A stretch of 64,000 nt of DNA, taken from the NCBI GenBank assembly GCA_027490975.1, contig JAIXXA010000035.1, forward strand, positions 9,164-73,163. Reading direction: 5' to 3'. Shown piece by piece: positions 1 through 64,000 of this stretch (the stretch's first letter is position 1; every line of letters begins with the position of its first letter). Source of the DNA: Rhodospirillaceae bacterium. GTDB lineage: Bacteria; Pseudomonadota; Alphaproteobacteria; CACIAM-22H2. The translations under genes and the position numbers were made by a program. The notes beneath the pieces were generated by a model. That model was given only the letters and a program-made list of their open reading frames with translations. It was not told the origin of the DNA and made no database searches.

Positions 1-1461
1 GACCGCGGTGCCGGCGCCTACCAATTCACCGGCTACACGCTCTACGACCCGCTGGTCGCCTGGGAAATGAACGTCGCCGAACGTCCGGGCAAACTGATGC
101 CGGGTTTGGCCACCGAATGGACCGTCGATCCGTCCGACAGCAAAAAATGGCTCTTCAAGCTGCGGCCGGGCGTGAAGTTCCACGACGGCTCCGCTTTCGA
201 CGCCGACGCCGTGATCTGGAATTTCGAAAAAGTGCTCAACAATCAAGCACCGCATTTCGACCAGCGCCAGTCGGCACAGGTACGCCCGCGTCTGCCGTCG
301 GTCGCAAGCTACCGCAAGGTCGATGCGATGACGGTCGAAGTGACGACCAAGGCGGTCGACTCGCTGTTCCCCTACCAGATGCTTTGGTTCCTGGTTTCGA
401 GCCCCGCCCAGTACGAAAAACTCGGCCGCAGCTGGGAACGTTTCGCGATGGAACCGTCGGGCACGGGACCGTTCAAGCTGACCCGGCTCGTGCCGCGCGA
501 AAGTGCTGAGATGGTGCGCAATGCCGACTATTGGGACAAGTCGCGCATCGCCAAGCTCGACCGGCTCATCCTCGTCTGCGTTCCCGAAGCCTTGTCGCGC
601 ACCAACGCGATCCTGTCGGGCCAGGTGGACGTGATCGAAGCGCCCGCCCCGGACGCGGTGCCGCGCCTGCGCCAAGCAAACATGCGGATCATCGAAAACG
701 TGACGCCGCATGTGTGGAACTACCATCCCTCGCTGCTGCCGGGCTCGCCTTGGACCGACAAACGCGTGCGCATGGCGGCCAACCTCGCGATCGACCGCAA
801 CGCGGTGTGCCAGCTCTTGGGCGGCCTTGCCAAGCCGGCTGTCGGCCAAGTCGATCCGACCAGCCCGTGGTTCGGCAATCCGAGCTTCAAGATCCGCTAC
901 GACGTCGACGCGGCGCGCAGGCTGATGGCCGAAGCGGGCTATTCGCGCAGCAATCCCTTGCGCACCAGGTTCTTGATCGCGAGCGGCGGTACGGGCCAGA
1001 TGCTGTCGGTGCCGATGAACGAGTTCGTGCAGCAAAGCTTCGCCGAAATCGGCATTGCGCTCGATTTCCGCGTGGTCGAGCTCGAGCCGCTCTACGTCGC
1101 CTGGCGCCAGGGGGCAGCGCACGAATCGCTTCGCGACATCACGGCCAACAACGTGGCGTACGTCACGTCCGATCCGCTCTACGCTTTCATCCGCTTCTTC
1201 CACTCGAGCCAGATTGCGCCCACGGGCGTCAATTGGAGCCACCTGCGCGACGCCGAAATCGACTCGTTGATCGACAGGGCGACGAACTCGTTCAACGCGG
1301 CCGAGCAGGACGCGCTGATGGCCAAGGTGCACGAGCGCGTGGTGGACGAAGCGCTGCTGATCTGGGTCGTGCACGACACCAACCCGCGCGTGCTGGGTCG
1401 CAATGCGCGCGGCTACATCCAGGCCCAGCACTGGTTCCAGGACCTCACGACGCTGTCGTAA
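1..1461 (+). CDS. ABC transporter substrate-binding protein, family 5 (peptide/nickel DppA/OppA-like); 5' end outside window
   Basis: Frame 1 is open from base 1 (DRGAGAYQFTGYTLYDPLVAWEMN...). The 464-aa listed ORF has the length and periplasmic SBP_bac_5-like composition. Stop at 1459-1461. Confidence 0.8.
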   Translation, partial: DRGAGAYQFTGYTLYDPLVAWEMNVAERPGKLMPGLATEWTVDPSDSKKWLFKLRPGVKFHDGSAFDADAVIWNFEKVLNNQAPHFDQRQSAQVRPRLPSVASYRKVDAMTVEVTTKAVDSLFPYQMLWFLVSSPAQYEKLGRSWERFAMEPSGTGPFKLTRLVPRESAEMVRNADYWDKSRIAKLDRLILVCVPEALSRTNAILSGQVDVIEAPAPDAVPRLRQANMRIIENVTPHVWNYHPSLLPGSPWTDKRVRMAANLAIDRNAVCQLLGGLAKPAVGQVDPTSPWFGNPSFKIRYDVDAARRLMAEAGYSRSNPLRTRFLIASGGTGQMLSVPMNEFVQQSFAEIGIALDFRVVELEPLYVAWRQGAAHESLRDITANNVAYVTSDPLYAFIRFFHSSQIAPTGVNWSHLRDAEIDSLIDRATNSFNAAEQDALMAKVHERVVDEALLIWVVHDTNPRVLGRNARGYIQAQHWFQDLTTLS

Positions 1462-1485
1462 GGAAGACGGGTTCGGGGCGGCCGC

Positions 1486-2244
1486 TCAGATGCAGCGGCC
1501 GCCGTCGACCTCGAAGGCAACGCCGGTGATGAATTCGGCCTCGTCCGAGCACAGATAAAGCGCCGCATTGGCGATGTCGGTGGGCGTCGACAGGCGTCCG
1601 AGCGGGATCGACGCTTTGAACTGCGCGCGCTTCTCGGGCGTGTCCTGGCCCATGAAGGTCGCCAAGAGCGGCGTTTCGCCCGCCACCGGGCACAGGCAAT
1701 TGACGCGGATTTTTTCGGGGGCGAGTTCCACGGCCATGCTCTTGGTCAGCGTGATCGCAGCCCCCTTCGAGCCGTTGTACCAGGTAAGGCCCGGACGCGG
1801 GCGCAGGCCCGCCGTCGATGCCGTGTTGAGAAACACCCCGCCCCCGCCCTGGCGCCGAAACACAGGCACGCAGACCTGGGCTGCCAGATAGATCGATTTG
1901 ACGTTGACCGCGAAGACGCGGTCGAACGTCGCCTCGTCGACCGACAGCATCGGCCCGTTCACGTGGCTGATGCCGGCGTTGTTGACGACGATATCGAGCC
2001 GTCCGAAGGCGGCCAGCGTCTTTTCGACCATGCGCTCGGTGTCGGCGCGCGATGCGACGTCGGCAGCAAGGGCGAGCGCTTTGCCGCCCGCGTCCGAAAT
2101 CGCGCGGGCAACGCGCGCGGCCGCTTCGGCATTGAGATCGACGACCGCCACGGCCGCCCCTTCGGCGCCGAAGCGCAGCGCGATCCCTTCTCCGAATCCC
2201 GATCCCGCACCCGTGACGATCGCGATTTTTCCTGCCAGACGCAT
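1486..2244 (-). CDS. SDR family NAD(P)-dependent oxidoreductase
   Basis: MRLAGKIAIVTGAGSGFGEG Rossmann TGxxxGxG motif, NNAG and YNGSKGA catalytic motifs. Internal ATG at residue 60 of the listed ORF gives a typical 252 aa and is preceded by GGGAGAA SD. Confidence 0.85.
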   Translation of the reverse strand: MRLAGKIAIVTGAGSGFGEGIALRFGAEGAAVAVVDLNAEAAARVARAISDAGGKALALAADVASRADTERMVEKTLAAFGRLDIVVNNAGISHVNGPMLSVDEATFDRVFAVNVKSIYLAAQVCVPVFRRQGGGGVFLNTASTAGLRPRPGLTWYNGSKGAAITLTKSMAVELAPEKIRVNCLCPVAGETPLLATFMGQDTPEKRAQFKASIPLGRLSTPTDIANAALYLCSDEAEFITGVAFEVDGGRCI

Positions 2245-2321
2245 GTCGTTTTCTCCCGATGTTCCGCGTTGTTGCGCGACTGTAGCGCTTCCGTGCGGTT
2301 CCGGGCTAGCGTCGGCGCACG

Positions 2322-3800
2322 ATGCCCGAGACGCCCGCCCATTACTGGATCTACGCCGCGACCATCGCGATCGCGACCGTGTGGTTCGCGATTGCGGGCC
2401 TGCGCTCGCCGGATCCTGCACATCGCCGCCTGTCGCTGATCGGCGTGGCCCTGCTCGCGGCGACCGGCGCCTGGCTCGGGCTGCCGCTGCTCGCCGCCCG
2501 CCTCGGCTCGCCGATCCTGCAAGGCCTGCTCGCCGATGCCGGGCGCCTGTTCGGCGTCGTGTGGTGGATCATTTTCGCGCTGTTCACGCTCGTCCTGCTC
2601 GAGCGTTTCGTCTGGCGCATTCTCGCCAGCCGCGAGGTGGGAGCGCCCAAACTGCTGAAAGACGTGGTGCGCGCCCTCGTGCTGATCGTGGCGATGTTCG
2701 GCGTCGTGTCGGCGGCGTTCGACCAGTCTTTCACGGGCGTGCTCGCGGCCTCGGGCGTGCTCGCCGTCGTCATCGGCTTTGCCATGCAATCGACCTTGGC
2801 CGATCTTTTCAGCGGCATCGCGCTCAATCTCGAGCGGCCCTACCGCGTGGGCCATTGGCTGCGCATCGACGGCGCTTTGGCGGGCCAAGTCGTCGAGATT
2901 AATTGGCGCGCCACGCGCCTGCGCTCCTCCGACGGCAACACGGTGGTGCTGCCCAATTCCAAACTCGCGGCCGCCCAGATCGTCAACTACGACATGCCGG
3001 AGGCACGCTATCGCGCGCGCCTCGACGTGCCGCTCGACGCGCGCATCCCGCCGGGCCTTGCCAAGGAAGCGCTGTCGGCCGCCGCTCTCAAAGCGATGCG
3101 CGTGTGCATGGAGCCGCCGCCGACCGTCTCGACCCAGGAAATCCGCGATTCGACGATCCTCTACGAGGTCGCCTACTGGGTCGATACGTTCGACGACGAT
3201 GCGCGCGTGCACGACGAGGTCGCGACCTCGATTTGGTACGCCCTCGACGCCGCCGGCATCGCACTCGGCCAGCCGCGCGCGGCCGAGCCGCCTATGGCGG
3301 TGCGGGTCCTCGATCACGTCGATCTGTTCCGCGAGCTCGAGCCGGCCTTGCGCGCGCGAATTGCCGAGGCCGCCGAGCCCGTGTCGTTCCACGCGGGCGA
3401 CGAGGTGATGCGCGCGGGCGATACGGACAATTCGCTGTTCGTGGTGGCGCGCGGCGTGTTCGAGGTGAGCCTCGAACGCGACGGCGAGCGCGTGCCCGTC
3501 GCTCGCCTGGGCACCGGCGATTTCTTCGGCGAAATGTCGCTGCTGACCGGCAGCCCGCGCAGTGCAAGCGTGATGGCGCTGTGCGACACGTCGGCACTCG
3601 AAATCGGCAAGGAAGCGCTCGGGCCCGTCCTGCAGAGCCATCCCGACCTCGCCAAGCGCCTGGGCGACATTGTGATCGGCCGCAAGCTTGCCAACGACGC
3701 GGCTTTGCGCGCCCTGCCGCCGCGCGAAAGGCGTGCGGCCACGCGCGGCCAGGCCGCCGAGCTGCTCGTGCGCATCCGGCATTTCTTTGCGCTCGACTGA
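2322..3800 (+). CDS. mechanosensitive ion channel (MscS family) with C-terminal cyclic-nucleotide-binding domain
   Basis: N-terminal TM helices, MscS pore-region motifs, and a C-terminal cNMP-binding fold (FGEMSLL...PRSASVMA). No clear SD at 2322. Confidence 0.8.
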   Translation: MPETPAHYWIYAATIAIATVWFAIAGLRSPDPAHRRLSLIGVALLAATGAWLGLPLLAARLGSPILQGLLADAGRLFGVVWWIIFALFTLVLLERFVWRILASREVGAPKLLKDVVRALVLIVAMFGVVSAAFDQSFTGVLAASGVLAVVIGFAMQSTLADLFSGIALNLERPYRVGHWLRIDGALAGQVVEINWRATRLRSSDGNTVVLPNSKLAAAQIVNYDMPEARYRARLDVPLDARIPPGLAKEALSAAALKAMRVCMEPPPTVSTQEIRDSTILYEVAYWVDTFDDDARVHDEVATSIWYALDAAGIALGQPRAAEPPMAVRVLDHVDLFRELEPALRARIAEAAEPVSFHAGDEVMRAGDTDNSLFVVARGVFEVSLERDGERVPVARLGTGDFFGEMSLLTGSPRSASVMALCDTSALEIGKEALGPVLQSHPDLAKRLGDIVIGRKLANDAALRALPPRERRAATRGQAAELLVRIRHFFALD

Positions 3801-3891
3801 TGAAGGCCGACGGAGCGCTTGCGCGCACGGGGGCTCTTCGCCAGTCTTGATGCGCTCCGATTCGAACCGCCGCCAGCGCGAGACGCAAAAG

Positions 3892-5136
3892 ATGGACGCT
3901 CCTTATTTCGACGAGCTTGAAACCCGCGATCCCGGCTTGCGCGAGGCCCGCCATTTCGAGGAATTGCGCCTGCAGATCGAGCACGCGAAAGCCAAAGCGC
4001 CCTATTTCGCCGAATCTCTGGCCGCCGTCGATCCAGGCCAGATCGTCGACCGCGCTTCGCTTGCGGCATTGCCCGTGGTGCGCAAAAGCGATCTCATCGA
4101 GATCCAGAAAAGGAAGCTCGCCGAGCGCGATCCGTTCGGCGGCCTCGCGGCCGAAAAACCCGGCCGACTTGCGCGCATCTACATGTCGCCGGGGCCGATC
4201 TACGATCCCGAGGCGATGCGGCCCGACTATTGGCGCCTCGCGCGCGCTTTGTGGGCCGCCGGCTTCCGGCGCGGCCAGATCGTCCACAATACCTTCAGCT
4301 ACCACCTGACCCCCGCAGGGTCGATGTTCGAAACGGGTGCGCATGCGATCGGCTGTGCGGTGGTGCCCGCAGGCGTGGGCAACACCGAACAGCAGGTGCG
4401 CGCGATCGCCGACATCAGACCCGACGGCTATGCCGGCACGCCGTCTTTCCTCAAAATCCTGCTCGAAAAGGGCAGGGAACTCGGCGTCGATCTTGGCAGC
4501 CTCAAGCTTGCCCTCGTCTCGGGCGAAGCCGTGCCCAAGGCCTTGCGCGGCGAGATGGCGGCTTGCGGCATCGATGTGCGCCAATGCTACGCCAGCGCCG
4601 ATTTGGGCCTCATCGGCTACGAAACCGCACCCGACGAAGGCCTCGTGCTCGACGAATGGATCGTCGTCGAGATCGTGCGTGCCGGCACGGGCACGCCGGT
4701 CGCCGACGGCGAGGTCGGCGAAGTGGTGGTGACCACGCTCAATCCCGACTATCCGCTGATCCGCTTTGCGACGGGCGATCTGTCGATGTTCGTGCCCGGC
4801 ACGTCGTCGTGCGGGCGGACGGCCAAGCGCTTGCGCGGCTGGATGGGACGGGCCGACCAGACCACCAAGGTCAAAGGCATGTTCGTGCATCCGGGCCAGG
4901 TGGCCGAAGCCGCCAAACGCTGCGGCATTTCGCGCTACCGGCTCGTCGTGTCGCGCGTCGGCGACAACGATGCGATGGCGCTGCATGTGGAAGCGGCCCA
5001 CGATGCGGGCCTCGAAGCACGCCTCGTCGAGGCGCTGCAGGCCGCAACCAAACTGCGCGGCACGGTCGCGTTCGCGAAGCCCGGCAGCCTTGCCAACGAC
5101 GGCAAGGTTATCGAAGACGCGCGCAAATACGATTGA
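3892..5136 (+). CDS. phenylacetate--CoA ligase family protein (PaaK/F390 synthetase-like adenylate-forming enzyme)
   Basis: MDAPYFDELETRDP N-terminus typical of the PaaK/CoF390 family; adenylation-domain motifs (YASADLGLIGYET, KVKGMFVHP). An alternative upstream ATG lies at 3850. Confidence 0.75.
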   Translation: MDAPYFDELETRDPGLREARHFEELRLQIEHAKAKAPYFAESLAAVDPGQIVDRASLAALPVVRKSDLIEIQKRKLAERDPFGGLAAEKPGRLARIYMSPGPIYDPEAMRPDYWRLARALWAAGFRRGQIVHNTFSYHLTPAGSMFETGAHAIGCAVVPAGVGNTEQQVRAIADIRPDGYAGTPSFLKILLEKGRELGVDLGSLKLALVSGEAVPKALRGEMAACGIDVRQCYASADLGLIGYETAPDEGLVLDEWIVVEIVRAGTGTPVADGEVGEVVVTTLNPDYPLIRFATGDLSMFVPGTSSCGRTAKRLRGWMGRADQTTKVKGMFVHPGQVAEAAKRCGISRYRLVVSRVGDNDAMALHVEAAHDAGLEARLVEALQAATKLRGTVAFAKPGSLANDGKVIEDARKYD

Positions 5137-5153
5137 CGAAGAAAAGCTGCGTT

Positions 5154-5489
5154 TTACGCAGCTCCGGTGCCGCTCGACAGAAACACGGAAAGCAGCGACT
5201 CGGTCGAGGGATCGGACGGCGTGCGCAGATCCCATGTGCCGGCCACGTCGCCGTCGCCGGTGCGCACGATCGTGCCGCGCCCGCGCACCTCGACCGAACC
5301 CACATCCGAGCGGATGCCGAGCACCAGGTCGAACGCCGCCCCGACCGGCGACCACGGTTTTTCGGCGCGCACGCGCCAGCCATTGCGGCTCCAATCGACG
5401 ATCGCATGGCCGTCGCCGTCGACCAGCAAGGTGCCGCGCAGCACGCCGGCCCGAGCCTGTTTGCGTTTTTCGTCTGGTGTCGCGGTCAT
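5154..5489 (-). CDS. PilZ domain-containing protein (putative c-di-GMP binding)
   Basis: Internal start MTATPDEKRKQAR carries the RxxxR motif, followed by DWSRNG (DxSxxG PilZ signature). 111 aa in a 450-bp gap between flanking genes. Weak SD. Confidence 0.45.
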   Translation of the reverse strand: MTATPDEKRKQARAGVLRGTLLVDGDGHAIVDWSRNGWRVRAEKPWSPVGAAFDLVLGIRSDVGSVEVRGRGTIVRTGDGDVAGTWDLRTPSDPSTESLLSVFLSSGTGAA

Positions 5490-5585
5490 TGCCTGTTTTC
5501 CGTCGCGTCTCGTGGGTCCCCTGCCGAATGCAGGCTTGTCGCAAAGTAAGGGCAATTGCCCGCCGCTGCCAAGCGGCAAAACCGG

Positions 5586-6563
5586 CTAGGACCGGCGAAA
5601 CGCGTAGGTCGCATCGAGCCGTTCGCGCAAATACGCAGCCCCGGTCGTGGGCGGATAAAGCGGCGGCCGATCGGGCCCGGTGCAGCTCGGCAGGCACGCG
5701 ACGGGGGCGTCGCCGTTGGGGTCGAGGAAAAACGGCACCGACCAGCGCTGGCGGCCCGAACGATTGACCACGCGATGCGGCGTGGAGACGTACGTGTCGT
5801 TCGACCAGCGCATCAGGCAGTCGCCGATATTGCAAACGAAAGTGCCGGGCAACGGCGTGGCCGCAATCCAGTCGCCGTTGCGCGCCTGCACTTCGAGCCC
5901 GCCGACCATGTCCTGCCACAGCACCGTGACGTTGCCGTAGTCGGTATGCGGAGCGGCCCCGTACTGGTCCGGCACGAAAGCGCCGGGATGCGGCGGATAA
6001 TGCAGCAGCCGCAGCGTGGCGAGCGGCTTGTCGATCCACTTTTCAAAGAAGCTCTCCGGCATGCCGAGATCGAGCGCAAAAGCGCGATGCAGATCCTGGC
6101 ACAAGGCCAGCATCGCATCGAAATACGCGCACAGGGCCGCTTGGAACGCCGGCATCGCGGACGGCCATTGGTTGGGGCCGCAGAACGGACGCCCGGCGAC
6201 AAGGTCGGGGTCGTCCGCCGCCAGCTCGCGGCCCATATTGAAGCCCTCTTTGAGATCGCCCTTGCGCGTGGGATCGAGCTTTTCGGCCTCGAACGGCACA
6301 TAGCCGCGATTGTGGCGCGAATGCTCGATCGACACGTGTTTTTTCGCGGCCTCGGGCAGCGCGAAAAACGCCTCGGCCTGCGCGCGCAAATCGCCGAGCA
6401 AAACGTCCGGCACGCCGTGGTCGGAGATGTAGAAAAAACCCGTCTGACGGCATGCCGCCCCGATCGCGGCGGCAACGGCCGCATTTGCCGAGCGGTCGCG
6501 CAACGCGCCGATCGCAATGACGGGAATTTCGCCGGGCAACGGAGATCGTGCTGGGGCCGACAT
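5586..6563 (-). CDS. 2OG-Fe(II) oxygenase (isopenicillin N synthase-like family)
   Basis: HxD...H iron-binding facial triad (HTDYG...H) and RxS 2-oxoglutarate motif context. Strong SD GAAGGAGCAG upstream of ATG at 6563. Confidence 0.85.
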   Translation of the reverse strand: MSAPARSPLPGEIPVIAIGALRDRSANAAVAAAIGAACRQTGFFYISDHGVPDVLLGDLRAQAEAFFALPEAAKKHVSIEHSRHNRGYVPFEAEKLDPTRKGDLKEGFNMGRELAADDPDLVAGRPFCGPNQWPSAMPAFQAALCAYFDAMLALCQDLHRAFALDLGMPESFFEKWIDKPLATLRLLHYPPHPGAFVPDQYGAAPHTDYGNVTVLWQDMVGGLEVQARNGDWIAATPLPGTFVCNIGDCLMRWSNDTYVSTPHRVVNRSGRQRWSVPFFLDPNGDAPVACLPSCTGPDRPPLYPPTTGAAYLRERLDATYAFRRS

Positions 6564-6578
6564 GGCGTCGCTGCTCCT

Positions 6579-7460
6579 TCAGCGCGTGCGGAAGCCGCCG
6601 GTAATGGCGTGGATCAGGATGGCGGCCGTAGCGGCGACGTTCAAGGATTGTATGGGGCCGGCCGGCGGCAACGTGGCGACATGCGCGCACACGGCCAAGG
6701 TCGCCGCACTCAACCCCTCTTCCTCGTTGCCGAGCACCAAGCACACGGGCTTGGGACCGGTCGCAAGTTTCTGCATCGGCATCGGTGCCCCCGTGCCGAG
6801 GGCCGTGCCGACGACGGTATAGAAGGCGCTCAAACGGCGCAGCACGTCGGGCAGGCGATGCAGGCGATACACGTCGAGCCACACGAGCCCGCCCTCCGAC
6901 ACGCGATAGGCGGCCTCCGACGGGGCGGCCTGCGCTGGATGGTCGCTGATCGCCAGATGCGGCAGGCCGAAAAAGGCCGCCGTGCGTGCGATCGCCCCCA
7001 GATTGTGCGGGTTGCCGATGCCGTCGAGGATCACGAGCGGCTGCCAGCGCTTGGCCCATTCCTGCGCCTGACCCAAATCGAACTGGCGCACGGGCCGCGG
7101 GGCCGTCTCGGCGACAATGCCGCCATTGAGCGGCGTGCCCGCGATTTTCGCCAAGGCTTCGTCCGGCACGATGCGGTGCGCGATGTTGCGCGCGGTTGCC
7201 TCGCGCAAGAGATCGCTCGCCGCCTGCGCCATGCCGGGCGTTACGAGCAGGCGCTGCACCGCTTCGGGTGCGCGCGCAAACAGCGCCGCCACGCTCGGCA
7301 GGCCGGCTATGCGCAAGATTTCGCGCCGATGCTGGCGCTCCGGCTCTTGGCCGTGGGCGCCGTGCTTTTGGGCGCCCGGCTTGTGGGCGCCAGGCCTGCG
7401 GTCGCCGGGCTTGCGGGGACTGCCGGTTCGGTTCGGATTGCGGGGCGGAAAGCGTTTCAT
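6579..7460 (-). CDS. TrmH/SpoU family RNA 2'-O-methyltransferase (RlmB-like, basic N-terminal extension)
   Basis: SpoU methylase motifs (LVILDGIGNPHNLGAIARTA, LVLGNEEEGLS, IPM...SLNVA). Start MKRFPP at residue 22 of the listed ORF. Stop lies 15 nt before the start of the downstream oxygenase. Confidence 0.8.
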   Translation of the reverse strand: MKRFPPRNPNRTGSPRKPGDRRPGAHKPGAQKHGAHGQEPERQHRREILRIAGLPSVAALFARAPEAVQRLLVTPGMAQAASDLLREATARNIAHRIVPDEALAKIAGTPLNGGIVAETAPRPVRQFDLGQAQEWAKRWQPLVILDGIGNPHNLGAIARTAAFFGLPHLAISDHPAQAAPSEAAYRVSEGGLVWLDVYRLHRLPDVLRRLSAFYTVVGTALGTGAPMPMQKLATGPKPVCLVLGNEEEGLSAATLAVCAHVATLPPAGPIQSLNVAATAAILIHAITGGFRTR

Positions 7461-7577
7461 ATGCCAGACCCTTAGCGCGAATGGCGGCCCGGCGCCATCG
7501 GCAAGGGCGCTATCAATTGCCACGGCGGGGCGAACCCCTTATCTTCGCGCTCCCTTTTTGTTTTTGGAAACCGACAC

Positions 7578-9479
7578 ATGGACGCCTCTTCCGCCCCAAA
7601 TATCGGCCCCGATCTCGACCGCATGCGGCATTCCTGCTCGCACGTGCTGGCGGCGGCCGTGCTCAAACTCTTTCCGGACGCCAAGCTCGGCGTGGGGCCG
7701 GCGACCGATTCGGGCTTCTACTACGACATCGAAACGCCGGCTCCGCTCACGACCGAAGACCTGCCCAAGATCGAAGCCGAGATGCGCAAGATCCGCGAGC
7801 GCAAAGTGCCGTTCGTGCGCCGCGAAGTGCCGATCGGCGAAGCGGTCGCGTTCATGGAATCGACGAAGCAGAGCTACAAGGTCGAGTTGCTCGAGATGCT
7901 GCGCACGCGCGGCTCCACGGCGGCCAAAGGCCTCGAAGATCCCAACCTCGTCGAAGCCGGGGCTGCCGGCGTTTCGTCCGTGTCGCTCTACCAGCTCGGC
8001 GAATTCACCGACCTTTGCCGCGGCCCCCATGTCGAGCATTCGGGCCAGGTCGGCGCGTTCCGGCTGATGAAACTCGCCGGCGCCTATTGGCGCGGCGATT
8101 CGCGCAATCCGCAGCTCACGCGCGTCTACGGCACGTGCTGGGCCAACGAGAACGATCTCAAAGCCTATCTGCACCGCCTCGAAGAAGCCGAGAAGCGCGA
8201 CCATCGCAAGCTCGGAGCCGCCATGCAGCTCTTCCATCTGCAGGAAGAAGCGCCCGGTGCGATCTTCTGGCACCCGAAAGGCTGGACGCTGTTCCGCACG
8301 ATCGAGCGCTACATGCGCACGCGCCTCGACGCCGACGGCTACGTCGAAGTCAAAACGCCGCAGCTCGTCGATCGCGTTTTCTGGGAGAAATCCGGCCACT
8401 GGGAGAATTACCGCGACGCGATGTTCGTGGCGACCCCCGGCAAAGAGGGCGAAGAGGTCGACCGGCTCTACGCCATCAAGCCGATGAACTGCCCGGGTGC
8501 GGTGCAGATCTTCCGCCAGGGCCAACGCAGCTACCGCGAATTGCCGCTGCGCTTGGCGGAGTTCGGCGCGTGCCATCGCTACGAGCCGTCGGGGGCTTTG
8601 CACGGCATCATGCGCGTTCGCGCCTTCACCCAGGACGATGCCCATATCTTCTGCACCGAAGACCAGATCCCGGACGAGTCGAAGCGCTTCTGCGACCTTC
8701 TGCGCTCGATCTACGCCGATTTCGGCTTCAAGGATCTGCTCGTCAAATTCTCCGACCGGCCGGAAAAGCGCGCCGGCGCCGACGACATCTGGGACAAAGC
8801 CGAATCCGCCCTTGAAAAAGGGTCGGCCGCGGCCGGCCTCACGACGACGCGCAATCCGGGCGAAGGCGCTTTCTACGGGCCGAAGCTCGAATTCGTGCTG
8901 CGCGACGCGATCGGCCGCGACTGGCAGTGCGGCACGCTGCAGGTCGATTTCGTGCTGCCCGAGCGGCTCGACGCGAGCTATATCGGCGAAGACGGCGCCA
9001 AGCATCGCCCGGTGATGCTGCACCGCGCGATCCTGGGTTCGTTCGAGCGCTTCATCGGCATTCTGATCGAGAACTACGCGGGCCGCCTGCCCACATGGCT
9101 GTCGCCGATCCAGGCGCGCATGGTGCCGATCGCCGACCGCCACGTGGATTTCGCGCGCGACTTTGCCCGCCGCTTGATGGCGGCCGAACTGCCGCAGACG
9201 GACGGCGGCATTCGCATCGACGTCGACGATTCGACCGAGCGCATGCAAAAGAAAATCCGCAACGCGCAGCTCGAGCAGATTCCCTACATGCTCGTGGCCG
9301 GCGACAAAGAAGCGGCCGAAGGCAAGGTCGCAGTGCGCTTGCGCTCGGGCCAGGATCTGGGGGCGATGACTGTCGACGAAGTGATTGCGCGCATTCGCGG
9401 CGAGGTTGCCACGCGCGCCGATCTGCCGCCGCCGCAAACGCCGTCTCAGCAGACGCCGACCCAGGCAAAGGCACCGTAG
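7578..9479 (+). CDS. thrS: threonine--tRNA ligase lacking the N-terminal TGS domain
   Basis: Protein begins directly at the N2/editing-domain HxxxH motif (HSCSHVL). Class II catalytic motifs follow (RDHRKLG, FRLxExG, GPKLEF), then an anticodon-binding domain and a Pro/Gln/Thr-rich C-terminal tail. No in-frame upstream start; the upstream space is occupied by the divergent rlmB-like gene. Confidence 0.85.
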   Translation: MDASSAPNIGPDLDRMRHSCSHVLAAAVLKLFPDAKLGVGPATDSGFYYDIETPAPLTTEDLPKIEAEMRKIRERKVPFVRREVPIGEAVAFMESTKQSYKVELLEMLRTRGSTAAKGLEDPNLVEAGAAGVSSVSLYQLGEFTDLCRGPHVEHSGQVGAFRLMKLAGAYWRGDSRNPQLTRVYGTCWANENDLKAYLHRLEEAEKRDHRKLGAAMQLFHLQEEAPGAIFWHPKGWTLFRTIERYMRTRLDADGYVEVKTPQLVDRVFWEKSGHWENYRDAMFVATPGKEGEEVDRLYAIKPMNCPGAVQIFRQGQRSYRELPLRLAEFGACHRYEPSGALHGIMRVRAFTQDDAHIFCTEDQIPDESKRFCDLLRSIYADFGFKDLLVKFSDRPEKRAGADDIWDKAESALEKGSAAAGLTTTRNPGEGAFYGPKLEFVLRDAIGRDWQCGTLQVDFVLPERLDASYIGEDGAKHRPVMLHRAILGSFERFIGILIENYAGRLPTWLSPIQARMVPIADRHVDFARDFARRLMAAELPQTDGGIRIDVDDSTERMQKKIRNAQLEQIPYMLVAGDKEAAEGKVAVRLRSGQDLGAMTVDEVIARIRGEVATRADLPPPQTPSQQTPTQAKAP

Positions 9480-9639
9480 CAAGCATCGAAAAGACCGTTC
9501 AGCACGGCGAAGACCGCAAGATCGAGCACGATCAGGGCGGCGAGGATCGGCACGGCAAAACGCCACAGCAGCAGCGGCACGAGCGCCCAGGTGCGGCGCG
9601 GGGCCGCAATACTGAAGCCGTAAACGGTATTTCTGTTTT

Positions 9640-10536
9640 TCACAGATACGTCCCCGCCAATGTGATCGGCTCGCCGCCCGCGCCAAGCTTGAAGCGCGCG
9701 AGGCCCGGGCTCTTGTCGGTATCGATCGTGCCGAGATCGACCTTGCGGACCCCTTGTTCTTTGAGCGCCATGAGCCCGCGCCACAGCACGAGATTGGCGG
9801 CGTTGGCCGCACGCCCTTGCGCGTCCGACGCCGCGACGTAGTAGCTGGCGTCGGGACCGTGGCGCAGAAACAGCGCGCCCGCCACGGGCTCGCGCCCATC
9901 GAGGGCGATCGCCGCCAGGGTCTGGCGCGGGTTCTTGAGGCGCACAAGCTGGGCGACGAAATCGGCCGAGGGACCGGCAAAACCTTTGGCTACGCGCACG
10001 CGGTCGTATTGCGCCACGATCCAATCGAGCCATTTGCCGCGGTCCGCAAGCTCGATGCGGAGTCCGCGCGCCTGCGCGGCGTTGAGCCGATTTCGCCATT
10101 TCTGACGCAAAACGTGGCGCCCATACTGCGGCAGATCGACGATGGCGCAGCTATGCCCGGTATAGACGCGGCGGCGGCCGAGCCATGACATTTTCGTGAC
10201 TGTGTTTTCCTGGATTTCTGGCGCCAGCAAGACCGCGCGCAGCAACCCACGCGGCAAGGCTGCCAACAATTCCGCCGGTACCGTTTCCGTCCCCTTGAGT
10301 GCGACGGGTCCGCGCAAACCCAGCCACAATTCGGCAAGGCCGAACCAGCGCCGACCGACCAATTGCAAGGCCGCGACCGGCGCGCCCGCATCGTCGCGCG
10401 CAAGCAAGCGCAACACCGGTTGGGCCTGCCAGCGGACTGCAAGACCGTAGTCCCAATCTTGCTGCAACGGCCAGAAATCCGATCGCTGGGCGGCCTCTTC
10501 CCACAGGCGGCGATCGGGTTCGACGACGACTTCCAT
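9640..10536 (-). CDS. GNAT-fold acyltransferase, FemAB/CelD-like (Acetyltransf_6-type)
   Basis: Internal start MEVVVEPDRRLW at residue 156 of the 453-aa listed ORF; the upstream part of that ORF is antisense to the pentapeptide gene. AGGA SD 5-8 nt upstream. Composition and length typical of FemAB-like GNATs. Confidence 0.6.
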   Translation of the reverse strand: MEVVVEPDRRLWEEAAQRSDFWPLQQDWDYGLAVRWQAQPVLRLLARDDAGAPVAALQLVGRRWFGLAELWLGLRGPVALKGTETVPAELLAALPRGLLRAVLLAPEIQENTVTKMSWLGRRRVYTGHSCAIVDLPQYGRHVLRQKWRNRLNAAQARGLRIELADRGKWLDWIVAQYDRVRVAKGFAGPSADFVAQLVRLKNPRQTLAAIALDGREPVAGALFLRHGPDASYYVAASDAQGRAANAANLVLWRGLMALKEQGVRKVDLGTIDTDKSPGLARFKLGAGGEPITLAGTYL

Positions 10537-10618
10537 CGGTCCTGAAACAATACGCGTGGTGCGAAATTTGCCTTTGTAATGTAAACCTTTGAAGGTCCAA
10601 AGACGAGAGGCGCGCAAG

Positions 10619-11950
10619 ATGGGCAACGTCAAGCAGGTCGAGCGCAAGAAGCTCAGCAAACTCGACCTACTCAAGCGCATGGAAGCGCACGAGCGCTTCG
10701 TCAAACGCGCGTCCGGCGGGGCGCGCATGCAGATCCATTTCGCGCAAATCCCGCGCAACGATTTCACCGGCCGCGTGCTCGCCGAGGCCGAGTTCGTCGG
10801 CGCGGACTTGACCGAGTGCGACTTCACGCGCGCCAATCTCGACCGTGCCAATTTCTTCGGCGCCAATCTGAGCTTCGCGGTGTTCACCGACGCCAACATG
10901 TCGCGCGCCGATCTGCGCGGCTCGATCCTCAAAGGCGCGACACTCGAGGGCGCCAATCTCAGCAAGGCCGACATTCGCGACGGCTTCATCGTGACCGCCA
11001 ACGAAACCGGCGACCTCGACTATTCGGTCATGACCACGCACAAAGCCAACATGGACGACGCGAAATTCGCGGGCGCCAATTTGGGGGAAGCGCGCCTGTC
11101 GCGCACGACCGCACAGCGTACAGACATGACAAACTGCAATCTGCGCGGCGCCAACCTCGCCGGTGCGGATCTTTCCAATGCCAACCTCTCGGGCGTGGTG
11201 CTGGCGGGCGCCGACCTCACCGACACGAACATGTCGGGCTGCAAGCTCAACGGTGCGGTGCTGGTCGGCGCGCAGATGTCGGGCACCAATCTCGACGGGG
11301 CCGATCTGTGCGCAAGCTACTTCATCATGGCCGAGATGGAAAAATGCGACATGAGCAGAGCCATTCTGCCGAAGTCGCTTGCCGATCTCGGCATCTCGTT
11401 CGGCGACATCGTGGTTGCGCACAATGACTGGCTGCGCACGGGCGGGGCTGCGGGCACGCAAGCCACATTCGACGGCGTGGATCTGGGGCCCATCGAATGG
11501 CCCGGCATCACGCTGTCGGCCGCCAAGATGCAGCGCGTGACGCTGGTCCGCGCCAAGATGCCGTCGGGCCGGTTCGACATGGCGACGTTCGAAGGGGCGA
11601 TGCTGGCGGAAGTCGATTTCTCGTCGGCCAGTTTGCGCGGCGCCAATCTCGACAAATGCACGCTCGACGGCGCCAATTTCCGCGACGCGGTGTTCTCGCC
11701 CCTGCCGCTTGCGGGCATGCAAGGCACCAAATGGCCCGCGCGCATGCGCGGCTGCCGCGCGCAGAAGGCCGATTTCCGCGGCGCCGACATGACCGGCGTC
11801 GATCTGACCGAGGCGAGCTTGCGCGACGTCGATTTTCGCGGCGCCAATCTGACCGGCGCCAAGCTCGTCGATTGCGATCTCGCCGGTGCCGATCTGCGCG
11901 AAACGGTGATGACCGGCGCCGATCTGCGCGGTGCAATGGGCGTCCGCTGA
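10619..11950 (+). CDS. pentapeptide repeat-containing protein (443 aa)
   Basis: Dozens of A(D/N)LxG-type pentapeptides (ANLSGADLSNANLSGVVLAGADL...). ATG at 10619 preceded by GAGAGG SD 8 nt upstream; the listed ORF starts at an upstream TTG. Confidence 0.8.
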   Translation: MGNVKQVERKKLSKLDLLKRMEAHERFVKRASGGARMQIHFAQIPRNDFTGRVLAEAEFVGADLTECDFTRANLDRANFFGANLSFAVFTDANMSRADLRGSILKGATLEGANLSKADIRDGFIVTANETGDLDYSVMTTHKANMDDAKFAGANLGEARLSRTTAQRTDMTNCNLRGANLAGADLSNANLSGVVLAGADLTDTNMSGCKLNGAVLVGAQMSGTNLDGADLCASYFIMAEMEKCDMSRAILPKSLADLGISFGDIVVAHNDWLRTGGAAGTQATFDGVDLGPIEWPGITLSAAKMQRVTLVRAKMPSGRFDMATFEGAMLAEVDFSSASLRGANLDKCTLDGANFRDAVFSPLPLAGMQGTKWPARMRGCRAQKADFRGADMTGVDLTEASLRDVDFRGANLTGAKLVDCDLAGADLRETVMTGADLRGAMGVR

Positions 11951-11992
11951 GGGGGCGTGCGCTGAGGGGGCGTGCGCTCGAAAATTCGCCCG

Positions 11993-12520
11993 CTAGGGTC
12001 GGCGGATCGTCGGGCCCAGGCGGCGCTTTTCGACCGTAAAGCTGCGCGTGGCGGAGGTGGGCCTGCTCACGATCGGCTGGGTCAGCCCCAATCGGTCGGC
12101 ATCGGGCCGCAGATGGGCCGGCACCGGGCCGGCATTGGGCCCGGCATAGTCCCCCCCCGCAGGCCGACGCGGTGCGCGCGGTGCGCGCGGCGGCTTTTTG
12201 GGCTTTTCCTTCACGTCGGCGAAGCGCACTTCGATCTTGCGGTCCTTGACCTTCGTACCGTCGAGGGCCGCGATCGCCTGTTTGCAATGCTGCTCGGTCG
12301 CCATCGTCACGAACGCATAGCCAATGGCTTTGCCGGTTTTTGGGTCGGCCGGAATCTGGCTTTGTATGACAATCCCGTGCGCATCGAACAGATCGGCCAG
12401 CCCCTCGACGTCCAGATCGAACGGCACATTCCCCACGAACAGGCGCGTATTGTAGATTTTCGCGGGCGTTTTGCCTGCCGGCTTGGCGGACGGTTTGGCG
12501 GGCGGGGCGGCTTTCGGCAT
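11993..12520 (-). CDS. RNA-binding protein with RRM domain and Arg/Pro-rich tail
   Basis: RNP-2 LFVGNV and RNP-1 KAIGYAFVTM motifs. Start MPKAAPP at residue 102 of the listed ORF. Lys/Ala/Pro-rich N-terminus. Confidence 0.65.
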   Translation of the reverse strand: MPKAAPPAKPSAKPAGKTPAKIYNTRLFVGNVPFDLDVEGLADLFDAHGIVIQSQIPADPKTGKAIGYAFVTMATEQHCKQAIAALDGTKVKDRKIEVRFADVKEKPKKPPRAPRAPRRPAGGDYAGPNAGPVPAHLRPDADRLGLTQPIVSRPTSATRSFTVEKRRLGPTIRRP

Positions 12521-12663
12521 GGTTTCCGGCTTTCCGGTTGCGACGGACGAACCTGCATTATGACGCTTTTTGCCGCCAACCGCCCGCACGAAACACATTG
12601 TTGCATTGGATCGCTTGCCGAACGCGGCGGGAGGGTTGTAAAAAAGTCGCAAGGAGCTGGATT

Positions 12664-13077
12664 TTGTTCGGAAAACTCCGTGTTTTGGCCGTGGAAGACG
12701 ACAATGCGACGCGCCTGATGCTGCGCCGCATGCTCGAAACGCTCGAGTTTGCGGCGGTGGATACGGCTGCCAGCGTCGACGGCGCGAAACTCGCCTTCCA
12801 GACCCCGCCAGAGCTTTGGCCAAATGTCGTGCTGTGCGATGTCGATATGAGACCTGCCAATGGCCTCGATTTTGTGGCCTGGCTGCGCGCGCAGCCGATG
12901 GGCCAGATGCGCAAGACGCCGGTCGTGATGGTCACAGCCCATGCGCACGCCGCCCTCGTGCGCCGCGCGATGGAACTGGGCGTATCTGGCTACCTCGTCA
13001 AGCCGGTCGGCGAGGCGGCCTTGCGCACGCGGCTTGAGCGCGCGGTCGAACCGCTGGCTTTCGGGCCGCTCAGCTAG
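12664..13077 (+). CDS. single-domain response regulator (CheY-like receiver)
   Basis: LRVLAVEDD...DVDM...T...K receiver residues. TTG start at 12664 with perfect AAGGAG 7 nt upstream. The listed longer ORF has an unlikely N-terminus. Confidence 0.7.
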   Translation: MFGKLRVLAVEDDNATRLMLRRMLETLEFAAVDTAASVDGAKLAFQTPPELWPNVVLCDVDMRPANGLDFVAWLRAQPMGQMRKTPVVMVTAHAHAALVRRAMELGVSGYLVKPVGEAALRTRLERAVEPLAFGPLS

Positions 13078-14531
13078 GCAAACAGCCGCACGAGCCACAG
13101 GGCGAGCCCTGGGAAGGCCAGCACCAGGCACAGGCGCAGAATGTCGGCCGCAAGGAACGGCAGCACGCGGCGATAGGTTTGCGTCATGGGCACGTCGCGC
13201 GCGATCGACGAGATCACGAATACGTTAAGCCCGATCGGCGGCGCCGTCAGGCCGATGCCGACCACGATCAAAACGAGAATGCCGAACCAGATCGCGACCT
13301 CGTCGGGCGTGAGGCCGAAATCCAGCGCCACCACGACCGGAAAGAACACCGGCAAGGTGAGCAGGATCATTGCAAGCTCGTCCATCACGGCCCCCAGCAG
13401 CACGTAGGTCGCCATCATGGCCGCCACCACAACAAGCGGCGCAAAGCCCGCATTGCCGATCCACTCGGCGGCGATCGTGGGCAGGCGCGTGAGCGCCAGG
13501 AACGCACCGAAAACTTCGGCCCCCAGCAGAATCATGAAAATCATACCCGAGGTTTCGGCCGTCTGGCGCAAGGCCTCGACGATTTCGCGAAACCCCAGAC
13601 GGCGCTGCAAAACGCCCATGACGAGCATCGCAAGTGCGCCGACGGCAGCCCCTTCGGTCGGCGTGAACACGCCGCCGTAAATGCCGCCAACGACGATTGC
13701 GGCCACCGCAATCGCCGGCATGATCGCGACATCGACGAAACCCACGAGCAGCGCCAAGCCTGCCGCGAGGCCCGCATCTTCGGGATCGATGGCGCCGCGC
13801 AGAAGCTGCACGCCGATCGCGGCGGCCGCGAGGGCTGCCAGCAACTTCGGCCATTTGGGCTGCTTGCGCGCGGCCTCGACCGGCAGTTCCGAAAAGGGGG
13901 CGAGGCCGGGGTTGCGCCAAACCATCAAGGCGATCGTGGCACAGTAGAACACGGCCGCCATGAGGCCCGGGATGAGGGCTGCCTGGAACAGCTTGGCGAT
14001 GTTCTGCTCGGTCGTGATGGCGTAGACGACGAGGATGACCGACGGCGGAATGAGAATGCCGAGCGTGCCGCCGACGGCGATCGTGGCGGCGGAGAACCCG
14101 CCGTCGTAGCCGTATTTGCGCAGTTCCGGCATCGCGGCGCGCCCGAACGTCGCTGTCGTGGCGACCGACGAGCCGCAGATCGCGCCGAACGCCGTGCACG
14201 CGCCGATTACCGCCATCGCAAGGCCGCCGCGCCGATTGCGCAAACCGCGCTCGGCCGCCAAGAACAGCGATTGCGCGATGCCGGCCCGCTCGGCAAGCGC
14301 ACCCATCAGAATGAACAGCGGAATGACCGACAGCGTATAGTTGGCGAATTGGTGGTAGGTGTTCGTTTTCATGTAGCCGAAAAAAGCCGGCCAGCTTGTG
14401 AATTGGATGTAGCCAACCGCCCCTACGAGCAGCATCGACAAGCCGATAGGCAGGCGCAACGCGATCAGCAGAAGCATCGCGCCGAAGCCCAGCAAAGCGA
14501 TCGCGGCACCGCTCACTTTGCTTTGCCCCAT
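13074..14531 (-). CDS. dctM: TRAP transporter large permease subunit
   Basis: Internal start MGQSKVSGAAIALLGF. 12-TM DctM-like composition. Overlaps the dctQ stop by 19 nt. Confidence 0.85.
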   Translation of the reverse strand: MGQSKVSGAAIALLGFGAMLLLIALRLPIGLSMLLVGAVGYIQFTSWPAFFGYMKTNTYHQFANYTLSVIPLFILMGALAERAGIAQSLFLAAERGLRNRRGGLAMAVIGACTAFGAICGSSVATTATFGRAAMPELRKYGYDGGFSAATIAVGGTLGILIPPSVILVVYAITTEQNIAKLFQAALIPGLMAAVFYCATIALMVWRNPGLAPFSELPVEAARKQPKWPKLLAALAAAAIGVQLLRGAIDPEDAGLAAGLALLVGFVDVAIMPAIAVAAIVVGGIYGGVFTPTEGAAVGALAMLVMGVLQRRLGFREIVEALRQTAETSGMIFMILLGAEVFGAFLALTRLPTIAAEWIGNAGFAPLVVVAAMMATYVLLGAVMDELAMILLTLPVFFPVVVALDFGLTPDEVAIWFGILVLIVVGIGLTAPPIGLNVFVISSIARDVPMTQTYRRVLPFLAADILRLCLVLAFPGLALWLVRLFA

Positions 14532-15016
14532 GCCAGACGCAGCGCCGTCAAAAACGCGGTCAGGCTCAAGATCGCGCACAAGGCGGCGCACAGCAGGATG
14601 ACGGGCCAGATCTGCAGCTGCAGTTGCATGGTCGTCTCGTAGTTTTCGCGCGCCTCGCGCGAGCCCACATAGAGGCCCCAGGCGAGAAACCCCATGGCAG
14701 CGGCAAAACAGAGGTCCCAGAACGCGTCGACGGCTGCGAGCGCGCGCTGCGGCAGCCAACTCGTGAAGGTATCGACCATGATGTGGCCGCGACGCGCTTG
14801 CGTGTAGGGGATGAACGCGAACACGGCGACGGCCGTCGCCATGCGCACGAATTCGAAATCGCCTTCGATGGGCTTCAAGAACAGCCAGCGACCGAGCACG
14901 CTCGTGCACACGAGCACGGCAATGCCGATCGCAACGATGCCGCCCAGCATCGCCAAAGCGGCGGTGGCGCGTTCGAGCAAGGCCGGGCGGTCCTGTTGGG
15001 TGGGCGTTGCGTCCAT
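14513..15016 (-). CDS. dctQ: TRAP transporter small permease subunit
   Basis: 167 aa with 4 TM segments, positioned between dctP and dctM. Confidence 0.8.
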   Translation of the reverse strand: MDATPTQQDRPALLERATAALAMLGGIVAIGIAVLVCTSVLGRWLFLKPIEGDFEFVRMATAVAVFAFIPYTQARRGHIMVDTFTSWLPQRALAAVDAFWDLCFAAAMGFLAWGLYVGSREARENYETTMQLQLQIWPVILLCAALCAILSLTAFLTALRLAWGKAK

Positions 15017-15107
15017 CGCGGGCGATACCTGACTTTGCAGACAAACGGGGGCGCAAAGAAAACGGCGGCGCCGCTGCCGGCGCCGCCGCAGCCGTTCCGT
15101 TATTTAC

Positions 15108-16172
15108 TTACGCACGTTCGTATTTGGCAATCAAAGCTTTGGCCGACGCGATCAGGGCATTGCCGTCGATATTGCGCTCGCGCATTTGGGCAACCCAAGC
15201 CGGGGCGACGGTTTCTGTCGCCTTTTCCCAGCGGGTCTTTTCGGCCGCACTCAAGACCGAGATCGTGTTGCCGCGCGCGCGCACCATGTCCGACACGGTT
15301 TTGGCTTCGGCATCCCACATTTGGCCGGCCACGCTCGAAAAGGCCATGCCCGATTGGCGATCGATCACGGCGCGCAATTCGGCCGGCAGACCGTCGAATT
15401 TCGCTTGGTTCATGGCGAGGAAGAAGCTTGCCGTGTAGAGGGTGGGCGAGCCCGGGATCTCGGTGTGGAAGCGCACGAGCTCGTGCACGCGCACCGAAGG
15501 CACCACTTCCCACGGAATGACAGCACCGTCGATGACGCGCTGGGCAAGCGACTCGGGCACCTGCGGCACCGGCATGCCGACCGAGACGGCCCCCAGCGCC
15601 TTCAAAGCTTCGCCTGCCAGACGCGTCGGGTTGCGCAGCTTGAGCCCGCGCATGTCGTCGAGCGTCTGGATCTGCTTGTTGGCGTGGATGACCCCCGCAT
15701 CGTGCGTCCAGTAGGCGAGCAGCTTCACGTCGCGCGTTTCTTCGGCCAGATGCGTGTCGGCGAATTCCTGGGCCGCGCGCGCATTGACCGAACCGCGCTG
15801 CGAAGCCAGGAACGGCAGCTCGAACACTTCCGTGCGCGGGAAGCGCCCTGGCGTGTTGCCCGGCAGCGTCCACACGATGTCGGCCACGCCGTCGCGCGCC
15901 TGGTTGTAGAGCTGCGGCGGCGTGCCGCCGAGCTGCATCGACGGGAACAGCTCGATCTTCAGCGCATTGTTGCTGGCCGCCGCAATGCGGTCGGCCCACG
16001 GCTGCAGCACCTTTGCGTGCACGTTCGAGACCGCTGGCAAGAAATGGTGCAGCCGCAAGGTCACGGCCTGGGCGTGTGCGGGGCGCACGATCGCCGGGGC
16101 GGCAAGGGCCGCCAAGCCGGATGCAAGCACGGTGCGGCGATTCAGAATGTGGGTCGGAGTCGGGGATTTCAT
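15108..16172 (-). CDS. dctP: TRAP transporter substrate-binding protein
   Basis: Start MKSPTPTHILNRRTVLASGLAALAAPAIVRPAHA (Tat/Sec signal). DctP-family length of 354 aa. GAGAGGAA SD upstream. Confidence 0.85.
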   Translation of the reverse strand: MKSPTPTHILNRRTVLASGLAALAAPAIVRPAHAQAVTLRLHHFLPAVSNVHAKVLQPWADRIAAASNNALKIELFPSMQLGGTPPQLYNQARDGVADIVWTLPGNTPGRFPRTEVFELPFLASQRGSVNARAAQEFADTHLAEETRDVKLLAYWTHDAGVIHANKQIQTLDDMRGLKLRNPTRLAGEALKALGAVSVGMPVPQVPESLAQRVIDGAVIPWEVVPSVRVHELVRFHTEIPGSPTLYTASFFLAMNQAKFDGLPAELRAVIDRQSGMAFSSVAGQMWDAEAKTVSDMVRARGNTISVLSAAEKTRWEKATETVAPAWVAQMRERNIDGNALIASAKALIAKYERA

Positions 16173-16329
16173 CGGCAGGGGTTCCTCTCGGTTTTGCGGC
16201 CTGCCGTTTGAACGTTGGCGACCGTCGTTTGCAATTGGGCGTTTGCAATTGAGCGCAAACCTAGCACAGGGCCACGCGCGTGCAATAGACTGGCGGCTGC
16301 CGTTTGCCCCCACATCCGAAGAGACCCAG

Positions 16330-17052
16330 ATGACCGATCTTGCCGCCGCCCGCACCGACCTTGCCGCTGCCTTTCGCTGGGCCGCGCGCCTGGGGCTCAA
16401 CGAAGGGACCTGCAACCATTTCAGCCTGCAGCTGTCGCCCGACCGTTTTCTGATCAATCCCTGGGGTCCGCATTGGGCCGAGATGCGCGCGAGCGATCTG
16501 CTGCTCGTCGATGCCGCAGGCCGCATCCTCGAAGGCAAATGGCCGATCGAAGAAACGGCGTTGTACATCCATTCGCAGATCCATCTGCGCCATCCGACGG
16601 CAACCGCCGTGCTGCACACGCATATGCCCTACGCGACCGCCTTGTGCGCGGTCGAAGGCGGACGCATCGAGCCGTGCGTGCAGACTTCTCTGCGCTTCTA
16701 CGGCCGGGTCGCCTACGACGACGACTATAACGGCCTTGCCGACGGCCCCGAAGAGGGGGCCCGCATGGCCGCCAAGATGGACGGCAAGCCCGTGCTGTTC
16801 CTGGCCAACCACGGCGTGATCGTGACAGGTCCCACGGTCGGCGAGGCGTTCGACGAGCTCTACTATCTCGAACGCGCCGCCCAAGCCCAGGTGTTGGCGA
16901 TGTCGACGGGGCGGCCGCTCAAGCTCGTACCGGGCCAACTTGCCGCACGCACCTCGCGCCAGATGGAAGACGGGCGGGCCGCCTATGCGCGCGTCCATTT
17001 CGACGCACTCAAGCGCATGCTGGCGCGCGACGAGCCGGAATTCGCGGACTGA
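16330..17052 (+). CDS. class II aldolase/adducin family protein
   Basis: MTDLAAARTDLAAAFRWAARLGLNEGTCNHFS...HTH motif. 240 aa. Confidence 0.8.
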   Translation: MTDLAAARTDLAAAFRWAARLGLNEGTCNHFSLQLSPDRFLINPWGPHWAEMRASDLLLVDAAGRILEGKWPIEETALYIHSQIHLRHPTATAVLHTHMPYATALCAVEGGRIEPCVQTSLRFYGRVAYDDDYNGLADGPEEGARMAAKMDGKPVLFLANHGVIVTGPTVGEAFDELYYLERAAQAQVLAMSTGRPLKLVPGQLAARTSRQMEDGRAAYARVHFDALKRMLARDEPEFAD

Positions 17053-17065
17053 AAACGACGCCACG

Positions 17066-17566
17066 TCAGAATTCGACGCCGTCGCTTCGGTAGTGGACAG
17101 ACATGGCCATCAATTGCCGAACCGGGCAATCCGCCGCGGCGAAGGGGACGATCAGATTCTCGATTTCGATATAGTCCATCTTGGCCCAGAACCGCGCCGG
17201 ACCGCGTCGCCACGTGCTGACGCCGGTGCGCGCGCCGAGCCAATAGCGATCGAGCAGCCGCGGATTTTCCTTCAAGCGCGCCGCCAGGACCTCGTGCAAG
17301 AATTGCCCGGTCGGCTCGAACCCCATGCCGGCCACGATCTTGGTGCCGGCAAGGCGGTAGCGAAGGCTGGCTTTGTCGAAATCCGCTTCGACGATCCAGA
17401 TATTCGGCAGCAGATCGGGAATGTCCATCGGATCGAAATGCGCGCGCGAGGGCAGGCCGCCGTCGCGACGGCACGCTTGCGTGTAGCGCCAGAAACGCCG
17501 GATCCGCGGATTGGCAGCGCCGAGATCGGCGTCGGCATGGATCTCGGCGAAATCCGGCTGCGGCAT
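17066..17566 (-). CDS. PAS domain-containing protein (alphaproteobacterial small PAS family)
   Basis: Start MPQPDFAEI at residue 90 of the listed ORF. W/Y-rich PAS-like core. Start assignment uncertain. Confidence 0.55.
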   Translation of the reverse strand: MPQPDFAEIHADADLGAANPRIRRFWRYTQACRRDGGLPSRAHFDPMDIPDLLPNIWIVEADFDKASLRYRLAGTKIVAGMGFEPTGQFLHEVLAARLKENPRLLDRYWLGARTGVSTWRRGPARFWAKMDYIEIENLIVPFAAADCPVRQLMAMSVHYRSDGVEF

Positions 17567-18036
17567 CTGTTTCGACGATCCAAAGGTGCGGATGGCGGGG
17601 CAGGACGCGATCGCAATGTCGACGCAACGATACGTGCGATTTGGTTTCGAAGTAAACCAAATGGGCTTATCGCAAGTGCTTGCGCCGCACGAGACAGCGC
17701 TGCAACCGCAAAAACTCGGGCGATGGAAAAAGAAAGGGCCGCGCCCGAAGGCACGGCCCAAGTTTAGGGAGGAAACGCCCACGAAACGGCGCAAAGGCCA
17801 TTTCGAGCTGCGACAATCAATGTCGCAATGCACAATTTAATTGTTGCGCCGCAAAAATCAAGGCCTAATCCGACCAAGATTGTTAAAAATCAGAGACTAA
17901 GGCACGCCCAAGCAGTATCTGCCTGAGTTTACTGGAGATTTATTTCAGAAAAACCGTGCCAGAATACCGCAGCGCACCATAACACCGCCTTCTGGCGGCC
18001 CGCGTTGCGCCGAGCCCTTGCCCTCGCCGCACTCCA

Positions 18037-19236
18037 ATGACCAGAATGGCGCGGGATACAAAAGAGGCCGCCGCCGCAATGGCAAACACGACGCAGCCGC
18101 CAAACGCACCCGCGGTTTGGGCCAAGACCCAGTTCGACGGGTCGGCGATGCGCGTGGCATTGGGCGGGCGCTGGACGCTGGCGGATGCCGCCATTCTCGA
18201 AACCGCCGTGCAGACGCTCGACACAAAAGGGGCAGCGCTGCTGCATATCGATCTGTCGGCGGTGGACGCGATCGACACGTGCGGCGCGTGGATCTTGCAC
18301 CGGCAGCTGCGGCGCTGGCAGGACCGCGGCGCGCAGATCGAGCTTGTCGGCACCAGCGATGCGCAAGCAGCCCTGCTCGAGCGCATGGGCGTGGCCGACG
18401 AAGAGCGCGTGCCGCTCTTGCGCAAGAGCGGCAGCGCATTCGCCGAACTCGCGATCCGTGCCGGGATCGCCGCAACGGAAGTGGCGGGCGAAGCCAAGGC
18501 GCTGATCGCCTTCGTCGGCGCCGCCACCGTATGCGCGCTGCGCGCGATCCGCCGGCCGGGGCGCGTGCGCCTGGTGAGCACGGTCCACCATATCGAAAGC
18601 ATCGGCATCGACGCGGTGCCGATCCTGGGGTTGCTCGCGTTTCTGATCGGCGTGGTGCTGGCCTTCCAGGGCGCGGACCAGCTGCGCGCATACGGTGCGG
18701 AAGTCTTCACGATCAATCTTCTGGGCGTGTCGATCCTGCGCGAAATCGGCGTGCTGATCACGGCGATCATGGTCGCCGGGCGCACCGGCAGCGCCTTTGC
18801 GGCCGAGATCGGCACGATGAAAGTGAACCAGGAAGTGGACGCGATGCGCACGATCGGGCTCGACCCGATGGAAACGCTGGTGCTGCCGCGCCTGCTCGCA
18901 CTGGCGATCACGCTGCCGCTCCTCGTGTTCTTCGCCAACACGATGGCGCTGGTGGGCGGCGCCGTGATGGTGATTCTCGGGCTCGATCTGTCGTTAGAGC
19001 AGTTCCTCGAGCAGCTCTCGAATGCGGTCCAGCTCAACACGCTGGCGGTCGGCCTCATCAAAGCGCCGGTCTTTGCGGTGCTCATCGGCGTCGTGTCGTG
19101 CTACGAGGGCCTCAAAGTCTCGGGTTCGGCCGAAAGCGTGGGCCGGCACACGACGCAGTCGGTCGTCAAATCGATCTTCCTCGTGATCGTGTTCGACGCC
19201 GCCTTTTCGATCTTCTTTTCGCGGATCGGGCTATGA
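18037..19236 (+). CDS. mlaE: MlaE-family ABC transporter permease with N-terminal STAS (MlaB-like) domain
   Basis: N-terminal about 120 aa STAS-like (HIDLSAVDAIDTCGAWIL), then a MlaE permease core. Alternative ATGs at 18046 and 18079, the latter with AAGAGG upstream. Confidence 0.8.
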   Translation: MTRMARDTKEAAAAMANTTQPPNAPAVWAKTQFDGSAMRVALGGRWTLADAAILETAVQTLDTKGAALLHIDLSAVDAIDTCGAWILHRQLRRWQDRGAQIELVGTSDAQAALLERMGVADEERVPLLRKSGSAFAELAIRAGIAATEVAGEAKALIAFVGAATVCALRAIRRPGRVRLVSTVHHIESIGIDAVPILGLLAFLIGVVLAFQGADQLRAYGAEVFTINLLGVSILREIGVLITAIMVAGRTGSAFAAEIGTMKVNQEVDAMRTIGLDPMETLVLPRLLALAITLPLLVFFANTMALVGGAVMVILGLDLSLEQFLEQLSNAVQLNTLAVGLIKAPVFAVLIGVVSCYEGLKVSGSAESVGRHTTQSVVKSIFLVIVFDAAFSIFFSRIGL

Positions 19237-20054
19237 GCGGCCAGGCGAACGACAGCGTCATCCGCGTGCGCGGCCTCGTCACGCGCTTCGGCGCCCAGAC
19301 CGTGCATGACGGGCTCGATCTCGACGTGCGGCGCGGCGAAATTCTCGCCATCGTCGGCGGCTCGGGCACGGGAAAGTCGGTGCTGCTGCGCACGATCCTG
19401 GGCTTGAAATCGCCGGACGGCGGCACGGTCGAGCTGCTGGGGGCCAACCTCGAAGCGCTCGACGAAGAGGCGCGCCGCCCGGTTCTGAAGCGCATCGGCG
19501 TCTTGTTCCAGGACGGCGCGCTGTTCAGCGCGCGCACGGTCGCGCAAAACGCGCGCCTGCCCTTCCTCGAACACACGAAGGTCGACCATCGTCTCGTCAC
19601 GCAGCTGATCCGCGTGAAGCTGTCGATGGTCGGGTTGCCGCAATCGGCCGGGGCCAAGCTGCCGTCCGAACTGTCGGGCGGCATGCGCAAACGCGCGGGC
19701 CTGGCGCGCGCGATCGCCCTTGATCCCGACATTCTGTTTCTCGACGAGCCCACGGCCGGGCTCGACCCGATCGGCGCCGCGAATTTCGACAGCCTCATCC
19801 GCGACCTGCAGCAAGCGCTTGCTCTCACGGTCGTGATGGTCACGCACGACGTGGACACGCTGTGCGCGATCGCCGACCGCGTGGCCGTGCTGATCGACAG
19901 CAAAATCATCGTCGGAACGCTGGACGAAATCCGCGCGCACCCGCATCCTTGGATCCAGGCCTATTTCGACGGGCCGCGCGGGCGGGCCGCACGCACCGGC
20001 CTTGCCGTCTCGGCCGAGCCCCGCGTTTCGACCCGCGTTTCGAAAGGAACTTAG
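19233..20054 (+). CDS. mlaF: ABC transporter ATP-binding protein (MlaF-like)
   Basis: Walker A GGSGTGKS, signature LSGGMRKR, Walker B ILFLDEP. ATGA overlap with the mlaE stop. Confidence 0.85.
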   Translation: MSGQANDSVIRVRGLVTRFGAQTVHDGLDLDVRRGEILAIVGGSGTGKSVLLRTILGLKSPDGGTVELLGANLEALDEEARRPVLKRIGVLFQDGALFSARTVAQNARLPFLEHTKVDHRLVTQLIRVKLSMVGLPQSAGAKLPSELSGGMRKRAGLARAIALDPDILFLDEPTAGLDPIGAANFDSLIRDLQQALALTVVMVTHDVDTLCAIADRVAVLIDSKIIVGTLDEIRAHPHPWIQAYFDGPRGRAARTGLAVSAEPRVSTRVSKGT

Positions 20055-20057
20055 ATC

Positions 20058-21041
20058 GTGGAAACGCGCGCCAACTATTTCCTCGTCGGCTGTTTCGTGC
20101 TGGCTCTGATGGCGGGCATATTCTTTGCCGGCATCTGGTTCGCGCGCGCCAATCTCGGCGAAGAAAGCACCTTCTACTACACCTACTTCAAAGGCTCGGT
20201 GACCGGCCTGTCGGAAGGCTCGGTCGTGCGCTATCGCGGCGTGCCGGTGGGCACCGTCTCGGACATCGCGCTCGACGCGGCCAATGTCGAGCTTGTGCAG
20301 GTCACGCTCGCTTTGCGGCCCGGCACGCCGATCAAGACCGATACGGTCGCAGGGCTGCAGCCGCAGGGCATAACCGGCCTTGCTTTCGTGCAGCTGAGCG
20401 GCGGCACCCAGAACGCGCCGCTGCTGTTGCCGCAGGAGGGCAAACGCCGCGCGGTGATCCAGTCGCGGCCCTCCGCGCTCGAGCAGATCATGTCCGATGC
20501 GCCGCTGGCGGTCGCGCGCATCGCCGAGCTTGCCGAGCGCGTCGCGACCTTGCTCGACGCCGACAATATCCAGAATTTCGACCGCCTGATCGACAGTTCG
20601 GCCAACGCCGCCGCCAGCCTCGCCAACGCCATGCTCGGCGTCGAAACGCTGGTCTACGACGCCAACGCCACGCTCAAGCGCGTCGACCGGGTGCTGGCGT
20701 CGGTCGATGCCGCCACCGGCGACGCGCGCGGTCTCATCGCCGACAGTCGCCGAACCTTGCGCGACGTGGGCGACGTCGCCCCGCAGGCGGCGGGGGCACT
20801 CGACGAGCTCAAACGCACGGCCGGCAATTTCGGGCGCGTGGCCGACGCACTCGAACAGACCGTGCAGGCAGCCCGTCCCGGCGTGCAGGATTTCGGCCAG
20901 CACGGCATTTACGAGCTGCAGCAATTCATGACCGAGGGGCGCGCACTGATGGCCACACTCAACCGCGTGATCGCGACGTTCGAACGCGATCCCGCCCGCT
21001 TCCTGTTCGGCGACCAGCAAAAAGGGGTCGAAGCGCGATGA
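20058..21041 (+). CDS. mlaD: MlaD/MCE family protein
   Basis: N-terminal TM followed by MCE domain (VRYRGVPVGTVSDI). GTG start with AAAGGAAC SD. Confidence 0.8.
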   Translation: METRANYFLVGCFVLALMAGIFFAGIWFARANLGEESTFYYTYFKGSVTGLSEGSVVRYRGVPVGTVSDIALDAANVELVQVTLALRPGTPIKTDTVAGLQPQGITGLAFVQLSGGTQNAPLLLPQEGKRRAVIQSRPSALEQIMSDAPLAVARIAELAERVATLLDADNIQNFDRLIDSSANAAASLANAMLGVETLVYDANATLKRVDRVLASVDAATGDARGLIADSRRTLRDVGDVAPQAAGALDELKRTAGNFGRVADALEQTVQAARPGVQDFGQHGIYELQQFMTEGRALMATLNRVIATFERDPARFLFGDQQKGVEAR

Positions 21042-21679
21042 GCCTTCCGCCGCACAACACCGCGCGCCGCAGTTTTCTCGGGCTCGCTTGCCTTGCCGCC
21101 GCCGGCACGGTCGCAGGCTGCCAGTTGCCGGGCTCGGGCGATCCGCCGCAGCTTTTCACCCTCACGCCCAAATCCACCTTCGCCGCCGACCTGCCGCGCG
21201 CGGACTGGCAGCTTGCCGTCGAAATGCCGGTCGCCTCGGGCGGGATCGACACCTCGCGCATAGCGCTCGCCCGCTCGGCCGTGACGCTCGACTATTTCGC
21301 GCGCGCCAACTGGACCGACACGGCCCCGCGCATGGTGCAGACGCTGCTCGTCGAAAGCTTCGAAAACACCGGCCGCATCGTCGCGGTGGGGCGCGAATCC
21401 TCGAGCCTGAGGCCCGACTATCTGCTGAAAGTGGATCTGCGCGAGTTCCAGGCCGAGCTGCGCACGGGCTCGGCGCCCGTGGCACGCGTGCGGCTTGCCG
21501 TGCGCCTCGTGCGCCTACCCGAACGCGTCGTCGTCGCAAGCTTCGCGCACGAAGCCCAGCAACCGGCGGTGAACAGCGACATCCACAATATCGTGCTGGC
21601 CTTCGACGAGGCGTTGGGAACGGCGATGCGCCGCGTCGTCGAATGGACCTTGCGCACGGCCGAGCCGCGCCGCAGCTGA
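21038..21679 (+). CDS. ABC-type transport auxiliary lipoprotein (PqiC/DUF330-like)
   Basis: Signal peptide with lipobox TVAGC. ATGA overlap with the mlaD stop. 213 aa. Confidence 0.7.
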   Translation: MSLPPHNTARRSFLGLACLAAAGTVAGCQLPGSGDPPQLFTLTPKSTFAADLPRADWQLAVEMPVASGGIDTSRIALARSAVTLDYFARANWTDTAPRMVQTLLVESFENTGRIVAVGRESSSLRPDYLLKVDLREFQAELRTGSAPVARVRLAVRLVRLPERVVVASFAHEAQQPAVNSDIHNIVLAFDEALGTAMRRVVEWTLRTAEPRRS

Positions 21680-21683
21680 AGCT

Positions 21684-22058
21684 TCAGCGCACGACCAAAG
21701 ATTCGATCGCTTCGCTGTCTTTGGCCCATTTGAGCCAGTCGGCCGCATTGAGGCCGTATTTGTTGGCGTGCGCGCAGTTCGCTCCCGCCGCCGCCAAACG
21801 GGTCGCACACGCCGCCTGGCCGCGCGCGCAGGCGTACATGAAGGCCGTGTTGCCGAAATCGTCGGTCGCGTTGGGGTTGGCGCCGCGCGCGAGCAGCAAT
21901 TCGAGTGCTGGCAGGCTGCCGCGCGCGGCCGCGCGCATCAGTGCGGTCAAACCGCCCGAACCGCGAATCTCAGGGTCGGGCGTACGGTCGAGAAGACGTG
22001 CAAGTTCGGCCGTATCGCCGCGCTCGGCGGCCGCGACCAGGGCGGGGGTTCGTTCCAT
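21684..22058 (-). CDS. ankyrin repeat protein (124 aa)
   Basis: Two to three ANK repeats (GLTALMRAAARGSLPALELLLARGANPNATDDFGNTAFMYACARG). Internal start MERTPAL; the upstream part of the 570-aa listed ORF is Arg-rich noise. Confidence 0.65.
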   Translation of the reverse strand: MERTPALVAAAERGDTAELARLLDRTPDPEIRGSGGLTALMRAAARGSLPALELLLARGANPNATDDFGNTAFMYACARGQAACATRLAAAGANCAHANKYGLNAADWLKWAKDSEAIESLVVR

Positions 22059-22157
22059 GCCGCGATAGGTGCCTCTTGGCCGCACTTGCGTCAAGACCGG
22101 CGTTGGCGCGAAAGTGCGGCCTCGCCTCGTCCCTTTTCGCGCCGCAGGAACCGTTCC

Positions 22158-22436
22158 ATGGAAACTCGCCCCGTCGCCCAAGCCATGCGCCGCAAACTCG
22201 AAGCTGCACTGGCACCCGTCCTGCTCGAGATCGACGACGATTCGGCCAAACATGCGGGCCACGCGGGCGCACGGGCGGGCGGGGAATCGCATTTCAGCGT
22301 ACGCGTCGTGAGCGCGGCCTTTGTCGGCAAATCGCGCGTCGAGCGCCAGCGCCTCGTGCACGGCATCCTGGCCGAGGAGCTGGCCGGGCCCGTGCATGCG
22401 CTTGCCCTTGCGCTGAAAGCCCCCGCCGAGGCCTGA
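22158..22436 (+). CDS. BolA family protein
   Basis: 92 aa, BolA signature SHFSVRVVSAAFVGKSRVERQRLVH. AGGAA SD 7 nt upstream. Confidence 0.75.
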   Translation: METRPVAQAMRRKLEAALAPVLLEIDDDSAKHAGHAGARAGGESHFSVRVVSAAFVGKSRVERQRLVHGILAEELAGPVHALALALKAPAEA

Positions 22437-22532
22437 AGCCGCTGGCGCTGGCGCTGGCGCTGTCCATGCCCAACGCCGCGCAGGGCCGTCAAGGCGCTTT
22501 GCCGGAGTATCAATTATTGGTATATTTAATTT

Positions 22533-22808
22533 ATGGAATTCTCTTCGAGAATGAAAGTGGCGACGGTGCTGCCGCCGCGCCCGCGCAATATACGCATCCA
22601 TGGGCGCCGCACGAGCATGCGGCTCGAATTGCCGTTCTGGTCGGCACTTGAGGAAATCGCGCGCGCACTCGAGATGCCCGTCGAAACGCTGTGCGAGCGC
22701 ATCGCCGACACGTCCCATCGCGGCAATCTTTCGTCGGCGATCCGGGTGTTCGTGCTCGCCTGGTCGCGCAAACAGGCCCGCAAGACCGTGCGCAGCCGCA
22801 TGAACTAG
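22533..22808 (+). CDS. ribbon-helix-helix domain protein (putative small transcriptional regulator)
   Basis: RRTSMRLELPFWSALEEIARALEMPVETLCERIAD resembles the RHH_3-type family. Preceded by an unusually AT-rich stretch at 22505-22535. Alternative start at 22551. Confidence 0.55.
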   Translation: MEFSSRMKVATVLPPRPRNIRIHGRRTSMRLELPFWSALEEIARALEMPVETLCERIADTSHRGNLSSAIRVFVLAWSRKQARKTVRSRMN

Positions 22809-23356
22809 CGCTTGCCCGTATAATGTTCCGGCCAGTGTGCGGCAACGACGGGGCTGTCGGCGGCGAGCGCATGGCAGGTGTCGAGGAAGCCCGCACGCCC
22901 GTCTTCGGCCGGTTTTTCCTTGGCGCGCAGCGGCACGATCGTCTGGATCGCGGCCGTCGCCATGGCGCCCAATGCCAGTTCCAGCAGATGCGTGCAGCCC
23001 TTGATCCCGCCCAAGCGCTCCTGCACTTGGCGGCGCCAGCCTTTGCCGATGCGCAAACCCACGAGTGCTTGGAAGTTCGGCACGATGGCCGGGCACATCT
23101 CGAACGGGCTCGCGTCGGTCGCGGCGGCGACCGCATGCACGAGATAGCTGTCGTCGATCGTGAGGCGCAGCCGCATCTCGTGCAGCGGCGTGCCGGGAGC
23201 GAGATGCCCGCGCCATTGGTTGTCGAAGCCGTAGGCTTTTGTGTCGACCAGATGGCCTTCGATGTCCCACAGCCCGTCGCTGCGTCGGTAGCCGCTGCAT
23301 TCGATGCGGCGGGTATGGATGGGTTCGCGGGCAATTTCGGGGGCGGGCAAGGGCAT
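22805..23356 (-). CDS. DUF2889 family protein
   Basis: 183 aa; conserved CTHLLEL-type motif. Convergent 4-nt overlap with the RHH gene. Confidence 0.55.
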   Translation of the reverse strand: MPLPAPEIAREPIHTRRIECSGYRRSDGLWDIEGHLVDTKAYGFDNQWRGHLAPGTPLHEMRLRLTIDDSYLVHAVAAATDASPFEMCPAIVPNFQALVGLRIGKGWRRQVQERLGGIKGCTHLLELALGAMATAAIQTIVPLRAKEKPAEDGRAGFLDTCHALAADSPVVAAHWPEHYTGKR

Positions 23357-23434
23357 CCCCGATGTTCCCAGAAATCGCCCGCCCGCACAAAAACAAATAC
23401 GCGCCGGCGCCGAAGGCCGCGGCCGCCTTGGGCC

Positions 23435-23890
23435 TTACGTGAGCCCGTAGCCGGCCGAACCCGAAATGAACGCGTCGCGCTCCTGCAAACCTTGCTCGAG
23501 TTCGCCCATTGCCGTCGCGTAGAGATCGCGCACCGACACCATGCCGATCAGGCGCGCGCCGTCCACGACCGGCAAATGCCGGTAATTGTGCTTGCGCATC
23601 ATTTCGAGCGCGTCGGATGCGACATCGTCGGGGCCGATCGTATCGGGGTTGACCGTCATGACCTCGGCCAGCAGCGTCGTATCCGGATCGCGGCGCGCGG
23701 CCACGACCTTCGTCATCACGTCGCGCTCGGTGAAGATGCCCGCCATGCGGCCGGCTGCGTCCAGCACCACAAGGGCGCCGATGCGCCGATTTGCCATTGC
23801 GGCGGCGGCTTCACGCACGCTCATGCCCGTGCTGGCCGTGGCAAGATTCTGGACGCCCGAAATCACGTCGGGAACGATTTTGCGGTTCAT
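23435..23890 (-). CDS. CBS domain-containing protein
   Basis: Tandem CBS pair. Start MNRKIVPDV preceded by a strong GGGAGGG SD. Confidence 0.75.
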   Translation of the reverse strand: MNRKIVPDVISGVQNLATASTGMSVREAAAAMANRRIGALVVLDAAGRMAGIFTERDVMTKVVAARRDPDTTLLAEVMTVNPDTIGPDDVASDALEMMRKHNYRHLPVVDGARLIGMVSVRDLYATAMGELEQGLQERDAFISGSAGYGLT

Positions 23891-23984
23891 CGATACCCTC
23901 CCTTTTTGCGGCGCTTTATTGTCTGCGTAGACCGCGACCTGCAAATGATAGCGCCGCTTGGGCCGTGCTTGGCAAGGCCGATCG

Positions 23985-25334
23985 TCAGGCGGCAACGCCG
24001 TCGGGTACGGTCTTTTGCGCTGCCGCATCGCCGATCGCGAGGATTCGCAAGGTTGCGATCTGGTTGCGTTTGCGGCGCAATATCTCGAAACGCAGGCCGT
24101 GGAAGGTCAGAATCTGGCCGACATCCGGGATGCGGCGCGCCTCGTAGAGCACAAGACCCGCGATCGTCGCCGCGTCTTCGTCGGGCAGGCGCCAGTCGAA
24201 TTGGCGGTTCAAATCGCGGATCGTGACCGACCCGTCGACGACGAAGCTGCCGTCGGCCTGCGGGCGCACGCCGGGCACTTTGAACTCGTGCTTTTCGGCG
24301 ATGTCGCCGACGATCTCTTCGAGAATGTCTTCGAGCGTCACGACCCCCATGAGGCCGCCATATTCGTCGACGACGAGCGCGAAATGCTCGCGCCGGCGCC
24401 GGAACGCTTCGAGCTGATCGAGCAGACTCGTGGAATCGGGGATGAACCAGGCGCGGCCGGCGATCTGGGCGATGTCGATGGTCGTGGGATCGCCGCCATT
24501 GGCGCGCAAGGCCGCGAGCAGCGCTTTGGCATGGAGCACGCCGATCACGTTGTCTTGCGTGCCGCGCCACAAGGGGATGCGCGTGTGCGGGCTCGACAGC
24601 GCCTGCTCGAGGATGGCGGCCGGCGGCTGGTCGGCATCGATCGCCACGACCTGGCGGCGATGGATCATGATGTCCGACACGGCGACGTCGGCCAAATCGA
24701 GGATCGAGCGCAGCATCTGGCGCTCTTTGCGCACGGTCGCAGCCCCGCTCGCTTCGCCCGAGCCATGCAGCTCGATCGCCCCGCGCAGCTCCTCGGCAGC
24801 GGCCTCGGCCGTGGGTTCGTTGTAGCGCACGCCGAGCAAACTCAGCATGGTTTTGGCCGCGACGCGAGTCGCCGTCGCCAGCGGCGACAAGAACGCCATC
24901 ATCGCGCGCGCAAACGGGGCCAGCATCAGCGCCACGCGATCGGCATTGGCAAGCGCCCACATTTTCGGCATCACCTCGCCGAACACCACGACCAACACTG
25001 TCATGATCACGGTCGCATAGAGCACGCCCGCATCGCCGAACAGCGCGATCAAGGCGCTCGTGGTCAAAGCCGAGCCCAGAATATTGACGAGGTTGTTGCC
25101 GAGCAGCACGGCGCTGATGAACTGGTCGCGCTGGTCGCGCAGGCGGTTGACGAGGCCTGCACGGCGCGAGCCCTGGCGCTCCATCTCGGCCAGACGCGGG
25201 CGCGACGCCGCCGTGATGGAAGTCTCCACTGCCGACAGCAGGGCCGCCACGACGAGCAGCACGACAACGGCCACGACCACGAACCATTCGGGCAGGTCCG
25301 GCATGTCCGGCAGTTCGAAACCGTCGAAATTCAT
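23985..25334 (-). CDS. HlyC/CorC family transporter (CNNM/DUF21 TM domain + CBS pair + CorC_HlyC)
   Basis: Start MNFDGFELPDMPDLPEW. 4-TM DUF21, then CBS, then a transporter-associated C-terminal domain. GGAGG SD. Start overlaps the aroB stop. Confidence 0.85.
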   Translation of the reverse strand: MNFDGFELPDMPDLPEWFVVVAVVVLLVVAALLSAVETSITAASRPRLAEMERQGSRRAGLVNRLRDQRDQFISAVLLGNNLVNILGSALTTSALIALFGDAGVLYATVIMTVLVVVFGEVMPKMWALANADRVALMLAPFARAMMAFLSPLATATRVAAKTMLSLLGVRYNEPTAEAAAEELRGAIELHGSGEASGAATVRKERQMLRSILDLADVAVSDIMIHRRQVVAIDADQPPAAILEQALSSPHTRIPLWRGTQDNVIGVLHAKALLAALRANGGDPTTIDIAQIAGRAWFIPDSTSLLDQLEAFRRRREHFALVVDEYGGLMGVVTLEDILEEIVGDIAEKHEFKVPGVRPQADGSFVVDGSVTIRDLNRQFDWRLPDEDAATIAGLVLYEARRIPDVGQILTFHGLRFEILRRKRNQIATLRILAIGDAAAQKTVPDGVAA

Positions 25335-26443
25335 CGGCCGGCCTCCGCGGTCATGAAACCGCGCAAAGCGGCCGCGTCGACGTCGGACGCCACGAAGGCT
25401 TTGCCGATGCCGCGCGCCAGAATGAAGGTGAGTTTGCCGTCGCGCACTTTTTTGTCGTGTCCCATATGGTCGATCAGAGTGGATGCGGCGAAGCCGCGCT
25501 GCGTATCGAGGCGCGTGGGCAGGCCCGTGGCATCGAGATGCGCGGCCACGCGCGCCGCCTCGGGGGCCGCGCACAGCCCGAGCTTGGCCGAAAAATCGAA
25601 CGCTTGGCGCATGCCGATCGCCACGGCCTCGCCATGCAGCAGATCGGGGCCGAAACCGGTTTCGGCCTCGAGCGCATGGCCGAATGTGTGGCCGAGATTG
25701 AGCAGCGCGCGCAACCCTGCTTCGCGCTCGTCGGCAGCAACGATGCGCGCCTTGGCGGCAACGGCCGCACGCACGGCCGTGCGGCGCGCAGCGCCGGCGC
25801 CCGAAAGCACGGCAGCCGCATTCGCCTCGCACCACGCGAAAAAAGCCGGATCGTCGATAAGGCCGTATTTGACCGTCTCGGCATAGCCTGCGCGCAGTTC
25901 GCGCGGCGGGAGCGTGTCGAGCGTGCCGAGATCGCACAGCACGAGGCGCGGCTGGTGGAACGCACCGACGAGATTTTTGCCGTAGCGCGTGTTGACCGCC
26001 GTTTTGCCGCCGACAGAACTGTCGACTTGGGCGAGCAGCGTCGTCGGGCATTGCACGAAATCGACGCCGCGCAGCAGCAAAGCGGCCGCCACGCCGGTCA
26101 TATCGCCGATCACGCCGCCGCCCAAGGCCAACAGAATGTCGCCGCGCTCGGGCCGATGCGCGAGAATCGCGTCGAGCAGCGTGCCCAGATGCGCCCAATC
26201 CTTGCTGGTTTCGCCGGGCGGCTGCACGAAGGTCTTGTGGGCAAGCCCGGCGGCATCGAGACCGGCCTCGAGCCGCGCCAGATGCAACGCCGCAACCGCG
26301 CTGTCGGTCACGACGAACACGCGCTTGGCCGGCCGCACCGAAAGGATCTCGGCGCCGGACGTCTCGAGCAGGCCAGCGCCGATTTTCACGTCGTAGCTGC
26401 GCTGGTCGAGGGCGACGCGCACCGTATCCACGGCACCGCTCAT
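25331..26443 (-). CDS. aroB: 3-dehydroquinate synthase
   Basis: GGGVIGDMTG NAD-binding and DHQS metal-binding motifs (HGEAVAIGM). 370 aa. Overlaps the aroK stop. Confidence 0.9.
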   Translation of the reverse strand: MSGAVDTVRVALDQRSYDVKIGAGLLETSGAEILSVRPAKRVFVVTDSAVAALHLARLEAGLDAAGLAHKTFVQPPGETSKDWAHLGTLLDAILAHRPERGDILLALGGGVIGDMTGVAAALLLRGVDFVQCPTTLLAQVDSSVGGKTAVNTRYGKNLVGAFHQPRLVLCDLGTLDTLPPRELRAGYAETVKYGLIDDPAFFAWCEANAAAVLSGAGAARRTAVRAAVAAKARIVAADEREAGLRALLNLGHTFGHALEAETGFGPDLLHGEAVAIGMRQAFDFSAKLGLCAAPEAARVAAHLDATGLPTRLDTQRGFAASTLIDHMGHDKKVRDGKLTFILARGIGKAFVASDVDAAALRGFMTAEAGR

Positions 26444-27042
26444 GGCGATCCCGCTGCGACGCCCGGCTCGGCGCAATAGGCCGCAATGGCAGCGACCACA
26501 CGCTGCGTGGTTTCGTCGGGCGACGCCTCGCTCGACTGCACATGCAGGTCGGCCAGTGCATAGACCGGTTCGCGCGCGGCCAGCAGCCGCGCCAGGATTT
26601 CGCGCGGATCGCCGCTGTTGAGCAGCGGGCGGTGCGTGCGCTTGGCCGTGCGCCGCACCAGCGTGTCGAGATCGGCCTGCAGCCACACCGACAGGCCGCG
26701 CTGCTTGATCGACGCGCGCGTCTGCGGATCCATGAAAGCGCCGCCGCCGGTCGCCATCACGCCGCGCGCACCCTCGAGCAGGCGCAAGATCACGCGCCGT
26801 TCGACGTCGCGGAACGCCGTCTCGCCGTATAGCTCGAAAATCTCGGCAATCGAGCAGCCGGCCGCCGTCTCGACCTCGCGGTCGGTGTCGACGAACGGCA
26901 AACCGATGCGCGCGGCCAGGCGCTTGCCGATCGCGCTTTTGCCCGCCCCCATCAATCCGACCATCACGATCGAACGCTGAGCCGGCGCAAGCGCCGCGCT
27001 GGCCGCTTCAGGCGGCATCGGGGAAGAAAACGACAAGGTCAT
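26440..27042 (-). CDS. aroK: shikimate kinase
   Basis: Walker A GLMGAGKSAIGKRLA, shikimate-binding ATGGG. Start MTLSF at residue 45 of the listed ORF; start uncertain. Confidence 0.8.
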   Translation of the reverse strand: MTLSFSSPMPPEAASAALAPAQRSIVMVGLMGAGKSAIGKRLAARIGLPFVDTDREVETAAGCSIAEIFELYGETAFRDVERRVILRLLEGARGVMATGGGAFMDPQTRASIKQRGLSVWLQADLDTLVRRTAKRTHRPLLNSGDPREILARLLAAREPVYALADLHVQSSEASPDETTQRVVAAIAAYCAEPGVAAGSP

Positions 27043-27347
27043 CGTTGTCAGGACTTGGGAACGCGAAAATGCCGCACCGCACCCGACGCATCGGTGCACG
27101 CGCGAACCTCGCCTTTCCTCTTGCGCAACTGCCTCATGGCAAGCGAGTGTAGCAAACCACGGTGCCGCCTGCACGAGGCTCGCGCGGGCTGTTTATACAC
27201 AAATGTTTTCAAGGGTTTGACAGAATATGCGACGCCCCTTCCTGTTCGTTCTTGTGGTTGTTGCGGCAGCCCTTGCCGCCGGGGTGTTGTTCCTGGCGCG
27301 CTGGGACATCCCAGCCCCGACCGCCCGAATCGAGAAGACGATCCCCA

Positions 27348-29183
27348 ATGACCGCCTGCCGCGCTGACCGCACCTTGCGTGCGTCGCTGATCGCTTTGCT
27401 GCTGGCCGCCGCTGCGGCGGCACCCGCTGTCGCCCAAAATCCGGGCTCGAACTTGCTGCGCCCGCCGCCGGTGCGCGCCGAACCGCCGCCGGCCGCAGCA
27501 CCGGCACCGGCGGACGAAACGTCCCCGCGCGCGGCACCGCAGCTGCAGGCACCGGCCGGGATCGAGGTCGAAGTCGCGCGCCCGCTCGACCCCGAGGCGA
27601 TCGGCCTTATCGATGCGGCGCGCGGCGGCTTTCCGCCCGATGCGTGGGCGGCGAGCGGGCGGGCCTTTGCCGAGCGCCTCGTGCGCGACCTGCCGGCCCC
27701 GCTGGCCTCGCAGCCCTTGCGCGAGTTGGCATGGCGCACGCTGGCCTCGACCGCCGCAGGCCCGCTTGTCGCAACGTCGCTTGCAGCACCGGGCACTGCC
27801 GCCCAACCTAATTTCGCGGGCTTGCGCGCGGCACGGCTGCGCGCCCTCGGCGACATCGAATCGGCGGCCGAGCTCGCCCGGCGCATTCCCGACCGCATGG
27901 CCGATCCCGCCCTTGCGCGCCTGCTGATCGACGCGTCGTTTCTGGCCCAAGCCGACGAGCGGGCTTGTGCGCTGGTGCGCGAAGCGCTTGGCCGCATGCG
28001 CGACGTGGCCCTGCAAAAGGCGCTGATGTTCTGCCAGGCCCTGGCCGGCGACGGCGACCGCGCACAGCTGGGTTTGGCGATGCTGCGCGACCAGGGTGCG
28101 CCCGAAGACCCCGCTTTCGTCACGCTGCTGCTTGCAGTCGGCGGCGACGGGCGCGGCGTGCGCATCGACACGCTGCGCAATGCCGATCCGCTGGCGCTTG
28201 CCATGCTGCGCGCCGCCAAGGTCGCCCCGCCCGCCGACAGCGTGCAGAGCAGCGACCCTGCCGTCCTCGCCGCTCTTGCGCGCGGCGATTGGGGCACGCC
28301 GGAGTTTCGCTTGGCCGCCGCCGAGCGCGCCGAAGCGTTCGGCGCCATGCCGGCGGGCGAACTTGCCGATTTCTACCGTGCCATTGAACTGACGGCCGCC
28401 CAGTCGGCCGATCCGGCGGCTTTTGCGCGCGGCGACGGCGGCCCGCGCGGGCGCGCGGCCTTGTTCAAAGCCGCCGACGCGGCCCCGGTCGGCCCGGCCC
28501 GCCTCACCGCGTTGCAGGCCTTGTGGAGCCATGGCCGCGAACGCGGCGGTTACGCCACCTTGGCGCGCGCGAGCGTTTCCCTGCTGGCGCAGACCCCGCC
28601 TTCGCCGGACTATCGCTTCGCCGCCGCAGATGCCGCACGCGCCCTGTTGATGGCGGGCGAGCGCGAGACGGCCGCCGGCTGGATCCGGCTTGTGCGCGCC
28701 GCCCAGATCGGCGGCGACGGGGCGGCCGCCAACGAGGCCGCGCGCATCTGGCTGCTCGCAACCTTGGCCGGCATCGAAACCGGCGAAGCGCGCAGTGCCG
28801 CACGCCTTGCCGCATGGCGCCAAGCGCTCGACGCCGGCGACGCGCGCGCGGCCCCCGTTCGCGCGGCGCTCGGCGTGGCCCTGCTGAGCGGCCTTGGGCA
28901 TTTGCCGGGCGGCGGCGCTGCCGTCGCTTTTCCGCAAGCCGCGCTCGAGCGCCAGACCGCAAGCTTGCCGCATCCGGCGCTGGTCACGGCACTCCACGAG
29001 GCCGGAATCGGCGGCAGGCCGGCCGAAAGCGCCTTGCTTGTCGTGCACATGCTCGGCGGCGACGGGGCTGCAGGCGCGCCCGTCTATGTGCTGCTGTCGG
29101 TGCTCGACGGCCTGCGCGCGGTCGGCCTCGAGGAGAATGCGCGCCTGCTGGCGCTCGAATCCGCGATCGCGTCGGGGCTTTAG
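27348..29183 (+). CDS. hypothetical secreted Ala-rich protein (611 aa)
   Basis: Internal start MTACRADRTLRASLIALLLAAAAAAPAVAQ gives a signal peptide. Ala/Leu-rich, helical-repeat-like. Conserved position between aroK and xerD. Confidence 0.5.
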   Translation: MTACRADRTLRASLIALLLAAAAAAPAVAQNPGSNLLRPPPVRAEPPPAAAPAPADETSPRAAPQLQAPAGIEVEVARPLDPEAIGLIDAARGGFPPDAWAASGRAFAERLVRDLPAPLASQPLRELAWRTLASTAAGPLVATSLAAPGTAAQPNFAGLRAARLRALGDIESAAELARRIPDRMADPALARLLIDASFLAQADERACALVREALGRMRDVALQKALMFCQALAGDGDRAQLGLAMLRDQGAPEDPAFVTLLLAVGGDGRGVRIDTLRNADPLALAMLRAAKVAPPADSVQSSDPAVLAALARGDWGTPEFRLAAAERAEAFGAMPAGELADFYRAIELTAAQSADPAAFARGDGGPRGRAALFKAADAAPVGPARLTALQALWSHGRERGGYATLARASVSLLAQTPPSPDYRFAAADAARALLMAGERETAAGWIRLVRAAQIGGDGAAANEAARIWLLATLAGIETGEARSAARLAAWRQALDAGDARAAPVRAALGVALLSGLGHLPGGGAAVAFPQAALERQTASLPHPALVTALHEAGIGGRPAESALLVVHMLGGDGAAGAPVYVLLSVLDGLRAVGLEENARLLALESAIASGL

Positions 29184-29194
29184 GCGCTCGGGCG

Positions 29195-30133
29195 ATGGCG
29201 CGCGGCAGGCCGCCCGCACCCAAGCCCGATTTGTCGCGCCACGCGACGCTGTTTCTCGAGATGATGCGCGCCGAGCGCAACGCCTCGGCGCATACCGAGC
29301 GCGCCTATTCGGGCGATCTTGCCGACTACGAAGCCTTTCTCGCCGCGCGCGGCAGCAGCGTGCTCGCATGCGACGCGGCCCTGGCGCGCGCCTACATGGC
29401 CAAGCTTGCCGCCCGCGCATTGAGCCCGCGCAGTGCCGCACGCAGGCTTTCCGCGATGCGCCAGTTGCATCGTTTTCTGCTGGCCGAAAACCATCGCGCC
29501 GACGATCCGCTGACGAGCCTCGAGGCCCCGCGCATCGGCCGACCGCTGCCGAAGATCCTGGCCGAAGACGAAGTCGCCCGTCTCATCGAAGCCGCGCGGC
29601 GCCATGCCGCCAAAGACGGCGGGCGGCTCGTGTGTTTCCTCGAAGTGCTCTATTCGAGCGGCCTGCGCGTGTCGGAATTGGCCGGGCTCAAATTGTCGGC
29701 GCTCGCGCGCGACGGCTCGTTCCTGATCGTGCGCGGCAAGGGCGACAAAGAGCGCCTGATCCCGCTTGCCGCCCCCGCCCTTGCCGCGATCGCGGCGTGG
29801 CGGCAGGGGCGCGACCGGCACAGCCCCAAAGCCGCCCGATCGCCGTATCTTTTCCCGAGCGGGGCCGCAGCCGGGCACCTCACGCCCGCGCGCATTGCCC
29901 AGTTGCTGAAGGCGCTGGCGCCGAAAGCCGGCATCGCCCCGCAGCGCCTGTCGCCGCACGTGCTGCGGCATGCGTTTGCCAGCCACCTCGTCGATCGCGG
30001 GGCCGATCTGCGCGCGGTCCAGCAGATGCTCGGCCATGCCGACATCGCCACAACGCAGATCTACACGCATGTCGGCGGCGAGCGCCTGAAACAGGTCGTG
30101 GCCAAGCACCATCCGCTGGCGCGCCGACGCTAA
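29195..30133 (+). CDS. xerD: site-specific tyrosine recombinase XerD
   Basis: C-terminal catalytic motifs (HVLRHAFASHL, ...LGHADIATTQIYTHV). Adjacent to aroKB as in many alphaproteobacteria. Confidence 0.85.
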   Translation: MARGRPPAPKPDLSRHATLFLEMMRAERNASAHTERAYSGDLADYEAFLAARGSSVLACDAALARAYMAKLAARALSPRSAARRLSAMRQLHRFLLAENHRADDPLTSLEAPRIGRPLPKILAEDEVARLIEAARRHAAKDGGRLVCFLEVLYSSGLRVSELAGLKLSALARDGSFLIVRGKGDKERLIPLAAPALAAIAAWRQGRDRHSPKAARSPYLFPSGAAAGHLTPARIAQLLKALAPKAGIAPQRLSPHVLRHAFASHLVDRGADLRAVQQMLGHADIATTQIYTHVGGERLKQVVAKHHPLARRR

Positions 30134-30253
30134 AAGAGGGTGCGCTTCGCACCCAGAACGGGCGTCTTGCGCTTGTAACGCGCAAATTCAAAGGTTACAC
30201 CAGCAAGACGAACATTTTGCCGGAGTCGCCCGGCGCTGTAAGGAATCCTGCCG

Positions 30254-32371
30254 ATGGCTGCCAAAAAGAAGCCCGCCAAGAAATCCCCCGCGCCTAAACC
30301 CGTTGGGAAAAAGCCGGTCGCCAAGCCGGCAAACGGCAAAAAAGCGACGCAAAAGAAGCCACTTGCGGCCAAAAAGCCGACGCCGGCCAAGAAGCCCGTG
30401 GCGGCCAAGAAGCCCGCACCGCCCGCCAAAAAGGCGCCGGCCGCCAAAAAACTGGCGCCCGCCCCCAAAAAACCGGCGCTTGCGGCCAAGAAACCGGCCC
30501 CGGTGGCCAAAAAGCCGGCCGCCGCGCTGAAATCGCCGCCGAAAACGCCGGCAAAGCCGGCCGCAAAGCCGACCGCAAAGCCGGGGGCGAAGTCGGCAGT
30601 TGCCGTCCCAACGCCGGCCCCCGCAAAATCACCCCCGGCCAAACCGGCCGCGGCAGCCCCGGCGGCCAAATCGGCGCCGGCCAAGGCCCCGCCGGCCAAG
30701 CCCGTCGCCGTTGCCCCGCCGCCGCCGCCCAAACTGCCGGTGAAGGGCCCCGGCGGCACCGTGCTGCCCGACGACGGCGTGAAGCTCGACGCCAAGGTGC
30801 TGCCGGCCCAGCTCGCGGTTCTGACGCCAGAAGCGATCGCCTTCGTGGTCGAACTCGAGCGCAAATTCGGCGCGCGCCGCCGCGAACTTTTGGCCGCGCG
30901 CACGGCCCGCCAGGCGCGCCTCGATGCCGGCGAAAAACCCGATTTTTCGCCGATGACGCGCAGCGTGCGCGAAGGCGACTGGACGGTTGCCCCGCTGCCC
31001 AAAGACATCTTGGACCGCCGCGTCGAAATCACCGGCCCCGTCGACCGCAAGATGGTGATCAACGCGCTGAACAGCGGCGCCAACGTGTTCATGGCCGATT
31101 TCGAGGATGCCTCGGCGCCGTCCTGGAACAATCTCGTCGACGGCCAGATCAATCTGCGCGACGCGATCGCCGGCACCATCGCCTACAGCGATGCGGCATC
31201 GGGCAAAAGCTACAAGCTCAACCCCAAACACGCGGTGCTGTTCGTGCGCCCGCGCGGGCTTGCCCTGCCCGAGAAGCATCTGCTGGTCGACGGCCAGCCG
31301 ATGGCGGGCGCCTTCTTCGATTTCGGTTTCTATTTCTTCCACAACGCCAAAGCGCTGCTCAAAAACGGCTCGGGCCCGTATTTCTACCTGCCCAAGCTCG
31401 AAAGCCATCTCGAGGCGCGGCTGTGGAACGACATTTTTGTGCATTCGCAGACAGCACTCGGCATCAAGACCGGCTCGATCAAGGCGACGGTGCTGATCGA
31501 AACGATCCTCGCCGCCTTCGAGATGGACGAAATCCTCTACGAACTGCGCGAGCATTCGGCCGGGCTCAATTGCGGGCGCTGGGACTACATCTTCAGCTTC
31601 ATCAAGAAATTCGCAACGCGCCCCGCCTGCCTGATGCCCGATCGCGGCCAAGTCACGATGGTGTCGCATTTCATGCGCGCCTACAGCCAGCTCGCGATCA
31701 AGACCTGCCACAAGCGCAACGTGCACGCGATGGGCGGCATGGCCGCACAGATCCCGATCAAAGACGACGCGGCCGCCAACGCGGCCGCCATGGACAAGGT
31801 GCGCGCCGACAAGGAGCGCGAAGCCGCCGACGGCCACGACGGCACGTGGGTGGCGCATCCGGGCCTCGTGGCGATCGCCAAGGCCGCCTTCGACGACAAG
31901 ATGAAAGACGCCAACCAGATCGCGCGCAAACGCCAGGACGTGCACGTGGCGGCGGCCGACCTGCTGCAGGTTCCGGCGGGAACGGCGACCGAAGCGGGCC
32001 TGCGCCAGAACTGTGCGGTCGGCATCGGCTACCTCGAAGCCTGGCTGCGCGGCCAGGGCTGCGTGCCGCTGTACAACCTGATGGAAGACGCCGCCACCGC
32101 CGAAATCAGCCGCGCGCAGGTGTGGCAGCAGCTGCACCACGAAGCGCATCTCGACGACGGGCGTGCGGTCGAAAAACCCTTCGTGCGCAAGATCGTCGAC
32201 GAGGAGCTCGAGAAGCTCAAGAAGAGCGTGGGCGCCGAGCGCTACGCCAAGGGCCGCTACAAAGAGGCGGCCAAGATGTTCCTCGAACTCGTGGAAGCCG
32301 AAACCTTCCCCGAATTCCTGACGCTCCCCGCCTACGACTGGCTCGTCGCCAACGAAGCCAAGCTCGGCTAA
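30254..32371 (+). CDS. aceB: malate synthase A with about 170-aa N-terminal Lys/Ala/Pro-rich histone-H1/AlgP-like repeat extension
   Basis: Residues from about 170 align end-to-end with E. coli AceB (EITGPVDRKMVINALNSGANVFMADFEDA, GLNCGRWDYIFS, CVPLYNLMEDAATAEISR). The N-terminus is (A/P)AKKP repeats with no stop or Met before the catalytic core. AAGGAA SD 9 nt upstream of the 30254 ATG. Confidence 0.85.
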   Translation: MAAKKKPAKKSPAPKPVGKKPVAKPANGKKATQKKPLAAKKPTPAKKPVAAKKPAPPAKKAPAAKKLAPAPKKPALAAKKPAPVAKKPAAALKSPPKTPAKPAAKPTAKPGAKSAVAVPTPAPAKSPPAKPAAAAPAAKSAPAKAPPAKPVAVAPPPPPKLPVKGPGGTVLPDDGVKLDAKVLPAQLAVLTPEAIAFVVELERKFGARRRELLAARTARQARLDAGEKPDFSPMTRSVREGDWTVAPLPKDILDRRVEITGPVDRKMVINALNSGANVFMADFEDASAPSWNNLVDGQINLRDAIAGTIAYSDAASGKSYKLNPKHAVLFVRPRGLALPEKHLLVDGQPMAGAFFDFGFYFFHNAKALLKNGSGPYFYLPKLESHLEARLWNDIFVHSQTALGIKTGSIKATVLIETILAAFEMDEILYELREHSAGLNCGRWDYIFSFIKKFATRPACLMPDRGQVTMVSHFMRAYSQLAIKTCHKRNVHAMGGMAAQIPIKDDAAANAAAMDKVRADKEREAADGHDGTWVAHPGLVAIAKAAFDDKMKDANQIARKRQDVHVAAADLLQVPAGTATEAGLRQNCAVGIGYLEAWLRGQGCVPLYNLMEDAATAEISRAQVWQQLHHEAHLDDGRAVEKPFVRKIVDEELEKLKKSVGAERYAKGRYKEAAKMFLELVEAETFPEFLTLPAYDWLVANEAKLG
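30263..30760 (+). repeat. imperfect tandem repeat of gccaagaagccggc(c)-type units encoding the KAP-rich tract
   Basis: Direct reading of 30263-30760 shows repeated gccaagaagcccg/gccaaaaagccggc units. Confidence 0.7.
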
Positions 32372-32382
32372 GGGCGCAAGCC

Positions 32383-33327
32383 ATGCCCAATTCGATTCCG
32401 CTGCGCCTCAACCGCACCGAGCTTGCAGTACCTGCAAGCCGCCCCGAACTTTTCGCCAAGGCGGCACGCTCGGGTGCCGACGTCGTGTTTCTCGATCTCG
32501 AAGACGCGGTCGCCCCGTCCGACAAGGTCAAGGCCCGCAAGAACGCGATCGAAGCGCTCAACGACATCGACTGGGCGGCCGTCGGCAAAACGATTTCGGT
32601 GCGCGTCAACGGGGCCGATACCGAATGGATGTATCGCGACCTCGTCGATCTCGTCGAAAAGGCCGGCAATCGCCTCGATCTCCTGATGCTGCCCAAAGTG
32701 AACCGCGTCGAAGACGTGCTCGCGGTCGACATGTGGCTCACGCAGATCGAGCGCGCCAGAAAGATCGAGCGGCGTATCGGGCTCGAACTTCTGATCGAAA
32801 CCGCCCAAGGCCTTGCGAACGTCGAGGCGATCGCAAGTGCCGCCCCGCGCGTCGAATCGCTGATTTTCGGCGTGGGCGACTTTGCCGCCTCGACCGGCAT
32901 GCGCACGACCAATATCGGCGGGCTGTCGGCGCAATATGCCGTGGACGGCAAACAGGCCGACATCTGGCACTACGCGCTCGCGCGCATCGTGGTGGCCGCG
33001 CGTGCCGCGGGCAAACGGCCGGTCGACGGGCCATATGCGGATTTCAACGATCCGCTCGGCATGAAGGAATCGGCGCTTCGGGCGGCGGCATTGGGCTGCG
33101 AGGGGAAGATGATGATCCATCCTTCGCAGATCGCCACGGTCAACGACGTGTTCACGCCCGACCCGATGGAGGTCGAGCGCGCGCGCGCGATTCTGCTCGC
33201 CATGGACGCCGCCGCCGACGAGGGCCAGGGTGCAGCCACCTTCGAGGGCCGCTTGATCGACATCGCCTCGATCCGCCAAGCGCGCGCGATCGTGGCCAAA
33301 CACGGGCAGATTCGCGGCCACGACTGA
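32383..33327 (+). CDS. mcl: HpcH/CitE-family CoA-ester lyase, most similar to L-malyl-CoA/beta-methylmalyl-CoA lyase
   Basis: Near-colinear similarity to Rhodobacter Mcl1 (DVVFLDLEDAVAP, PKV..., GKMMIHPSQIA...VFTP). 314 aa. Confidence 0.75.
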   Translation: MPNSIPLRLNRTELAVPASRPELFAKAARSGADVVFLDLEDAVAPSDKVKARKNAIEALNDIDWAAVGKTISVRVNGADTEWMYRDLVDLVEKAGNRLDLLMLPKVNRVEDVLAVDMWLTQIERARKIERRIGLELLIETAQGLANVEAIASAAPRVESLIFGVGDFAASTGMRTTNIGGLSAQYAVDGKQADIWHYALARIVVAARAAGKRPVDGPYADFNDPLGMKESALRAAALGCEGKMMIHPSQIATVNDVFTPDPMEVERARAILLAMDAAADEGQGAATFEGRLIDIASIRQARAIVAKHGQIRGHD

Positions 33328-33394
33328 GCCGCCAGACCGGCGTCCAAAAGGGGTCTGGACGCATGCTTTTTCCATGCTATAGACCCAGCCCAAC

Positions 33395-34348
33395 ATGGCC
33401 CATTATCTGGAATTCGAAAAGCCGATCGCCGAACTTGAAGGCAAGATCGAGGAGCTGAAGCGCCTGACCGGCGACGGCACCCTCAATATTGCCGACGAGG
33501 TCGCCAAGCTGCAGGCGAAGGTCGATCGGCAGATCCGCACGGTCTATGCCAAGCTCACGGCTTGGCAAAAAGTGCAGGTTGCCCGCCATCCCGAGCGCCC
33601 GCACTGCAAGGAGTTCGTGGCCGGCCTCATCGACGGATTCACCCCGCTCGCCGGCGACCGGCTGTTTGCCGACGACGCGGCCATCATCGGCGGCATTGGG
33701 CGTTTCCGCGGCCAATCGGTCGTGGTGATCGGGCAGGAGAAGGGCTCGGACACCGAAAGCCGCATCAAGCACAATTTCGGCATGGCCAAGCCCGAGGGCT
33801 ACCGCAAGGCCCAGCGCTTGATGGCGCTGGCCGACCGCTTCGCGCTGCCGGTCATCTCGCTGATCGACACGGCGGGCGCTTATCCGGGTATCGACGCCGA
33901 AGCGCGCGGCCAGGCCGAAGCCATCGCCAAGACGATCGAAGCGGGCTTGCGCATCAAAGTGCCGTTCGTGGCGGCCGTGCTCGGCGAGGGCGGATCGGGC
34001 GGCGCCATCGCGATCGCGTCTGCCAACAAGGTGCTGATGCTCGAACACGCGGTCTATTCCGTGATCTCGCCCGAGGGCTGCGCCTCGATCCTGTGGCGCG
34101 CGGCCGACCAGGCGCAGGTCGCGGCCGAAGCGCTGAAGCTCACGGCCCAGGATCTGCTGAAGCTCGGCGTGATCGACGGCATTGTGGCCGAACCGCTGGG
34201 CGGCGCCCATCGCGGCAAACAAGAAACGATCGCCGCCTTGGGCGACGCGATCGCGGCGTCGCTCGCCGAGATGAAGGGCATCGACGGCGGCGTGCTGCGC
34301 GCGCGCCGGCGCGACAAATTCCTCGATATGGGTCGCCGGGGCCTTTGA
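33395..34348 (+). CDS. accA: acetyl-CoA carboxylase carboxyltransferase subunit alpha
   Basis: [11 protein letters not shown] start and AccA core motifs. 317 aa. Confidence 0.9.
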
Positions 34349-35349
34349 GCGAGGGGGCCGACCCCGCCGCGTTGCTGGCAGCCATCCGCAGCGGCGAACG
34401 GCGCGCCCTCGCCCGTGCGATCACCCTCGTCGAATCGACGGCCGCACACGACCGCGCCCGCGCCGACGAATTGCTGGCCCTGCTGCGCCCGCAAACCACG
34501 TCGCCCATCGTGCGCATCGGCATTTCGGGCCCGCCGGGGGCCGGCAAATCGACCTTCATCGAAGCTTTCGGGCTCTATCTCCTCGCGCAAGGGCGCAAGC
34601 CCGCCGTCCTCGCGGTCGATCCGTCCTCGCCGGTGTCCGGTGGCTCGATCCTCGGCGACAAAACACGCATGGAATTGCTCGCACGCGACGCGCGCGCTTT
34701 CATCCGCCCGTCGCCCTCGGGCGGCAATCTGGGCGGGGTTGCGCGCCGCACGCGCGAGGCGTCGCTGCTGTGCGAGGCGGCCGGGTTCGACACGATCCTC
34801 ATCGAGACCGTCGGCGTGGGCCAGTCCGAAACGGCCGTGGCGCAGATGGTCGATCTTTTCATGCTGCTGCTGCCGCCGGCCGGCGGCGACGAATTGCAGG
34901 GCATCAAAAAAGGCATTGTCGAGCTCGCCGACCTCGTCGCCATCAACAAGTCCGACGGCGATCTCGAGGCGGCGGCGGGCCGCACGGCCGCGGACTATGC
35001 GGCTGCTTTGCACATGCTGCGCCCATCCAACGCCGCTTGGCATCCGCCGGTCCAGCGCGTGTCGTCGCTGCACGGCGCCGGCATCGCCGAGATTTGGGCG
35101 GCGATCCTCGCCCATCGCGCGGCCCTGGGGGCAGACGGGCTCGCCGCCAAGCGCACCGCCCAGGCCAAGACCACCCTATGGCGCGAAATCGAAGAGGGAC
35201 TCGTCGAAATCCTAACCAGCGACCCGCCCCTCAGAAATCTCGTCGAATCGGAAGAAAGCAAGGTATTTCAAGGCATTAAAAGCCCCTACAAGGCTGCCGC
35301 GGCGATTTTGGCGGCCCTGCGCGGAGGGGCTGCCAAAGGCAGCGGTTGA
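34345..35349 (+). CDS. meaB: methylmalonyl-CoA mutase-associated GTPase MeaB (ArgK family)
   Basis: [16 protein letters not shown]-loop [22 protein letters not shown]. Putative TTG start overlapping the accA TGA; start uncertain. Confidence 0.75.
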
Positions 35350-35431
35350 CGGCACGCGCGCCAGACCCTAAAACCGCCCCCTCTTTGCTGTGCCCCGGGC
35401 TGTCAGGGGCGTTTTGGATGAGGGTTCGATT

Positions 35432-35725
35432 ATGTCGCGTCGCTGCATGGTAAGCGGAAAAGGTCCGCTGGTCGGCAACAATGTGTCGCACGCCAACAAC
35501 AAGACGAAGCGCCGCTTCCTGCCCAATCTGCAGGACACGACGCTGCTGTCCGACGTGCTTGGCCGCTCGGTGCGCGTGCGCCTGTCGACCAACGGGCTCA
35601 AGACCGTCGAACATTCGGGCGGTCTCGATGCGTGGCTCGTGAAGACGCCCGCCGCCAAACTCGACAAGCAGATGCGCCGCTTGAAGGACCAGGTCAAGGA
35701 AGCGCTCGAGAAGCGCGCCGCCTGA
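35432..35725 (+). CDS. rpmB: 50S ribosomal protein L28
   Basis: [33 protein letters not shown] matches the L28 family. GAGGG SD. Confidence 0.9.
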
Positions 35726-35795
35726 TCGCCTTCGACCGGTACGCAAAAGGATAATCAAAAACACGATCATCCTTGTTTCCGATACAAGACCTCGA

Positions 35796-35829
35796 AAGCC
35801 CGCCCATGCACCGGCGGGCTTTTTTTTGC
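35796..35829 (+). terminator. rho-independent terminator after rpmB
   Basis: GC stem gcccgcc / ggcgggc with a 7-nt loop, followed by a run of 8 T. Confidence 0.8.
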
Positions 35830-35840
35830 CTCGGCTGCGC

Positions 35841-36836
35841 CTATGCGCGGGGAAGCGCAAACACCGCCAGCAGCGTGCGCTGGAGCGACATGTAGTTGTC
35901 GTCGGCGATGAGCCAGAGCAGCGTTTCGCCGTTGGGGTCGCGCGTGGCGGCGATGCCCTCGTAATTGTCGACGAGCAGCGGCGGGCGCAGGCGGGCGAGT
36001 TCCACGCCTTCCACGACCGCATCGGCGATCCACGCCCCCGCCGCAACGCGCACGAGCCGGGTGGCGAAGCCGCCGAAGAGCAGCGAAAAACTGCGCTCGA
36101 GCACGATGCTTGAGCCGTCGTCGAGCACGCACATCCCGACGGGTGCGAAATCGGCGGCCGCGCGGTAATTGAGCTTGGCCCAGCCGCTCGGCGTCTGGAC
36201 GAAGCCGCGATGCAATCCCGCTTCGAGCCCTTCTTCGAGCAAGGTCACCAATGCACCGCTCGGCAGGCAGGCGAGCGCTTCCATGCCGCCATTGCGCGGC
36301 GTGTCCGCCAAAGGCGGACTGGGGATCGCGCGCGGCGGTCGCGAGAAGGGCGACTCGGCCGGCGGATAGGCGAGGATGCGGTGGCGCTGCTCGAAGCTCA
36401 CGGCAAAGCCGCCGTCGGGCAAGCGCGCGAGCCCTTCGGCGTCGCTGTCGGCGCGCAAAATCGGCTTTCCGTCGGGTCCTGCGAGACGGCCCAAACGCGC
36501 ATTGCCCAGGCCCTGCAAATGTCCGTCGAAGAGGATGGCCGCATCGAGCGTCCAGCCGCGATCCGAGATCGCGACAAGGCGCTTGTTGGCGGCATCGATC
36601 CACAGATCGGACCAGCCGCCGAAACGCCTGTCGGGCGATTGGAGCCACAGCCCGCCGCGCCACGCAAGCGCACCGACCCGCGTCGGTGCCGGTGCAAGCT
36701 CGGATGCGCGCTCTTCGAGCGGCATTTTGTGGGCGCCGAGTTCGATGGGCTCGGCAGCGCGCGCAAAACCCGGAAACGACAACGCGGCGAGCGCACCGCC
36801 GCCAAGGGCAAGTGCGCTGCGCCGCGTTGGGTGCAT
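35841..36836 (-). CDS. esterase-like activity of phytase family protein (secreted)
   Basis: Tat-type signal MHPTRRSALALGGGALAALSFPGFARA. Beta-propeller phytase-like-esterase family composition. Confidence 0.65.
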   Translation of the reverse strand: MHPTRRSALALGGGALAALSFPGFARAAEPIELGAHKMPLEERASELAPAPTRVGALAWRGGLWLQSPDRRFGGWSDLWIDAANKRLVAISDRGWTLDAAILFDGHLQGLGNARLGRLAGPDGKPILRADSDAEGLARLPDGGFAVSFEQRHRILAYPPAESPFSRPPRAIPSPPLADTPRNGGMEALACLPSGALVTLLEEGLEAGLHRGFVQTPSGWAKLNYRAAADFAPVGMCVLDDGSSIVLERSFSLLFGGFATRLVRVAAGAWIADAVVEGVELARLRPPLLVDNYEGIAATRDPNGETLLWLIADDNYMSLQRTLLAVFALPRA

Positions 36837-36851
36837 CGGCGGTGCGCGCGC

Positions 36852-37757
36852 TTAGGCGAGCGTGCGCGCGAACCAGGCTTCCAGACGGCGCCAACCGTCG
36901 CGCGCCTGCTCGGGCCGGTAGCTCGGCCGGTAATCGGCATGGAACGCGTGCGGCGTGTCGGGATAGGTCACGATTTCCGACGCCGTGTTGCCCGCGGCGC
37001 GCAGGGCCGCGCGCATGCGGTCCACGCCTTCGTTCGGGATGCCGGCATCGGCGCCGCCGTAAAGGCCCAGGATCGGCGCCTTGATGCGCGCGACCTGCTG
37101 GATTGGGTGCTGCGTGCGCATGGCGTTGGTTTCGCCCTCGACCACGCCGTACCAAGCCACGCCCGATTTGACGCCCGGATTGTGCGCGGAATAGAGCCAC
37201 ACGACGCGCCCGCCCCAGCAGAAGCCGGTGATGCCGAGCTTGCTCGTGTCGCCCTTGCCGACGTCGCGGCCGGCCCAACGCACGGTCGCGTCGATGTCGG
37301 TCATGACTTCGGCGTCGGGAACCTTCGCCACGATGTCGCGCAGCACGGTCTGCACGTCGGGCGCCGTCGCGGGATTTCCGTGGCGGAAATAGAGCTCGGG
37401 TGCGACGGCAAGGTAGCCGGCCTTGGCCAGGCGGCGGCACACGTCTTTGATGTATTCGTGCACGCCGAAGATTTCCTGCACCACGATCACGGTGGCAAAA
37501 TGGTCGCCTTGCGCGGGGCGCGCATAGTAGGCGGGCATGCCGCCGGTTGCCGTCGGCACCGTCACCATGCCGGCAGCAAGGCCGACCGTGTCGGTCGTGA
37601 TCATGGTCTGGGCCTGCACGGGACCCGCCGCAATGGCAAAGCCGGTGGCAATGCCTGCACCCGCCATGAAGCCGCGGCGGCCGACCGGCAAGGCCGGCGG
37701 CTGCAGCGAAGTTTTCTGCGAGTCGAGGAGATCGGTGGGGCGAATATCGTCGGGCAT
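36852..37757 (-). CDS. dienelactone hydrolase family protein (Tat signal)
   Basis: Start MPDDIRPTDLL...RRGFMAGAG (twin-arginine). DLH motifs GFCWGG (nucleophile elbow) and ...H. The listed 800-aa ORF is a composite. Confidence 0.8.
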   Translation of the reverse strand: MPDDIRPTDLLDSQKTSLQPPALPVGRRGFMAGAGIATGFAIAAGPVQAQTMITTDTVGLAAGMVTVPTATGGMPAYYARPAQGDHFATVIVVQEIFGVHEYIKDVCRRLAKAGYLAVAPELYFRHGNPATAPDVQTVLRDIVAKVPDAEVMTDIDATVRWAGRDVGKGDTSKLGITGFCWGGRVVWLYSAHNPGVKSGVAWYGVVEGETNAMRTQHPIQQVARIKAPILGLYGGADAGIPNEGVDRMRAALRAAGNTASEIVTYPDTPHAFHADYRPSYRPEQARDGWRRLEAWFARTLA

Positions 37758-37792
37758 GTTCGATCCTTCCAAATTGAGGGGGGGTGGAATTT

Positions 37793-39397
37793 TCAGCGTG
37801 TCACAATGCGTCCGTCGGTCGGGACCCGCACCGGCGAGTTGGCGCGGACATATGAGGCCAGGGCATCGTCGAGGCCCGGGCCAAAATCGTAGGGATCGAT
37901 GGCACTGTCGCGCAGCACGGTGTAGCCGTCGCCGCCGCGGCGCATGAAGTCGTTCGTCGCGATCGAATAGATCGCGTTCGGATCGAACGGACCGAAACTG
38001 CCGTCGGCGCGGCGCAGCTCGACCGAAACGACGCGGCTGCCCACGGGGCGCGAGACGTCCCACGTGTAGCGCACGCCCGCGACCTGCGGGAAACGCCCGC
38101 CGCCTTGCGCCACCTGCGACAGGCCGTTTTCGAGCGCCGCCACGAAATCGCTGCCCTTGAGCTTCAGCGTCGCGACCGAGTTCTGGAACGGCAGCGTGGT
38201 GAGAACCGCACCCAGGCGGATTTCGCCGGCCGCAATGCCGGCGCGCAGGCCGCCGCCGTTCTGCAGCGCGATCTGCGTGCCCTGGCCGCGCGTGGCGGCG
38301 AGCATCGCTTCGGCGACGAGATTGCCGAGGGCGCATTCGCGGGCCCGGCAGCCGTCGAGCGTGTAGTCGATGGCACCCTGGCCCACGCGCGTTTCGCGCA
38401 CCTGGGCGAGCGGTCCGTCGAGCCGGTCGATCGTCGCCTGGATGGCCGCATGCGGCACCACCGATTGCGGGATCAGGATCGTGTTGCCCGACGCCGCCAC
38501 GACGTTGCCGGCCGCGTCGAAATCGATGTCCAAGCGTCCGACATGGCGCGAGAAGGCGCCTGCCTGCACGATCGGCACGTCGCGGCCCGACGGGTTCTTG
38601 ACGAGGGTGGGATACGGCCCTTGCGCGCCGTCGATGCCGTTGCCGAGCAGCGTGTGCGAATGGCCGCCGACGATCGCGTCGATGCCGTCCACGGCGGCCG
38701 CCACCTCGCGGTCGCGCGGCAAGCCCAGATGCGAGAGCAGCACGATGTGCGTAACGCCCTCGCTGCGCAGCCTGGCCACGAGCGGGCGCAGCACGTCTTC
38801 GGCCTTCGCGAAGCGCAAGCGCGGGCCCGGCGACGCGATTTCGGGCGTGTCTTCGGTCGTGGCCCCCACGACCGCGATCTTCACGCCCGCGCGCACGAGC
38901 ACGACATGGCTTTTGAACAGGTCGCGCAGCACGGGCTCGGTGCCGGCGTCGATATTGGCCGACAGCACGGGGAAACGGGCTGCGCGCAGGAAGCGCGCGA
39001 AGTTTTCCGGGCCGTCGTCGAATTCGTGGTTGCCGATCGCCATCGCATCGTAGCCGACCTGGCTCATCACTTCGAGTTCGGCCGAGCCCTTGTAGTGGCT
39101 GTAGAAAAGCGAACCTTGGAACTGGTCGCCGGCATCGAGCGTGAGCACTTGGCGGCCGGCCGCTTCGGCTGCGGCCTTCTGGGTCTGCAGCGTGGTGGCC
39201 ACGCGCGCCATGCCGCCGAAGCAGCGATTCTGCGCGGCATCCTGGGCCGAACACGTGCTGCTCTGCGCATTGACCGGCTGCAGGCGCGAATGGATGTCGT
39301 TGTTGTGCAGGATGGTGAGCTTGAGCGGCGCGGGCGGCTCGCCCGCGCAGGCGCCGAGGCCCAACGCCAGCAACGAAGCGAACAGGATCTTGCGCAT
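37793..39397 (-). CDS. bifunctional metallophosphatase/5'-nucleotidase (UshA-like lipoprotein)
   Basis: Start MRKILFASLLALGLGACAG (lipobox). Calcineurin-like motifs (DAGDQFQG, GNHEFD, GGHSH) plus a 5'-nucleotidase C-terminal domain. GGAGAA SD. Confidence 0.85.
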   Translation of the reverse strand: MRKILFASLLALGLGACAGEPPAPLKLTILHNNDIHSRLQPVNAQSSTCSAQDAAQNRCFGGMARVATTLQTQKAAAEAAGRQVLTLDAGDQFQGSLFYSHYKGSAELEVMSQVGYDAMAIGNHEFDDGPENFARFLRAARFPVLSANIDAGTEPVLRDLFKSHVVLVRAGVKIAVVGATTEDTPEIASPGPRLRFAKAEDVLRPLVARLRSEGVTHIVLLSHLGLPRDREVAAAVDGIDAIVGGHSHTLLGNGIDGAQGPYPTLVKNPSGRDVPIVQAGAFSRHVGRLDIDFDAAGNVVAASGNTILIPQSVVPHAAIQATIDRLDGPLAQVRETRVGQGAIDYTLDGCRARECALGNLVAEAMLAATRGQGTQIALQNGGGLRAGIAAGEIRLGAVLTTLPFQNSVATLKLKGSDFVAALENGLSQVAQGGGRFPQVAGVRYTWDVSRPVGSRVVSVELRRADGSFGPFDPNAIYSIATNDFMRRGGDGYTVLRDSAIDPYDFGPGLDDALASYVRANSPVRVPTDGRIVTR

Positions 39398-39414
39398 GGG
39401 TTTTCTCCGGACGG

Positions 39415-41280
39415 TTAAGCGCGGCGGCGGTGGCCTTGCGGGGCGGCGTCTTCTTCGAAAAGTTCGGCGAGTTTTTCCATGACCGTGCCGCCGAGCTGCT
39501 CGGCGTCGACGATCGTGACCGCGCGCTTGTAGTAGCGCGTCACGTCGTGGCCGATGCCGATGGCCAGAAGTTCGACCGGCGAGCGGTTTTCGACGTATTC
39601 GATGGCTTCGCGCAGATGGCGCTCGAGATAGTTGCCGGGATTGACCGACAACGTCGAATCGTCGACCGGCGCGCCGTCGGAAATCACCATCAGGATCTTG
39701 CGCTGCTCGGGACGAGCGATGAGGCGGCTGTGCGCCCACAGCAGCGCTTCGCCGTCGATATTCTCCTTGAGCAGGCCCTCGCGCAGCATGAGGCCGAGCG
39801 ACTTGCGCGCGCGCCGCCAGGGCGCATCGGCGCCTTTGTAGACGATGTGGCGCAGATCGTTGAGGCGGCCCGGATTGGCCGATTTGCCGCCCTGCAGCCA
39901 GCGTTCGCGGCTCTGCCCGCCCTTCCAGGCGCGCGTGGTGAAGCCGAGGATCTCGACCTTGACCGCACAGCGCTCGAGCGTGCGCGCCAGAATGTCGGCC
40001 GACATCGCCGCAACCGTGATCGGCCGGCCGCGCATCGAGCCCGAATTGTCGATCAGCAGCGACACGACCGTGTCGCGGAATTTGGTGTCGAGCTCGCGCT
40101 TGTAGGACAGCGAGTAGGCCGGATTGGCGACGACGCGCGCCAGCCGTGCGGCATCGAGCATGCCCTCTTCGAGATCGAACTCCCATGCGCGGTTCTGGCG
40201 CGCGAGCAGGCGGCGCTGCAGGCGATTGGCGAGCCTTGCGATGACGCCCTGCAGATGGCTCAGTTGCTGGTCGAGATGGGCGCGCAGGCGCGTGAGCTCG
40301 TCGGCGTCGCACAAAGCGTCGGCCTCGACGATCTCGTCGAACTCGGTCGTGTAGGCGCGGTACATCGGCTGGTCGGTCGAATTGCGGCCGTCCTGCGGCG
40401 GGCGGGCGCGCTTGCCGGGCCGCTCGGGCCCGTCCTCGCCCATGCCGTCGCTGTCGTCGCCTTCCTGCTCTTCGCCCTCGCCCTCGCCGCCGTCTTCGCC
40501 GGCCGCTTCGCGGGTTTCGGAGCCTTGCATGGCTTCGGCCTGCGAGGTGTCGCCGCTGTCTTCGGCTTCGCCCGATTTCTGGCCGTCGTCGTCCTTCTCG
40601 CCTTCTTGGCTCTGGTCGTCGTCGGCCTCGGTCGACTGGCCTTCTTCTTCGCCAAGCTCGAGATCGGCGATGAGCTTGCGCGCGGTTTCGGCAAAGGCCG
40701 CCTGGTCGTCGAGACTGCGCGCAAGATCGACGAGATCGGCACCCGTCTTGGCCTCGATCCAGGGGCGCCACAGATCGACCATGCGCCGTGCGGCTTCCGG
40801 CGGTTGGCGGCCGGTGAAAGCCTCGCGCGCCAGCAGCGACAGCGCATCGACAAGCGGGGCCGATTCGCGGTCGGCAATACGCGCATAGCCCGCCTGGCGG
40901 CAGCGCTCGTCCAACGCCGCCCCCAGATTGTCGGCGACGCCCGCCATGTGGCGCGCGCCCAGGGCCTCGCAGCGCGCCTGTTCGACCGCGTCGTAGATCG
41001 CACGGCCCATCGCCCCTTGCGGCTGGCGCTTGGCGTGCACGGCGGCATTGTGGTGGCGCTGCTTGAGGGCGATCGCGTCGGCCTCGCCGCGCACGATCGC
41101 GACTTCGCCCGGCGGCAGATCGCGCGCGGGCTGCGGCAGCAGCGCTTCCGTGCCCCGCAGATTGGCAGGCTCGGCCGAGAAGGCGACGGTCAGTTCCGGC
41201 ACGCCCGCGATCGCGCGCACGGCCGCCGCCGTCGCTTGGCGAAAGCGCTCGACCGGACCTTCGTTGTTGCGTTGGGCCAT
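39415..41280 (-). CDS. cobT: cobaltochelatase subunit CobT
   Basis: Long acidic Asp/Glu-rich linker and a C-terminal vWA-like domain ([11 protein letters not shown]). Start [15 protein letters not shown]. Confidence 0.85.
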
Positions 41281-41299
41281 CAGGCGTTCGACCGCACGC

Positions 41300-42316
41300 C
41301 TAGCCGGCCTTGCGCACGGCAAGCCCCGCACCGCCCGGCAATTCGACGCCGAAGCAGCGCTGGTAGTATTCGGCCACGGTCTGGCGCTCGACCTCGTCGC
41401 ACTTGTTGAGGAACGTGACCCGGAAGGCGAACGCCACGTCGCCGAAGATGCGCGCATTCTCGGCCCAGGTGATGACCGTGCGCGGGCTCATCACTGTCGA
41501 AATGTCGCCGGCCATGAAGCCTGCGCGCGTGAGTTCGGCGAGCGCGACCATGGCGGCCACGATGTCGCGGCCTTCCTTGCTGTCGTAGCCCTGCGACTTC
41601 GCGAGCACGATGCGCGTCTCTTCGTCGTGCGGCAGATAGTTGAGCGTCGTCACGATGTTCCAGCGGTCCATCTGGCCCTGGTTGATCTGCTGCGTGCCGT
41701 GGTAGAGGCCGGTCGTGTCGCCGAGACCGACGGTGTTGGCGGTCGCAAACAGCCGGAACGCCGGATGCGGGCGCAGCACGCGGTTCTGGTCGAGCAGCGT
41801 GAGTTTGCCGTCGAGTTCGAGCACGCGCTGGATCACGAACATCACGTCCGCCCGGCCCGCGTCGTATTCGTCGAACACGAGGGCCACCGGGTGCTGCAGC
41901 GCCCAGGGCAGCAGCCCTTCGCGGAATTCGGTGATCTGCTTGCCGTCGCGCACCACGATCGCGTCGCGCCCGACGAGGTCGATGCGGCTGATGTGGCTGT
42001 CGAGATTGATGCGGATGCACGGCCAGTTGAGGCGGGCGGCGACCTGCTCGATATGCGTCGATTTGCCGGTCCCGTGATAGCCCTGCACCATCACGCGGCG
42101 GTTGAAAGCGAAACCCGCCAGGATCGCCAGCGTGGTTTCCTTGTCGAAACGGTAATTGTCGTCGCGGTCCGGCACATGGTCGGTCGGGGCGGTCGAAAAC
42201 GCCGGCACTTCGAGGTCGGAATCGATGCCGAAGACCTCCCGGACCTTGACCTTGATGTCGGGCACGCGGGTGTGGAGGTCGGCATGCAGCGGGGCAGACG
42301 CGATCGCAGGGGGCAT
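41300..42316 (-). CDS. cobS: cobaltochelatase subunit CobS
   Basis: Near-identical motifs to P. denitrificans CobS ([30 protein letters not shown]). 338 aa. 19 nt upstream of cobT. Confidence 0.9.
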
Positions 42317-42399
42317 GTGGTTGGCAACTCCGGACAGGACGAATTCGGGCAGTACGAATGCGGGCGGCGCGCGTAGCAAGCTAGCGCGGACCGCTTGGG

Positions 42400-43011
42400 T
42401 TACGAGCGGGCCGTCTGTTTTGCGATTTGCGCCTTCAGGACGGTGTAGGCCTGGTTGATGGACTTTAGACGTTCTTCCGCCGCCTTGTCGCCCCCGTTTG
42501 CGTCCGGGTGATGGCGTTTGACGAGCGACTTGTATCGAGACTTTATCTGGTCGAACGTGGCGTCCCAGTCGAGTTCGAGCAGAGAAAGCGCCTCCTCGAC
42601 GGGCCCAACCGGGCGCTGTTTGCGCGGCTCGGGCTTGGCGCTGGCCTCGAATCCCGGGATCTCGCCGTCGGCAAACCAGCGCCGCATCGCCTCTTCGAGG
42701 GCCTCGGTCCGCCCGAGCGGTGCCCGGGCACGCTTGCCGACGCCCATCGGCCAGGTCGGGCGGCGGCCGATCACATCGGCCCGGCGCTCGCGCTCCAGCG
42801 TGTCGGCATCGACCCCTTTGTAGAAGTCCCAAGACGCGTTGTATTCGCGCACATGGGCCAGGCAGAACCAATAGAAATCGTTGAGTTTTTTGCGATCTTT
42901 GGGGGCCCGGTAAGCGCCCTGTTCGGCGCATCCCGGATGGTCGCAGACGCGCGGCGCCGATCGAGGATCGGTCTGGGGCCGGTCGTAGGGGCGGGTGCGC
43001 GCGCGTGCCAT
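42400..43011 (-). CDS. J domain-containing protein (DnaJ-like)
   Basis: C-terminal J domain with HPD ([16 protein letters not shown]). Confidence 0.7.
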
Positions 43012-43195
43012 AACCAGTGAGTATGGCCGACGATTCGCGGTTCAACAAGAACAGGGCGGCAAAATTCGGCCCAGTTCGGAATCCCAAGCAAGTTCGACAA
43101 TATTTCAATAAAACGTCGGCATCTCTAGCCAATTTGGCCTATTGGCCGTACAATCATATCTCGTAAAAGTCGAACTTCCTGAGGCTGCAGCGAAA

Positions 43196-43582
43196 ATGGC
43201 AAGCGAGTATCGCTTGATTTTCTTCGATCAGAACGAACTGTGCCGCGCCTTGATCGAATACAACAGGCAGCGGCGCACGCCGTTTCCGCCGGGCAATTTG
43301 CGCAAGGTGGTGATCGGGCGCAGTGCGCTGACCGTCACGATCCAGGTCGATCCCGACAAGGGCGGGACGACCGAACAGGTCACATTCGACACGCCCTCGA
43401 TCGCTGCGGCCCTGATCATCTTCTGCAAAGAGCGCAAGATCCCGCTGCCGGCCAAATCCTCGAAGGAAATGCGCGTGGTGGCAGACCGGCTGTGCATGCT
43501 GATCCGCACCAAGGGCACGCCGGCCGAAGCCGCCATTGCGGTCGAATACACCGGCAAGATCGTCGCAACGGCGGCGGCTTAA
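43196..43582 (+). CDS. hypothetical protein (128 aa, lower GC than surroundings)
   Basis: Ordinary amino-acid composition (I/K/F-rich) in a high-GC genome. GAGG upstream of ATG 43196; the listed ORF starts at a TTG 54 nt upstream. Confidence 0.45.
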   Translation: MASEYRLIFFDQNELCRALIEYNRQRRTPFPPGNLRKVVIGRSALTVTIQVDPDKGGTTEQVTFDTPSIAAALIIFCKERKIPLPAKSSKEMRVVADRLCMLIRTKGTPAEAAIAVEYTGKIVATAAA

Positions 43583-44379
43583 GCCGCGAAATCCACCTGC
43601 GCTTGCTGGATCAGGCGCCCGTCGGCGGCGCGCACCCAGAAATTTCCGTCGGCCTTGCCACATAGGGCGAATTCTTCGCCGTCGAACAGCGGGGCGGCGC
43701 CGCGAAAGGCGAAGCGCTTGAGCTTGGCGCCGCCGACGCGTTCGGCAAAGCCCTGCAGCAACGTCGCCAAAAGCGGCCCGTGCACGATGAGGCCCGGATA
43801 GGCTTCGACCTGCGTTGCGTAGGCGCGGTCGTAATGGATGCGATGGCCGTTGAACGTGACGGCCGAATAGCGGAACAGCAGCACGGCGTCGGCGCGCATC
43901 ACCTGCGACCAATCTTCGTCGGTCGGGGCCGCGACGGCGGCGGCGGTCGGCCCGACATCGCGATAGACGATGTCGTGCGTCTCTTCGAGGCAAAGCCGAC
44001 CGTCCACGTCGATCGCGTGGTCGACCGCAACGAACACGAGATCGCCGGTGCGCCCGCGTTTGCGCACGACATTGCGGATCGTCGAACGGCGCGTGGCTGC
44101 CGCACCGATCGGGATCGGCGCATGGAAGCGCAGATCCCCGCCCGCCCACATGCGCCGCTGCAACGCCACCGGCGGCAGAAAACCGCCGCGCGCCGGATGC
44201 CCGTCGGGCCCCAACGCAGACGCCTTGGCGGCCGGATTGAAAAACGCCCAATGCCAGCCCGGCGGCAGGAAGTCGGCGGGCGCATCGCGATCGAGACAGG
44301 CCGCAAGCTCGGCCACGCGCGTTGCGTCGACATGTGCTTCGCGCGTCTCGGTCCGGCCGATCCACTCCGTCTCGTTCAT
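43579..44379 (-). CDS. MaoC-like (hotdog fold) acyl-CoA hydratase/dehydratase
   Basis: Internal start MNETEWIGRT, 266 aa double-hotdog. GGAG SD. ATGA overlap with the upstream CoA-transferase stop. Confidence 0.75.
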   Translation of the reverse strand: MNETEWIGRTETREAHVDATRVAELAACLDRDAPADFLPPGWHWAFFNPAAKASALGPDGHPARGGFLPPVALQRRMWAGGDLRFHAPIPIGAAATRRSTIRNVVRKRGRTGDLVFVAVDHAIDVDGRLCLEETHDIVYRDVGPTAAAVAAPTDEDWSQVMRADAVLLFRYSAVTFNGHRIHYDRAYATQVEAYPGLIVHGPLLATLLQGFAERVGGAKLKRFAFRGAAPLFDGEEFALCGKADGNFWVRAADGRLIQQAQVDFAA

Positions 44380-45506
44380 GCGAACTCCGCGCGCAAGGCG
44401 GCGCCGTGCTGGCCCAAGGCGGGTACGGCGCGCAACGGACGGTCGCGCACGCCGTCCACGATCGGCGGCGGTGCTGGGATCGCCACCGGCCCTGCCGGCG
44501 TTTCGACTGCCACGCGCCGCAACTGCGGATGGGCCGAAAAACGCGCGACGTCGTTGACCTCGCCGAACGCGATCTTGGCGCGGTCGAGCAAAGCCACAAG
44601 CTCGGCGCGCGCATGCTTGGCGAAGAACGCGGCGATATGCGCGTCGAGCGCTTCGCGATTCGTCACGCGCAGGATGTTCGTCGCGAATTGCGGCAGCGAA
44701 GTTTCGCCGAGCACGCCGCCGCAGAAGTCGCGCCATTCGCGGTCGTTCTGGATCGAGATCAGAATCGCGGCCCCGTCGGCGCTTGCGAATGCGCTGTAGG
44801 GCGCGACGGACGGGTGTTTGAGGCCCACGCGCGCGGGCGCTTTGCCGGCATAGTCGAAATGCAGCAAGGGTACGGCCATCCAATCGGCCATGCCGTCGAA
44901 CAGCGAGACTTCGATGGTCGCACCTTCGCCCGTGCGCCCGCGCCGGATCAAAGCCTCGAGCACGGCTTGGTGCGCGTACATGCCGGCCGCAATGTCGCAC
45001 ACCGACACGCCGACGCGCGCGGGTGCGTCCGCACTGCCGGTGATCGAGGCCAAACCCGTTTCGGCCTGCACGAGCATGTCGTAGCTCTTGCGCTGCGCAT
45101 ACGGCCCGTCGGCCCCGTAGCCCGAAACATCGACGCAGATGAGCTTGGGATAAAGCTTGCGCAATTCCGCACTGCCGAAACCGGCGCGCGCGGCGGCCCC
45201 CGGCATCAGGTTCTGCACGAACACGTCGGCCCGATCCAGCATGCGATGCAGGAGCGCCGCGTCGTCGGCGTTTTTGATGTCGGCGACCAGCGACTCCTTG
45301 CCGCGATTGAGCCACACGAAATAGCTCGCCTGGCCTTTGACGGCCGCATCGTAGCCGCGCGCGAAATCGCCCTCGGGCCGCTCGATCTTGACCACGCGCG
45401 CGCCGGCATCTGCCAAACGCGACGTGCAATAAGGGGCCGCCACCGCCTGCTCGAGGGCGAGCACAAAAATGCCGTCGAGTGCACCGTCTGTTTTCGGCGC
45501 GGGCAT
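44376..45506 (-). CDS. family III CoA-transferase (CaiB/BaiF family)
   Basis: Start MPAPKTDGALDGIFVLALEQAVAAPYCTSRLADAGARVVKIE. Catalytic Asp context VSVCDIAAG. Start overlaps the ACAD stop by 1 nt. Confidence 0.85.
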   Translation of the reverse strand: MPAPKTDGALDGIFVLALEQAVAAPYCTSRLADAGARVVKIERPEGDFARGYDAAVKGQASYFVWLNRGKESLVADIKNADDAALLHRMLDRADVFVQNLMPGAAARAGFGSAELRKLYPKLICVDVSGYGADGPYAQRKSYDMLVQAETGLASITGSADAPARVGVSVCDIAAGMYAHQAVLEALIRRGRTGEGATIEVSLFDGMADWMAVPLLHFDYAGKAPARVGLKHPSVAPYSAFASADGAAILISIQNDREWRDFCGGVLGETSLPQFATNILRVTNREALDAHIAAFFAKHARAELVALLDRAKIAFGEVNDVARFSAHPQLRRVAVETPAGPVAIPAPPPIVDGVRDRPLRAVPALGQHGAALRAEFA

Positions 45507-46651
45507 CAAAACGACCTCGGCAGGCCCAGCACATGCTCGGCGATGTAGGACAGCACGAGATTGGTCGAGACGGGCGCCACCTGGTAGAGCCGCGTCTCGC
45601 GGAATTTGCGCTCGACGTCGTATTCCTCGGCAAAGCCGAAGCCGCCATGCGTCTGCAGGCACGCTTCGCCGGCCTGCCACGACGCGTCGGCCGCCAGCAT
45701 CTTGGCCATGTTGGCTTCCGCCCCGCAGGCCTCCCCCGCCTCGTAGCGCCGGATCGCTTCGTGCACCATGAGCTCGGCGCTGCGCATCGCGGCATAGGCT
45801 TTGGCGATCGGGAACTGCACGCCCTGGTTCTGGCCGATCGGGCGGCCGAATACGCGGCGCGATTTGGCGTAGGCCGACGCCGTCTCGACGAACCAGCGCG
45901 CATCGCCGATGCACTCGGCGGCGATCAGGATGCGCTCGGCATTCATGCCGTCGAGAATGTAGCGAAAGCCGCGCCCTTCCTCGCCGATGCGGTTTTCCGC
46001 CGGAATTTCGACATTGTCGAAAAACACTTCCGTCGTCGCGTGGTTCAGCATCGCGCGCAGCGGCTTAATGGCGAGGCCCTTGGCGCCGCGCATGTCGAGC
46101 ACGAAGACCGAAAGCCCGTCGGTTTTTTTGGCAGTCGCGTCTTTCGGCGCGGTGCGCGCGAGCAGCAGCATCAGGTCCGAATGTTCGGCCCGGCTTGTCC
46201 ACACTTTCTGGCCGTTGACGACATAGACGTCGCCGCGCCGCTCGGCCGTGGTGCGAATGGCCGAAGTGTCGCTGCCCGCGTCGGGTTCGGTCACGCCGAA
46301 CGCCTGCAGGCGCAACGCGCCCGACGCAATGCCCGGCAGGTAAAGCTGCTTTTGCGCGGGCGAGCCGTGCCGCAGGATGGTGCCCATCGTGTACATCTGC
46401 GCGTGGCATGCGGCACCGTTGGCGCCGCTGGCGTGGATCTCTTCGAGGATCGCAGCGGCGGCCGAGAGCGGCAGGCCCGCCCCGCCGTATTCTTCCGGAA
46501 TGAGGGCCGCCAGCATGCCGCTGTCGGTCAGCGCTTTGACAAACGCGGTCGGATATTCGCGCGCGCGGTCGCGGTCGCGCCAATAGCGGCCGGGAAAATC
46601 GCGACACAGCGCTTGCACGCTCGCGCGGATCTCCGCGTGCCGCGCAATCAT
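45506..46651 (-). CDS. acyl-CoA dehydrogenase
   Basis: Start MIARHAEIRASVQ, 381 aa. ACAD N/M/C domains (FGVTEPDAGSD, catalytic-base region GGFGFAEEYDVERKFRE). ATGA overlap with the upstream Ldh_2 gene. Confidence 0.85.
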   Translation of the reverse strand: MIARHAEIRASVQALCRDFPGRYWRDRDRAREYPTAFVKALTDSGMLAALIPEEYGGAGLPLSAAAAILEEIHASGANGAACHAQMYTMGTILRHGSPAQKQLYLPGIASGALRLQAFGVTEPDAGSDTSAIRTTAERRGDVYVVNGQKVWTSRAEHSDLMLLLARTAPKDATAKKTDGLSVFVLDMRGAKGLAIKPLRAMLNHATTEVFFDNVEIPAENRIGEEGRGFRYILDGMNAERILIAAECIGDARWFVETASAYAKSRRVFGRPIGQNQGVQFPIAKAYAAMRSAELMVHEAIRRYEAGEACGAEANMAKMLAADASWQAGEACLQTHGGFGFAEEYDVERKFRETRLYQVAPVSTNLVLSYIAEHVLGLPRSF

Positions 46652-47652
46652 CCCGCCGCCCGTTTGCGCAGATCGGCCAAGAGATCGGCGGGCACCTTGA
46701 TGCCGTCCTTGGCCGCCTTTTCGCGCAAGGCAAGGCGCCTTGCGCCCGGCAGACGCGTGCCCGATTGGCCGAGCACCGCCCCCAGCAACGCTTCGACGCG
46801 CGCGGCAAACGCTTCGCCCGCAAGCCGTGCGGGATCGATCAGCAGCAGCAACTGGCCCACGCGCGGCGGCGGGCCTTTGGCGTCGAAAAACGAGCTCGCC
46901 TCGAAACCGAAATGCGAGGCGGTCAAGGCCGCCGACAGCAATTCGACCATCAGCACGAGGGCCGCCCCCTTGGCGTCGCCCAGCGGCAGCATCGTGCCCG
47001 CGAGCGCCTGTTTGGCGTCGGTCGTGGGCGCGCCTGCCGGATCGAGCGCCCAGCCCTCCGGAATCGCTTCGCCCTTCTGCGCGGCGACCATGATCTTGCC
47101 GCGCGCGACTTTGGACAATGACAAGTCGATCACCAAGGGCGGCTGGCCGCGCCGCGGGCAGCCAAACGCGATCGGGTTGGTGCCGAACAGCGGCTTTGAC
47201 CCGCCCCACGGCGCGATCGCCGCCGGCGAATTGCCGAACAGCAACGCCACAAGCCCGTGCTTGGCCGCGGCTTCGACATGCAGCCCCGCCGCCCCGAAAT
47301 GGTGCGAGTTGGCAATGCCGACCGCAACCGTGCCGGCAGACTTCGCCATGTCGGCGGCGCGCAGAATCGCAGCCTGAATGGCCGGATAGGCAAAGCCGTC
47401 TTTTGCATCGACCAGCAACGTGCCGGGTGCCGTAACCGTCAACACAGGGACCGCATGGCCATCCACTTTTCCGACCTTGGCTTGATCGGCATATGCCGCG
47501 ACGCGCGACAGGCCGTGGCTGGCAAGCCCGTCGGCTTCGGCTGCAATCAACGCGTCGGCGACGGACGCCGCATTGGCGGGCGACGTGTTCGCGGCAACGA
47601 GGGCCGCCACGGCCAGCCGATGCGCTTCGGCCAAGGCGATGGTTTCGCTCAT
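46648..47652 (-). CDS. Ldh_2 family (malate/L-lactate dehydrogenase 2 / (R)-sulfolactate dehydrogenase ComC-like) oxidoreductase
   Basis: Start MSETIALAEAH, 334 aa. Ldh_2 signatures (GIANSHHFGAAG, GTNPIAFG). Overlap with the upstream gene. Confidence 0.8.
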   Translation of the reverse strand: MSETIALAEAHRLAVAALVAANTSPANAASVADALIAAEADGLASHGLSRVAAYADQAKVGKVDGHAVPVLTVTAPGTLLVDAKDGFAYPAIQAAILRAADMAKSAGTVAVGIANSHHFGAAGLHVEAAAKHGLVALLFGNSPAAIAPWGGSKPLFGTNPIAFGCPRRGQPPLVIDLSLSKVARGKIMVAAQKGEAIPEGWALDPAGAPTTDAKQALAGTMLPLGDAKGAALVLMVELLSAALTASHFGFEASSFFDAKGPPPRVGQLLLLIDPARLAGEAFAARVEALLGAVLGQSGTRLPGARRLALREKAAKDGIKVPADLLADLRKRAAG

Positions 47653-48599
47653 TTGCGGCCCTTGATACCAAGCTTCTGCAGGGCCCCGCGCACATTGGCG
47701 ACGGTCACCGTCGAGACGCGCACATTGCCCTCGGCGGTCACGCCCGCAATATGCGGCGTAAGCCACAGGCGCGGCACGCCTTCGAGAACGGAGCCTTTTT
47801 TGAGCGGCTCCTGGTCGAACACGTCGAGCAGGGCGCCGCCCAATGCGCCGGCCTTGAGGGCGGCGGCCAACGCCGCCTCGTCGATGATGCCGCCGCGCGC
47901 CGTGTTGATCACGAGGGAAGTCGACTTCATCGCGGCGAGGCGCTTGGCATCGAGCAGGTTGCGCGTCTGCGGCGTCAATGGCACGTGCAGCGACACGACG
48001 TCGCTCGACGCGCACAGCGTGTCGATGTCGGCCACGCGCGCCACGCCGTATTGCGCCCAGGCCGGATCGTCGGGCTTCAGCATCGGATCGTACGCGACGA
48101 TCTCCATCTCGAGCGCTTTGGCGCGGCTCGCCACCGCGCGCGCAATGCCGCCGAAGCCGACAAGGCCCAAGCGCTTGCCCATGGCTTCGCCGAGCATCAG
48201 GTCGTTGCGCGGCCATTTGCCGGCAAGCACGGCATCGTTGGCCTTCCACACGTCACGCAAACCCACGAGGATCGCCGCAATCACGTATTCGGCGACCGAT
48301 ACGGTGTTGGCCCCGGTCGCGGGGAAAACCTGGATGCCGCGCCGCGCGCACTCGTCCATGTCGATATTGTCGAGGCCGACGCCCAGGCGGCCGATCGCTT
48401 TGAGATTTTTCATCGCCGCCAGCACGGGCCCGCGCACTTGCGTGCGGTTGCGCACGATGATGGCGGGGCTGTCGGCCGCCAGCCGCGCGAGTTCGTCAAG
48501 ATTGTCGACGAGTTTGGGATCGTAATGGACGGAATAGTCCCGGGCGAGATCGTCCACCGCCCATTGGTCCACGAATTCGGCTACGACGATGTCGTACAT
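47649..48599 (-). CDS. D-isomer-specific 2-hydroxyacid dehydrogenase (PGDH-like)
   Basis: Start MYDIVVAEFV. NAD motif GLVGFGGIARAV, catalytic R...E...H (TARGGIIDE, PHIAG). Confidence 0.85.
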   Translation of the reverse strand: MYDIVVAEFVDQWAVDDLARDYSVHYDPKLVDNLDELARLAADSPAIIVRNRTQVRGPVLAAMKNLKAIGRLGVGLDNIDMDECARRGIQVFPATGANTVSVAEYVIAAILVGLRDVWKANDAVLAGKWPRNDLMLGEAMGKRLGLVGFGGIARAVASRAKALEMEIVAYDPMLKPDDPAWAQYGVARVADIDTLCASSDVVSLHVPLTPQTRNLLDAKRLAAMKSTSLVINTARGGIIDEAALAAALKAGALGGALLDVFDQEPLKKGSVLEGVPRLWLTPHIAGVTAEGNVRVSTVTVANVRGALQKLGIKGRK

Positions 48600-48600
48600 T

Positions 48601-50205
48601 TCACATCTGCTCCATATACTCGGCCGGGTCGACGAGCGCGTCGATGACCGTGAATTTGCGCACGGCAAGCGCTTGCGCGAAAGCCGTTTCGAACGCCGCA
48701 AGGCTTTCGACGCGCACGCCGACAGCCCCGCACGCTTGCGCCACGAGGTCGAAACGCGGGCCCGCGAAATCGACGGCGCGCTGCGCCATCTGCATCTTGG
48801 CCTGTTTGAGTTTGATCAGCGACAAGGCGCCGTCGTTGAGCACGACGACGACGATCGGCAGATCGAGCTCGGCCGCAAGCGGCAACTCGCCCAAAGTCAT
48901 CAGCATGCAGCCGTCGCCGACCAAGGCCACGACCGGCGCGGCAGGGTCCGCCAGCTGCGCGCCGATGGCCGCGGGCACGGCATATCCCATGCAGCAGAGC
49001 CCGTTCGACTGCATGAGCTGGCCCGGCGCTTGGGCGGCGATCGCGTGGCTTGCCAGGATGCGATGGGCGCCCACATCGACCGTCATGCGCCATTTCGGCG
49101 TGACGCGATCCGACACGGCCTTGAACAACGCCGCCGGCGAAATGCCCGCAGCGGGATTGCGCGGGCGCACGATATGCGCGACCTCCGCGCGGCACGCGGC
49201 CAGCATTTCAGATGCCCAGGCGGGCGTGCTCGCAGCCGTCAGCTGCGCCAGCATCGTCGGCAGATCGCCGTAGCATTCCCGGCCCAGCGGGAAGATGCGG
49301 TGGTTGAGCGGCCCCCAATCGAGCGCGATCACGTCGACCGCCGCGCCCCACGCATCGACCCAGGCGTCGCGCAGTTCGATCGGATCGAAGCCGACGCACA
49401 CGATGAGATCGGCCGCCGCCAGCAGTTTGAGATTGGCCGCATCGACGATCGGCGACAGGCCGACCGCACCCAGGCACAGCGCATGTGTGTCGCTGACCAC
49501 ACCCTTGGCTTTGTAGGTCGCGAAAAACGGCATGCGGCGTGCCTCGAGGAACGCCTGCAGCGCTTGCGGCACGCGCTCGGCCAAAGCGCCGCGCCCCACG
49601 AGGGCCAGCGGCCGCTTGGCCGCGGCGAGCTTCGCGCACAAATCGGCGGCGGCATCTTCGGCAAGGCCGGTGCGCAAGATCTGGGCTGGGCTCGGCTCGG
49701 CCGTCTCTTTGCTGTCCTGGCGGCCGAGGTCGGCCGGCACGTTCAGCATCACGGGGCCGGCGGGATAGCTCGTCGCAATGTCGAGGGCGCGCGCCAGATG
49801 CTGGGCGGGGCGCGCGGCGTTGAGATGGGCCGCGTATTTGACGACCGGCGTCGCCAGCGCCACATGGTCGAACGCCTGGTGGTTGTAGATCTGTGCGTTC
49901 GCCGTCGCCATTTCGCCGGTCAGAACGGCGATGGGCGAACGCTCCATCAAGGCGCCCGCAAGCCCCGCCGTGGCGTTGGCGATGCCGGGGCCGAGTGCGG
50001 GGATCAGCACTTGCGGTTTGCCGGTGATCTGCGCCGCGGCATCGGCCATGAAGGCCGCCGCCGGCTCGGACTTCGCGAGCACGAAGCGAATGCCCGCCTC
50101 TTCGCAGGCGCGCACGGTTTCGAGCACGTCGTTGCCCGGAATGCCGAAGGCAAAAGAAGCGCCCCATGCCTTCAGCGTGCGCGCGAGACGGTCGGCGACC
50201 TTCAT
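48601..50205 (-). CDS. thiamine-pyrophosphate enzyme, acetolactate synthase large-subunit / sulfoacetaldehyde acetyltransferase-like family
   Basis: N-terminal TPP-PYR (GIPGNDVLE), central, and C-terminal TPP-binding GDGCMLM motifs. 534 aa. Confidence 0.85.
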   Translation of the reverse strand: MKVADRLARTLKAWGASFAFGIPGNDVLETVRACEEAGIRFVLAKSEPAAAFMADAAAQITGKPQVLIPALGPGIANATAGLAGALMERSPIAVLTGEMATANAQIYNHQAFDHVALATPVVKYAAHLNAARPAQHLARALDIATSYPAGPVMLNVPADLGRQDSKETAEPSPAQILRTGLAEDAAADLCAKLAAAKRPLALVGRGALAERVPQALQAFLEARRMPFFATYKAKGVVSDTHALCLGAVGLSPIVDAANLKLLAAADLIVCVGFDPIELRDAWVDAWGAAVDVIALDWGPLNHRIFPLGRECYGDLPTMLAQLTAASTPAWASEMLAACRAEVAHIVRPRNPAAGISPAALFKAVSDRVTPKWRMTVDVGAHRILASHAIAAQAPGQLMQSNGLCCMGYAVPAAIGAQLADPAAPVVALVGDGCMLMTLGELPLAAELDLPIVVVVLNDGALSLIKLKQAKMQMAQRAVDFAGPRFDLVAQACGAVGVRVESLAAFETAFAQALAVRKFTVIDALVDPAEYMEQM

Positions 50206-50256
50206 CGGGTCGCCGCCGTTCCGGTCGGCGTGCGAGGCGCGGCCGCGCGCTCCGTC

Positions 50257-51465
50257 TTACGCACTTTGGTAGAGTTTGGTCATCACGAATTCGCGATGGC
50301 CCAAGGCCTCGGCGCAGGTATAGCGGCCGTTGCACACGCGGATCATCACGTCGATCAAGCGATCGCCCGCCTCGTCGAGATCCATTTCGCGGCGCAGGAT
50401 GCCCGACACGTCGAGATCGATATGCTCGGGCATCAGGCGCGCGGTCTTGGGATTGGCCGTGAGCTTGATCACGGGCTCGATCGGATTGCCGATCACGTTG
50501 CCCTGGCCCGTGGGGAACAGATGCACGACGAACCCCGCCGCCGCCTGCAGCGTCACGCATTCGGCGGCGGCCGACGACGTGTCCATGAAATAGAGGCCCT
50601 TGCCCTTGGCCGGCATTTCGGCCGGGCCCAGCACGTCCACGTATTTCGTCTTGTGGCCAATCTTCTGGAAATTGCCGAAGGCTTTTTCCTCGATCGTCGT
50701 GAGGCCGCCCGCGATGTTGCCCTTTGTCGGCTGCGAGTCCGACAGGTCGTCGGTTTTGTAGCGCTCGATCATGCCTTGGTACGCGTTGAACACGCCCATG
50801 AACTTGTCGGCGACGTTTTTGTTGAGCGCGCGCTTGACCATTTCGGTCTCGGCACCCGTGAGCTCGGACGTTTCGCCGAAGCACGTGGTCGCCCCCAAGG
50901 GGTCGATCTTGTCGATGAGATTGCCGACCGTCGGGCACGAGGCGAGGCCCGACGTGGTGTCGGATTCGCCGCATTTGGTCGAGACCCAAAGCTCGTCGAT
51001 CGTGCAGGCCTCGCGCTGCTTTTCGGTCGCCCACATCACGAATTGCTGGGCGACGCGGCTGGCCGCTTCGATGGTTTTGAGATCGCCGTTGCCTTCGATC
51101 GCGAAGCCCTGCACGGGCTTGCCGGTCTTGGCGATGCCGTCCACGACGCGCGCGGTCCAGCCGGGCTCGATGCCGATCACGACCACGGCCGCCACGTTGG
51201 CGTTGCAGCCCGTGCCGATCAGCGTGCGGAAATGGAGGGCCAGATCTTCGCCGAACTGCAGGCGCCCGTAGGCGTGCGGCAGCGCCATCGTTCCCTTGAT
51301 GTTGTTGGCGACGGCTTCGGCCGCCGAATTCGACAGATCGTCGAGCGGCAACACGATGACGTGGTTGCGGATGCCGACGCGGCCATTCTCGCGGCGATAG
51401 CCCATGAAGGGCAGTTTGCCGACCGAACGCGCGCGCTTTTTGATGAGTGCTGGGGCTTTGGCCAT
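50257..51465 (-). CDS. UxaA-family dehydratase large subunit (altronate dehydratase C-terminal homolog; SuyB-like)
   Basis: Start [10 protein letters not shown]...[17 protein letters not shown] corresponds to the start of the UxaA large domain. Perfect AAGGAG SD 7 nt upstream. Confidence 0.75.
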
Positions 51466-51506
51466 GGGCCGCTCCTTTTTGTTCGCCGATTCCCTTAAGG
51501 GCACGC

Positions 51507-51791
51507 TTACCAGCGCTTGGTCTTCATGTTGTGGACGTGGACATGGTCGCCTTTTTTGGCGTCCGCCACGATGCGGCCGATATCGTGCCCGTATTTGAGG
51601 ACCGTATCGCCCTTCTTGAGATCGACGAGGGCGATCTTGTGGCCGAGCGGAATGGCTTTGAGCGCCTTGAGCTTGACCGTGCCGTCGCCTTCCATGAGCC
51701 AGCCTTCGAGCATGGCGCCGGGTTTGACGTCTTCGACGACGATCACGCCGACCGTGTCCTTTTTGTCGTGGACGATGAATTGGGTCGCCAT
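51507..51791 (-). CDS. UxaA-family small subunit with SAF domain (SuyA-like)
   Basis: 94 aa, [24 protein letters not shown]-domain pattern. GGGGAGGG SD. Confidence 0.7.
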
Positions 51792-51875
51792 GTCCCTCCC
51801 CTTGGTGTCGTTGCTTTTGCTTCGCGAACTTCGTGAGCCGACGCTAGGGCGCTCCGCGTTCTTGCGTCAATTGCA

Positions 51876-51894
51876 TCTTCTATCTTATAGAAGA
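51876..51894. promoter_or_regulatory. perfect 19-bp palindrome TCTTCTAT-ctt-ATAGAAGA, putative GntR/HutC operator
   Basis: 8-bp arms in perfect reverse complement. Ends 2 nt before the gntR ATG, in the divergent intergenic region between the regulator and the suyA-like operon. Confidence 0.6.
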
Positions 51895-51896
51895 CT

Positions 51897-52625
51897 ATGC
51901 GCTCCAAACTCGCCCGGCCTCTGCCGCTTTACGCGCGCGCCAAACAAGCTTTGATGCAGAAGCTCGGCAGCGGCGTGTGGCGGGCTGGCGAAAAACTGCC
52001 GCCCGAACCCGCCCTTGCCGCGAGCCTCGGCGTGAGCCAAGGCACCGTGCGCCGGGCGCTGGACGACATCGCCAAAGCCAACCTGATCGTGCGCCGGCAG
52101 GGCCGCGGCACGTTCGTGGCCGAGCACACGCAAGCGCGCGCTCTGTTCCATTTTTTCCATCTCGTCGGCGACGACGGCAGGCGCGCTTTGCCGGGCAGCC
52201 GCATGCTGTCGCTCAAGGCGGGCCCTGCGACGCGCGACGAATCCCAGCGCCTGGGCCTCGCACCGTCGGCGCGCGTCGTGCGGCTGCAGCGTTTGCGCCT
52301 GCTCGAAGGGGCGGCCGCGATCGTCGAACGCATCGTCGTGCCCGCCGCCCTCTTCCAAGGGCTCGACGTGCGCGACCGGGCCGATCTGCCCAACGAGCTC
52401 TACAAGCTCTACCAGGACCGTTTCGGCGTGTCGGTCGCGCGGGCCGCCGAACGGCTCAAAGCCGTGGCCGCGAGCCCCGAAGACGCGGCCTATCTCGGTT
52501 TGCGCAGCGGTGCCCCCTTGCTCGAGATCGACCGCATCGCGTTCGCGCTCGACGGACGCGCCTGCGAATGGCGCGTGTCGCGCTGTTCGACGCACCGCCA
52601 CCACTATGTTTCCGAAGTGGTTTAG
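51897..52625 (+). CDS. GntR family transcriptional regulator, HutC subfamily (UTRA effector domain)
   Basis: N-terminal wHTH (LPPEPALAASLGVSQGTVRRALDDI) plus a C-terminal UTRA-like domain. 242 aa. Confidence 0.85.
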   Translation: MRSKLARPLPLYARAKQALMQKLGSGVWRAGEKLPPEPALAASLGVSQGTVRRALDDIAKANLIVRRQGRGTFVAEHTQARALFHFFHLVGDDGRRALPGSRMLSLKAGPATRDESQRLGLAPSARVVRLQRLRLLEGAAAIVERIVVPAALFQGLDVRDRADLPNELYKLYQDRFGVSVARAAERLKAVAASPEDAAYLGLRSGAPLLEIDRIAFALDGRACEWRVSRCSTHRHHYVSEVV

Positions 52626-52640
52626 CCGTAGGATCGCGCC

Positions 52641-53771
52641 ATGGCGACACCGGACGAAATCCGCGACGGCTTGCGCGAACTCGATTTTGCTTTGCAGGCG
52701 GCCTGGAAGCTCGGCCAGCACATGATTGCGGGCTGGACGGTGGCGGGCAATGTCGTGTCGATCTGCGCGGCGCCTGTGTGGCGCGTGCTGGCCGAGGCGC
52801 CCAAAGTGCCGCGCGTGCTGTCGGGCAGCCGCCAGATGGGGGCCCAGACCTTCGGCGAGGTCGCCAAGACGCTGCAGGCGCGCCCGATCCGCGTCGAGCT
52901 GCCCTTCGCGGTCGGCGACGGCAAAGGCGACGTCGATCCGCAGGTCGTGGACCAAGTCGTGCGGCGCTACGGCGTGTCGCGCACCGAGCATCGCGCGGTG
53001 ATGCTGTTCGACATCGTCGGTTTCTCGAAGGTCGATCCGCTCGCGCAGATGGCGCAGCTCGCGAGCCTCGAATTTTCGATCAACAACGCGGCCAAAAAGA
53101 TGGCCGAGATCGGGCTCGACATCGAGCTCGCACGCTCGACCGTCGGCGACGGGTTCTATGTGTGGAACCGCGCGCGCGGCTTCGAGGCAGATCTGCGCAC
53201 CTATGCGGCCCTGGTGCTGATCCTCGCCGACAATGCCGTGGCGCGCCTGCGCGGCCAGGCCGATTTTGTGCCCACCTTGCGCACGTGTTTTTCGGTGGGG
53301 GCGCACTACGCCTACCACCAGATCGAAGGCACGCGCCCGCGCGGCTTCGAATATCTGGTGGGCGAAGTGACGATCCAACTGGCGCGCCTGATCGGCAAGG
53401 CGCAGGCGAACCAAGTGTGCGTGGGCAGTTTCGTGCGCCCGACCGAGCCGCCGGTCGTGCGCCAGCTCGACACGATTTTGTTTCTCGCACGCGCCGAAAA
53501 GCTCGTCGACAAGCTGCAGGGCCTCACCGTGGGCGGCCACGCGATCGCGCGCATCCGCAGCCAGATCACCGGCGGCAAGGTCGGCGACACGGCGTTGCCG
53601 CTCGTCGTGCACCGCATCGTCGACAAACACGGCTACAACCACGATCTGTTCAACACGCGCCTGCTCGTGCAGCGCGAAGAAGCCGACCCGATCGTGGTGG
53701 GCCTGCAGCCGCAAGACCTCGCGGGCTTCGAAGCCGAAGCGCTGCCCTACAAGATCCCCGAAATCACGTGA
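52641..53771 (+). CDS. class III nucleotidyl-cyclase-fold protein (divergent, possibly non-catalytic)
   Basis: VMLFDIVGFS (metal Asp of the F[A]DIVGFT motif), STVGDGFYVW (second Asp, GD), and a YLVGEVTIQLARL region matching GxxVNxAARL but with Asn replaced by Ile. About 100-aa N-terminal and C-terminal extensions. Starts 16 nt after gntR. Confidence 0.6.
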   Translation: MATPDEIRDGLRELDFALQAAWKLGQHMIAGWTVAGNVVSICAAPVWRVLAEAPKVPRVLSGSRQMGAQTFGEVAKTLQARPIRVELPFAVGDGKGDVDPQVVDQVVRRYGVSRTEHRAVMLFDIVGFSKVDPLAQMAQLASLEFSINNAAKKMAEIGLDIELARSTVGDGFYVWNRARGFEADLRTYAALVLILADNAVARLRGQADFVPTLRTCFSVGAHYAYHQIEGTRPRGFEYLVGEVTIQLARLIGKAQANQVCVGSFVRPTEPPVVRQLDTILFLARAEKLVDKLQGLTVGGHAIARIRSQITGGKVGDTALPLVVHRIVDKHGYNHDLFNTRLLVQREEADPIVVGLQPQDLAGFEAEALPYKIPEIT

Positions 53772-54207
53772 CGCTCGTTGCCGCCAGCGGCTGCGGCTGG
53801 CCGGCATCGTCGAGGGCGACATAGGTGAAATTCGCGTCCGTCACCATCACGCGTTCGCCGTGGCCCTGGCGCAGCACCCACACTTCGACGTCGAAACAGA
53901 TCGAAGTGCGGCCGATTTTGACGAGCTGCGTGTAGCAGCACACGGTGTCGCCGACATTGACCGGCCGGTGGAACACGATATTCGAGACCGCAACCGTCGC
54001 CACGCGGCCGTGCGCATAGCGGGTCGCGCTCATTTTGCCGGCAACATCCATCAGCGACATGATCCAGCCGCCGAACACGTCGCCGCGTGGATTGGTGTCG
54101 GCCGGCATCGCCAAGGTGCGCGACGCCAATTCGCCGCGCGGCGCGCGCGTCGGCGGTGCGGCAGGGTTCGTTGTGGAAATGTGCTGCGTTCGGTCGAGAT
54201 AGCTCAT
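53764..54207 (-). CDS. acyl-CoA thioesterase (hotdog fold, YciA-like)
   Basis: GDVFGGWIMSLMDVAG hotdog motif. AGGAGGG SD. Confidence 0.75.
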   Translation of the reverse strand: MSYLDRTQHISTTNPAAPPTRAPRGELASRTLAMPADTNPRGDVFGGWIMSLMDVAGKMSATRYAHGRVATVAVSNIVFHRPVNVGDTVCCYTQLVKIGRTSICFDVEVWVLRQGHGERVMVTDANFTYVALDDAGQPQPLAATSVT

Positions 54208-54346
54208 CCAATGTCCCTCCTACGGAGAATCGGACGCCACCTCCCAGGCAAAAAGAATCTCACAATTCATGCTGCAGCGCAATACGCTGTGCAAATAATT
54301 CATATATCGCTGTAATAAAACATTATTGCGTTGCAGCAGCCGAAAT

Positions 54347-55618
54347 CTATTCCGCTGCGAGCCTTGCTTTGGCGCGCGCATCGAGAAGGGCCGTGTCGAG
54401 CGGCAGGCCCTTGAGCTGGTCGTCGTCGGCGATCGCGTCGCGCAGATCGATGCGGTCGAGACTCGCGCCGGCGAGTTTGGCGCCGCGCAGATCGACCGCA
54501 CGCAACGCGGCCTGGTCGAGCTTGGCGGCAAAACGGCGGTCGGCCGCGATCACGAGCGGCGAAAAATCGCAGTCGCGCAGATCGGCGCGCGTGAGTTTGG
54601 CCCCCGTGAGATTGACGCCGCGCAGATCCGCCCCGGCAAGTTTGCAGTCGCGCAAGTCGGCGCCCATCAGGCGCGCACCCTGCAATTGGCAACCGCGCAG
54701 ATCGAGCCCGACCAGAATCGCCTTCTCCGCGCGCAAGCCCACCAGCACCAGCCCCGCCAAAGGCGGCAGGCTGCGGCAATCGTAGCCGGAAAGATCGGCG
54801 GCCTTGCCTTGCGCCCCGCCCGTCTGCGCCCAGAGGGCGTGCAGGCGCAGCAGTTCGGCGGGTGCAACACCCTGCTCGGCGAGCGCTTTGCCGGCGAGAT
54901 TGTCGTTGACGACGTCGACCAGCGAAGCGCCGTCCATCACGGCGTCGGCAAGCTTCGTCCCCGTCATCACGGCGCCGTCGAGCGACGCTCCCGTGCAATT
55001 GGCGCCGCGCAGATCGGCCCCTGCGAGATTGGCGCCGACGAACTGCGCCTTCTGCAGATTGGCGCGCGCCAGTTTGCAGTCGCGCATGATCGCGTCGGTG
55101 AAATCGGCCTGGCCCGCCGACATGCCCTCCATCGACGCTTCGGAGAGGTTGGCGGCGGCAAGCGTGGCCCCCTGCAATTCGGCCGGGCCCACTTTGCCCA
55201 GGCGCACGGCATGCAGATTGCCGGCTTTGTCTTTCTGCGTGATCGAGCCTTCGCGCAGATCGGCCTGGATCAGATTGGCGCGCGTGAGATTGGCGCCGCG
55301 CAAACACGCCCCGCGCAGATCGGCGCGCACGAGGCTCGCCCCCTCGAGATCGGCCTCGCGAAAATCGCAGGCGAACAAGGACGCGCGGTCGAACACGCAA
55401 TCCGACAGCATGGCGCCGCGGAACGAGGCTCCCGTGCAATCGGCCTCGGCGAGATTGGCGCCCGCCATCGCCATGCCCGAGAGATCGGCGAACGCAAGCT
55501 GCGCGCGCACGCCGCCGGGTTTGCCGGTGCGAAACCGCTCGTGCAGCGCGATCGCATTCGCAAGTTCCGAATGCGAGTATTTTTTGCGCTGAATGTTCGA
55601 GGACTGGGTCGAGAGCAT
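54347..55618 (-). CDS. pentapeptide repeat-containing protein (423 aa)
   Basis: Continuous A(D/N)LxG pentapeptides. ATG at MLSTQ preceded by AAGG; the listed ORF starts at an upstream TTG. Confidence 0.8.
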   Translation of the reverse strand: MLSTQSSNIQRKKYSHSELANAIALHERFRTGKPGGVRAQLAFADLSGMAMAGANLAEADCTGASFRGAMLSDCVFDRASLFACDFREADLEGASLVRADLRGACLRGANLTRANLIQADLREGSITQKDKAGNLHAVRLGKVGPAELQGATLAAANLSEASMEGMSAGQADFTDAIMRDCKLARANLQKAQFVGANLAGADLRGANCTGASLDGAVMTGTKLADAVMDGASLVDVVNDNLAGKALAEQGVAPAELLRLHALWAQTGGAQGKAADLSGYDCRSLPPLAGLVLVGLRAEKAILVGLDLRGCQLQGARLMGADLRDCKLAGADLRGVNLTGAKLTRADLRDCDFSPLVIAADRRFAAKLDQAALRAVDLRGAKLAGASLDRIDLRDAIADDDQLKGLPLDTALLDARAKARLAAE

Positions 55619-55750
55619 CGCGCCGCCTTTTGACAAAGGCCAAAGTGCCCGATCAGAAACGCTAATTCAAGCCCTTAGCACCTGCGCGATGCGTAGAACC
55701 GCGCAATTTGCTAGGCTCGCGCGTTCGTTTCGAACATCGGAGGCCTGTCG

Positions 55751-56506
55751 ATGCGGCGTCGCATGTTTTTGCTGGGTGCAAGCGGCTCGGCTCTCGCAGC
55801 GGCACCGCTTGCCGCCCAAAGCCTGCTCGACCAAGGGCGCAGTCTTTTGAACCAAGGCGGCGTTGCCGTGCCCGGCGGCAATGGCGGCAGCGCGCGCGGG
55901 CGCGGCCTGTCGGCGGGCGAGATTGCGCAAGGCCTCAAAGACGCGCTCGAAAAAGGCAGTGCGTCGGCGGTTGCCAAGCTCGGCCGCACGGATGGATTTC
56001 TGGGCGACCCGGCCGTGCGCATTCCGCTGCCCGACCAGCTGGCGCGCGTGCAATCCGCCTTGCGCAGCATCGGCCAGTCGGGCCTCGCCGACGATCTCGA
56101 AACGCGCATGAACCGAGCGGCCGAGCAGGCCATGAATGCCGCCAAAGACATTTTCGTGCGCGCGATCCGCGGCATGACCGTGGCGGACGCAACCGGCATC
56201 CTGAACGGCCCGGCAGATGCCGCGACCCAGTATCTGCGCCGCACGACGGGCGGCGAACTCGGGGCCAAGCTGCGCCCGCCGATCGAACAGGCGCTCAGAA
56301 GCGCGGGCGCCGTTGCGGCCTACGACCGTATGATGGGCAGCTACCGCAATCTGCCCGGCGTGCCGAACGCGACGGCCGACCTTGCCGACTGGACGCGCGA
56401 CAAAGGCCTCGACGGCATTTTCCACTATGTGGCGCGCGAAGAGGCCGACATCCGCGCCAATCCCGCCGCGCGCACGACCGAGCTGTTGCGCAAAGTCTTC
56501 GGCTAG
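55751..56506 (+). CDS. DUF4197 family protein (Tat signal)
   Basis: MRRRMFLLGASGSALAAAPLAAQS signal. GGAGG SD 8 nt upstream. Confidence 0.65.
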   Translation: MRRRMFLLGASGSALAAAPLAAQSLLDQGRSLLNQGGVAVPGGNGGSARGRGLSAGEIAQGLKDALEKGSASAVAKLGRTDGFLGDPAVRIPLPDQLARVQSALRSIGQSGLADDLETRMNRAAEQAMNAAKDIFVRAIRGMTVADATGILNGPADAATQYLRRTTGGELGAKLRPPIEQALRSAGAVAAYDRMMGSYRNLPGVPNATADLADWTRDKGLDGIFHYVAREEADIRANPAARTTELLRKVFG

Positions 56507-56588
56507 GGCGCAGCCCCGGCCGATCTATCCAGCGCGCGCCCGAGGCGCTATGGTCGCAGAAATTCGCCGTTATCCGGAGTCCGCGCAC

Positions 56589-58463
56589 ATGCCGCCTGCC
56601 GCCCAATCGACCTTCACCACGCGTCCCGAAATCGTCGGCACGTTCGGCGTCGTTTCTTCGACCCACTGGATCGCAAGCCAGGTCGGCATGTCGATTCTCG
56701 AGAAAGGCGGCAACGCGTTCGACGCGGCCGTGGCGGCGGGTTTCGCGCTTCAGGTCGTCGAACCGCACATGAACGGCCTCGGCGGCGACGCCGTGCTGAT
56801 CGCCTGCACCGCCGACGGCACGCCCAAAGTGATCTGCGGCCAGGGCACGTCGCCCGCCGGCGCTTCGATCGCGCACTACAGAAGCGAAGGGCTCGATCTC
56901 GTGCCGGGCACGGGCTTGCTTGCCGCAACAGTGCCGGGCGCCTTCGATGCCTGGATGCTGATGCTGCGCGACTACGGCACGATCACGCTTGCCGAAGCGC
57001 TGTCGCCCGCCATCGGCTACGCCAAAAACGGCTTTCCGCTGCTGCCCGGCGTCGCCGGTGCGGTCTCGTCGGTCGCCGAGATTTTCAAAAACCATTGGAC
57101 GAGCTCGGCCGCCAACTGGATGCCGGGCGGTGCTGTGCCGACCGCCGGCACGCTGTTTACGACGCCCAAACTGGCGGCAACGCTTGAGCGCATCTTGGCC
57201 GAGGGTGCTTCGGCAGGCCCCGACCGCGAAGCGCAGATCGAGAAGGCGCGTGCGGCCTACTACAAAGGTTTTGTCGCCGAAGCGATCGACCGTTTCAGCC
57301 GCACGACCGACGTCATGGACGTCTCGGGCCGGCCGCACAAGGGCGTGCTGACGGGAGCCGACATGGCCGCGTGGCAGGCCACGTTCGAAGCGCCCGCGAC
57401 CTACGATTATCGCGGCGTGACCGTTTGCAAAGCCGGGCCCTGGAGCCAGGGCCCCGTGCTGCTGCAGGTGCTGGCGTTGCTGCAAGGCTACGACGTGCCC
57501 GCGATGGACACGAACGGCCCCGACTTCATCCATCTGCTCGTCGAAGCGACCAAGCTTGCCTATGCCGACCGCGAAGCCTGGTATGCCGATCCCAATTTCG
57601 CCGACGTGCCGCTCGAGGCGTTGCTGTCGGATGCCTACAACGCCGAGCGCCGCAAGCTCATCGGCGACAAAGCCTCGCTCGAATTGCGCCCCGGCGCGCC
57701 TTTGGGCCGCGCGGCCGTGCTGCCGAAATTCAACGTCGTCGGCACCAAGCGCACGATCCCGGGCATGGGCGGTTTCGGCGAACCCGCACGCGTCGAAAGC
57801 GACCAACAGAAGCAGGACGCCTATCGCGACGGCGGGGCCTCGGCCTTCGCGCGTGCGGGCAAGGCCGCGCGCGGGCCTGCCGAGGGCGATACGTGCCATC
57901 TCGACGTGGTCGATCGCTGGGGCAATGTCGTGGCCTGCACGCCGTCGGGCGGCTGGCTGCAATCTTCGCCGACCGTGCCCGAGCTTGGCTTCTGCCTGGG
58001 CACGCGCGCGCAGATGTTCTGGCTGCAGGAGGGCCTGCCCTCGAGCCTCAAGCCCAACATGCGCCCGCGCACGACGTTGACCCCGTCGATGGCGATCAAA
58101 GACGGCAAGCCGTGGCTCGCTTTCGGTTCGCCCGGCGGCGACAACCAGGACCAATGGATCGCGCAGTTTTTCATCCGCCATGTCGACCACGGCCTCAACA
58201 TGCAGGCCGCGATGGACCAGCCGATGCTGCAGACCGACCATTGGCCGAACTCGTTTTTCCCGCGCGAAGCACGGCCCGGCAAGGTGCAGCTCGAAGCGCG
58301 CTTCCCCAAAGAGACGATCGACGCGCTCAAGGAAAAAGGCCACGACATCGAGATCGGCGGCGACTGGTCGCTGGGCCGCAACGCCGCCGCCAAGCGCGAA
58401 GGCAAATTGCTGAAGGCCGCAGCCACGCCGCGCCAGCAGCAAGCCTACGCGGTCGGCCGCTAG
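56589..58463 (+). CDS. gamma-glutamyltransferase family protein
   Basis: FTTRPEIVGTFGVVSSTHWIASQVG N-terminus; autoprocessing-site context (...GDT/CHLDVVD). 624 aa. Alternative start at 56550. Confidence 0.8.
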   Translation: MPPAAQSTFTTRPEIVGTFGVVSSTHWIASQVGMSILEKGGNAFDAAVAAGFALQVVEPHMNGLGGDAVLIACTADGTPKVICGQGTSPAGASIAHYRSEGLDLVPGTGLLAATVPGAFDAWMLMLRDYGTITLAEALSPAIGYAKNGFPLLPGVAGAVSSVAEIFKNHWTSSAANWMPGGAVPTAGTLFTTPKLAATLERILAEGASAGPDREAQIEKARAAYYKGFVAEAIDRFSRTTDVMDVSGRPHKGVLTGADMAAWQATFEAPATYDYRGVTVCKAGPWSQGPVLLQVLALLQGYDVPAMDTNGPDFIHLLVEATKLAYADREAWYADPNFADVPLEALLSDAYNAERRKLIGDKASLELRPGAPLGRAAVLPKFNVVGTKRTIPGMGGFGEPARVESDQQKQDAYRDGGASAFARAGKAARGPAEGDTCHLDVVDRWGNVVACTPSGGWLQSSPTVPELGFCLGTRAQMFWLQEGLPSSLKPNMRPRTTLTPSMAIKDGKPWLAFGSPGGDNQDQWIAQFFIRHVDHGLNMQAAMDQPMLQTDHWPNSFFPREARPGKVQLEARFPKETIDALKEKGHDIEIGGDWSLGRNAAAKREGKLLKAAATPRQQQAYAVGR

Positions 58464-58484
58464 GCCCAAGCACGCGCCGCCGCC

Positions 58485-59102
58485 ATGCTCGAAGACGGCG
58501 GCAGCCACGCGGTTCTGGCCCTTGCTTCGGCCGTGGCCTGGGCGAGCGGGCTCAATCTTTACGGCGCCGTTCTCGCACTTGGCGCCATGCAGTGGTTCGG
58601 CATCGTCGATCTGCCGGGCGAGCTCGGGCTGGTCGCGCGGCCCGAAGTGATGCTCGTGGCAGGGCTGCTCTACGCCGCCCAATTCGTCGCCGACAAGATC
58701 CCGGGCGTGGATACGCTGTGGGACACGGTCCACACATTCGTCCGCATTCCGGCGGGCGCGTTGCTCGCCGCCGCTGCCGTGGGCCAAGCCGATCCAGCAC
58801 TGCATCTCGCGGCCCTGCTCGGCGGCGGCGCGTTGGCGCTCGGCACGCACGCGACCAAGGCAAGCGGGCGGCTGTTCGTGAACGCGCATGCGCCCGTGGT
58901 GGGCACGGCGGGTGCGTCGCTGGCCGAGGATGCAACCTTGTTCGGCGGCCTCTATCTTGCGGCCGCGAACCCGACGCTGTTTTTGATCGCCCTTGCCGTG
59001 CTTGTCGCCGCGATGGTCGTGGCGCTTTGGTATCTGGCGAGGTTCGTCGGCTTCCTGCTGCGCAAGCTCGCCGGGCTGTTCGGCACGCGGGCGCGCACCT
59101 AA
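58485..59102 (+). CDS. DUF4126 family membrane protein
   Basis: Four to five hydrophobic helices. 205 aa. Confidence 0.6.
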   Translation: MLEDGGSHAVLALASAVAWASGLNLYGAVLALGAMQWFGIVDLPGELGLVARPEVMLVAGLLYAAQFVADKIPGVDTLWDTVHTFVRIPAGALLAAAAVGQADPALHLAALLGGGALALGTHATKASGRLFVNAHAPVVGTAGASLAEDATLFGGLYLAAANPTLFLIALAVLVAAMVVALWYLARFVGFLLRKLAGLFGTRART

Positions 59103-59845
59103 GCCTTCACGAACAGCAGATAGAGCCCGTAGCCGAGATACCAAAGGCTCACGGCATTGACGATGCCGTCGGCCCAGCGGCGGAACGCGACGTCTTTCAT
59201 GCGCTCGAGCACGAGGCCGCCGAGGCTCGTGCCCAGCACCGCCATCGCGATCGCGACGGCGAGCACGTGCGGTTCTTCGAACACGACATCGTCGATCAAC
59301 GCGCCGAAATAGACGAGCTTGGCGAAATGGCCGAAACTCTGCACGGCCGACTTGGTCGCCACGATCTCGCGCCGGTCGAATTTGCCGCGCAGGAAAAACG
59401 CGTCGAGCATCGGGCCTGCCACGCCCGTCATCAGAATGGCGGTCATGCAGATGGCGCCGTAGAGCACGGCGTCGAGCCGGTTTTCGGGCCGCCCCTGCCA
59501 CGCATCGGGCACGAGGCGCACCGCAAACGGGATGAGGCCCAGCAGCACAAACGCGTGCGCGCGCTCGGGCACGTACAAAAACAGCGACCACAGCAACACG
59601 GCACCGAGTGCGCCCGCCACATAGAACGAAGCCGTCGCGATGCGGATATGGCGCCGCCACATGAAGGCGCGCGACAGGTTGGCCGCGATCTGCGTGGCGC
59701 CGTGCAAAGCCATGGCGGCGGGGACCGGCATGAAGCTCAGCAGCACGCCGATCAGAATGACCCCGCCCGCCATGCCGAAGATCCCGGACAGGATCGACGT
59801 GCCTACGACCAAGGCCGCAAAGCCCGCAAGCACAAGCGGCGTCAT
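59099..59845 (-). CDS. sulfite exporter TauE/SafE family protein
   Basis: 248 aa, 7-8 TM, duplicated 4-TM halves with GxGGG-like motifs (GMAGGVILIGVLL, GTSLGGLVL). Confidence 0.8.
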   Translation of the reverse strand: MTPLVLAGFAALVVGTSILSGIFGMAGGVILIGVLLSFMPVPAAMALHGATQIAANLSRAFMWRRHIRIATASFYVAGALGAVLLWSLFLYVPERAHAFVLLGLIPFAVRLVPDAWQGRPENRLDAVLYGAICMTAILMTGVAGPMLDAFFLRGKFDRREIVATKSAVQSFGHFAKLVYFGALIDDVVFEEPHVLAVAIAMAVLGTSLGGLVLERMKDVAFRRWADGIVNAVSLWYLGYGLYLLFVKA

Positions 59846-59854
59846 CGCGCAGCT

Positions 59855-60109
59855 TCAGGCAATTGCGAGACGGGCGTCGAGAAAACGGTGGCCGGTTTGC
59901 GTGACGCTGACGACTTCCAAACCGTCGGTGCCCGCGCTGCGGGCCACGAAGCCGCGCTCGAAGGCCTCCTCCCACACTTGCAGGCGCGGACAGCTCGTGC
60001 GCCAGACTTCGATGGATTCGCGGTAGCTGTGGGGCTCGCGCGCGAGCCATTGCAGCATGTCGCTCAACAGCGACTCGACATTCTGATCTGCCGCATTTTG
60101 GTTTGGCAT
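59855..60109 (-). CDS. hypothetical small protein (84 aa) immediately upstream of the TauE gene
   Basis: Start MPNQNAADQN preceded by AAGGGG SD. Stop is 9 nt before the tauE ATG. Non-repetitive sequence, unlike the surrounding antisense noise. Confidence 0.35.
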   Translation of the reverse strand: MPNQNAADQNVESLLSDMLQWLAREPHSYRESIEVWRTSCPRLQVWEEAFERGFVARSAGTDGLEVVSVTQTGHRFLDARLAIA

Positions 60110-60178
60110 GGTCCCCTTCTGGCCGTTGCGATCAGGAGATAGCTTTGGCATGGTGCGCCATCTCGAAAGGAAACGCAA

Positions 60179-61699
60179 ATGGCCGCCATCGCACCGGACC
60201 GCACGATCGGCATTGTCGGCGCCGGCGCCATGGGGTCGGGCATCGCGCAAGTCGCGGCAATGGCAGGGCACCGCGTGCGGCTGTTCGACCGGCGCGACGG
60301 GGCCGTGGACAGCGCCATTGCCGCGATGGCCAAAACCTTCGACGGGCTCGTCGCCAAAGGCAAACTCGCGGCCGACAAGGCCGAGGCCACGCTCGGCCGC
60401 ATCGAGCCCGCCGAGACGCTCGCCGATTTCGACGTGTGCGCGCTCGCGATCGAAGCCATCGTCGAAGACGTCGGCGCCAAGCGCGCGTTGTTCGCCGAAC
60501 TCGAAGCGATCGTGGCCCCGGACTGCATCCTGGCGAGCAACACCTCGTCCTTGTCGATCTCGGCCCTCGCGCGCGATCTTGCGCATCCGGGCCGCGTGGC
60601 GGGTTTCCACTTCTTCAACCCCGCCCCGCTCATGAAACTCGTCGAGATCGTCTCGGGCCTCGGCACCGACGACGCGACGGCCGCAACCTTGTGCGACACG
60701 GCGCGCAGCTGGGGCAAAACGCCGGTGCGCGCGATCTCCACGCCGGGCTTCGTCGTCAATCGCTGTGCGCGGCCTTTCTACGGCGAAGCGCTGCGCCTGC
60801 TGGGCGAACGCGCGGTCGATGCCGCCACGCTCGACGCCGTGATGTGCGAAGCGGGCGGCTTCAAGATGGGGCCGTGCGCGCTCATGGATCTGATCGGCCA
60901 CGACATCAACTTTGCCGTCACGAACGCGGTCTATGCCGCCACCTTCAACGATCCGCGCTATCTGCCCGCCCATGTGCAGAGCGAGATGGTCGCGGCCGGC
61001 CATCTCGGGCGCAAAAGCGGGCGCGGGTTTTTCGCCTACGGCCCGGGTGCGGAAAAACCGACGATCTCGAGCGAACCGCCCGCACCCAAGCCCGCGCAAG
61101 TCACGCGCGAGGGCGACGACGAACGGCTCGAACCTTTGCTGGCGCGCGCCAAAGAGGCAGGCCTGTTCGTGCATCGCCGCCCGGCAACCGAAGCAGGCCC
61201 GCGCCTTCTCGTGGACGGCACGGTCTTGCATCTCTCCGACGGGCGCAGCGCCACCCAGCGCGCACGCGACACGGGCGAAAACGAGCTGGCCCTGTTCGAC
61301 TTGGCGCTCGACTACGCAACCGCGACCCGCATTGCGATTGCGGTCGCCGACCAAGCGACGGGCCAGGCGGCCGTCTCGGCCGCCGGCTTCTTCCAGGCGA
61401 TGGGGGTTCCGGTGTCGCTGGTCGACGATGCGCCGGGGCTTGTGGTGCTGCGCACGGTGGCCATGCTCGTCAACGAAGCGCTCGACATGGCGCAGCACGG
61501 CGTGGCCAGCCCCGAAGACATCGATCTTGCGATGACGCTCGGCGTGAACTACCCGCGCGGGCCGTTCGCCTGGGGCAACGAGATCGGCCTCGACCTCGTC
61601 AAGACCGTGCTCGACAATCTCAAACGCCATTACGGCGAAGACCGCTACCGCGCCAGCCCGCGCCTCAACCGCCTTGTCGCCAGGGAATCCGCATCATGA
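60179..61699 (+). CDS. paaH: 3-hydroxyacyl-CoA dehydrogenase with duplicated C-terminal domain (PaaH/3-hydroxyadipyl-CoA DH-like)
   Basis: IGIVGAGAMGSGIAQV Rossmann motif, C-terminal domain present twice, 506 aa. AAAGGAAA SD. Confidence 0.8.
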   Translation: MAAIAPDRTIGIVGAGAMGSGIAQVAAMAGHRVRLFDRRDGAVDSAIAAMAKTFDGLVAKGKLAADKAEATLGRIEPAETLADFDVCALAIEAIVEDVGAKRALFAELEAIVAPDCILASNTSSLSISALARDLAHPGRVAGFHFFNPAPLMKLVEIVSGLGTDDATAATLCDTARSWGKTPVRAISTPGFVVNRCARPFYGEALRLLGERAVDAATLDAVMCEAGGFKMGPCALMDLIGHDINFAVTNAVYAATFNDPRYLPAHVQSEMVAAGHLGRKSGRGFFAYGPGAEKPTISSEPPAPKPAQVTREGDDERLEPLLARAKEAGLFVHRRPATEAGPRLLVDGTVLHLSDGRSATQRARDTGENELALFDLALDYATATRIAIAVADQATGQAAVSAAGFFQAMGVPVSLVDDAPGLVVLRTVAMLVNEALDMAQHGVASPEDIDLAMTLGVNYPRGPFAWGNEIGLDLVKTVLDNLKRHYGEDRYRASPRLNRLVARESAS

Positions 61700-62895
61700 G
61701 CGAAGCCTATATCGTCGACGGAGTCCGCACGCCGATCGGCCGCTACGGCGGCGCCCTCTCGGGCGTGCGCACCGACGATCTGGCGGCCGCACCGCTGCGC
61801 GAACTCGTGCGGCGCAATGCGGGCGTGGATTGGACGATGGTCGACGACGTCGTCTATGGCTGCGCCAACCAGGCGGGCGAAGACAACCGCAACGTCGCGC
61901 GCATGGCGCTGCTGCTGGCGGGTCTGCCGGTCGAGATTTCGGGCACCACCATCAACCGGCTGTGCGGCTCGGGCCTCGATGCGCTCGCGTATGCCGCGCG
62001 CGCGATCCGTTCCCGCGAATGCGAGCTCGTCGTTGCGGGCGGCGCGGAAAGCATGAGCCGCGCGCCCTTCGTCATGCCCAAATCGGAAACCGCGTTCGGG
62101 CGCGAGCCGGCGATCTTCGACACCACGATCGGCTGGCGCTTCGTCAATCCGCTGATGAAACAGATGCACGGCATCGATTCGATGCCCGAGACGGCCGAGA
62201 ACGTCGCCGCCGATTTCGCCGTGAGCCGTGCGGACCAAGACGCATTCGCGCTGCGCAGCCAGCAGCGCGCGTTGGCCGCCCAAGCGAGCGGGCGTCTGGC
62301 GCAGGAGATCGTCGGCATCGACACGCGCAAGGGCAAAGACATTGTGCGCGTCGAAACGGACGAACATCCGCGCGCCACCTCGCTCGAAGCGCTCGCCAAG
62401 CTCAAAGCGCCGTTCCGCGCGGGCGGCAGCGTCACCGCCGGCAACGCCTCGGGCGTGAACGACGGCGCGGCGGCTTTGCTCGTGGCGAGCGAAGCGATGG
62501 TCAAGCGCTTCGGCCTCAACCCGCTTGCGCGCATCGTGGGTGCTGCCGCGGCCGGCGTGCCGCCGCGCATCATGGGCATGGGGCCCGCCCCCGCCGCGCA
62601 GAAATTGCTGGCGCGTTTGGGCTGGAAGATCGCCGATCTCGACGTGATCGAACTCAACGAAGCCTTTGCCGCCCAGGCGCTCGCGGTGCTGCGCGAACTG
62701 GGCATTGCCGACGACGCCGCGCACGTGAACCCGAATGGCGGTGCGATCGCGCTCGGCCATCCGCTCGGCATGTCGGGGGCGCGACTTGCGCTGACGGCCG
62801 CACGCGAGCTCGCCAACACCGGCAAAAAACGCGCGCTTGCCACAATGTGCATCGGCGTGGGCCAGGGGATCGCCCTCGCCCTCGAACGAGCGTAG
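61696..62895 (+). CDS. paaJ: 3-oxoadipyl-CoA thiolase (PaaJ/PcaF type)
   Basis: Near-colinear identity to E. coli PaaJ (NRLCGSGLDAL, NPNGGAIALGHPLGMSGARL, CIGVGQGIA). ATGA overlap with the paaH stop. Confidence 0.9.
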   Translation: MSEAYIVDGVRTPIGRYGGALSGVRTDDLAAAPLRELVRRNAGVDWTMVDDVVYGCANQAGEDNRNVARMALLLAGLPVEISGTTINRLCGSGLDALAYAARAIRSRECELVVAGGAESMSRAPFVMPKSETAFGREPAIFDTTIGWRFVNPLMKQMHGIDSMPETAENVAADFAVSRADQDAFALRSQQRALAAQASGRLAQEIVGIDTRKGKDIVRVETDEHPRATSLEALAKLKAPFRAGGSVTAGNASGVNDGAAALLVASEAMVKRFGLNPLARIVGAAAAGVPPRIMGMGPAPAAQKLLARLGWKIADLDVIELNEAFAAQALAVLRELGIADDAAHVNPNGGAIALGHPLGMSGARLALTAARELANTGKKRALATMCIGVGQGIALALERA

Positions 62896-62909
62896 CGGCG
62901 CCGGACGCG

Positions 62910-64000
62910 ATGGGCTTCGTCTATCCGCAGTACGAGTTTCGGCAAAGCCCGGACAGCGCGGCCGCAAAACCCGTGCGCCATCCGGTTGTGGTGATCGGGG
63001 CGGGCCCTGTGGGGCTCGCAGCCGCGATCGATTTGGCGCAACGCGGCCAAAAAGTGGTGCTGCTCGACGACGACACAAGCGTGTCGCACGGCTCGCGCGG
63101 CCTGTGCTACGCCAAGCGCACGCTCGAAATCTTCGACCGCCTCGGCTGCGCCGCGCCCATCGTCGAGAAGGGCGTCACCTGGCAGGTCGGCAAAGTGTTC
63201 CACGGGCCGCGGCAGATCTACGCGTTCGATCTGCTGCCCGAGGGCGGGCATCGTTTCCCCGCATTCGTGAATCTGCAGCAATACTGGCTCGAGAAGTTCC
63301 TCGTCGACCGCGCCTTGGCGCTCGCCAATCTCGATCTGCGATTCGCAAGCAAGGTTGCCGCCCTCGAACCGCACGCCGACCATGTGGCACTCGCGATCGA
63401 AACGCCTGCGGGGGCCTATCGCATCGAAGCCGACTGGGTCGTGGCGTGCGACGGGGCGCGCAGCCCGACCCGAAAAATGCTCGGGCTCGATTTCAAAGGC
63501 CGCGTGTTCGAAGACCGGTTCCTGATCGCCGACGTGCGCATGCAGGCCGAGTTTCCGACCGAGCGTTGGTTCTGGTTCGATCCGCCGTTCCACGCGGGCG
63601 GATCGACCCTTCTGCACAAACAGCCCGACGATCTGTGGCGCATCGATTTCCAACTCGGGGCCAACGCCGATCCGACGGCCGAAAAAGACCCCGCACGCGT
63701 GATCCCGCGCGTGGCCGCGATGCTGGGGCCGCAGGTTCCGTTCGAGCTCGAATGGGTCAGCGTCTATACGTTCCAGTGCCGGCGGCTCGAGCGGCTGCGC
63801 CACGGGCGCGTGCTGTTTGCGGGCGACGCGGCCCACCAGGTGAGCCCGTTCGGCGCACGCGGGGCGAATTCCGGCGTGCAGGATGCCGACAATCTCGTCT
63901 GGAAACTCTGCGCCGTGCTCGAAGCCCGCGCGCCCGAAACACTGCTCGACAGCTACGATGCCGAGCGCGGGGCGGCTGCCGACGAGAATATCGGGCATTC
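62910..64000 (+). CDS. FAD-dependent aromatic-ring monooxygenase (3' end outside window; absent from ORF track because no stop in window)
   Basis: Translating from ATG 62910 gives VVVIGAGPVGLAAAIDLAQRGQKVVLLD (GxGxxG), DG..S and GDAAHQVSPFGARGANSGVQDADNL motifs. Confidence 0.8.
   Translation, partial: MGFVYPQYEFRQSPDSAAAKPVRHPVVVIGAGPVGLAAAIDLAQRGQKVVLLDDDTSVSHGSRGLCYAKRTLEIFDRLGCAAPIVEKGVTWQVGKVFHGPRQIYAFDLLPEGGHRFPAFVNLQQYWLEKFLVDRALALANLDLRFASKVAALEPHADHVALAIETPAGAYRIEADWVVACDGARSPTRKMLGLDFKGRVFEDRFLIADVRMQAEFPTERWFWFDPPFHAGGSTLLHKQPDDLWRIDFQLGANADPTAEKDPARVIPRVAAMLGPQVPFELEWVSVYTFQCRRLERLRHGRVLFAGDAAHQVSPFGARGANSGVQDADNLVWKLCAVLEARAPETLLDSYDAERGAAADENIGH

Follow-up and report, generated by a model that had tools for sequence, protein, structure and literature searches.

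A threonyl-tRNA synthetase without a TGS domain looks like a mosaic of two lineages in a Tagaea-like clade of Rhodospirillales

The main finding of this study is that thrS in a 64,000-nt stretch of DNA from a Rhodospirillaceae bacterium (GCA_027490975.1, JAIXXA010000035.1:9164-73163, hereafter the window) looks like a domain mosaic of two threonyl-tRNA synthetase (ThrRS) lineages, which is a new result. The explanation that we favor, and to which as a whole we give an even chance, is that a recombination event produced a functional ThrRS that serves as the principal and probably sole enzyme of its kind, next to a GNAT transferase belonging to a separate module.

Results

thrS (7578-9479, + strand) encodes a 633-aa ThrRS lacking the N1/TGS domain, recognized by Pfam and NCBIfam matches. 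The product contains the Pfam domains tRNA_SAD, tRNA-synt_2b, and HGTP_anticodon, shows no match to TGS (PF02824), and scores 659.5 bits (cutoff 383.65) on TIGR00418, a model whose span leaves out N1/TGS. Its alignment with E. coli ThrRS covers residues 68-636 of the latter (E=4e-196), with N1 (residues 1-62) cleanly missing, and the ORF begins at the earliest start codon downstream of an in-frame stop, which puts HxxxH at residues 18-22. This bears out the first-pass annotation, which had described a TGS-less thrS opening near the HxxxH of the N2 editing domain. A tblastn search across the whole window found no TGS-coding remnant and no further thrS. Two longer clade members (P0154 and P0166) were considered as possibly TGS bearing and rejected, their extensions being miscalled Arg-rich starts. 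Upstream of the gene, a consensus scan gives a putative sigma-70-like promoter match (TTGCCA-17-TATCTT, 7517..7545, + strand), and these TTGC...TA..TT elements are partially conserved across loci of the Tagaea-like clade. A regulatory leader 5' of thrS was discarded because Rfam returned nothing and the alignment contains promoter-like elements only.

The protein can be divided, all on the + strand, into the first half of N2, the editing domain (N2a, residues 13-110 with HxxxH, 7614..7907), which by identity and bootstraps resembles a foreign TGS-less lineage; a 21-aa N2 insertion specific to the Tagaea-like clade (residues 111-131, RGSTAAKGLEDPNLVEAGAAG, 7908..7970); the DxCRGPH editing motif (D145/C147/H151, 8010..8030), which does not vary within the clade or among canonical sequences; a class II catalytic core that identity and bootstraps assign to the Rhodospirillales type (residues 205-500, 8190..9077) and that contains a variant motif, MNCPGA; an anticodon-binding domain that is highly divergent in identity (residues 510-610, 9105..9407); and a C-terminal tail with its stop codon (residues 615-633, 9420..9479). 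The tail is Pro/Thr/Gln rich (...ADLPPPQTPSQQTPTQAKAP), as had been annotated. The AF2 model of the product is moderate (pLDDT 71) and served only to call the insertion and tail disordered, with pLDDT <50 for residues 115-128 of the former and for the latter.

We take the ThrRS editing residues to be H73, H77, Y104, K156, D180, C182, and H186 (E. coli numbering throughout this sentence), the zinc ligands C334, H385, and H511, other functional residues R363, E365, Q381, D383, Y462, K465, and H309, and the anticodon contacts E600, R609, and R583; the editing, zinc, catalytic, and anticodon-contact residues are all conserved in the thrS product. In its own numbering, the zinc ligands (C305, H356, and H482) and the motif 2/3 residues (R334, E336, Q352, D354, Y433, and K436) are conserved in 7/7 clade sequences, and the N2 editing site is complete (H18, H22, K101, D145, C147, and H151). 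The anticodon-binding domain, which retains E600, R609, and R583, differs by an insertion of 7 aa and the substitutions R574S, N575T, K577R, E584N, and H585A (E. coli numbering). H337A was dismissed as a special active-site change, since it is also present in L007, a canonical enzyme, and in more than 40 others. Across the clade, ThrRS sequences are 83-96% identical and those of the GNAT 52-99%. The dN/dS of thrS is 0.08-0.18 overall, <0.4 domain by domain, and 0.04-0.40 in the 21-aa insertion. The gene has thus been under strong purifying selection since the ancestor of the Tagaea-like clade, and is predicted to encode an intact, editing-competent ThrRS.

Upstream, thrS is separated by 117 nt from a divergent gene for a SpoU/RlmB-like RNA 2'-O-methyltransferase (6579..7460, - strand; Pfam, NCBIfam, and a checked translation), just as the first-pass annotation had it, and this pairing is kept throughout the clade. 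Its remark that thrS is not followed by infC-rpmI-rplT also stands: there is no infC, rpmI, or rplT in the window, while infC follows thrS in 75/80 related canonical loci. A positional orthology comparison with the canonical loci gave no neighbors in common; the genes around thrS here encode SpoU, a 2OG oxygenase, an AMP-binding protein, an RRM protein, a response regulator, and TRAP transporter components. No tRNA gene near thrS was found in the window, and no Rfam element. The arrangement of thrS, a small ORF, and the GNAT gene, together with SpoU, persists in clade loci whose outer flanks differ, which could reflect a functional linkage. The adjacency of thrS and the GNAT gene is confined to this one clade.

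The phylogeny of this ThrRS that had been proposed as a check was run by domain, and the domains point to different relatives. The catalytic core has a mean identity of 72.5% to 63 canonical ThrRS, which equals the mean among the canonical enzymes themselves; it is closest to L007 (80%), with which it shares the MNCPGA variant and groups as sister in 43/60 bootstraps, and for most of another 43 canonical loci from metagenomes the identity is 71-79%. N2a has a mean identity of 41.7% to canonical ThrRS, where ~62.6% is expected, which is below the minimum for canonical pairs with matched core identity (0.44). It is 59% identical to P0304, a TGS-less representative, a value higher than that for any of the 106 canonical sequences examined (maximum 49%), and it is sister to P0304 in 52/60 bootstraps. 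The anticodon-binding domain has a mean identity of 32.4% to canonical sequences (~53% expected) and groups weakly with TGS-less sequences, its search for a donor having found none (best identity 45-49%). These trees were built by neighbor joining only, on short segments and with 60 bootstraps. The 21-aa insertion is absent from the 63 canonical sequences and from L078, a TGS-less ThrRS of a Spirochaetia MAG; four TGS-less representatives (P0304, P0322, P0332, and P0377) have an N2 insertion with a similar start, and that of P0304 is at the same site and shares the T(R/K)G(S/T)T start. The whole pattern recurs against 43 independent canonical metagenome loci.

The convergent neighbor of thrS encodes a 298-aa FemX-type tandem-GNAT transferase (Acetyltransf_6; 9640..10536, - strand), identified by Pfam, profile, and AF2/Foldseek searches. 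It matches Acetyltransf_6 at E=1.7e-11 (44.9 bits, cutoff 22), falls just under the gathering score of FemAB (PF02388; 22.9 bits, 24 required), and is far from TIGR03019 (17, cutoff 260). Its AF2 model (pLDDT 96.1) has a tandem-GNAT (dupli-GNAT) fold, the top Foldseek match being Weissella FemX (1XE4; E=7e-17, TM 0.80), followed by Sbb17/Sba18, FemA, S. aureus FemX, and MprF. Profile matches in the PDB are to aminoacyl-tRNA transferases only: S. aureus FemX, Sba18/Sbb17, and Weissella FemX. F282 and K283 in an R/FK/LG motif are invariant in 47 homologs and align with RFKLG of Sba18/Sbb17. The HMM alignment with Weissella FemX ends just before this motif; we take the conserved C-terminal Phe-Lys of that enzyme to be F304/K305. 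The model and profiles agree with the earlier placement of the GNAT in the aminoacyl-tRNA-dependent FemX superfamily, and its predicted fold is genuinely of FemX type.

The convergent orientation of the GNAT gene had been described correctly, with one omission: a 65-aa small membrane protein ORF, absent from the first-pass annotation, lies between it and thrS (9446..9643, - strand), and gene calling recovers it in clade loci. This ORF, which has no Pfam family match, is translationally coupled to the GNAT gene via a GTGA overlap and overlaps the final 34 nt of thrS, so that TQAKAP at the end of the ThrRS tail, with its stop codon, is encoded opposite AFAWVGVC and the stop codon of the small ORF. 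In two clade loci (L091 and L093), the thrS tail is short and the overlap between the two genes is minimal or nil. In the explanation that we favor, the Pro/Thr/Gln tail is a disordered 3' extension of thrS that runs antisense to the small ORF. Elsewhere in the Alpha- and Betaproteobacteria, GNAT homologs (34-42% identity) are never adjacent to thrS (0/5 distinct gene contexts outside the clade) and always adjoin a homologous small membrane ORF of 46-65 aa; JANSXE01 has the homolog on contig L098 and, separately, an ordinary TGS-bearing thrS-infC on contig L040. The conserved partner of this GNAT family is therefore the small membrane protein, not ThrRS.

A TGS-less architecture is found in at least 10 verified representatives of 50%-identity clusters and in L078, where thrS adjoins a shikimate operon; being common elsewhere, TGS loss is no mark of specialization. 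Several searches looked for a second, canonical thrS in the clade. Scanning genome contigs with ThrRS gave, among the matches listed, only canonical thrS of 51-60% identity and no clade genome, and the clusters of the best canonical matches showed no link to the clade. L017 is the canonical locus whose tetranucleotide signature most resembles that of the window; with its IF3 as query, none of the matches listed is on a known clade contig, and one large IF3 cluster (P0499) was rejected as belonging to an unrelated organism (GC 54-60%, tetranucleotide r 0.35-0.48). A metagenome scan for a pattern encoding MNCPGAVQIF retrieved 5 clade loci and 44 others, 43 of which are canonical or N-terminally cut thrS, the last (L131) starting at q180. 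The five samples with a clade contig contained no canonical MNCPGA-type thrS, which is weak negative evidence. A search of the literature on TGS-less ThrRS and on Tagaea found nothing directly relevant.

Discussion

We propose that the catalytic core of this enzyme (~residues 150-500) came from an ordinary Rhodospirillales-type thrS, while the N-terminal part (no TGS, divergent N2a, and 21-aa insertion) would derive from a distant TGS-less ThrRS lineage, as probably would the anticodon-binding domain unless it has strongly diverged. The mosaic would then have been fixed off the infC locus in the ancestor of the Tagaea-like clade. Recombination is inferred here from the domain pattern, and for a patch to have been converted, two copies of thrS must once have been co-resident. 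That vertical descent alone, with a thrS that lost TGS, moved, and then accelerated in N2a and the anticodon-binding domain, could account for the pattern, its likeness to TGS-less enzymes being convergent or a tree artifact, is a minor possibility in our judgment. The intermediate position of N2b, the missing donor for the anticodon-binding domain, and the proneness of neighbor joining to long-branch attraction speak for it, but acceleration alone is insufficient to explain why N2a is closer to P0304 than to any canonical sequence, and the shared insertion site and start and the bootstrap support for that grouping argue in the same direction. In the recombinant reading, the enzyme would charge tRNA-Thr for translation, and we consider it slightly better than an even bet that it is the working, probably sole, ThrRS. 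The gene is atypical for its order (off the infC locus, without TGS, and mosaic). Against this reading, the thrS-infC position is conserved in 75/80 related loci, and co-resident thrS pairs are often retained. A retained second ThrRS, with a canonical thrS-infC elsewhere and this gene acting as a condition-specific back-up or stress isoenzyme in the manner of thrS/thrZ of Bacillus or T1/T2 of cyanobacteria, perhaps changed in its editing or its handling of tRNA, is the most serious competitor, although we think it appreciably less probable. It would suit the past co-residence of two thrS types and the fact that N1, N2a, and the anticodon-binding domain, all tRNA-handling modules, were remodeled and the core was not, and the N2 insertion is ~15 residues or less from the site of "insert a" in Anabaena T2. 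However, no second gene turned up in the window, cluster look-ups, or metagenome samples searched, purifying selection is strong and uniform with very high conservation in the clade, the editing motifs are intact, the conserved upstream elements amount to a promoter-like match, and the insertion is aligned to another loop than insert a, which a P0396-type insertion fits better.

The adjacent GNAT gene had suggested a dedicated aminoacyl-tRNA synthetase paralog supplying Thr-tRNA to a FemX-like transferase, whose threonylation target would be peptidoglycan, a lipid, a natural product, or the small protein. We regard this as improbable, despite a true FemX-type fold with a conserved FK motif and a thrS-small ORF-GNAT order found in every clade locus, even where the GNAT is only 52-66% identical and where outer flanks change. 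Because the genes are convergent they are not co-transcribed, homologs outside the clade never adjoin thrS and coexist with canonical thrS-infC, it is the small membrane ORF that is conserved alongside the GNAT, no dedicated tRNA was found in the window, ThrRS retains its full set of editing and anticodon-recognition residues, and nothing indicates that the transferred amino acid is threonine. Co-occurrence of the pair in other genomes, which had been proposed as a check, likewise did not extend beyond the clade. A variant that is if anything a shade less probable has a retained second, mosaic ThrRS, produced by gene conversion between the resident thrS and an acquired TGS-less one, channel Thr-tRNA through its remodeled tRNA-handling domains to the GNAT, which together with its small membrane partner would threonylate an envelope component or that small protein; if true, it would be a tRNA-dependent modification system so far undescribed in Gram-negative Alphaproteobacteria. 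Our preferred explanation instead treats the GNAT and the small membrane protein as a separate two-gene module, inferred to be independent of thrS, which would take aminoacyl-tRNA from the general pool and whose adjacency to thrS would be clade-specific synteny. Least probable of all, we believe, is the suggestion of an antibiotic-insensitive ThrRS, whether through self-resistance of the borrelidin or obafluorin type or through resistance that was acquired. We take the borrelidin-cluster residues to be S/T307, H309, P335, L489, and L493; S307, H309, P335, L489, and L493, as well as Y462, are as in canonical enzymes, and H337A is common to many of these. The drug-binding part is the catalytic core, an ordinary native-like segment, and no biosynthetic genes (PKS, NRPS, or other) lie within ~10 kb of flank in at least 8 loci. 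In its favor are an atypical, partly foreign gene off the canonical locus, and the fact that ThrRS linked to biosynthetic gene clusters are known second copies (10.1101/704981).

If the mosaic holds, it gives a clear example from nature of recombination between domains of an essential aminoacyl-tRNA synthetase, in which a native catalytic core is joined to foreign tRNA-handling modules, and it indicates that a lineage can do without TGS/N1 and infC linkage even though its relatives retain both. The mosaic thrS is also a natural experiment on the roles of N1 and the N2 loop in editing. The GNAT and small membrane protein form an uncharacterized module that is widespread in proteobacteria and may put aminoacyl-tRNA to a use other than translation.

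Among known systems, the GNAT resembles FemX (Weissella viridescens 1NE9; S. aureus 6SNR) and the aminoacyl-tRNA-dependent peptide synthases Sba18/Sbb17 (9WQY and 9WQW) in profile-level sequence similarity and in its compact tandem-GNAT fold, which lacks the FemA coiled coil (TM 0.69-0.82), and an RFKLGxGG motif aligns with Sba18/Sbb17. It differs in being only 14-23% identical to them, in belonging to Gram-negative bacteria (Alpha- and Betaproteobacteria), where its gene contexts are of a housekeeping kind, and in always being paired with a small membrane protein. VlmL/VlmA and BorO/ObaO likewise place an atypical aminoacyl-tRNA synthetase gene near an aminoacyl-tRNA-using enzyme; here, by contrast, thrS is convergent, with no biosynthetic cluster and no resistance-type substitutions, and its pairing with the GNAT does not recur outside one clade. 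Cyanobacterial T1/T2 (Rubio et al. 2015, PMC4787780) are similar in having a ~20-aa N2 insertion near DxCRGPH and, for T2, a numbering that implies a shortened N terminus. In Anabaena, editing by T2 is impaired by insert a, and long inserts in cyanobacteria go with two-copy genomes (PMC4787780), but an equation of the thrS insertion with insert a was rejected because by the alignment it appears to lie in the preceding, neighboring loop, and no sign of a T1-like partner was found in the data searched. E. coli-type ThrRS (1QF6, TIGR00418) shares N2 with HxxxH and DxCRGPH, the class II zinc-dependent core, and the HGTP domain. The thrS product departs from it in the missing N1/TGS, the 21-aa N2 and 7-aa anticodon-binding-domain insertions, the disordered C-terminal tail, the location away from infC, and the much greater divergence of N2a and the anticodon-binding domain than of the core. 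With the TGS-less ThrRS (P0304, P0322, P0332, P0377, and L078), it has in common a three-domain architecture, with P0304 the 59% identity in N2a and the insertion site, and with L078 several clade-specific residue states. However, its core is only 37-49% identical to theirs vs 72.5% to canonical proteobacterial enzymes, so it is not simply a member of the TGS-less lineage.

Results

The thrS gene (7578-9479, forward strand) encodes a 633-aa protein with tRNA_SAD, tRNA-synt_2b, and HGTP_anticodon domains, which lies above the NCBIfam thrS equivalog cutoff (659.5 versus 383.65 bits) and has no TGS domain. Since its alignment with the E. coli threonyl-tRNA synthetase (ThrRS), spanning residues 68-636 of the latter, begins only at residue 68, the N1 (TGS) domain is cleanly absent. 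The start is the first start codon past an in-frame stop, and tblastn with TGS-containing ThrRS found neither a TGS remnant nor a second thrS in the 64-kb window. A divergent SpoU/RlmB-like gene (6579-7460, reverse strand) lies 117 nt upstream, and infC, rpmI, and rplT are all missing from the window. The first-pass annotation had correctly read the missing TGS domain, the divergent neighbor, and the lack of infC-rpmI-rplT after thrS. It also placed an Acetyltransf_6 protein (hereafter GNAT; 9640-10536, reverse strand; FemAB match sub-threshold) convergent with thrS, as we find, but overlooked an intervening 65-aa ORF (9446-9643, reverse strand) that is coupled through a GTGA stop/start overlap to the GNAT gene and shares the last 34 nt of thrS. 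The end of the ThrRS tail (TQAKAP, then stop) is encoded antisense to the conserved C terminus of this small ORF (AFAWVGVC, then stop). The tail, which is predicted to be disordered, is short in two clade loci (L091 and L093) where the two genes barely or do not overlap, and is more readily explained by reading on into the convergent gene than as a functional appendage.

Three other genes of the window have features of their own. The SpoU/RlmB-like methyltransferase, the divergent partner of thrS at all clade loci, carries an N-terminal extension (~45 aa) that is basic and rich in Pro and Gly, and it scores under every NCBIfam equivalog cutoff. Between the GNAT gene and an RRM-protein gene lies a gene for a 453-aa pentapeptide-repeat protein with HetL/Qnr-like repeats (10589-11950, forward strand), which is missing here in the closest relatives (L001-L006) and thus is a strain-specific insertion. 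Further away, the ~170-aa Ala/Lys/Pro-rich (histone H1-like) N-terminal extension of a malate-synthase-like protein (30254-32371, forward strand) accounts for a local AT-skew spike at 30-32 kb.

The window ThrRS belongs to a group of five 90%-identity clusters (~130 sequences, 83-96% identity) labeled Tagaea sp., Rhodospirillales, or Alphaproteobacteria MAGs, beyond which identity falls to 60%, to TGS-containing enzymes. TGS is absent from every member; two longer ones, considered as exceptions, have miscalled starts. In all distinct clade loci whose gene tables were read, including a circular 4.09-Mb contig, the core order is kept despite differing outer flanks: a 2OG oxygenase, SpoU divergent from thrS, and then, converging on thrS, the small ORF together with the GNAT gene. 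Of 80 related canonical loci taken from GTDB species (among them Magnetospirillum, Roseomonas, Nisaea, and Stellaceae), 75 have infC directly behind thrS, 79 have a TGS domain upstream, and none has SpoU or GNAT beside thrS; the missing infC in the window is meaningful.

Residues that we take to serve editing (H73, H77, Y104, K156, D180, C182, H186), zinc binding (C334, H385, H511), catalysis (R363, E365, Q381, D383, Y462, K465, H309), and anticodon contact (R583, E600, R609; E. coli numbering) are kept in all clade members. An H337A change that looked striking against a first set of matches was dismissed, as it is common to L007, a Rhodospirillales groundwater MAG, and more than 40 canonical enzymes. 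Relative to six clade relatives, dN/dS (Nei-Gojobori) comes to 0.08-0.18 over the whole gene and stays under 0.4 in each domain, including an insertion in the N2 editing domain.

Compared segment by segment, the window thrS appears to be a domain mosaic. The catalytic domain (205-500) has a mean identity of 72.5% to 63 canonical proteobacterial ThrRS, equal to the canonical-versus-canonical mean, and its best match (80%) is L007, in which thrS is linked to infC. N2a, the first half of the editing domain (13-105), averages only 41.7%, whereas the mean for canonical pairs of equal core identity is 62.6% and the lowest value 0.44, and the anticodon-binding domain is 32.4% identical versus ~53% expected. 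P0304, a TGS-less representative, instead shares 59% identity with the window protein in N2a but only 46% in the core. By segment, neighbor joining makes N2a plus the insertion sister to P0304 in 52 of 60 bootstraps and the core sister to L007 in 43 of 60, while the anticodon-binding domain groups weakly with TGS-less sequences; in a sliding-window comparison, the switches fall close to residues 135-150 and ~500. The same pattern was seen against 43 independent canonical metagenome loci, most with 71-79% for the core, 38-46% for N2a, and 27-38% for the anticodon-binding domain. The 21-aa insertion (111-131), a low-confidence loop in the AF2 model, is kept across the clade and missing in all canonical sequences; P0304, P0322, P0332, and P0377 also carry an insertion at this site, and it begins in a similar way, with T(R/K)G(S/T)T. 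In a whole-protein tree, the clade sits on a long stem outside the alphaproteobacterial cluster, which fits a mosaic. In L007 itself, infC matches fall in two adjacent frames (2051-2480), an apparent frameshift or sequencing error.

The GNAT is FemX-like, in keeping with the Fem-like label that the first-pass annotation gave it. Its AF2 model (pLDDT 96, from an alignment of 47 homologues) matches Weissella FemX (TM 0.80), the aminoacyl-tRNA-dependent peptide synthases Sbb17 and Sba18, and S. aureus FemA and FemX, followed by MprF aminoacyl-phosphatidylglycerol synthase domains; profile matches in the PDB are confined to such aminoacyl-tRNA-using enzymes; and its RFKLGxGG motif, in which F282 and K283 are invariant, lines up with Sba18/Sbb17. 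Aminoacyl-tRNA is thus a plausible donor. The family has only 173 matches. Relatives at 34-42% identity (other Alphaproteobacteria, Geminicoccaceae, Limnohabitans, Ramlibacter) lie in housekeeping or flagellar neighborhoods without thrS, and in the genome JANSXE01 a canonical thrS-infC lies on one contig (L040) and the GNAT on another (L098). Always beside the GNAT, in Alpha- and Betaproteobacteria, is a homologous 46-65-aa ORF (L088 7864-8004, L090 7731-7928, L094 6750-6938, L098 6770-6964, besides the window's own) that matches no Pfam family. Its members share a basic N terminus, a motif resembling IPAP(R/K)PT, a single hydrophobic (TM) helix, and CYGxF...C at the C terminus. This constancy points to the small membrane protein, rather than ThrRS, as the GNAT's conserved functional partner; the protein could serve the transferase as a membrane anchor or even as its substrate. 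In one alphaproteobacterial lineage (L088 6836-10178, L096 1611-4938), the GNAT homologue has aspartate-semialdehyde dehydrogenase on one side and a 403-407-aa PLP (PALP) enzyme on the other, with homoserine dehydrogenase also nearby in L088, a context that may link it to Asp/Thr-family amino-acid metabolism.

Discussion

TGS loss in itself is not special. In an exhaustive search of 50%-identity representatives, the alignment starts at the match's own residues 3-15 in ~20 of the best 150, and all 10 checked among these have the three-domain TGS-less architecture. Housekeeping ThrRS of ~580-612 aa occur in Campylobacterota, spirochaetes, and cyanobacteria. One TGS-less thrS, in the Spirochaetia MAG L078 (579 aa, no infC after it), directly precedes a complete shikimate-pathway operon, the two spanning 483-8128; its 64% core is nearer the proteobacterial type than that of other TGS-less representatives, which suggests that it may be a second mosaic. 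The ThrRS-like protein P0008 (625 aa, on a 2998-bp JGI contig) has permuted segments with the motif-1 region ahead of N2-like sequence, probably a chimera that arose in assembly or gene calling.

The simplest reading of the window gene is that an acquired TGS-less thrS recombined with a Rhodospirillales-type thrS, possibly by a conversion event in which ~1 kb of native core replaced its counterpart in the foreign copy, at the SpoU locus. Such recombination would imply that two thrS genes were once present in one cell. Of the results, this mosaic origin and the module of GNAT and small protein deserve follow-up.

The observations of the first-pass annotation are confirmed; its interpretation is supported in part. 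Its idea of a dedicated Thr-tRNA supplier for the GNAT draws on the Fem-like character of the latter, and we consider it very improbable, since the expected ThrRS-GNAT pairing gives way elsewhere to the small ORF. Nothing supports its alternative of an antibiotic-resistant ThrRS: no biosynthetic cluster was seen within ~10 kb at eight or more loci, the core that binds the drug is the protein's ordinary segment, and the pocket residues are unaltered. We lean slightly toward a principal or sole ThrRS. No canonical, MNCPGA-type thrS was found in five metagenome samples holding a clade contig, which is only an indirect hint toward the lack of a canonical copy. Less likely, though still to be taken seriously, is that the gene is a second copy kept for conditional use. 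Such an isoenzyme has a precedent in cyanobacteria, where a 20-aa N2 insert in T2 impairs editing and long inserts accompany two-copy genomes (PMC4787780); by alignment, however, the 21-aa N2 insertion of the window enzyme lies in the loop preceding that of the T2 insert.

Follow-up and report, generated by a model that had tools for sequence, protein, structure and literature searches.

The 64-kb window, which is the whole stretch of DNA analysed in this work, contains at positions 30254–32371 (+ strand) a single open reading frame (ORF) coding for a malate synthase A with a long Lys/Ala/Pro-rich N-terminal tail. The ORF starts with ATG, ends with a stop codon at 32369–32371 and has a GC3 of 0.84. 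The full-length tailed protein has 705 aa, a predicted mass of 75.6 kDa and a pI of 9.8. A Shine-Dalgarno (SD) sequence, AAGGA (+ strand, 30240–30244), is located 9 nt 5' of the ATG and has a calculated anti-SD duplex energy of −6.1 kcal/mol. All features described below are on the same strand. An earlier note on this DNA had described one ORF with an SD and ATG at 30254 in which neither a stop nor a Met separates tail and core. Our reading of the ORF agrees on each point, with 0 stops and 0 in-frame ATG codons between both parts. The same note saw no obvious alternative start, which is contradicted by in-frame GTG codons at 30740, 30761, 30779 and 30797. A scan of 30000–30900 found no sigma-70-like promoter, and an Rfam search of this region gave no credible RNA family, the single match being a chance miRNA hit (E 0.025).

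The malate synthase core

The core scored 829.6 bits against TIGR01344 (malate synthase A, EC 2.3.3.9; cutoff 594.5), with residues 189–697 covering model positions 1–510 of 511, and its scores against malate synthase G models were far under their cutoffs. The N-terminal domain (MS_N, residues 188–236, 30815–30961; Pfam PF20656, E 1.6e-15), the TIM-barrel domain (residues 328–573, 31235–31972; PF01274, E 6.5e-110) and the C-terminal domain (MS_C, residues 578–695, 31985–32338; PF20659, E 1.4e-39) follow one another in the expected order, with no rearrangement relative to solved malate synthase A (MSA) structures. Residues 176–696 align to residues 7–527 of the Bacillus anthracis enzyme (PDB 3cux) and residues 188–696 to residues 22–530 of the E. 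coli enzyme (3cuz). Identity of the core to E. coli AceB is 52%, and its AF2 pLDDT is mostly 85–98. Residues R332, E416 and D444 in the TIM barrel and D612 in MS_C, which are invariant in 36 homologues, align to AceB R166, E250, D278 and D447; we take these to be the active-site Arg, two Mg-binding residues and the catalytic base, respectively. Judged from family, structure and alignment evidence, the core is a complete and probably catalytically intact malate synthase A, and the colinearity with AceB proposed earlier is borne out by the TIGR01344 score and the 3cuz alignment. The protein thus resembles other AceB/TIGR01344 proteins in having a full-length colinear core (residues ~176–697) with all three Pfam domains. 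In contrast, solved and textbook MSAs start at most ~20 residues before the first helix, whereas ~160 extra N-terminal residues, predicted to be disordered, are present here.

Charge compensation of an acidic core by the tail was also considered and could be ruled out. The mean net charge was +1 for tailed cores and −6.8 for tail-less cores, a difference confounded by phylogeny. With tailed cores near neutral and tail-less ones more acidic, the tail is not balancing its core, and the protein as a whole is basic.

Composition and predicted disorder of the tail

The tail of ~160 aa contains 41 Lys, no Arg and no acidic residues. Over residues 1–188 we counted 52 Ala, 46 Pro and 44 Lys (142 of 188 positions) and again no Arg, with a pI of 11; the first acidic residue of the protein is D172. 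Aromatic residues are absent from the tail, and its net charge is about +40. Two parts can be distinguished. The first (residues 1–87, 30254–30514) begins with MAAKKKPAKK, is lysine-dense with 14 KK(K) clusters and has an AF2 pLDDT of 35–40. The second (residues 88–154, 30515–30715) is Ala/Pro-rich, with sparser single Lys in AKP, AKS and PAK, and has a pLDDT below 50 up to residue 143; among close relatives, it evolves faster and varies more in length than any other stretch. In total there are 27 lysine clusters, the 14 KK(K) with a period of 5–7 residues being followed by 13 single Lys, and over the whole tail the periods range from 4 to 12 residues. Exact motifs are few (AKKP 5, KPAA 3, PAKKA 1), and the earlier figure of about 35 repeats was too high. 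No 4–5-residue unit such as KPAA or PAKKA is repeated in a regular tandem array; what the tail has in common with 17 orthologous tails is dominance of K/A/P, a strongly positive net charge and a scarcity or absence of acidic residues.

With regard to structure, AF2 gave pLDDT <50 and no secondary structure for residues 1–143, with order from ~160, and the tail is accordingly predicted to be intrinsically disordered. The Lys-Ala-Pro domain reported earlier is thus present, but its disordered part is ~160 aa rather than 170 aa. No Sec/Tat export signal was recognised, as there is no hydrophobic stretch and Lys or Pro occurs every few residues through residue 160. At the DNA level, the tandem repetition claimed for 30263–30760 exists but is imperfect and confined to 30366–30730, where TRF detected arrays with 71–90% matches and periods of 12, 15, 18, 21 and 30. 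The longest homopolymer is A6, which ruled out ribosome slippage on poly-lysine/poly(A) as a candidate explanation.

A six-frame scan of the window in 40-aa segments identified the tail as the only stretch reaching 70% K/A/P together with 15% K. Similarly, in 739 kb of related loci, where flanks were sampled, K/A/P-rich segments were essentially limited to the malate synthase tail. Within this DNA, a proteome-wide habit of the lineage is not apparent, as no other such segment occurred in the window or these flanks. Searches of Pfam and NCBIfam with the tail alone (E <= 10) gave no match, including to HC2 (PF07382); for one orthologue (P0018), a precomputed PF07382 match exists. With phmmer, the tail alone yielded 0 scored sequences among 8000 word-sharing candidates, owing to composition-bias correction.

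Tail and core are joined by a polyproline run, PPPPP (residues 155–159, 30716–30730, read from the sequence), and by the motif KLPVKGPGGTVLPDDG (residues 160–175, 30731–30778), which is specific to tailed orthologues. The pLDDT reaches 90 or more from around residue 161 on, and the motif is predicted to be ordered against the core. Within it, VKGPGGT[VMI]LP was found at 12 of 12 loci, and PPPPP or PPPPPP is kept in most members of the clade with K-only tails. Polyproline stalls ribosomes and needs EF-P, and polyP-Lon degrades basic proteins. It is therefore conceivable that the tail chiefly regulates the amount of enzyme, either by an EF-P-dependent stall at this conserved run or by polyphosphate-stimulated proteolysis in starvation, given that so basic a tail would, by analogy, bind polyphosphate (PMC9239181). 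However, some clade members lack the pure polyproline run (P0009 has PAPAAPAPKLP instead), and a stall at five Pro needs no extra 150 Lys/Ala/Pro residues. We regard this explanation as improbable.

Start site and conservation of the fusion

The earlier note had allowed for an assembly artefact or a phase-variable fusion, and had called for a comparison of orthologues and of repeat number among strains. We found the extension in 15 independent assemblies from different projects, including contigs of 0.37–1.87 Mb, each with the MAAKKKPAKK start and an SD; it is not uniformly absent from orthologues, and the decapeptide is kept down to ~80% core identity. AAGGA, GAGGA or AGGGA occupies the equivalent SD position at 12 of 12 orthologous loci examined and at 3 further loci. 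The tail DNA is imperfectly tandem-repetitive and strains do differ in repeat number, as might be expected of an artefact or of phase variation joining a histone-like gene to aceB. However, the ORF is continuous at all 15 loci, with neither stop nor frameshift, and pairwise tail indels among 6 loci with 94–98% identical cores are all in frame (3, 9, 12, 15, 24 and 27 nt), although DNA repeats whose periods are divisible by 3 would in part produce such sizes in any case. None of the loci is shifted out of frame and, the longest homopolymer being A6, there is no frame-shifting repeat tract. An artefact or phase variation is thus extremely improbable, and on comparative grounds the low-complexity tail of histone-H1/AlgP type is genuinely fused in frame with a complete malate synthase A. 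The fusion is also unusual, as had been suggested: our literature search for malate synthases with a histone-H1-like, lysine-rich or N-terminal extension found no relevant paper, and the combination appears to be undescribed.

A different concern is where translation begins. One in-frame GTG (V170, 30761–30763) is a possible secondary start, preceded by AAGGG at 30743–30747 (13 nt 5', duplex −5.0 kcal/mol). Of 12 loci, 8 have GTG at this position, 2 have ATG and 2 an Ile codon. The NCBI annotation of a near-identical genome begins the protein at the equivalent codon (P0010, 'MLPDDG...', 536 aa), and V170 or the neighbouring V163 is used in other near-identical genes (P0020, P0021). Four database entries annotate a short protein from an internal GTG/ATG, and in each of the four the tail is encoded further upstream in the same frame. 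It could be argued that GTG 30761 (or 30740) is the sole start, that the upstream 507 nt are an untranslated, repeat-rich leader whose frame is open by chance and that the product is an ordinary 536-aa enzyme, particularly as the AAGGG is there, a potential start codon (GTG or ATG) occupies the position in 10 of 12 loci and long spurious ORFs are common in a window of 67% GC. Several observations make this very unlikely. A spacing of 13 nt is long for an SD, two loci have Ile at the codon, and distant K+R-tailed relatives have no equivalent internal start. In addition, a conserved ATG and SD open MAAKKKPAKK at 15 loci, the extreme tail composition with almost no acidic residues is conserved, and the tail frame shows both 3n indels and an excess of third-position substitutions. 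Since a semi-conserved internal GTG/ATG exists, a tail-less isoform from GTG 30761 may nevertheless coexist with the full-length protein.

Substitutions at codon position 3 of the tail exceed those at positions 1 or 2 by 2–4 times. For example, between the window and one orthologous locus (L081) the counts at positions 1/2/3 were 23/17/40 in the tail (154 codons) and 14/3/92 in the core (540 codons). GC3 peaks in the tail-coding frame (0.77 vs 0.68 and 0.65), and tail codon usage resembles that of host genes. The codon-position bias indicates purifying selection on the tail, even though its non-synonymous rate is ~8-fold above that of the core. In the 17 orthologous tails (2351 residues), K makes up 22–33% of each; 4 Glu, 3 Arg and no Asp were counted, and aromatic residues, His and Cys were absent. 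It may be added that K to E requires a single transition, yet acidic residues number 4 of 2351.

Regarding distribution, a single clade comprises the K-only tails, which are 108–197 aa long up to KGPGG, its sister clades have Lys+Arg tails of 34–136 aa, and relatives of the Reyranella/Stellaceae type have no tail. A basic tail was present in about 55 of the best 120 homologue clusters and persists, as the K+R form in neighbouring clades, to ~72% core identity. From these comparisons, a clade of uncultured freshwater-type, Rhodospirillales-like alphaproteobacteria possesses the tail as an inherited trait; genomes with the tail include the MAGs GCA_020248985.1, GCA_017308135.1 and GCA_044378015.1. 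Selection holds the tail in frame and preserves its start site and charge composition, whereas its exact sequence drifts, as does its length, via in-frame gain and loss of repeats.

Related tails and a proposed role

Lys/Ala/Pro "histone-H1-like" tails are known on organisers of DNA, polyphosphate or PHB granules. In Pseudomonas, AlgP has a 154-aa KPAA domain that binds DNA and without which polyphosphate granules are not properly spaced, and PhaF carries a homologous domain (PMC9239181). Length, Lys/Ala/Pro composition and predicted disorder are similar between these domains and the malate synthase tail, whose net charge of about +40 compares with +55 for AlgP and +35 for PhaF (PMC9239181). 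However, AlgP has 25 perfect KPAA in regular succession at the C-terminal end of a small helical protein, whereas the tail described here is irregular and N-terminal on a 540-aa metabolic enzyme. Ku and Hlp have PAKKA tails that interact with DNA, and repeated evolution of such tails has been proposed (PMC3553676). In Ralstonia, the PAKKA motif of PhaM tethers PHB granules to the nucleoid (PMC11352279). The tails of Hlp/HU and Ku (actinobacteria, Deinococcus) and of PhaM are, as here, fast-evolving terminal Lys/Ala/Pro extensions that vary in length and are sometimes absent. These host proteins already act on DNA or a storage granule, whereas the present one is a soluble central-carbon enzyme. 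To our knowledge, malate synthase has no nucleic-acid role. Because the tail matches no curated family profile, the analogy is one of composition; its resemblance to histone-H1/AlgP domains is compositional only, with no curated family behind it.

The view that such domains normally occur in standalone nucleoid-associated proteins proved too narrow, given the tails on Ku, HU/Hlp, PhaF and PhaM (PMC3553676, PMC9239181, PMC11352279) and, in a metagenome sample, on DksA and, as short versions, on several enzymes. In that sample the MAAKKKPAKK tag was also present on PDH E1-alpha, AdoHcy hydrolase, a RuBisCO-like protein, a class II aldolase and a glyoxalase-fold protein. Tags on the enzymes are 10–36 aa and that on DksA is ~130 aa; the malate synthase clade was the only enzyme in the tag sample with a tail of at least 100 aa.

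The best explanation is probably that the tail is translated and selected, and that as a polycation it electrostatically tethers an intact malate synthase A to a polyanion. By analogy with the proteins above, localisation to a polyanion (nucleoid, RNA or polyphosphate) is most likely, and is the most reasonable interpretation. In such a scheme, the disordered tail of ~160 residues, translated as part of the enzyme and connected to its core through the polyproline run and the ordered KLPVKGPGGT motif, would serve as a non-specific electrostatic tether onto nucleoid DNA, RNA/ribosomes or polyphosphate granules, possibly bridging malate synthase to PHB granules. The tether would set the place or local concentration of the condensation of glyoxylate and acetyl-CoA to malate, and the location or stability of the enzyme may respond to polyphosphate or lysine acylation.

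A tail that is translated but functionless, either a tolerated slippage expansion (constructive neutral drift) or a generic solubility aid ("entropic bristle"), has to be weighed against a tether. The ~8-fold higher non-synonymous rate, the 108–197 aa range of clade lengths produced by repeat-unit indels, the lack of a matching family profile and the short MAAKKKPAKK tags on many unrelated proteins are all consistent with it. We nevertheless consider it unlikely, as the tail is kept across the whole clade and, in K+R form, in neighbours to ~72% core identity; moreover, acidic residues are almost absent although one step from K, codon-position bias points to purifying selection, and the DNA sampled gives no sign of K/A/P richness as a habit of the proteome.

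A more specific version of the tether hypothesis is a long shot: the tail may be a charge-switchable address label that keeps malate synthase at polyphosphate/PHB granules or at the nucleoid. At high acetyl-CoA/acetyl-phosphate, acylation would neutralise the ~40 lysines of the tail, and in starvation polyphosphate would compete the tail off. If so, the location, and hence activity, of this glyoxylate-shunt enzyme would report acetyl and phosphate status, a bacterial case in which a histone-like tail exerts spatial control over central carbon metabolism.

Both components, malate synthase A and the Lys/Ala/Pro tail, are individually well known. A selected tail of this kind on a soluble central-carbon enzyme suggests that in some bacteria the glyoxylate-shunt step may be positioned on a polyanionic scaffold, which would bear on the spatial organisation of bacterial cytoplasm and metabolism. 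Annotation pipelines disagree on the tailed gene, and NCBI entries omit the tail; because annotations drop it, surveys of disorder and enzyme architecture miss the tailed class. In one JGI entry, a spurious antisense ORF was called over the tail.

The tailed protein

One ORF at 30254–32371 (plus strand) opened with an ATG, carried a Shine-Dalgarno AAGGA 9 nt upstream of it and coded for a 705-aa protein (75.6 kDa, pI 9.8), as the earlier note had described. The complete malate synthase A core proposed there, colinear with E. coli AceB, was also recovered. Residues 189–697 scored 829.6 bits with TIGR01344 (malate synthase A equivalog; cutoff 594.5), all three Pfam malate-synthase domains were found in order, and two solved structures aligned colinearly with the query (B. 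anthracis 3cux residues 7–527 with 176–696; E. coli 3cuz residues 22–530 with 188–696). The core was 52% identical to AceB, and R332, E416, D444 and D612, which were invariant among 36 homologues, aligned with the AceB catalytic residues R166, E250, D278 and D447, respectively.

Residues 1–188 contained 52 Ala, 46 Pro and 44 Lys but no Arg (pI 11), and the first acidic residue of the protein was D172. Across all six frames of the 64-kb window, no second stretch was K/A/P-rich to a comparable degree. A Lys-dense part with KK doublets every 5–7 residues (residues 1–87) was followed by a sparser part with single Lys (88–154) and by PPPPP (155–159; 30716–30730) exactly at the tail-core junction, directly after which came the ordered, clade-specific motif KLPVKGPGGTVLPDDG. 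We counted 27 lysine clusters rather than the previously claimed 35 or so repeats, and exact AKKP occurred only 5 times. The tail DNA was tandemly repetitive as proposed, but the arrays were imperfect (71–90% matches, periods 12–30) and spanned 30366–30730 instead of 30263–30760. In an AlphaFold2 model run with 36 aligned homologues, residues 1–143 had pLDDT below 50 and no secondary structure, values rose through a transition at about 144–160, and they were at least 90 in the ordered core, from about residue 161 onward.

Translation of the tail

An open frame is weak evidence of translation in 67% GC DNA with many long spurious ORFs in the window, and we therefore relied on comparative evidence, using the DNA of close relatives for comparison of tail and start. 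In 12 loci the gene opened with MAAKKKPAKK behind an AAGGA, GAGGA or AGGGA site. Among six loci with 94–98% identical core proteins, tail DNA identity was only 71–85%, and pairwise indels were 3, 9, 12, 15, 24 and 27 nt, every one a multiple of three; slippage alone would favor such lengths, as the repeat units in the DNA also have periods divisible by three. Tail substitutions at codon position 3 exceeded those at positions 1 or 2 by 2–4 times (23/17/40 at positions 1/2/3 per 154 codons between the window and the related locus L081; core, 14/3/92 in 540 codons), and the non-synonymous rate was about 8-fold above that of the core. We consider it unlikely that the tail is a tolerated neutral expansion; the third-position excess points to purifying selection in the malate synthase frame. 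GC3 of the tail was highest in this frame (0.77 vs 0.68 and 0.65), and codon usage was similar to that of neighboring genes. In 17 orthologous tails (2351 residues), Lys made up 22–33%, there were 4 Glu, 0 Asp and 3 Arg, and aromatic, His and Cys residues were absent. The near-absence of acidic residues is notable because Lys to Glu requires a single transition. At the sequence level, these data indicate a genuine fusion subject to selection.

The earlier note saw no obvious alternative start between the two parts; however, in-frame GTG codons occur at the junction. The GTG of V170 (30761–30763, plus strand) is a candidate, since AAGGG lies 13 nt upstream and, of 12 loci, 8 had GTG at this codon, 2 had ATG and 2 an Ile codon, so that a second, tail-less isoform may be produced. 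Exclusive use of an internal start, which would yield an ordinary protein without a tail, is very improbable given the 3n indels, the third-position excess, the conserved MAAKKKPAKK with its Shine-Dalgarno site and the tail composition. Because of this evidence for translation of the tail, the tail-less form would not be the sole product.

Distribution, annotation and gene neighborhood

Fifteen contigs, assembled independently in different projects and some of them 0.37–1.87 Mb long, carried a continuous tailed ORF, no stop or frameshift was found inside the tail at any locus examined, and the longest homopolymer was A6. Judging from these contigs, both explanations offered previously, an assembly artefact and on/off phase variation, could be ruled out. 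Repeat number did vary among strains, as had been suggested, but always in frame. Orthologues uniformly lacking the extension had been named as a sign of artefact; the close relatives instead encode a continuous tail. Four clade entries appeared tail-less (P0010, P0020, P0021 and P0011; 536–544 aa), yet all four loci had a full tail, ATG and Shine-Dalgarno site upstream in frame. Public gene models disagree here: in three NCBI entries and one JGI entry the protein begins at an internal GTG or ATG, and about 400–590 bp that encode the full Lys-rich tail in frame are left as “intergenic” (L081 5518–6000, L207 ~1138–1500, L208 ~1147–1500 and L209 ~1024–1500). The JGI entry, L209, additionally has a spurious 169-aa antisense ORF annotated across the tail (954–1463).

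The 120 best homologue clusters included many long forms, and about 55 had a basic tail. In a neighbor-joining tree of cores, the window and all Pro-rich tails with Lys but not Arg (108–197 aa before the junction motif) formed one clade. Neighboring clades had mixed Lys+Arg tails of 34–136 aa starting with MAARKK, and Reyranella/Stellaceae-type sequences and other phyla had just 15–25 ordinary residues ahead of the core. The nearest named relatives were MAGs labeled Telmatospirillum sp. and Tagaea sp. (Rhodospirillales, NCBI taxonomy). A tailed malate synthase with 86% identity to that of the window came from a MAG labeled “Asaia bogorensis” (L001, CAMDLT010000011.1) and grouped with the Tagaea/Telmatospirillum-like clade; the label looks doubtful.

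Gene order in close loci was aroK-aroB, a 46-aa ORF, a ~610-aa unknown protein, xerD, malate synthase, sometimes DUF1223, a citE-like lyase, accA, meaB and rpmB. In the window, a 673-aa ORF upstream of xerD (27162–29183, plus strand) begins with a signal-peptide-like sequence and matched no Pfam family; every close locus had a counterpart at this position (~590–616 aa, without Pfam hits), with the conserved 46-aa ORF ahead of it. A CitE/HpcH-family C-C lyase gene (32383–33327, plus strand), syntenic in most related loci, starts 11 nt past the malate synthase stop. Its scores fell well short of all NCBIfam equivalog cutoffs (RipC 183/375, citE 151/443, malyl-CoA lyase 95/500), and a role with malyl-CoA or a similar CoA ester beside malate synthase is plausible. 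The stretch from xerD to the start of malate synthase contains an imperfect 26-nt inverted repeat, CGTCTTGCGCTTGTAAC ... GTTACACCAGCAAGACG (30154–30219; core TTGCGC-N7-GCGCAA at 30167–30185), which the 8 closest loci share almost unchanged and the Tagaea-type loci lack. Its RNA fold z-score was only −2.15 and it had no Rfam match; it may serve as an operator or form a 5'-UTR hairpin.

Possible role of the tail

The tail matched no Pfam or NCBIfam model, so its resemblance to H1/AlgP domains is compositional and we did not assign it to that family. AlgP, with a 154-aa KPAA domain and a net charge of +55, is a DNA-binding protein that localizes to polyphosphate granules, whose spacing requires this domain; the PhaF tail is homologous to it (PMC9239181). 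PAKKA tails of Hlp/HU and Ku interact with DNA (PMC3553676), and in PhaM a PAKKA motif links PHB granules with the nucleoid as a tether (PMC11352279). The malate synthase tail, by comparison with these, would most likely act as an electrostatic tether holding the enzyme to a polyanion.

The mean net charge of cores was +1 to +2 in tailed and −6.8 in tail-less proteins (P0001–P0120, the homologue clusters), a difference confounded by phylogeny. Tailed cores being near-neutral rather than acidic, these proteins are basic throughout, and the idea that the tail offsets an acidic core was rejected.

The proline run comprised five residues in the window and six in most close relatives. Polyproline runs stall ribosomes unless EF-P is present, and expression of the tailed enzyme may thus depend on EF-P. 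Control of enzyme amount by the tail, through this run or polyphosphate-dependent proteolysis, seems a distinctly unlikely alternative to the tether.

A metagenome scan for genes starting with MAAKKKPAKK returned 120 loci, of which about eight were tailed malate synthases and the remainder mostly small basic or standalone Lys-rich proteins. The motif also occurred on unrelated proteins of other bacteria (loci L129, L130, L156, L198, L203 and L097). Short basic tags (10–36 aa) were found on PDH E1-alpha, AdoHcy hydrolase, a RuBisCO-like protein, a class II aldolase and a glyoxalase-fold protein, and the tail of one DksA reached about 130 aa; malate synthase is therefore not unique among enzymes in having a basic N-terminal tag. 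We found no description of a Lys-rich extension on malate synthase in the literature; both components are well known, and their combination appears to be new. Within this metagenome sample, malate synthase was the only enzyme with a long, clade-wide tail.

Follow-up and report, generated by a model that had tools for sequence, protein, structure and literature searches.

What is degraded by an operon that joins sulfolactate-lyase-like genes to genes for CoA-ester enzymes? Such an operon lies in a 64-kb stretch of DNA, hereafter the window, and an earlier note knew of no described pathway with this combination; indeed, our literature search gave neither a paper describing SuyAB, SlcC and ComC together with the CoA-ester trio nor a matching published pathway. 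We favour, with a probability of roughly 60%, the reading that this is a sulfonate-catabolic operon shortened from an island that would degrade an analogue of succinate bearing a sulfonate group (sulfosuccinate or 3-sulfopropionate), the substrate being assigned solely from enzyme families and gene context. The interpretation given in the earlier note is partly supported overall.

Architecture and control region of the operon

The eight minus-strand genes form an operon with tight overlaps of stop and start codons (Table 1), and gene calls and domain searches returned the order and the families that had been claimed. Four consecutive overlaps are present as described, namely ATGA at G4/G5, G5/G6 and G7/G8 and TGATG at G6/G7; the 3-nt gap reported in addition is inexact, since G3 and G4 are joined by TGA-A-ATG with a gap of a single nucleotide. 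G1 is preceded by the ribosome-binding site GGGGAGGGA and separated by 41 nt from the ATG start of G2, which has an AAGGAG ribosome-binding site and yields the product length found in homologues; this gap shrinks to 2 nt only with a GTG at 51504 as start. The gap between G2 and G3 measures 51 nt. In line with the operon not being split, a sequence scan revealed no convincing minus-strand terminator within it. Moreover, all genes are under purifying selection (dN/dS 0.04-0.19), and G3 to G8 stand in this order, with protein identities of 56-96%, in at least four further contigs, which argues that the arrangement is not due to chance.

Table 1. Coordinates of the operon genes, the control region and other features of the window
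Feature	Position	Strand	Remarks
G1, suyA-like small subunit, first operon gene	51507-51791	-	94 aa
G2, suyB-like large subunit	50257-51465	-	402 aa; Pfam GD_AH_second + GD_AH_C
G3, TPP-dependent enzyme, acetolactate-synthase-like	48601-50205	-	534 aa; three TPP domains (Pfam)
G4, SlcC-like D-2-hydroxyacid dehydrogenase	47649-48599	-	316 aa; Pfam 2-Hacid_dh
G5, ComC-like dehydrogenase	46648-47652	-	334 aa; Pfam Ldh_2, E=6e-101
G6, acyl-CoA dehydrogenase	45506-46651	-	381 aa; all three ACAD domains (Pfam)
G7, family III CoA-transferase	44376-45506	-	376 aa; Pfam CoA_transf_3, E=4e-104
G8, itaconyl-CoA-hydratase-like double hot-dog hydratase, last gene	43579-44379	-	266 aa; Pfam FAS1_DH_region + MaoC
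Deletion junction	50209-50241	-	33 nt without counterpart in L008; replaces 8,088 bp (sdhB to sdhA)
Promoter-like elements	51841-51870	-	-35 TTGACG (51870-51865), 18-nt spacer, -10 TAGCGT (51846-51841)
Inverted repeat TCTTCTAT-N3-ATAGAAGA, probable operator	51876-51894		between divergent genes
GntR/UTRA (HutC-subfamily) regulator, SuyR-like, divergent	51897-52625	+	Pfam GntR + UTRA
Conserved protein after regulator	52641-53771	+	376 aa; adjoins regulator in relatives
TauE gene	59099-59845	-	regulator side, upstream of operon promoter, 7 kb away

The divergent HutC-type regulator had been recognised correctly, and a divergent regulator of the GntR type likewise accompanies suyAB in Paracoccus versutus. 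The two proteins share 46% identity; the values for suyAB-adjoining regulators of relatives range from 44 to 75%, reaching 95% in the related contig L008. The inverted repeat between the divergent genes is unique in the window (0 expected by chance), identical in L008, and its place is taken in L001, L017 and L010 by a related palindrome with a CTTATATAAG core. We infer that the regulator binds this repeat and that the operon is probably governed by a SuyR-like GntR/UTRA repressor. As a generic consensus promoter scan did not report the promoter-like site, its assignment follows from conservation, both hexamers being kept across an alignment of five related intergenic regions. The conserved protein encoded after the regulator, which had no match in Pfam, NCBIfam or PDB, also adjoins the regulator in L001 (71%), L008 (97%) and L009-L012 (82-84%).

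The sulfolactate genes and the TPP enzyme

Judged by their closest relatives, G1 and G2 are orthologues of SuyAB, which cleaves (R)-3-sulfolactate to give pyruvate and sulfite, with G2 as the probable large subunit of the (R)-sulfolactate sulfo-lyase. G2 is 67-69% identical to three aligned SuyB-type genes, i.e., that of Cupriavidus pinatubonensis following hpsN-hpsO-MFS-hpsP in an hpsN-hpsO-suyAB cluster (67.2%), that of P. versutus flanked by a GntR regulator gene and a gene of the sulfate-exporter family (68.2%) and that of the Methylobacterium radiotolerans island. Identity drops sharply, to at most 38%, for the next UxaA-family paralogues, and amounts to only 29% for E. coli UxaA and GarD. 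G2 lacks three of the four cysteines that the latter two proteins have in common; the same loss is seen in those SuyB genes and agrees with a published remark that SuyAB is devoid of these residues. For G1, the small UxaA-family genes of C. pinatubonensis and P. versutus show 53% identity; its match to TIGR03248, a galactarate dehydratase model, covers residues 6-79 in the N-terminal part of that model (E=6e-9), and a Pfam search gave no SAF match.

Since galactarate/altronate dehydratase domains are all that Pfam and NCBIfam name for this pair, it could also be taken for a dehydratase of a non-sulfonated hydroxy-dicarboxylate or sugar acid, and the operon for a tartrate or hexarate route, to which one acidobacterial context with a dicarboxylate symporter and without TauE would conform. 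However, this reading appears largely refuted and is very improbable, given the identities and the SuyB-specific cysteine pattern, which place the pair with SuyAB as proposed in the earlier note, the fact that two of the three SuyB-type genes, those of C. pinatubonensis and P. versutus, belong to known DHPS/sulfolactate clusters, and the TauE and SsuA-type importer genes directly adjacent in close relatives.

G4 and G5 match the SlcC/ComC sulfolactate "racemase" pair, which interconverts (S)- and (R)-sulfolactate via sulfopyruvate. The best NCBIfam match of G4 is phosphoglycerate dehydrogenase (280 bits), and the characterised SlcC, a 2HADH, likewise falls near the SerA clade; G4 is, moreover, 46-57% identical to 2-Hacid genes adjoining suyAB in simple suyAB clusters. 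G5 best matches L-sulfolactate dehydrogenase (198 bits, below the cut-off of 500), and its orthologues (54-69% identity) adjoin suyAB in many genomes, as does the slcC and comC pair; a suyAB-slcC-comC unit also occurs on its own in many genomes. The families and their order thus correspond, as had been suggested, to the published cluster suyA-suyB-slcC-comC, and the same four families are found in the order suyA-suyB-(slcC)-(comC) in Chromohalobacter salexigens, Paracoccus pantotrophus, P. wurundjeri and C. pinatubonensis. Unlike these modules, the window operon has a TPP enzyme between suyB and slcC and three translationally coupled CoA-ester enzymes downstream, comprises neither a sulfite exporter nor a sulfolactate transporter, and is not accompanied in the window by upstream DHPS, cysteate or sulfosugar breakdown genes.

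The TPP enzyme G3 had been described as acetolactate-synthase-like and Xsc-like. The former holds, as its best NCBIfam match is the acetolactate synthase model PRK08322 (313 bits) and, among solved structures, catabolic acetolactate synthases are closest to it; we rejected the latter, the Xsc model scoring 178 bits against a cut-off of 620. Orthologues of G3 stand after sdhA in full islands and are also present, at 65-69% identity, in non-sulfonate contexts. Most plausibly, G3 would act on one of the 2-oxo acids of the route, sulfopyruvate or pyruvate.

The CoA-ester trio and the full-length island

In agreement with the earlier note, the last three genes, by their families, resemble the methylsuccinate/itaconate trio Ict (G7), acyl-CoA dehydrogenase (G6) and Ich (G8). 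G8 is 51% identical to the itaconyl-CoA hydratase PDB 8KHG (259 aligned residues, E=1e-73). For G7, NCBIfam lists CoA:oxalate, succinate-glutarate and succinyl-CoA:mesaconate CoA-transferases as best matches, all below cut-off, and the solved relatives are 4ED9, YfdE and SUGCT. The best matches of G6, likewise all below cut-off, are acryloyl-CoA reductase, non-decarboxylating glutaryl-CoA dehydrogenase and 3-sulfinopropanoyl-CoA desulfinase. In the 3-sulfinopropionate route of Advenella and Variovorax, a family III CoA-transferase and a desulfinase of the acyl-CoA dehydrogenase family act on the CoA ester, so that a sulfur-containing succinate analogue is likewise handled as a CoA ester. However, G6 remains with 203 bits far below the desulfinase cut-off of 600, and it is followed by a hydratase, which the desulfinase route does not need. 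Read directly off the sequence rather than from a reference ACAD alignment, G6 has a Gln at the MCAD-type position and a Glu (…NAER…) at what we take to be the catalytic-base position of the isovaleryl-CoA dehydrogenase type; because of this Glu, G6 is probably a true dehydrogenase and not a desulfinase.

The cluster of Pseudomonas aeruginosa and Cupriavidus necator, composed of Ict, methylsuccinyl-C4-CoA dehydrogenase, Ich, Ccl and an MmgE/PrpD isomerase, shares with the window the three families and the logic of activating, desaturating and hydrating a substituted succinate. It differs in that the window trio sits in a sulfonate island and not in an itaconate operon, and has neither the isomerase nor (S)-citramalyl-CoA lyase. 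In place of these, an enolase-superfamily (MR_MLE) gene is found in some relatives. The operon might be a standard sulfolactate module (SuyAB, SlcC, ComC) merely co-transcribed with a C5-dicarboxylate module for non-sulfonated methylsuccinate- or itaconate-like acids. In favour of this, G8 is about as close to a bona fide itaconyl-CoA hydratase as to its counterparts in more distant islands (56-57%), the suyAB-slcC-comC unit can stand alone, and many CoA clusters unrelated to this one contain Ich-like proteins of about 52% identity. We nevertheless consider it unlikely. The known methylsuccinate route requires, besides Ict, methylsuccinyl-CoA dehydrogenase and Ich, a CoA-ester lyase, and no member of the (S)-citramalyl-CoA lyase family was found in the operon or among the genes of full islands. 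Moreover, in all contexts examined, G8 relatives of at least 56% identity lie in the sulfonate island directly 3′ of slcC-comC with overlapping stops and starts, and there is just one conserved operator/promoter region for the whole operon.

The earlier note had treated the eight genes as a complete unit; judging from the alignments, the operon rather derives by deletion from a conserved island that comprises roughly 18-19 genes. At the same chromosomal site, close relatives contain an additional 8.1 kb between suyB and the TPP gene, encoding two enzymes, namely a succinate-dehydrogenase-like complex (a four-subunit succinate-dehydrogenase/fumarate-reductase paralogue) and a class I fumarase-like enzyme of two subunits, together with TauE as exporter and an ABC importer of the SsuA type. 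A blastn comparison with the full-length relative L008 located the borders of the deletion, with homology stopping at window 50242 / L008 11223 and restarting at window 50208 / L008 19312, and the independent contig L007 (98.4% nucleotide identity) has the identical junction. L008 has the order suyAB-sdhB-cytb-tauE-SBP-ABC-permease...sdhA-TPP, and L089, L091, L092 and L093 have ...permease-fumA-fumB-sdhA-TPP-slcC-comC-ACAD-CoAT-hydratase, adjoining the same DnaJ-CobS-CobT flank.

The Sdh/Fum genes and the CoA trio occur together in L089-L093. In the window, L001 and L017, the trio is present and Sdh/Fum absent, and the reverse holds for the complete annotated cluster of M. radiotolerans pMRAD01; tblastn gave no match to the trio in L018, L026 and L075, whose clusters may be truncated by the ends of the fetched flanks. 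As the Sdh/Fum/TauE module is also found without suyAB within 10 kb (L104, L109, L114, L147), the modules may desulfonate independently of each other and simply lie close together.

A TauE gene is present in the window as stated previously; it is, however, located on the regulator side and not downstream, and is an unrelated backbone paralogue. In the relatives, TauE is embedded in the clusters, whose binding proteins match the SsuA family, and these importers and exporters favour a sulfonated acid as substrate, one of the two kinds of acid that the earlier note had considered. The window operon contains no importer or exporter and may thus be partly disabled. It could even be a decaying remnant in which at most sulfolactate cleavage is left, with the TPP and CoA genes heading for loss: beyond the deletion itself, the deleted genes have no homologue anywhere in the 64-kb window, and the partial TPP gene shows a dN of 0.023 and a dS of 0.060 relative to L007, a ratio higher than elsewhere. 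This we regard as unlikely, since eight intact reading frames with coupled junctions are kept, dN/dS relative to the full-island relative is 0.05-0.19, and transport could be supplied from the rest of the genome. Furthermore, L001 and L017 retain the trio together with importer and TauE, and thus the trio can stand without Sdh/Fum.

A proposed route for a sulfonated succinate analogue

For the favoured reading, a shortened operon for a sulfonated succinate analogue, we propose two parallel routes that would each desaturate and then hydrate the substrate, one on the free acid by the Sdh-like and fumarase-like enzymes, the other on the CoA ester, with activation and CoA recycling by G7, desaturation by G6 and hydration by G8. 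The outcome would be set by the site of water addition. In the first case, a 1-hydroxy-sulfonate would arise and lose sulfite by itself, yielding oxaloacetate from sulfosuccinate, which would explain why a lyase is not needed. In the second case, a 2-hydroxy-3-sulfo acid (sulfolactate or 3-sulfomalate) would be passed by G4/G5 to SuyAB. MaoC-type hydratases, including those of the Ich type, add water beta to the thioester. On 3-sulfoacrylyl-CoA or 3-sulfofumaryl-C4-CoA this would place the hydroxyl on the sulfonate-bearing carbon, and sulfite would leave without SuyAB, which makes a functional coupling of the CoA trio to SuyAB less certain.

Degradation of 3-sulfopropionate is called unreported in PMC11489063, save for a thesis cited there that proposes conversion via sulfoacrylate to sulfolactate in Roseovarius nubinhibens. 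The Sdh-like/fumarase-like module feeding SuyAB is predicted to carry out the same chemistry; the statement in PMC11489063 names no genes or enzymes, and the window itself is devoid of Sdh- and fumarase-like genes. The window copy would have lost importer, exporter and free-acid route and kept sulfolactate cleavage and the CoA route, and the island as such probably enables bacteria of soil and freshwater to break down a relative of succinate that carries a sulfonate group.

Organisation of the operon and its control region

The eight genes of the operon (G1 to G8 in transcription order) are all intact and follow the order claimed by the earlier note. Four consecutive junctions overlap (ATGA, ATGA, TGATG and ATGA), as had likewise been stated. 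The minimal spacing described there holds for these overlaps, but the gap between the TPP enzyme gene and the dehydrogenase gene is 1 nt instead of 3 nt; the first two junctions measure 41 and 51 nt when counted from the ATG start of the large subunit. This start is accompanied by an AAGGAG site and yields a product with the length of its homologues. Internal terminators, which might split the operon, were not apparent, the sole terminator-like match on its strand being a weak 5-bp stem within coding sequence. The order TPP enzyme, two dehydrogenases, acyl-CoA dehydrogenase, CoA-transferase and hydratase is repeated in four related contigs (L089, L091, L092 and L093). A conserved small ORF, whose stop shares 4 nt with that of the hydratase gene, converges on the operon; its counterpart in L089 is 95% identical, it is also found at the same place in L091-L093, and it gave no match in Pfam.

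Features of the window discussed in the text
Feature	Position	Strand	Description
Pentapeptide-repeat protein	10589-11950	+	large
TRAP transporter genes	13074-16619	-	DctM-type and DctP-type
Small ORF	43196-43582	+	about 128 aa, conserved
Operon	43579-51791	-	eight genes
G1		-	small subunit, SuyA-like, 94 aa
G2		-	UxaA-type large subunit, SuyB-like, 402 aa
G3		-	TPP enzyme, 534 aa
G4		-	D-2-hydroxyacid dehydrogenase, SlcC-like
G5		-	Ldh_2 dehydrogenase, ComC-like
G6		-	acyl-CoA dehydrogenase
G7		-	family III CoA-transferase
G8		-	double hot-dog hydratase
Inverted repeat	51876-51894		perfect 8-bp arms, 3-nt centre; unique in the window
Divergent regulator	51897-52625	+	GntR/UTRA protein
Protein after regulator	52641-53771	+	376 aa
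Pentapeptide-repeat protein	54347-55636	-	large
TauE	59099-59845	-	

The divergent gene, described earlier as a HutC regulator, indeed encodes a protein of this type, with an N-terminal GntR helix-turn-helix (E=3.5e-19) and a C-terminal UTRA domain (E=1.2e-32); against the HutC model it scores 100 bits, under the 220-bit cut-off. The divergent intergenic region of 105 bp contains the inverted repeat, downstream of which conserved TTGACG and TAGCGT hexamers are located. A related palindrome is present at the same position in relatives, and we infer that the GntR/UTRA protein binds to this element.

The 376-aa protein encoded directly after the regulator is kept beside it in relatives (71-97%). 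Searches of Pfam, NCBIfam and PDB sequences gave no match for it, and a single-sequence structure prediction was unusable (pLDDT 36). Its FDIVGFSK motif is presumably reminiscent of class III nucleotidyl cyclases. Of the two large pentapeptide-repeat proteins in the window, the one nearer to the operon also adjoins the regulator side in the related contigs L001 and L008 (71-72%). The TRAP transporter genes are about 27 kb away from the operon.

The SuyAB pair, its dehydrogenases and the TPP enzyme

In the galactarate dehydratase model, positions 6-79 align with G1 and positions 106-493 with G2, which contains the Pfam domains GD_AH_second and GD_AH_C. This split corresponds to the heteromeric form of SuyAB, where the short subunit resembles the N-terminal domain of GarD/UxaA and the large subunit the remainder. 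The earlier description of G1 as a SAF-domain small subunit has its one support in the GarD model, whose N-terminal portion G1 matches; the Pfam SAF domain itself was undetected in G1. SuyAB has been described as the only characterised heteromeric member of the superfamily; a heteromeric L-fuconate dehydratase has been deduced from gene context.

According to a published statement, cysteines are conserved across the UxaA/GarD superfamily with the exception of SuyAB. We aligned G2 with the SuyB-type sequences of C. pinatubonensis, P. versutus and M. radiotolerans and with UxaA and GarD of E. coli. G2 is 67-69% identical to the three SuyB-type sequences, as compared to 29% for UxaA and GarD, and thus the clustering with sugar-acid dehydratases that, according to the earlier note, would speak against a SuyAB-like pair did not occur. 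Moreover, G2 and all three SuyB-type sequences show Ser, Arg or a gap in three of the four Cys columns common to UxaA and GarD, which fits the published SuyAB exception. Two of these sequences come from recognisable sulfolactate contexts. The pair of C. pinatubonensis (large-subunit gene 67.2% identical to G2) is preceded by hpsN, hpsO, an MFS transporter gene and another dehydrogenase gene, and SuyAB has been attributed to Cupriavidus pinatubonensis (2026 review). In P. versutus (large-subunit gene 68.2%), a GntR regulator and a 'putative sulfate exporter' flank the pair, with a sulfite oxidase nearby. The argument for the orthology of SuyB, SlcC and ComC is based on genes in annotated clusters of related strains. 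Judged by sequence, the UxaA-type pair is SuyAB.

A protein search with G2 yielded relatives at 82-93% identity in several phyla. In the plasmid collection 13 records match G2 at 65-73% and all others at 38% or less, which marks a sharp break. The SuyB family is unusually conserved: the window gene is 82-84% identical to genes of Acidobacteriota, Chloroflexota and Eremiobacterota MAGs, and Pelagibacterales members reach 71-74%. Such conservation across phyla suggests that the gene is strongly constrained or often transferred. Most public annotation gives the automatic name 'UxaA family hydrolase', which hides a very conserved SuyB family with at least 80% identity across several phyla.

ComC is an Ldh_2 enzyme. 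The best match of the Ldh_2 protein G5 is L-sulfolactate dehydrogenase (NF040650; 198 bits, under the cut-off of 500), nearly equalled by ureidoglycolate dehydrogenase models (188 bits); public assemblies contained no exact match to this protein. The best curated match of G4 is phosphoglycerate dehydrogenase (280 bits), and SlcC, the characterised (S)-sulfolactate dehydrogenase, is a D-2-hydroxyacid dehydrogenase in or beside the SerA clade. The published Paracoccus cluster comprises suyA, suyB, slcC and comC consecutively. The pair of G4 and G5 orthologues adjoins suyAB in five related contigs (L034, L046, L057, L072 and L095), and suyAB is found together with these orthologues in many genomes without the remaining operon genes. 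We conclude that G1, G2, G4 and G5 represent a known module, with the predicted activity of converting (S)-sulfolactate via sulfopyruvate to (R)-sulfolactate and further to pyruvate and sulfite.

The proposal that G3 is an Xsc-like TPP enzyme did not hold. The Xsc model PRK07525 gave 178 bits in two pieces against a cut-off of 620, as compared to 313 and 294 bits for acetolactate synthase models, and the best solved relatives are catabolic acetolactate synthases. By these matches G3 is acetolactate-synthase-like and not Xsc. The genomic contexts of its 65-69% orthologues in Aliidongia and Pelomicrobium were considered as a source for its function; they are unrelated to sulfonates, and nothing was gained. 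The recurrent position of this gene after sdhA suggests a role on a 2-oxo acid of the route, and our guess is that it acts on sulfopyruvate or pyruvate.

The larger island and its variants

Contigs found via relatives of G8 carry genes for an ABC ATPase, a permease, the alpha and beta subunits of a class I fumarase and an SdhA/FrdA-like flavoprotein upstream of the same six genes, and share the downstream flank of the window (the 128-aa ORF, DnaJ, CobS and CobT). The Telmatospirillum MAG contig L008, with 93% DNA identity over the regulator-suyAB side, contains between suyB and the TPP gene an sdhB-like gene, a cytochrome b anchor, TauE, a binding protein (73% to the L001 protein, itself typed as SsuA-family), an ABC ATPase and a permease. 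Its fumarase-like subunits appeared as tblastn matches of fumA and fumB, and an sdhA-like gene is predicted from the position of the ORF before the TPP gene together with the synteny with L089. Between a point 14 nt past the suyB stop and one 3 nt ahead of the TPP start, the window shares no homology with L008: 8,088 bp are missing from the window and 33 unrelated nucleotides are found instead. The same junction is spanned by the independent 2.5-kb contig L007, which is 98.4% identical, and hence the deletion is not an assembly artefact. The window operon is a shortened copy of the larger island, and nothing similar to the lost genes was found elsewhere in the 64-kb window. L007 (JADCJJ010000095.1) is labelled as a Myxococcaceae MAG and is probably mis-binned.

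With the deletion the operon lost its dedicated importer and exporter. The TauE of the window, which the earlier note had mentioned as a sulfite exporter, does not take this place, as it shows no similarity to the island TauE at tblastn E<1e-5. At the corresponding position the L008 backbone contains an unannotated 248-aa ORF that equals the window TauE in length, the one property compared, and L008 also carries its own island TauE. The window TauE is surrounded by DUF4126, gamma-glutamyltranspeptidase and DUF4197 genes, and the L008 ORFs there agree in order and in length, the latter being the extent of the match. Against relatives, dN/dS is 0.04-0.07 in seven of the operon genes, and the hydratase gene has a value of 0.19. 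If another part of the genome provides transport, the window copy may remain capable of sulfolactate cleavage and of the CoA route; alternatively, it may have lost some of its function.

The composition of the island varies among relatives. In L001 and L017, suyAB, TauE, a binding protein, an ABC protein, a permease and an enolase-superfamily gene are followed by slcC, comC and the CoA genes, without the succinate-dehydrogenase-like and fumarase-like (Sdh/Fum) genes; L001 has all three CoA genes, and the L017 contig ends after the acyl-CoA dehydrogenase gene. Plasmid pMRAD01 of Methylobacterium radiotolerans JCM 2831 carries genes for a binding protein, sdhBCD, fumAB, sdhA, the TPP enzyme, a binding protein, TauE and suyAB, and continues with a DctA-type transporter, slcC, comC and GntR; the CoA trio (G6-G8) is absent. 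Sdh/Fum and the CoA trio are not strict alternatives, a possibility we rejected, since both are found in one cluster in L089 and L091-L093. A Phreatobacter contig has additional aconitase-X-type genes. In this type of island the inserts are located at 12645-14317 of L004 (large and small subunits) and at 5599-6843 of L101, where the large subunit alone was checked, and a beta-lactamase-fold gene lies between the fumarase subunits.

Metagenome contigs with the fumarase-like subunit were scanned, and the Sdh/Fum/TauE core was also seen without suyAB within 10 kb. We therefore rejected Sdh/Fum as a constant companion of suyAB, and sulfolactate need not be the product of Sdh/Fum. The suyAB-free module, which adjoins a chromate-transporter-family protein and a 2-hydroxyacyl-CoA-lyase-like TPP enzyme unlike G3, may be a self-contained desulfonation unit. 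In L104, L109, L114 and L147 the suyAB-free genes are compactly arranged as sdhB-cytb-cytb-TauE-fumA-fumB-sdhA.

The CoA-ester enzymes and candidate substrates

G8 shares 51% identity over 259 residues with the itaconyl-CoA hydratase structure 8KHG. The best curated matches of G7 are oxalate, glutarate and mesaconate CoA-transferases; both G7 and G6 remain under every curated NCBIfam threshold and match at family level. G6 has Glu at the helix-G position, which we take to be that of the catalytic base of isovaleryl-CoA dehydrogenase, and Gln at the MCAD position, both read directly from the sequence and not from an alignment with reference enzymes. Among described systems the methylsuccinate/itaconate cluster comes closest: it uses Ict, an (RS)-methylsuccinyl-C4-CoA dehydrogenase, Ich and a citramalyl-CoA lyase as consecutive enzymes, assisted by a methylsuccinate isomerase. 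The operon differs from this cluster in having neither an MmgE/PrpD gene nor a lyase, and no lyase-type gene corresponding to (S)-citramalyl-CoA lyase (Ccl) was found in the operon or among the gene families of L089 and L091-L093. The CoA half resembles the methylsuccinate/itaconate route but lacks its lyase.

Since the added enzyme families act on succinate-type dicarboxylates or their CoA esters and cluster with SsuA-type importers, TauE and SuyAB, we infer that the substrate of the island is a sulfonated succinate analogue. Two candidates fit, 3-sulfopropionate and sulfosuccinate. The former is succinate in which a sulfonate takes the place of one carboxylate; it is known to arise in homotaurine metabolism and as an end product when sulfoquinovose or DHPS is fermented anaerobically. 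Its conversion via sulfoacrylate to sulfolactate, which would feed SuyAB, would fall to the Sdh-like and fumarase-like enzymes. According to a 2024 paper (PMC11489063), no bacterial breakdown of 3-sulfopropionate or 3-hydroxypropanesulfonate had been reported, the exception being a thesis cited there, which proposes the sequence 3-sulfopropionate, sulfoacrylate, sulfolactate. A 2026 review still calls the mechanism of 3-sulfopropionate degradation unclear.

The second candidate would also suit the DctA-type transporter. Sulfosuccinate is the sulfo analogue of methylsuccinate, and it is chiral, so that the enolase-superfamily gene could encode a racemase by analogy with methylsuccinate isomerase. 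MaoC/Ich hydratases add water beta to the thioester, and for either candidate the hydroxyl would consequently be placed on the sulfonate-bearing carbon. The product of the CoA trio would be a bisulfite adduct that should lose sulfite, sulfosuccinate thereby giving oxaloacetyl-CoA. Spontaneous sulfite loss would explain both the missing lyase and the Sdh/Fum/TauE modules without SuyAB, but it does not account for the tight coupling of the CoA trio to slcC-comC. Alternatively, hydration on the other carbon would give 3-sulfomalate, oxidation and loss of CO2 would give sulfopyruvate, and reduction (R)-sulfolactate, a sequence that would employ every gene.

The sulfolactate half is known. In line with the earlier note, the combination of both gene sets, and likewise the larger island with succinate dehydrogenase and fumarase paralogues, was in no paper found. 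Literature searches on sulfomalate, sulfofumarate, sulfosuccinyl-CoA, sulfoacrylyl-CoA and sulfosuccinate desulfonation returned no pathway paper, and no description of genes for sulfosuccinate desulfonation. We rate the system as SuyAB-based desulfonation with new feeder modules. A more far-reaching reading, to which we give roughly one chance in three, is that the island encodes one or more routes for the mineralisation of 3-sulfopropionate or sulfosuccinate, the first for a sulfonated succinate analogue to be defined genetically. Sdh and fumarase paralogues would then act on the sulfonate, in parallel with a lyase-free CoA route homologous to methylsuccinate degradation, where hydration at the carbon bearing the sulfonate would cause spontaneous loss of sulfite; SuyAB would serve the sulfolactate branch.

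Organosulfonates make up a large share of the organic sulfur in soils and waters, and the fate of some abundant ones is unknown. The locus and its fuller relatives offer defined genes with which the degradation of such sulfonates, a recognised gap, can be tested; among them are a succinate dehydrogenase paralogue and CoA enzymes of the itaconate type that would have been co-opted for sulfonate chemistry. Two cultured strains, Methylobacterium radiotolerans JCM 2831 and Rhodoblastus acidophilus DSM 137, carry this gene set and are amenable to growth experiments and enzyme assays.
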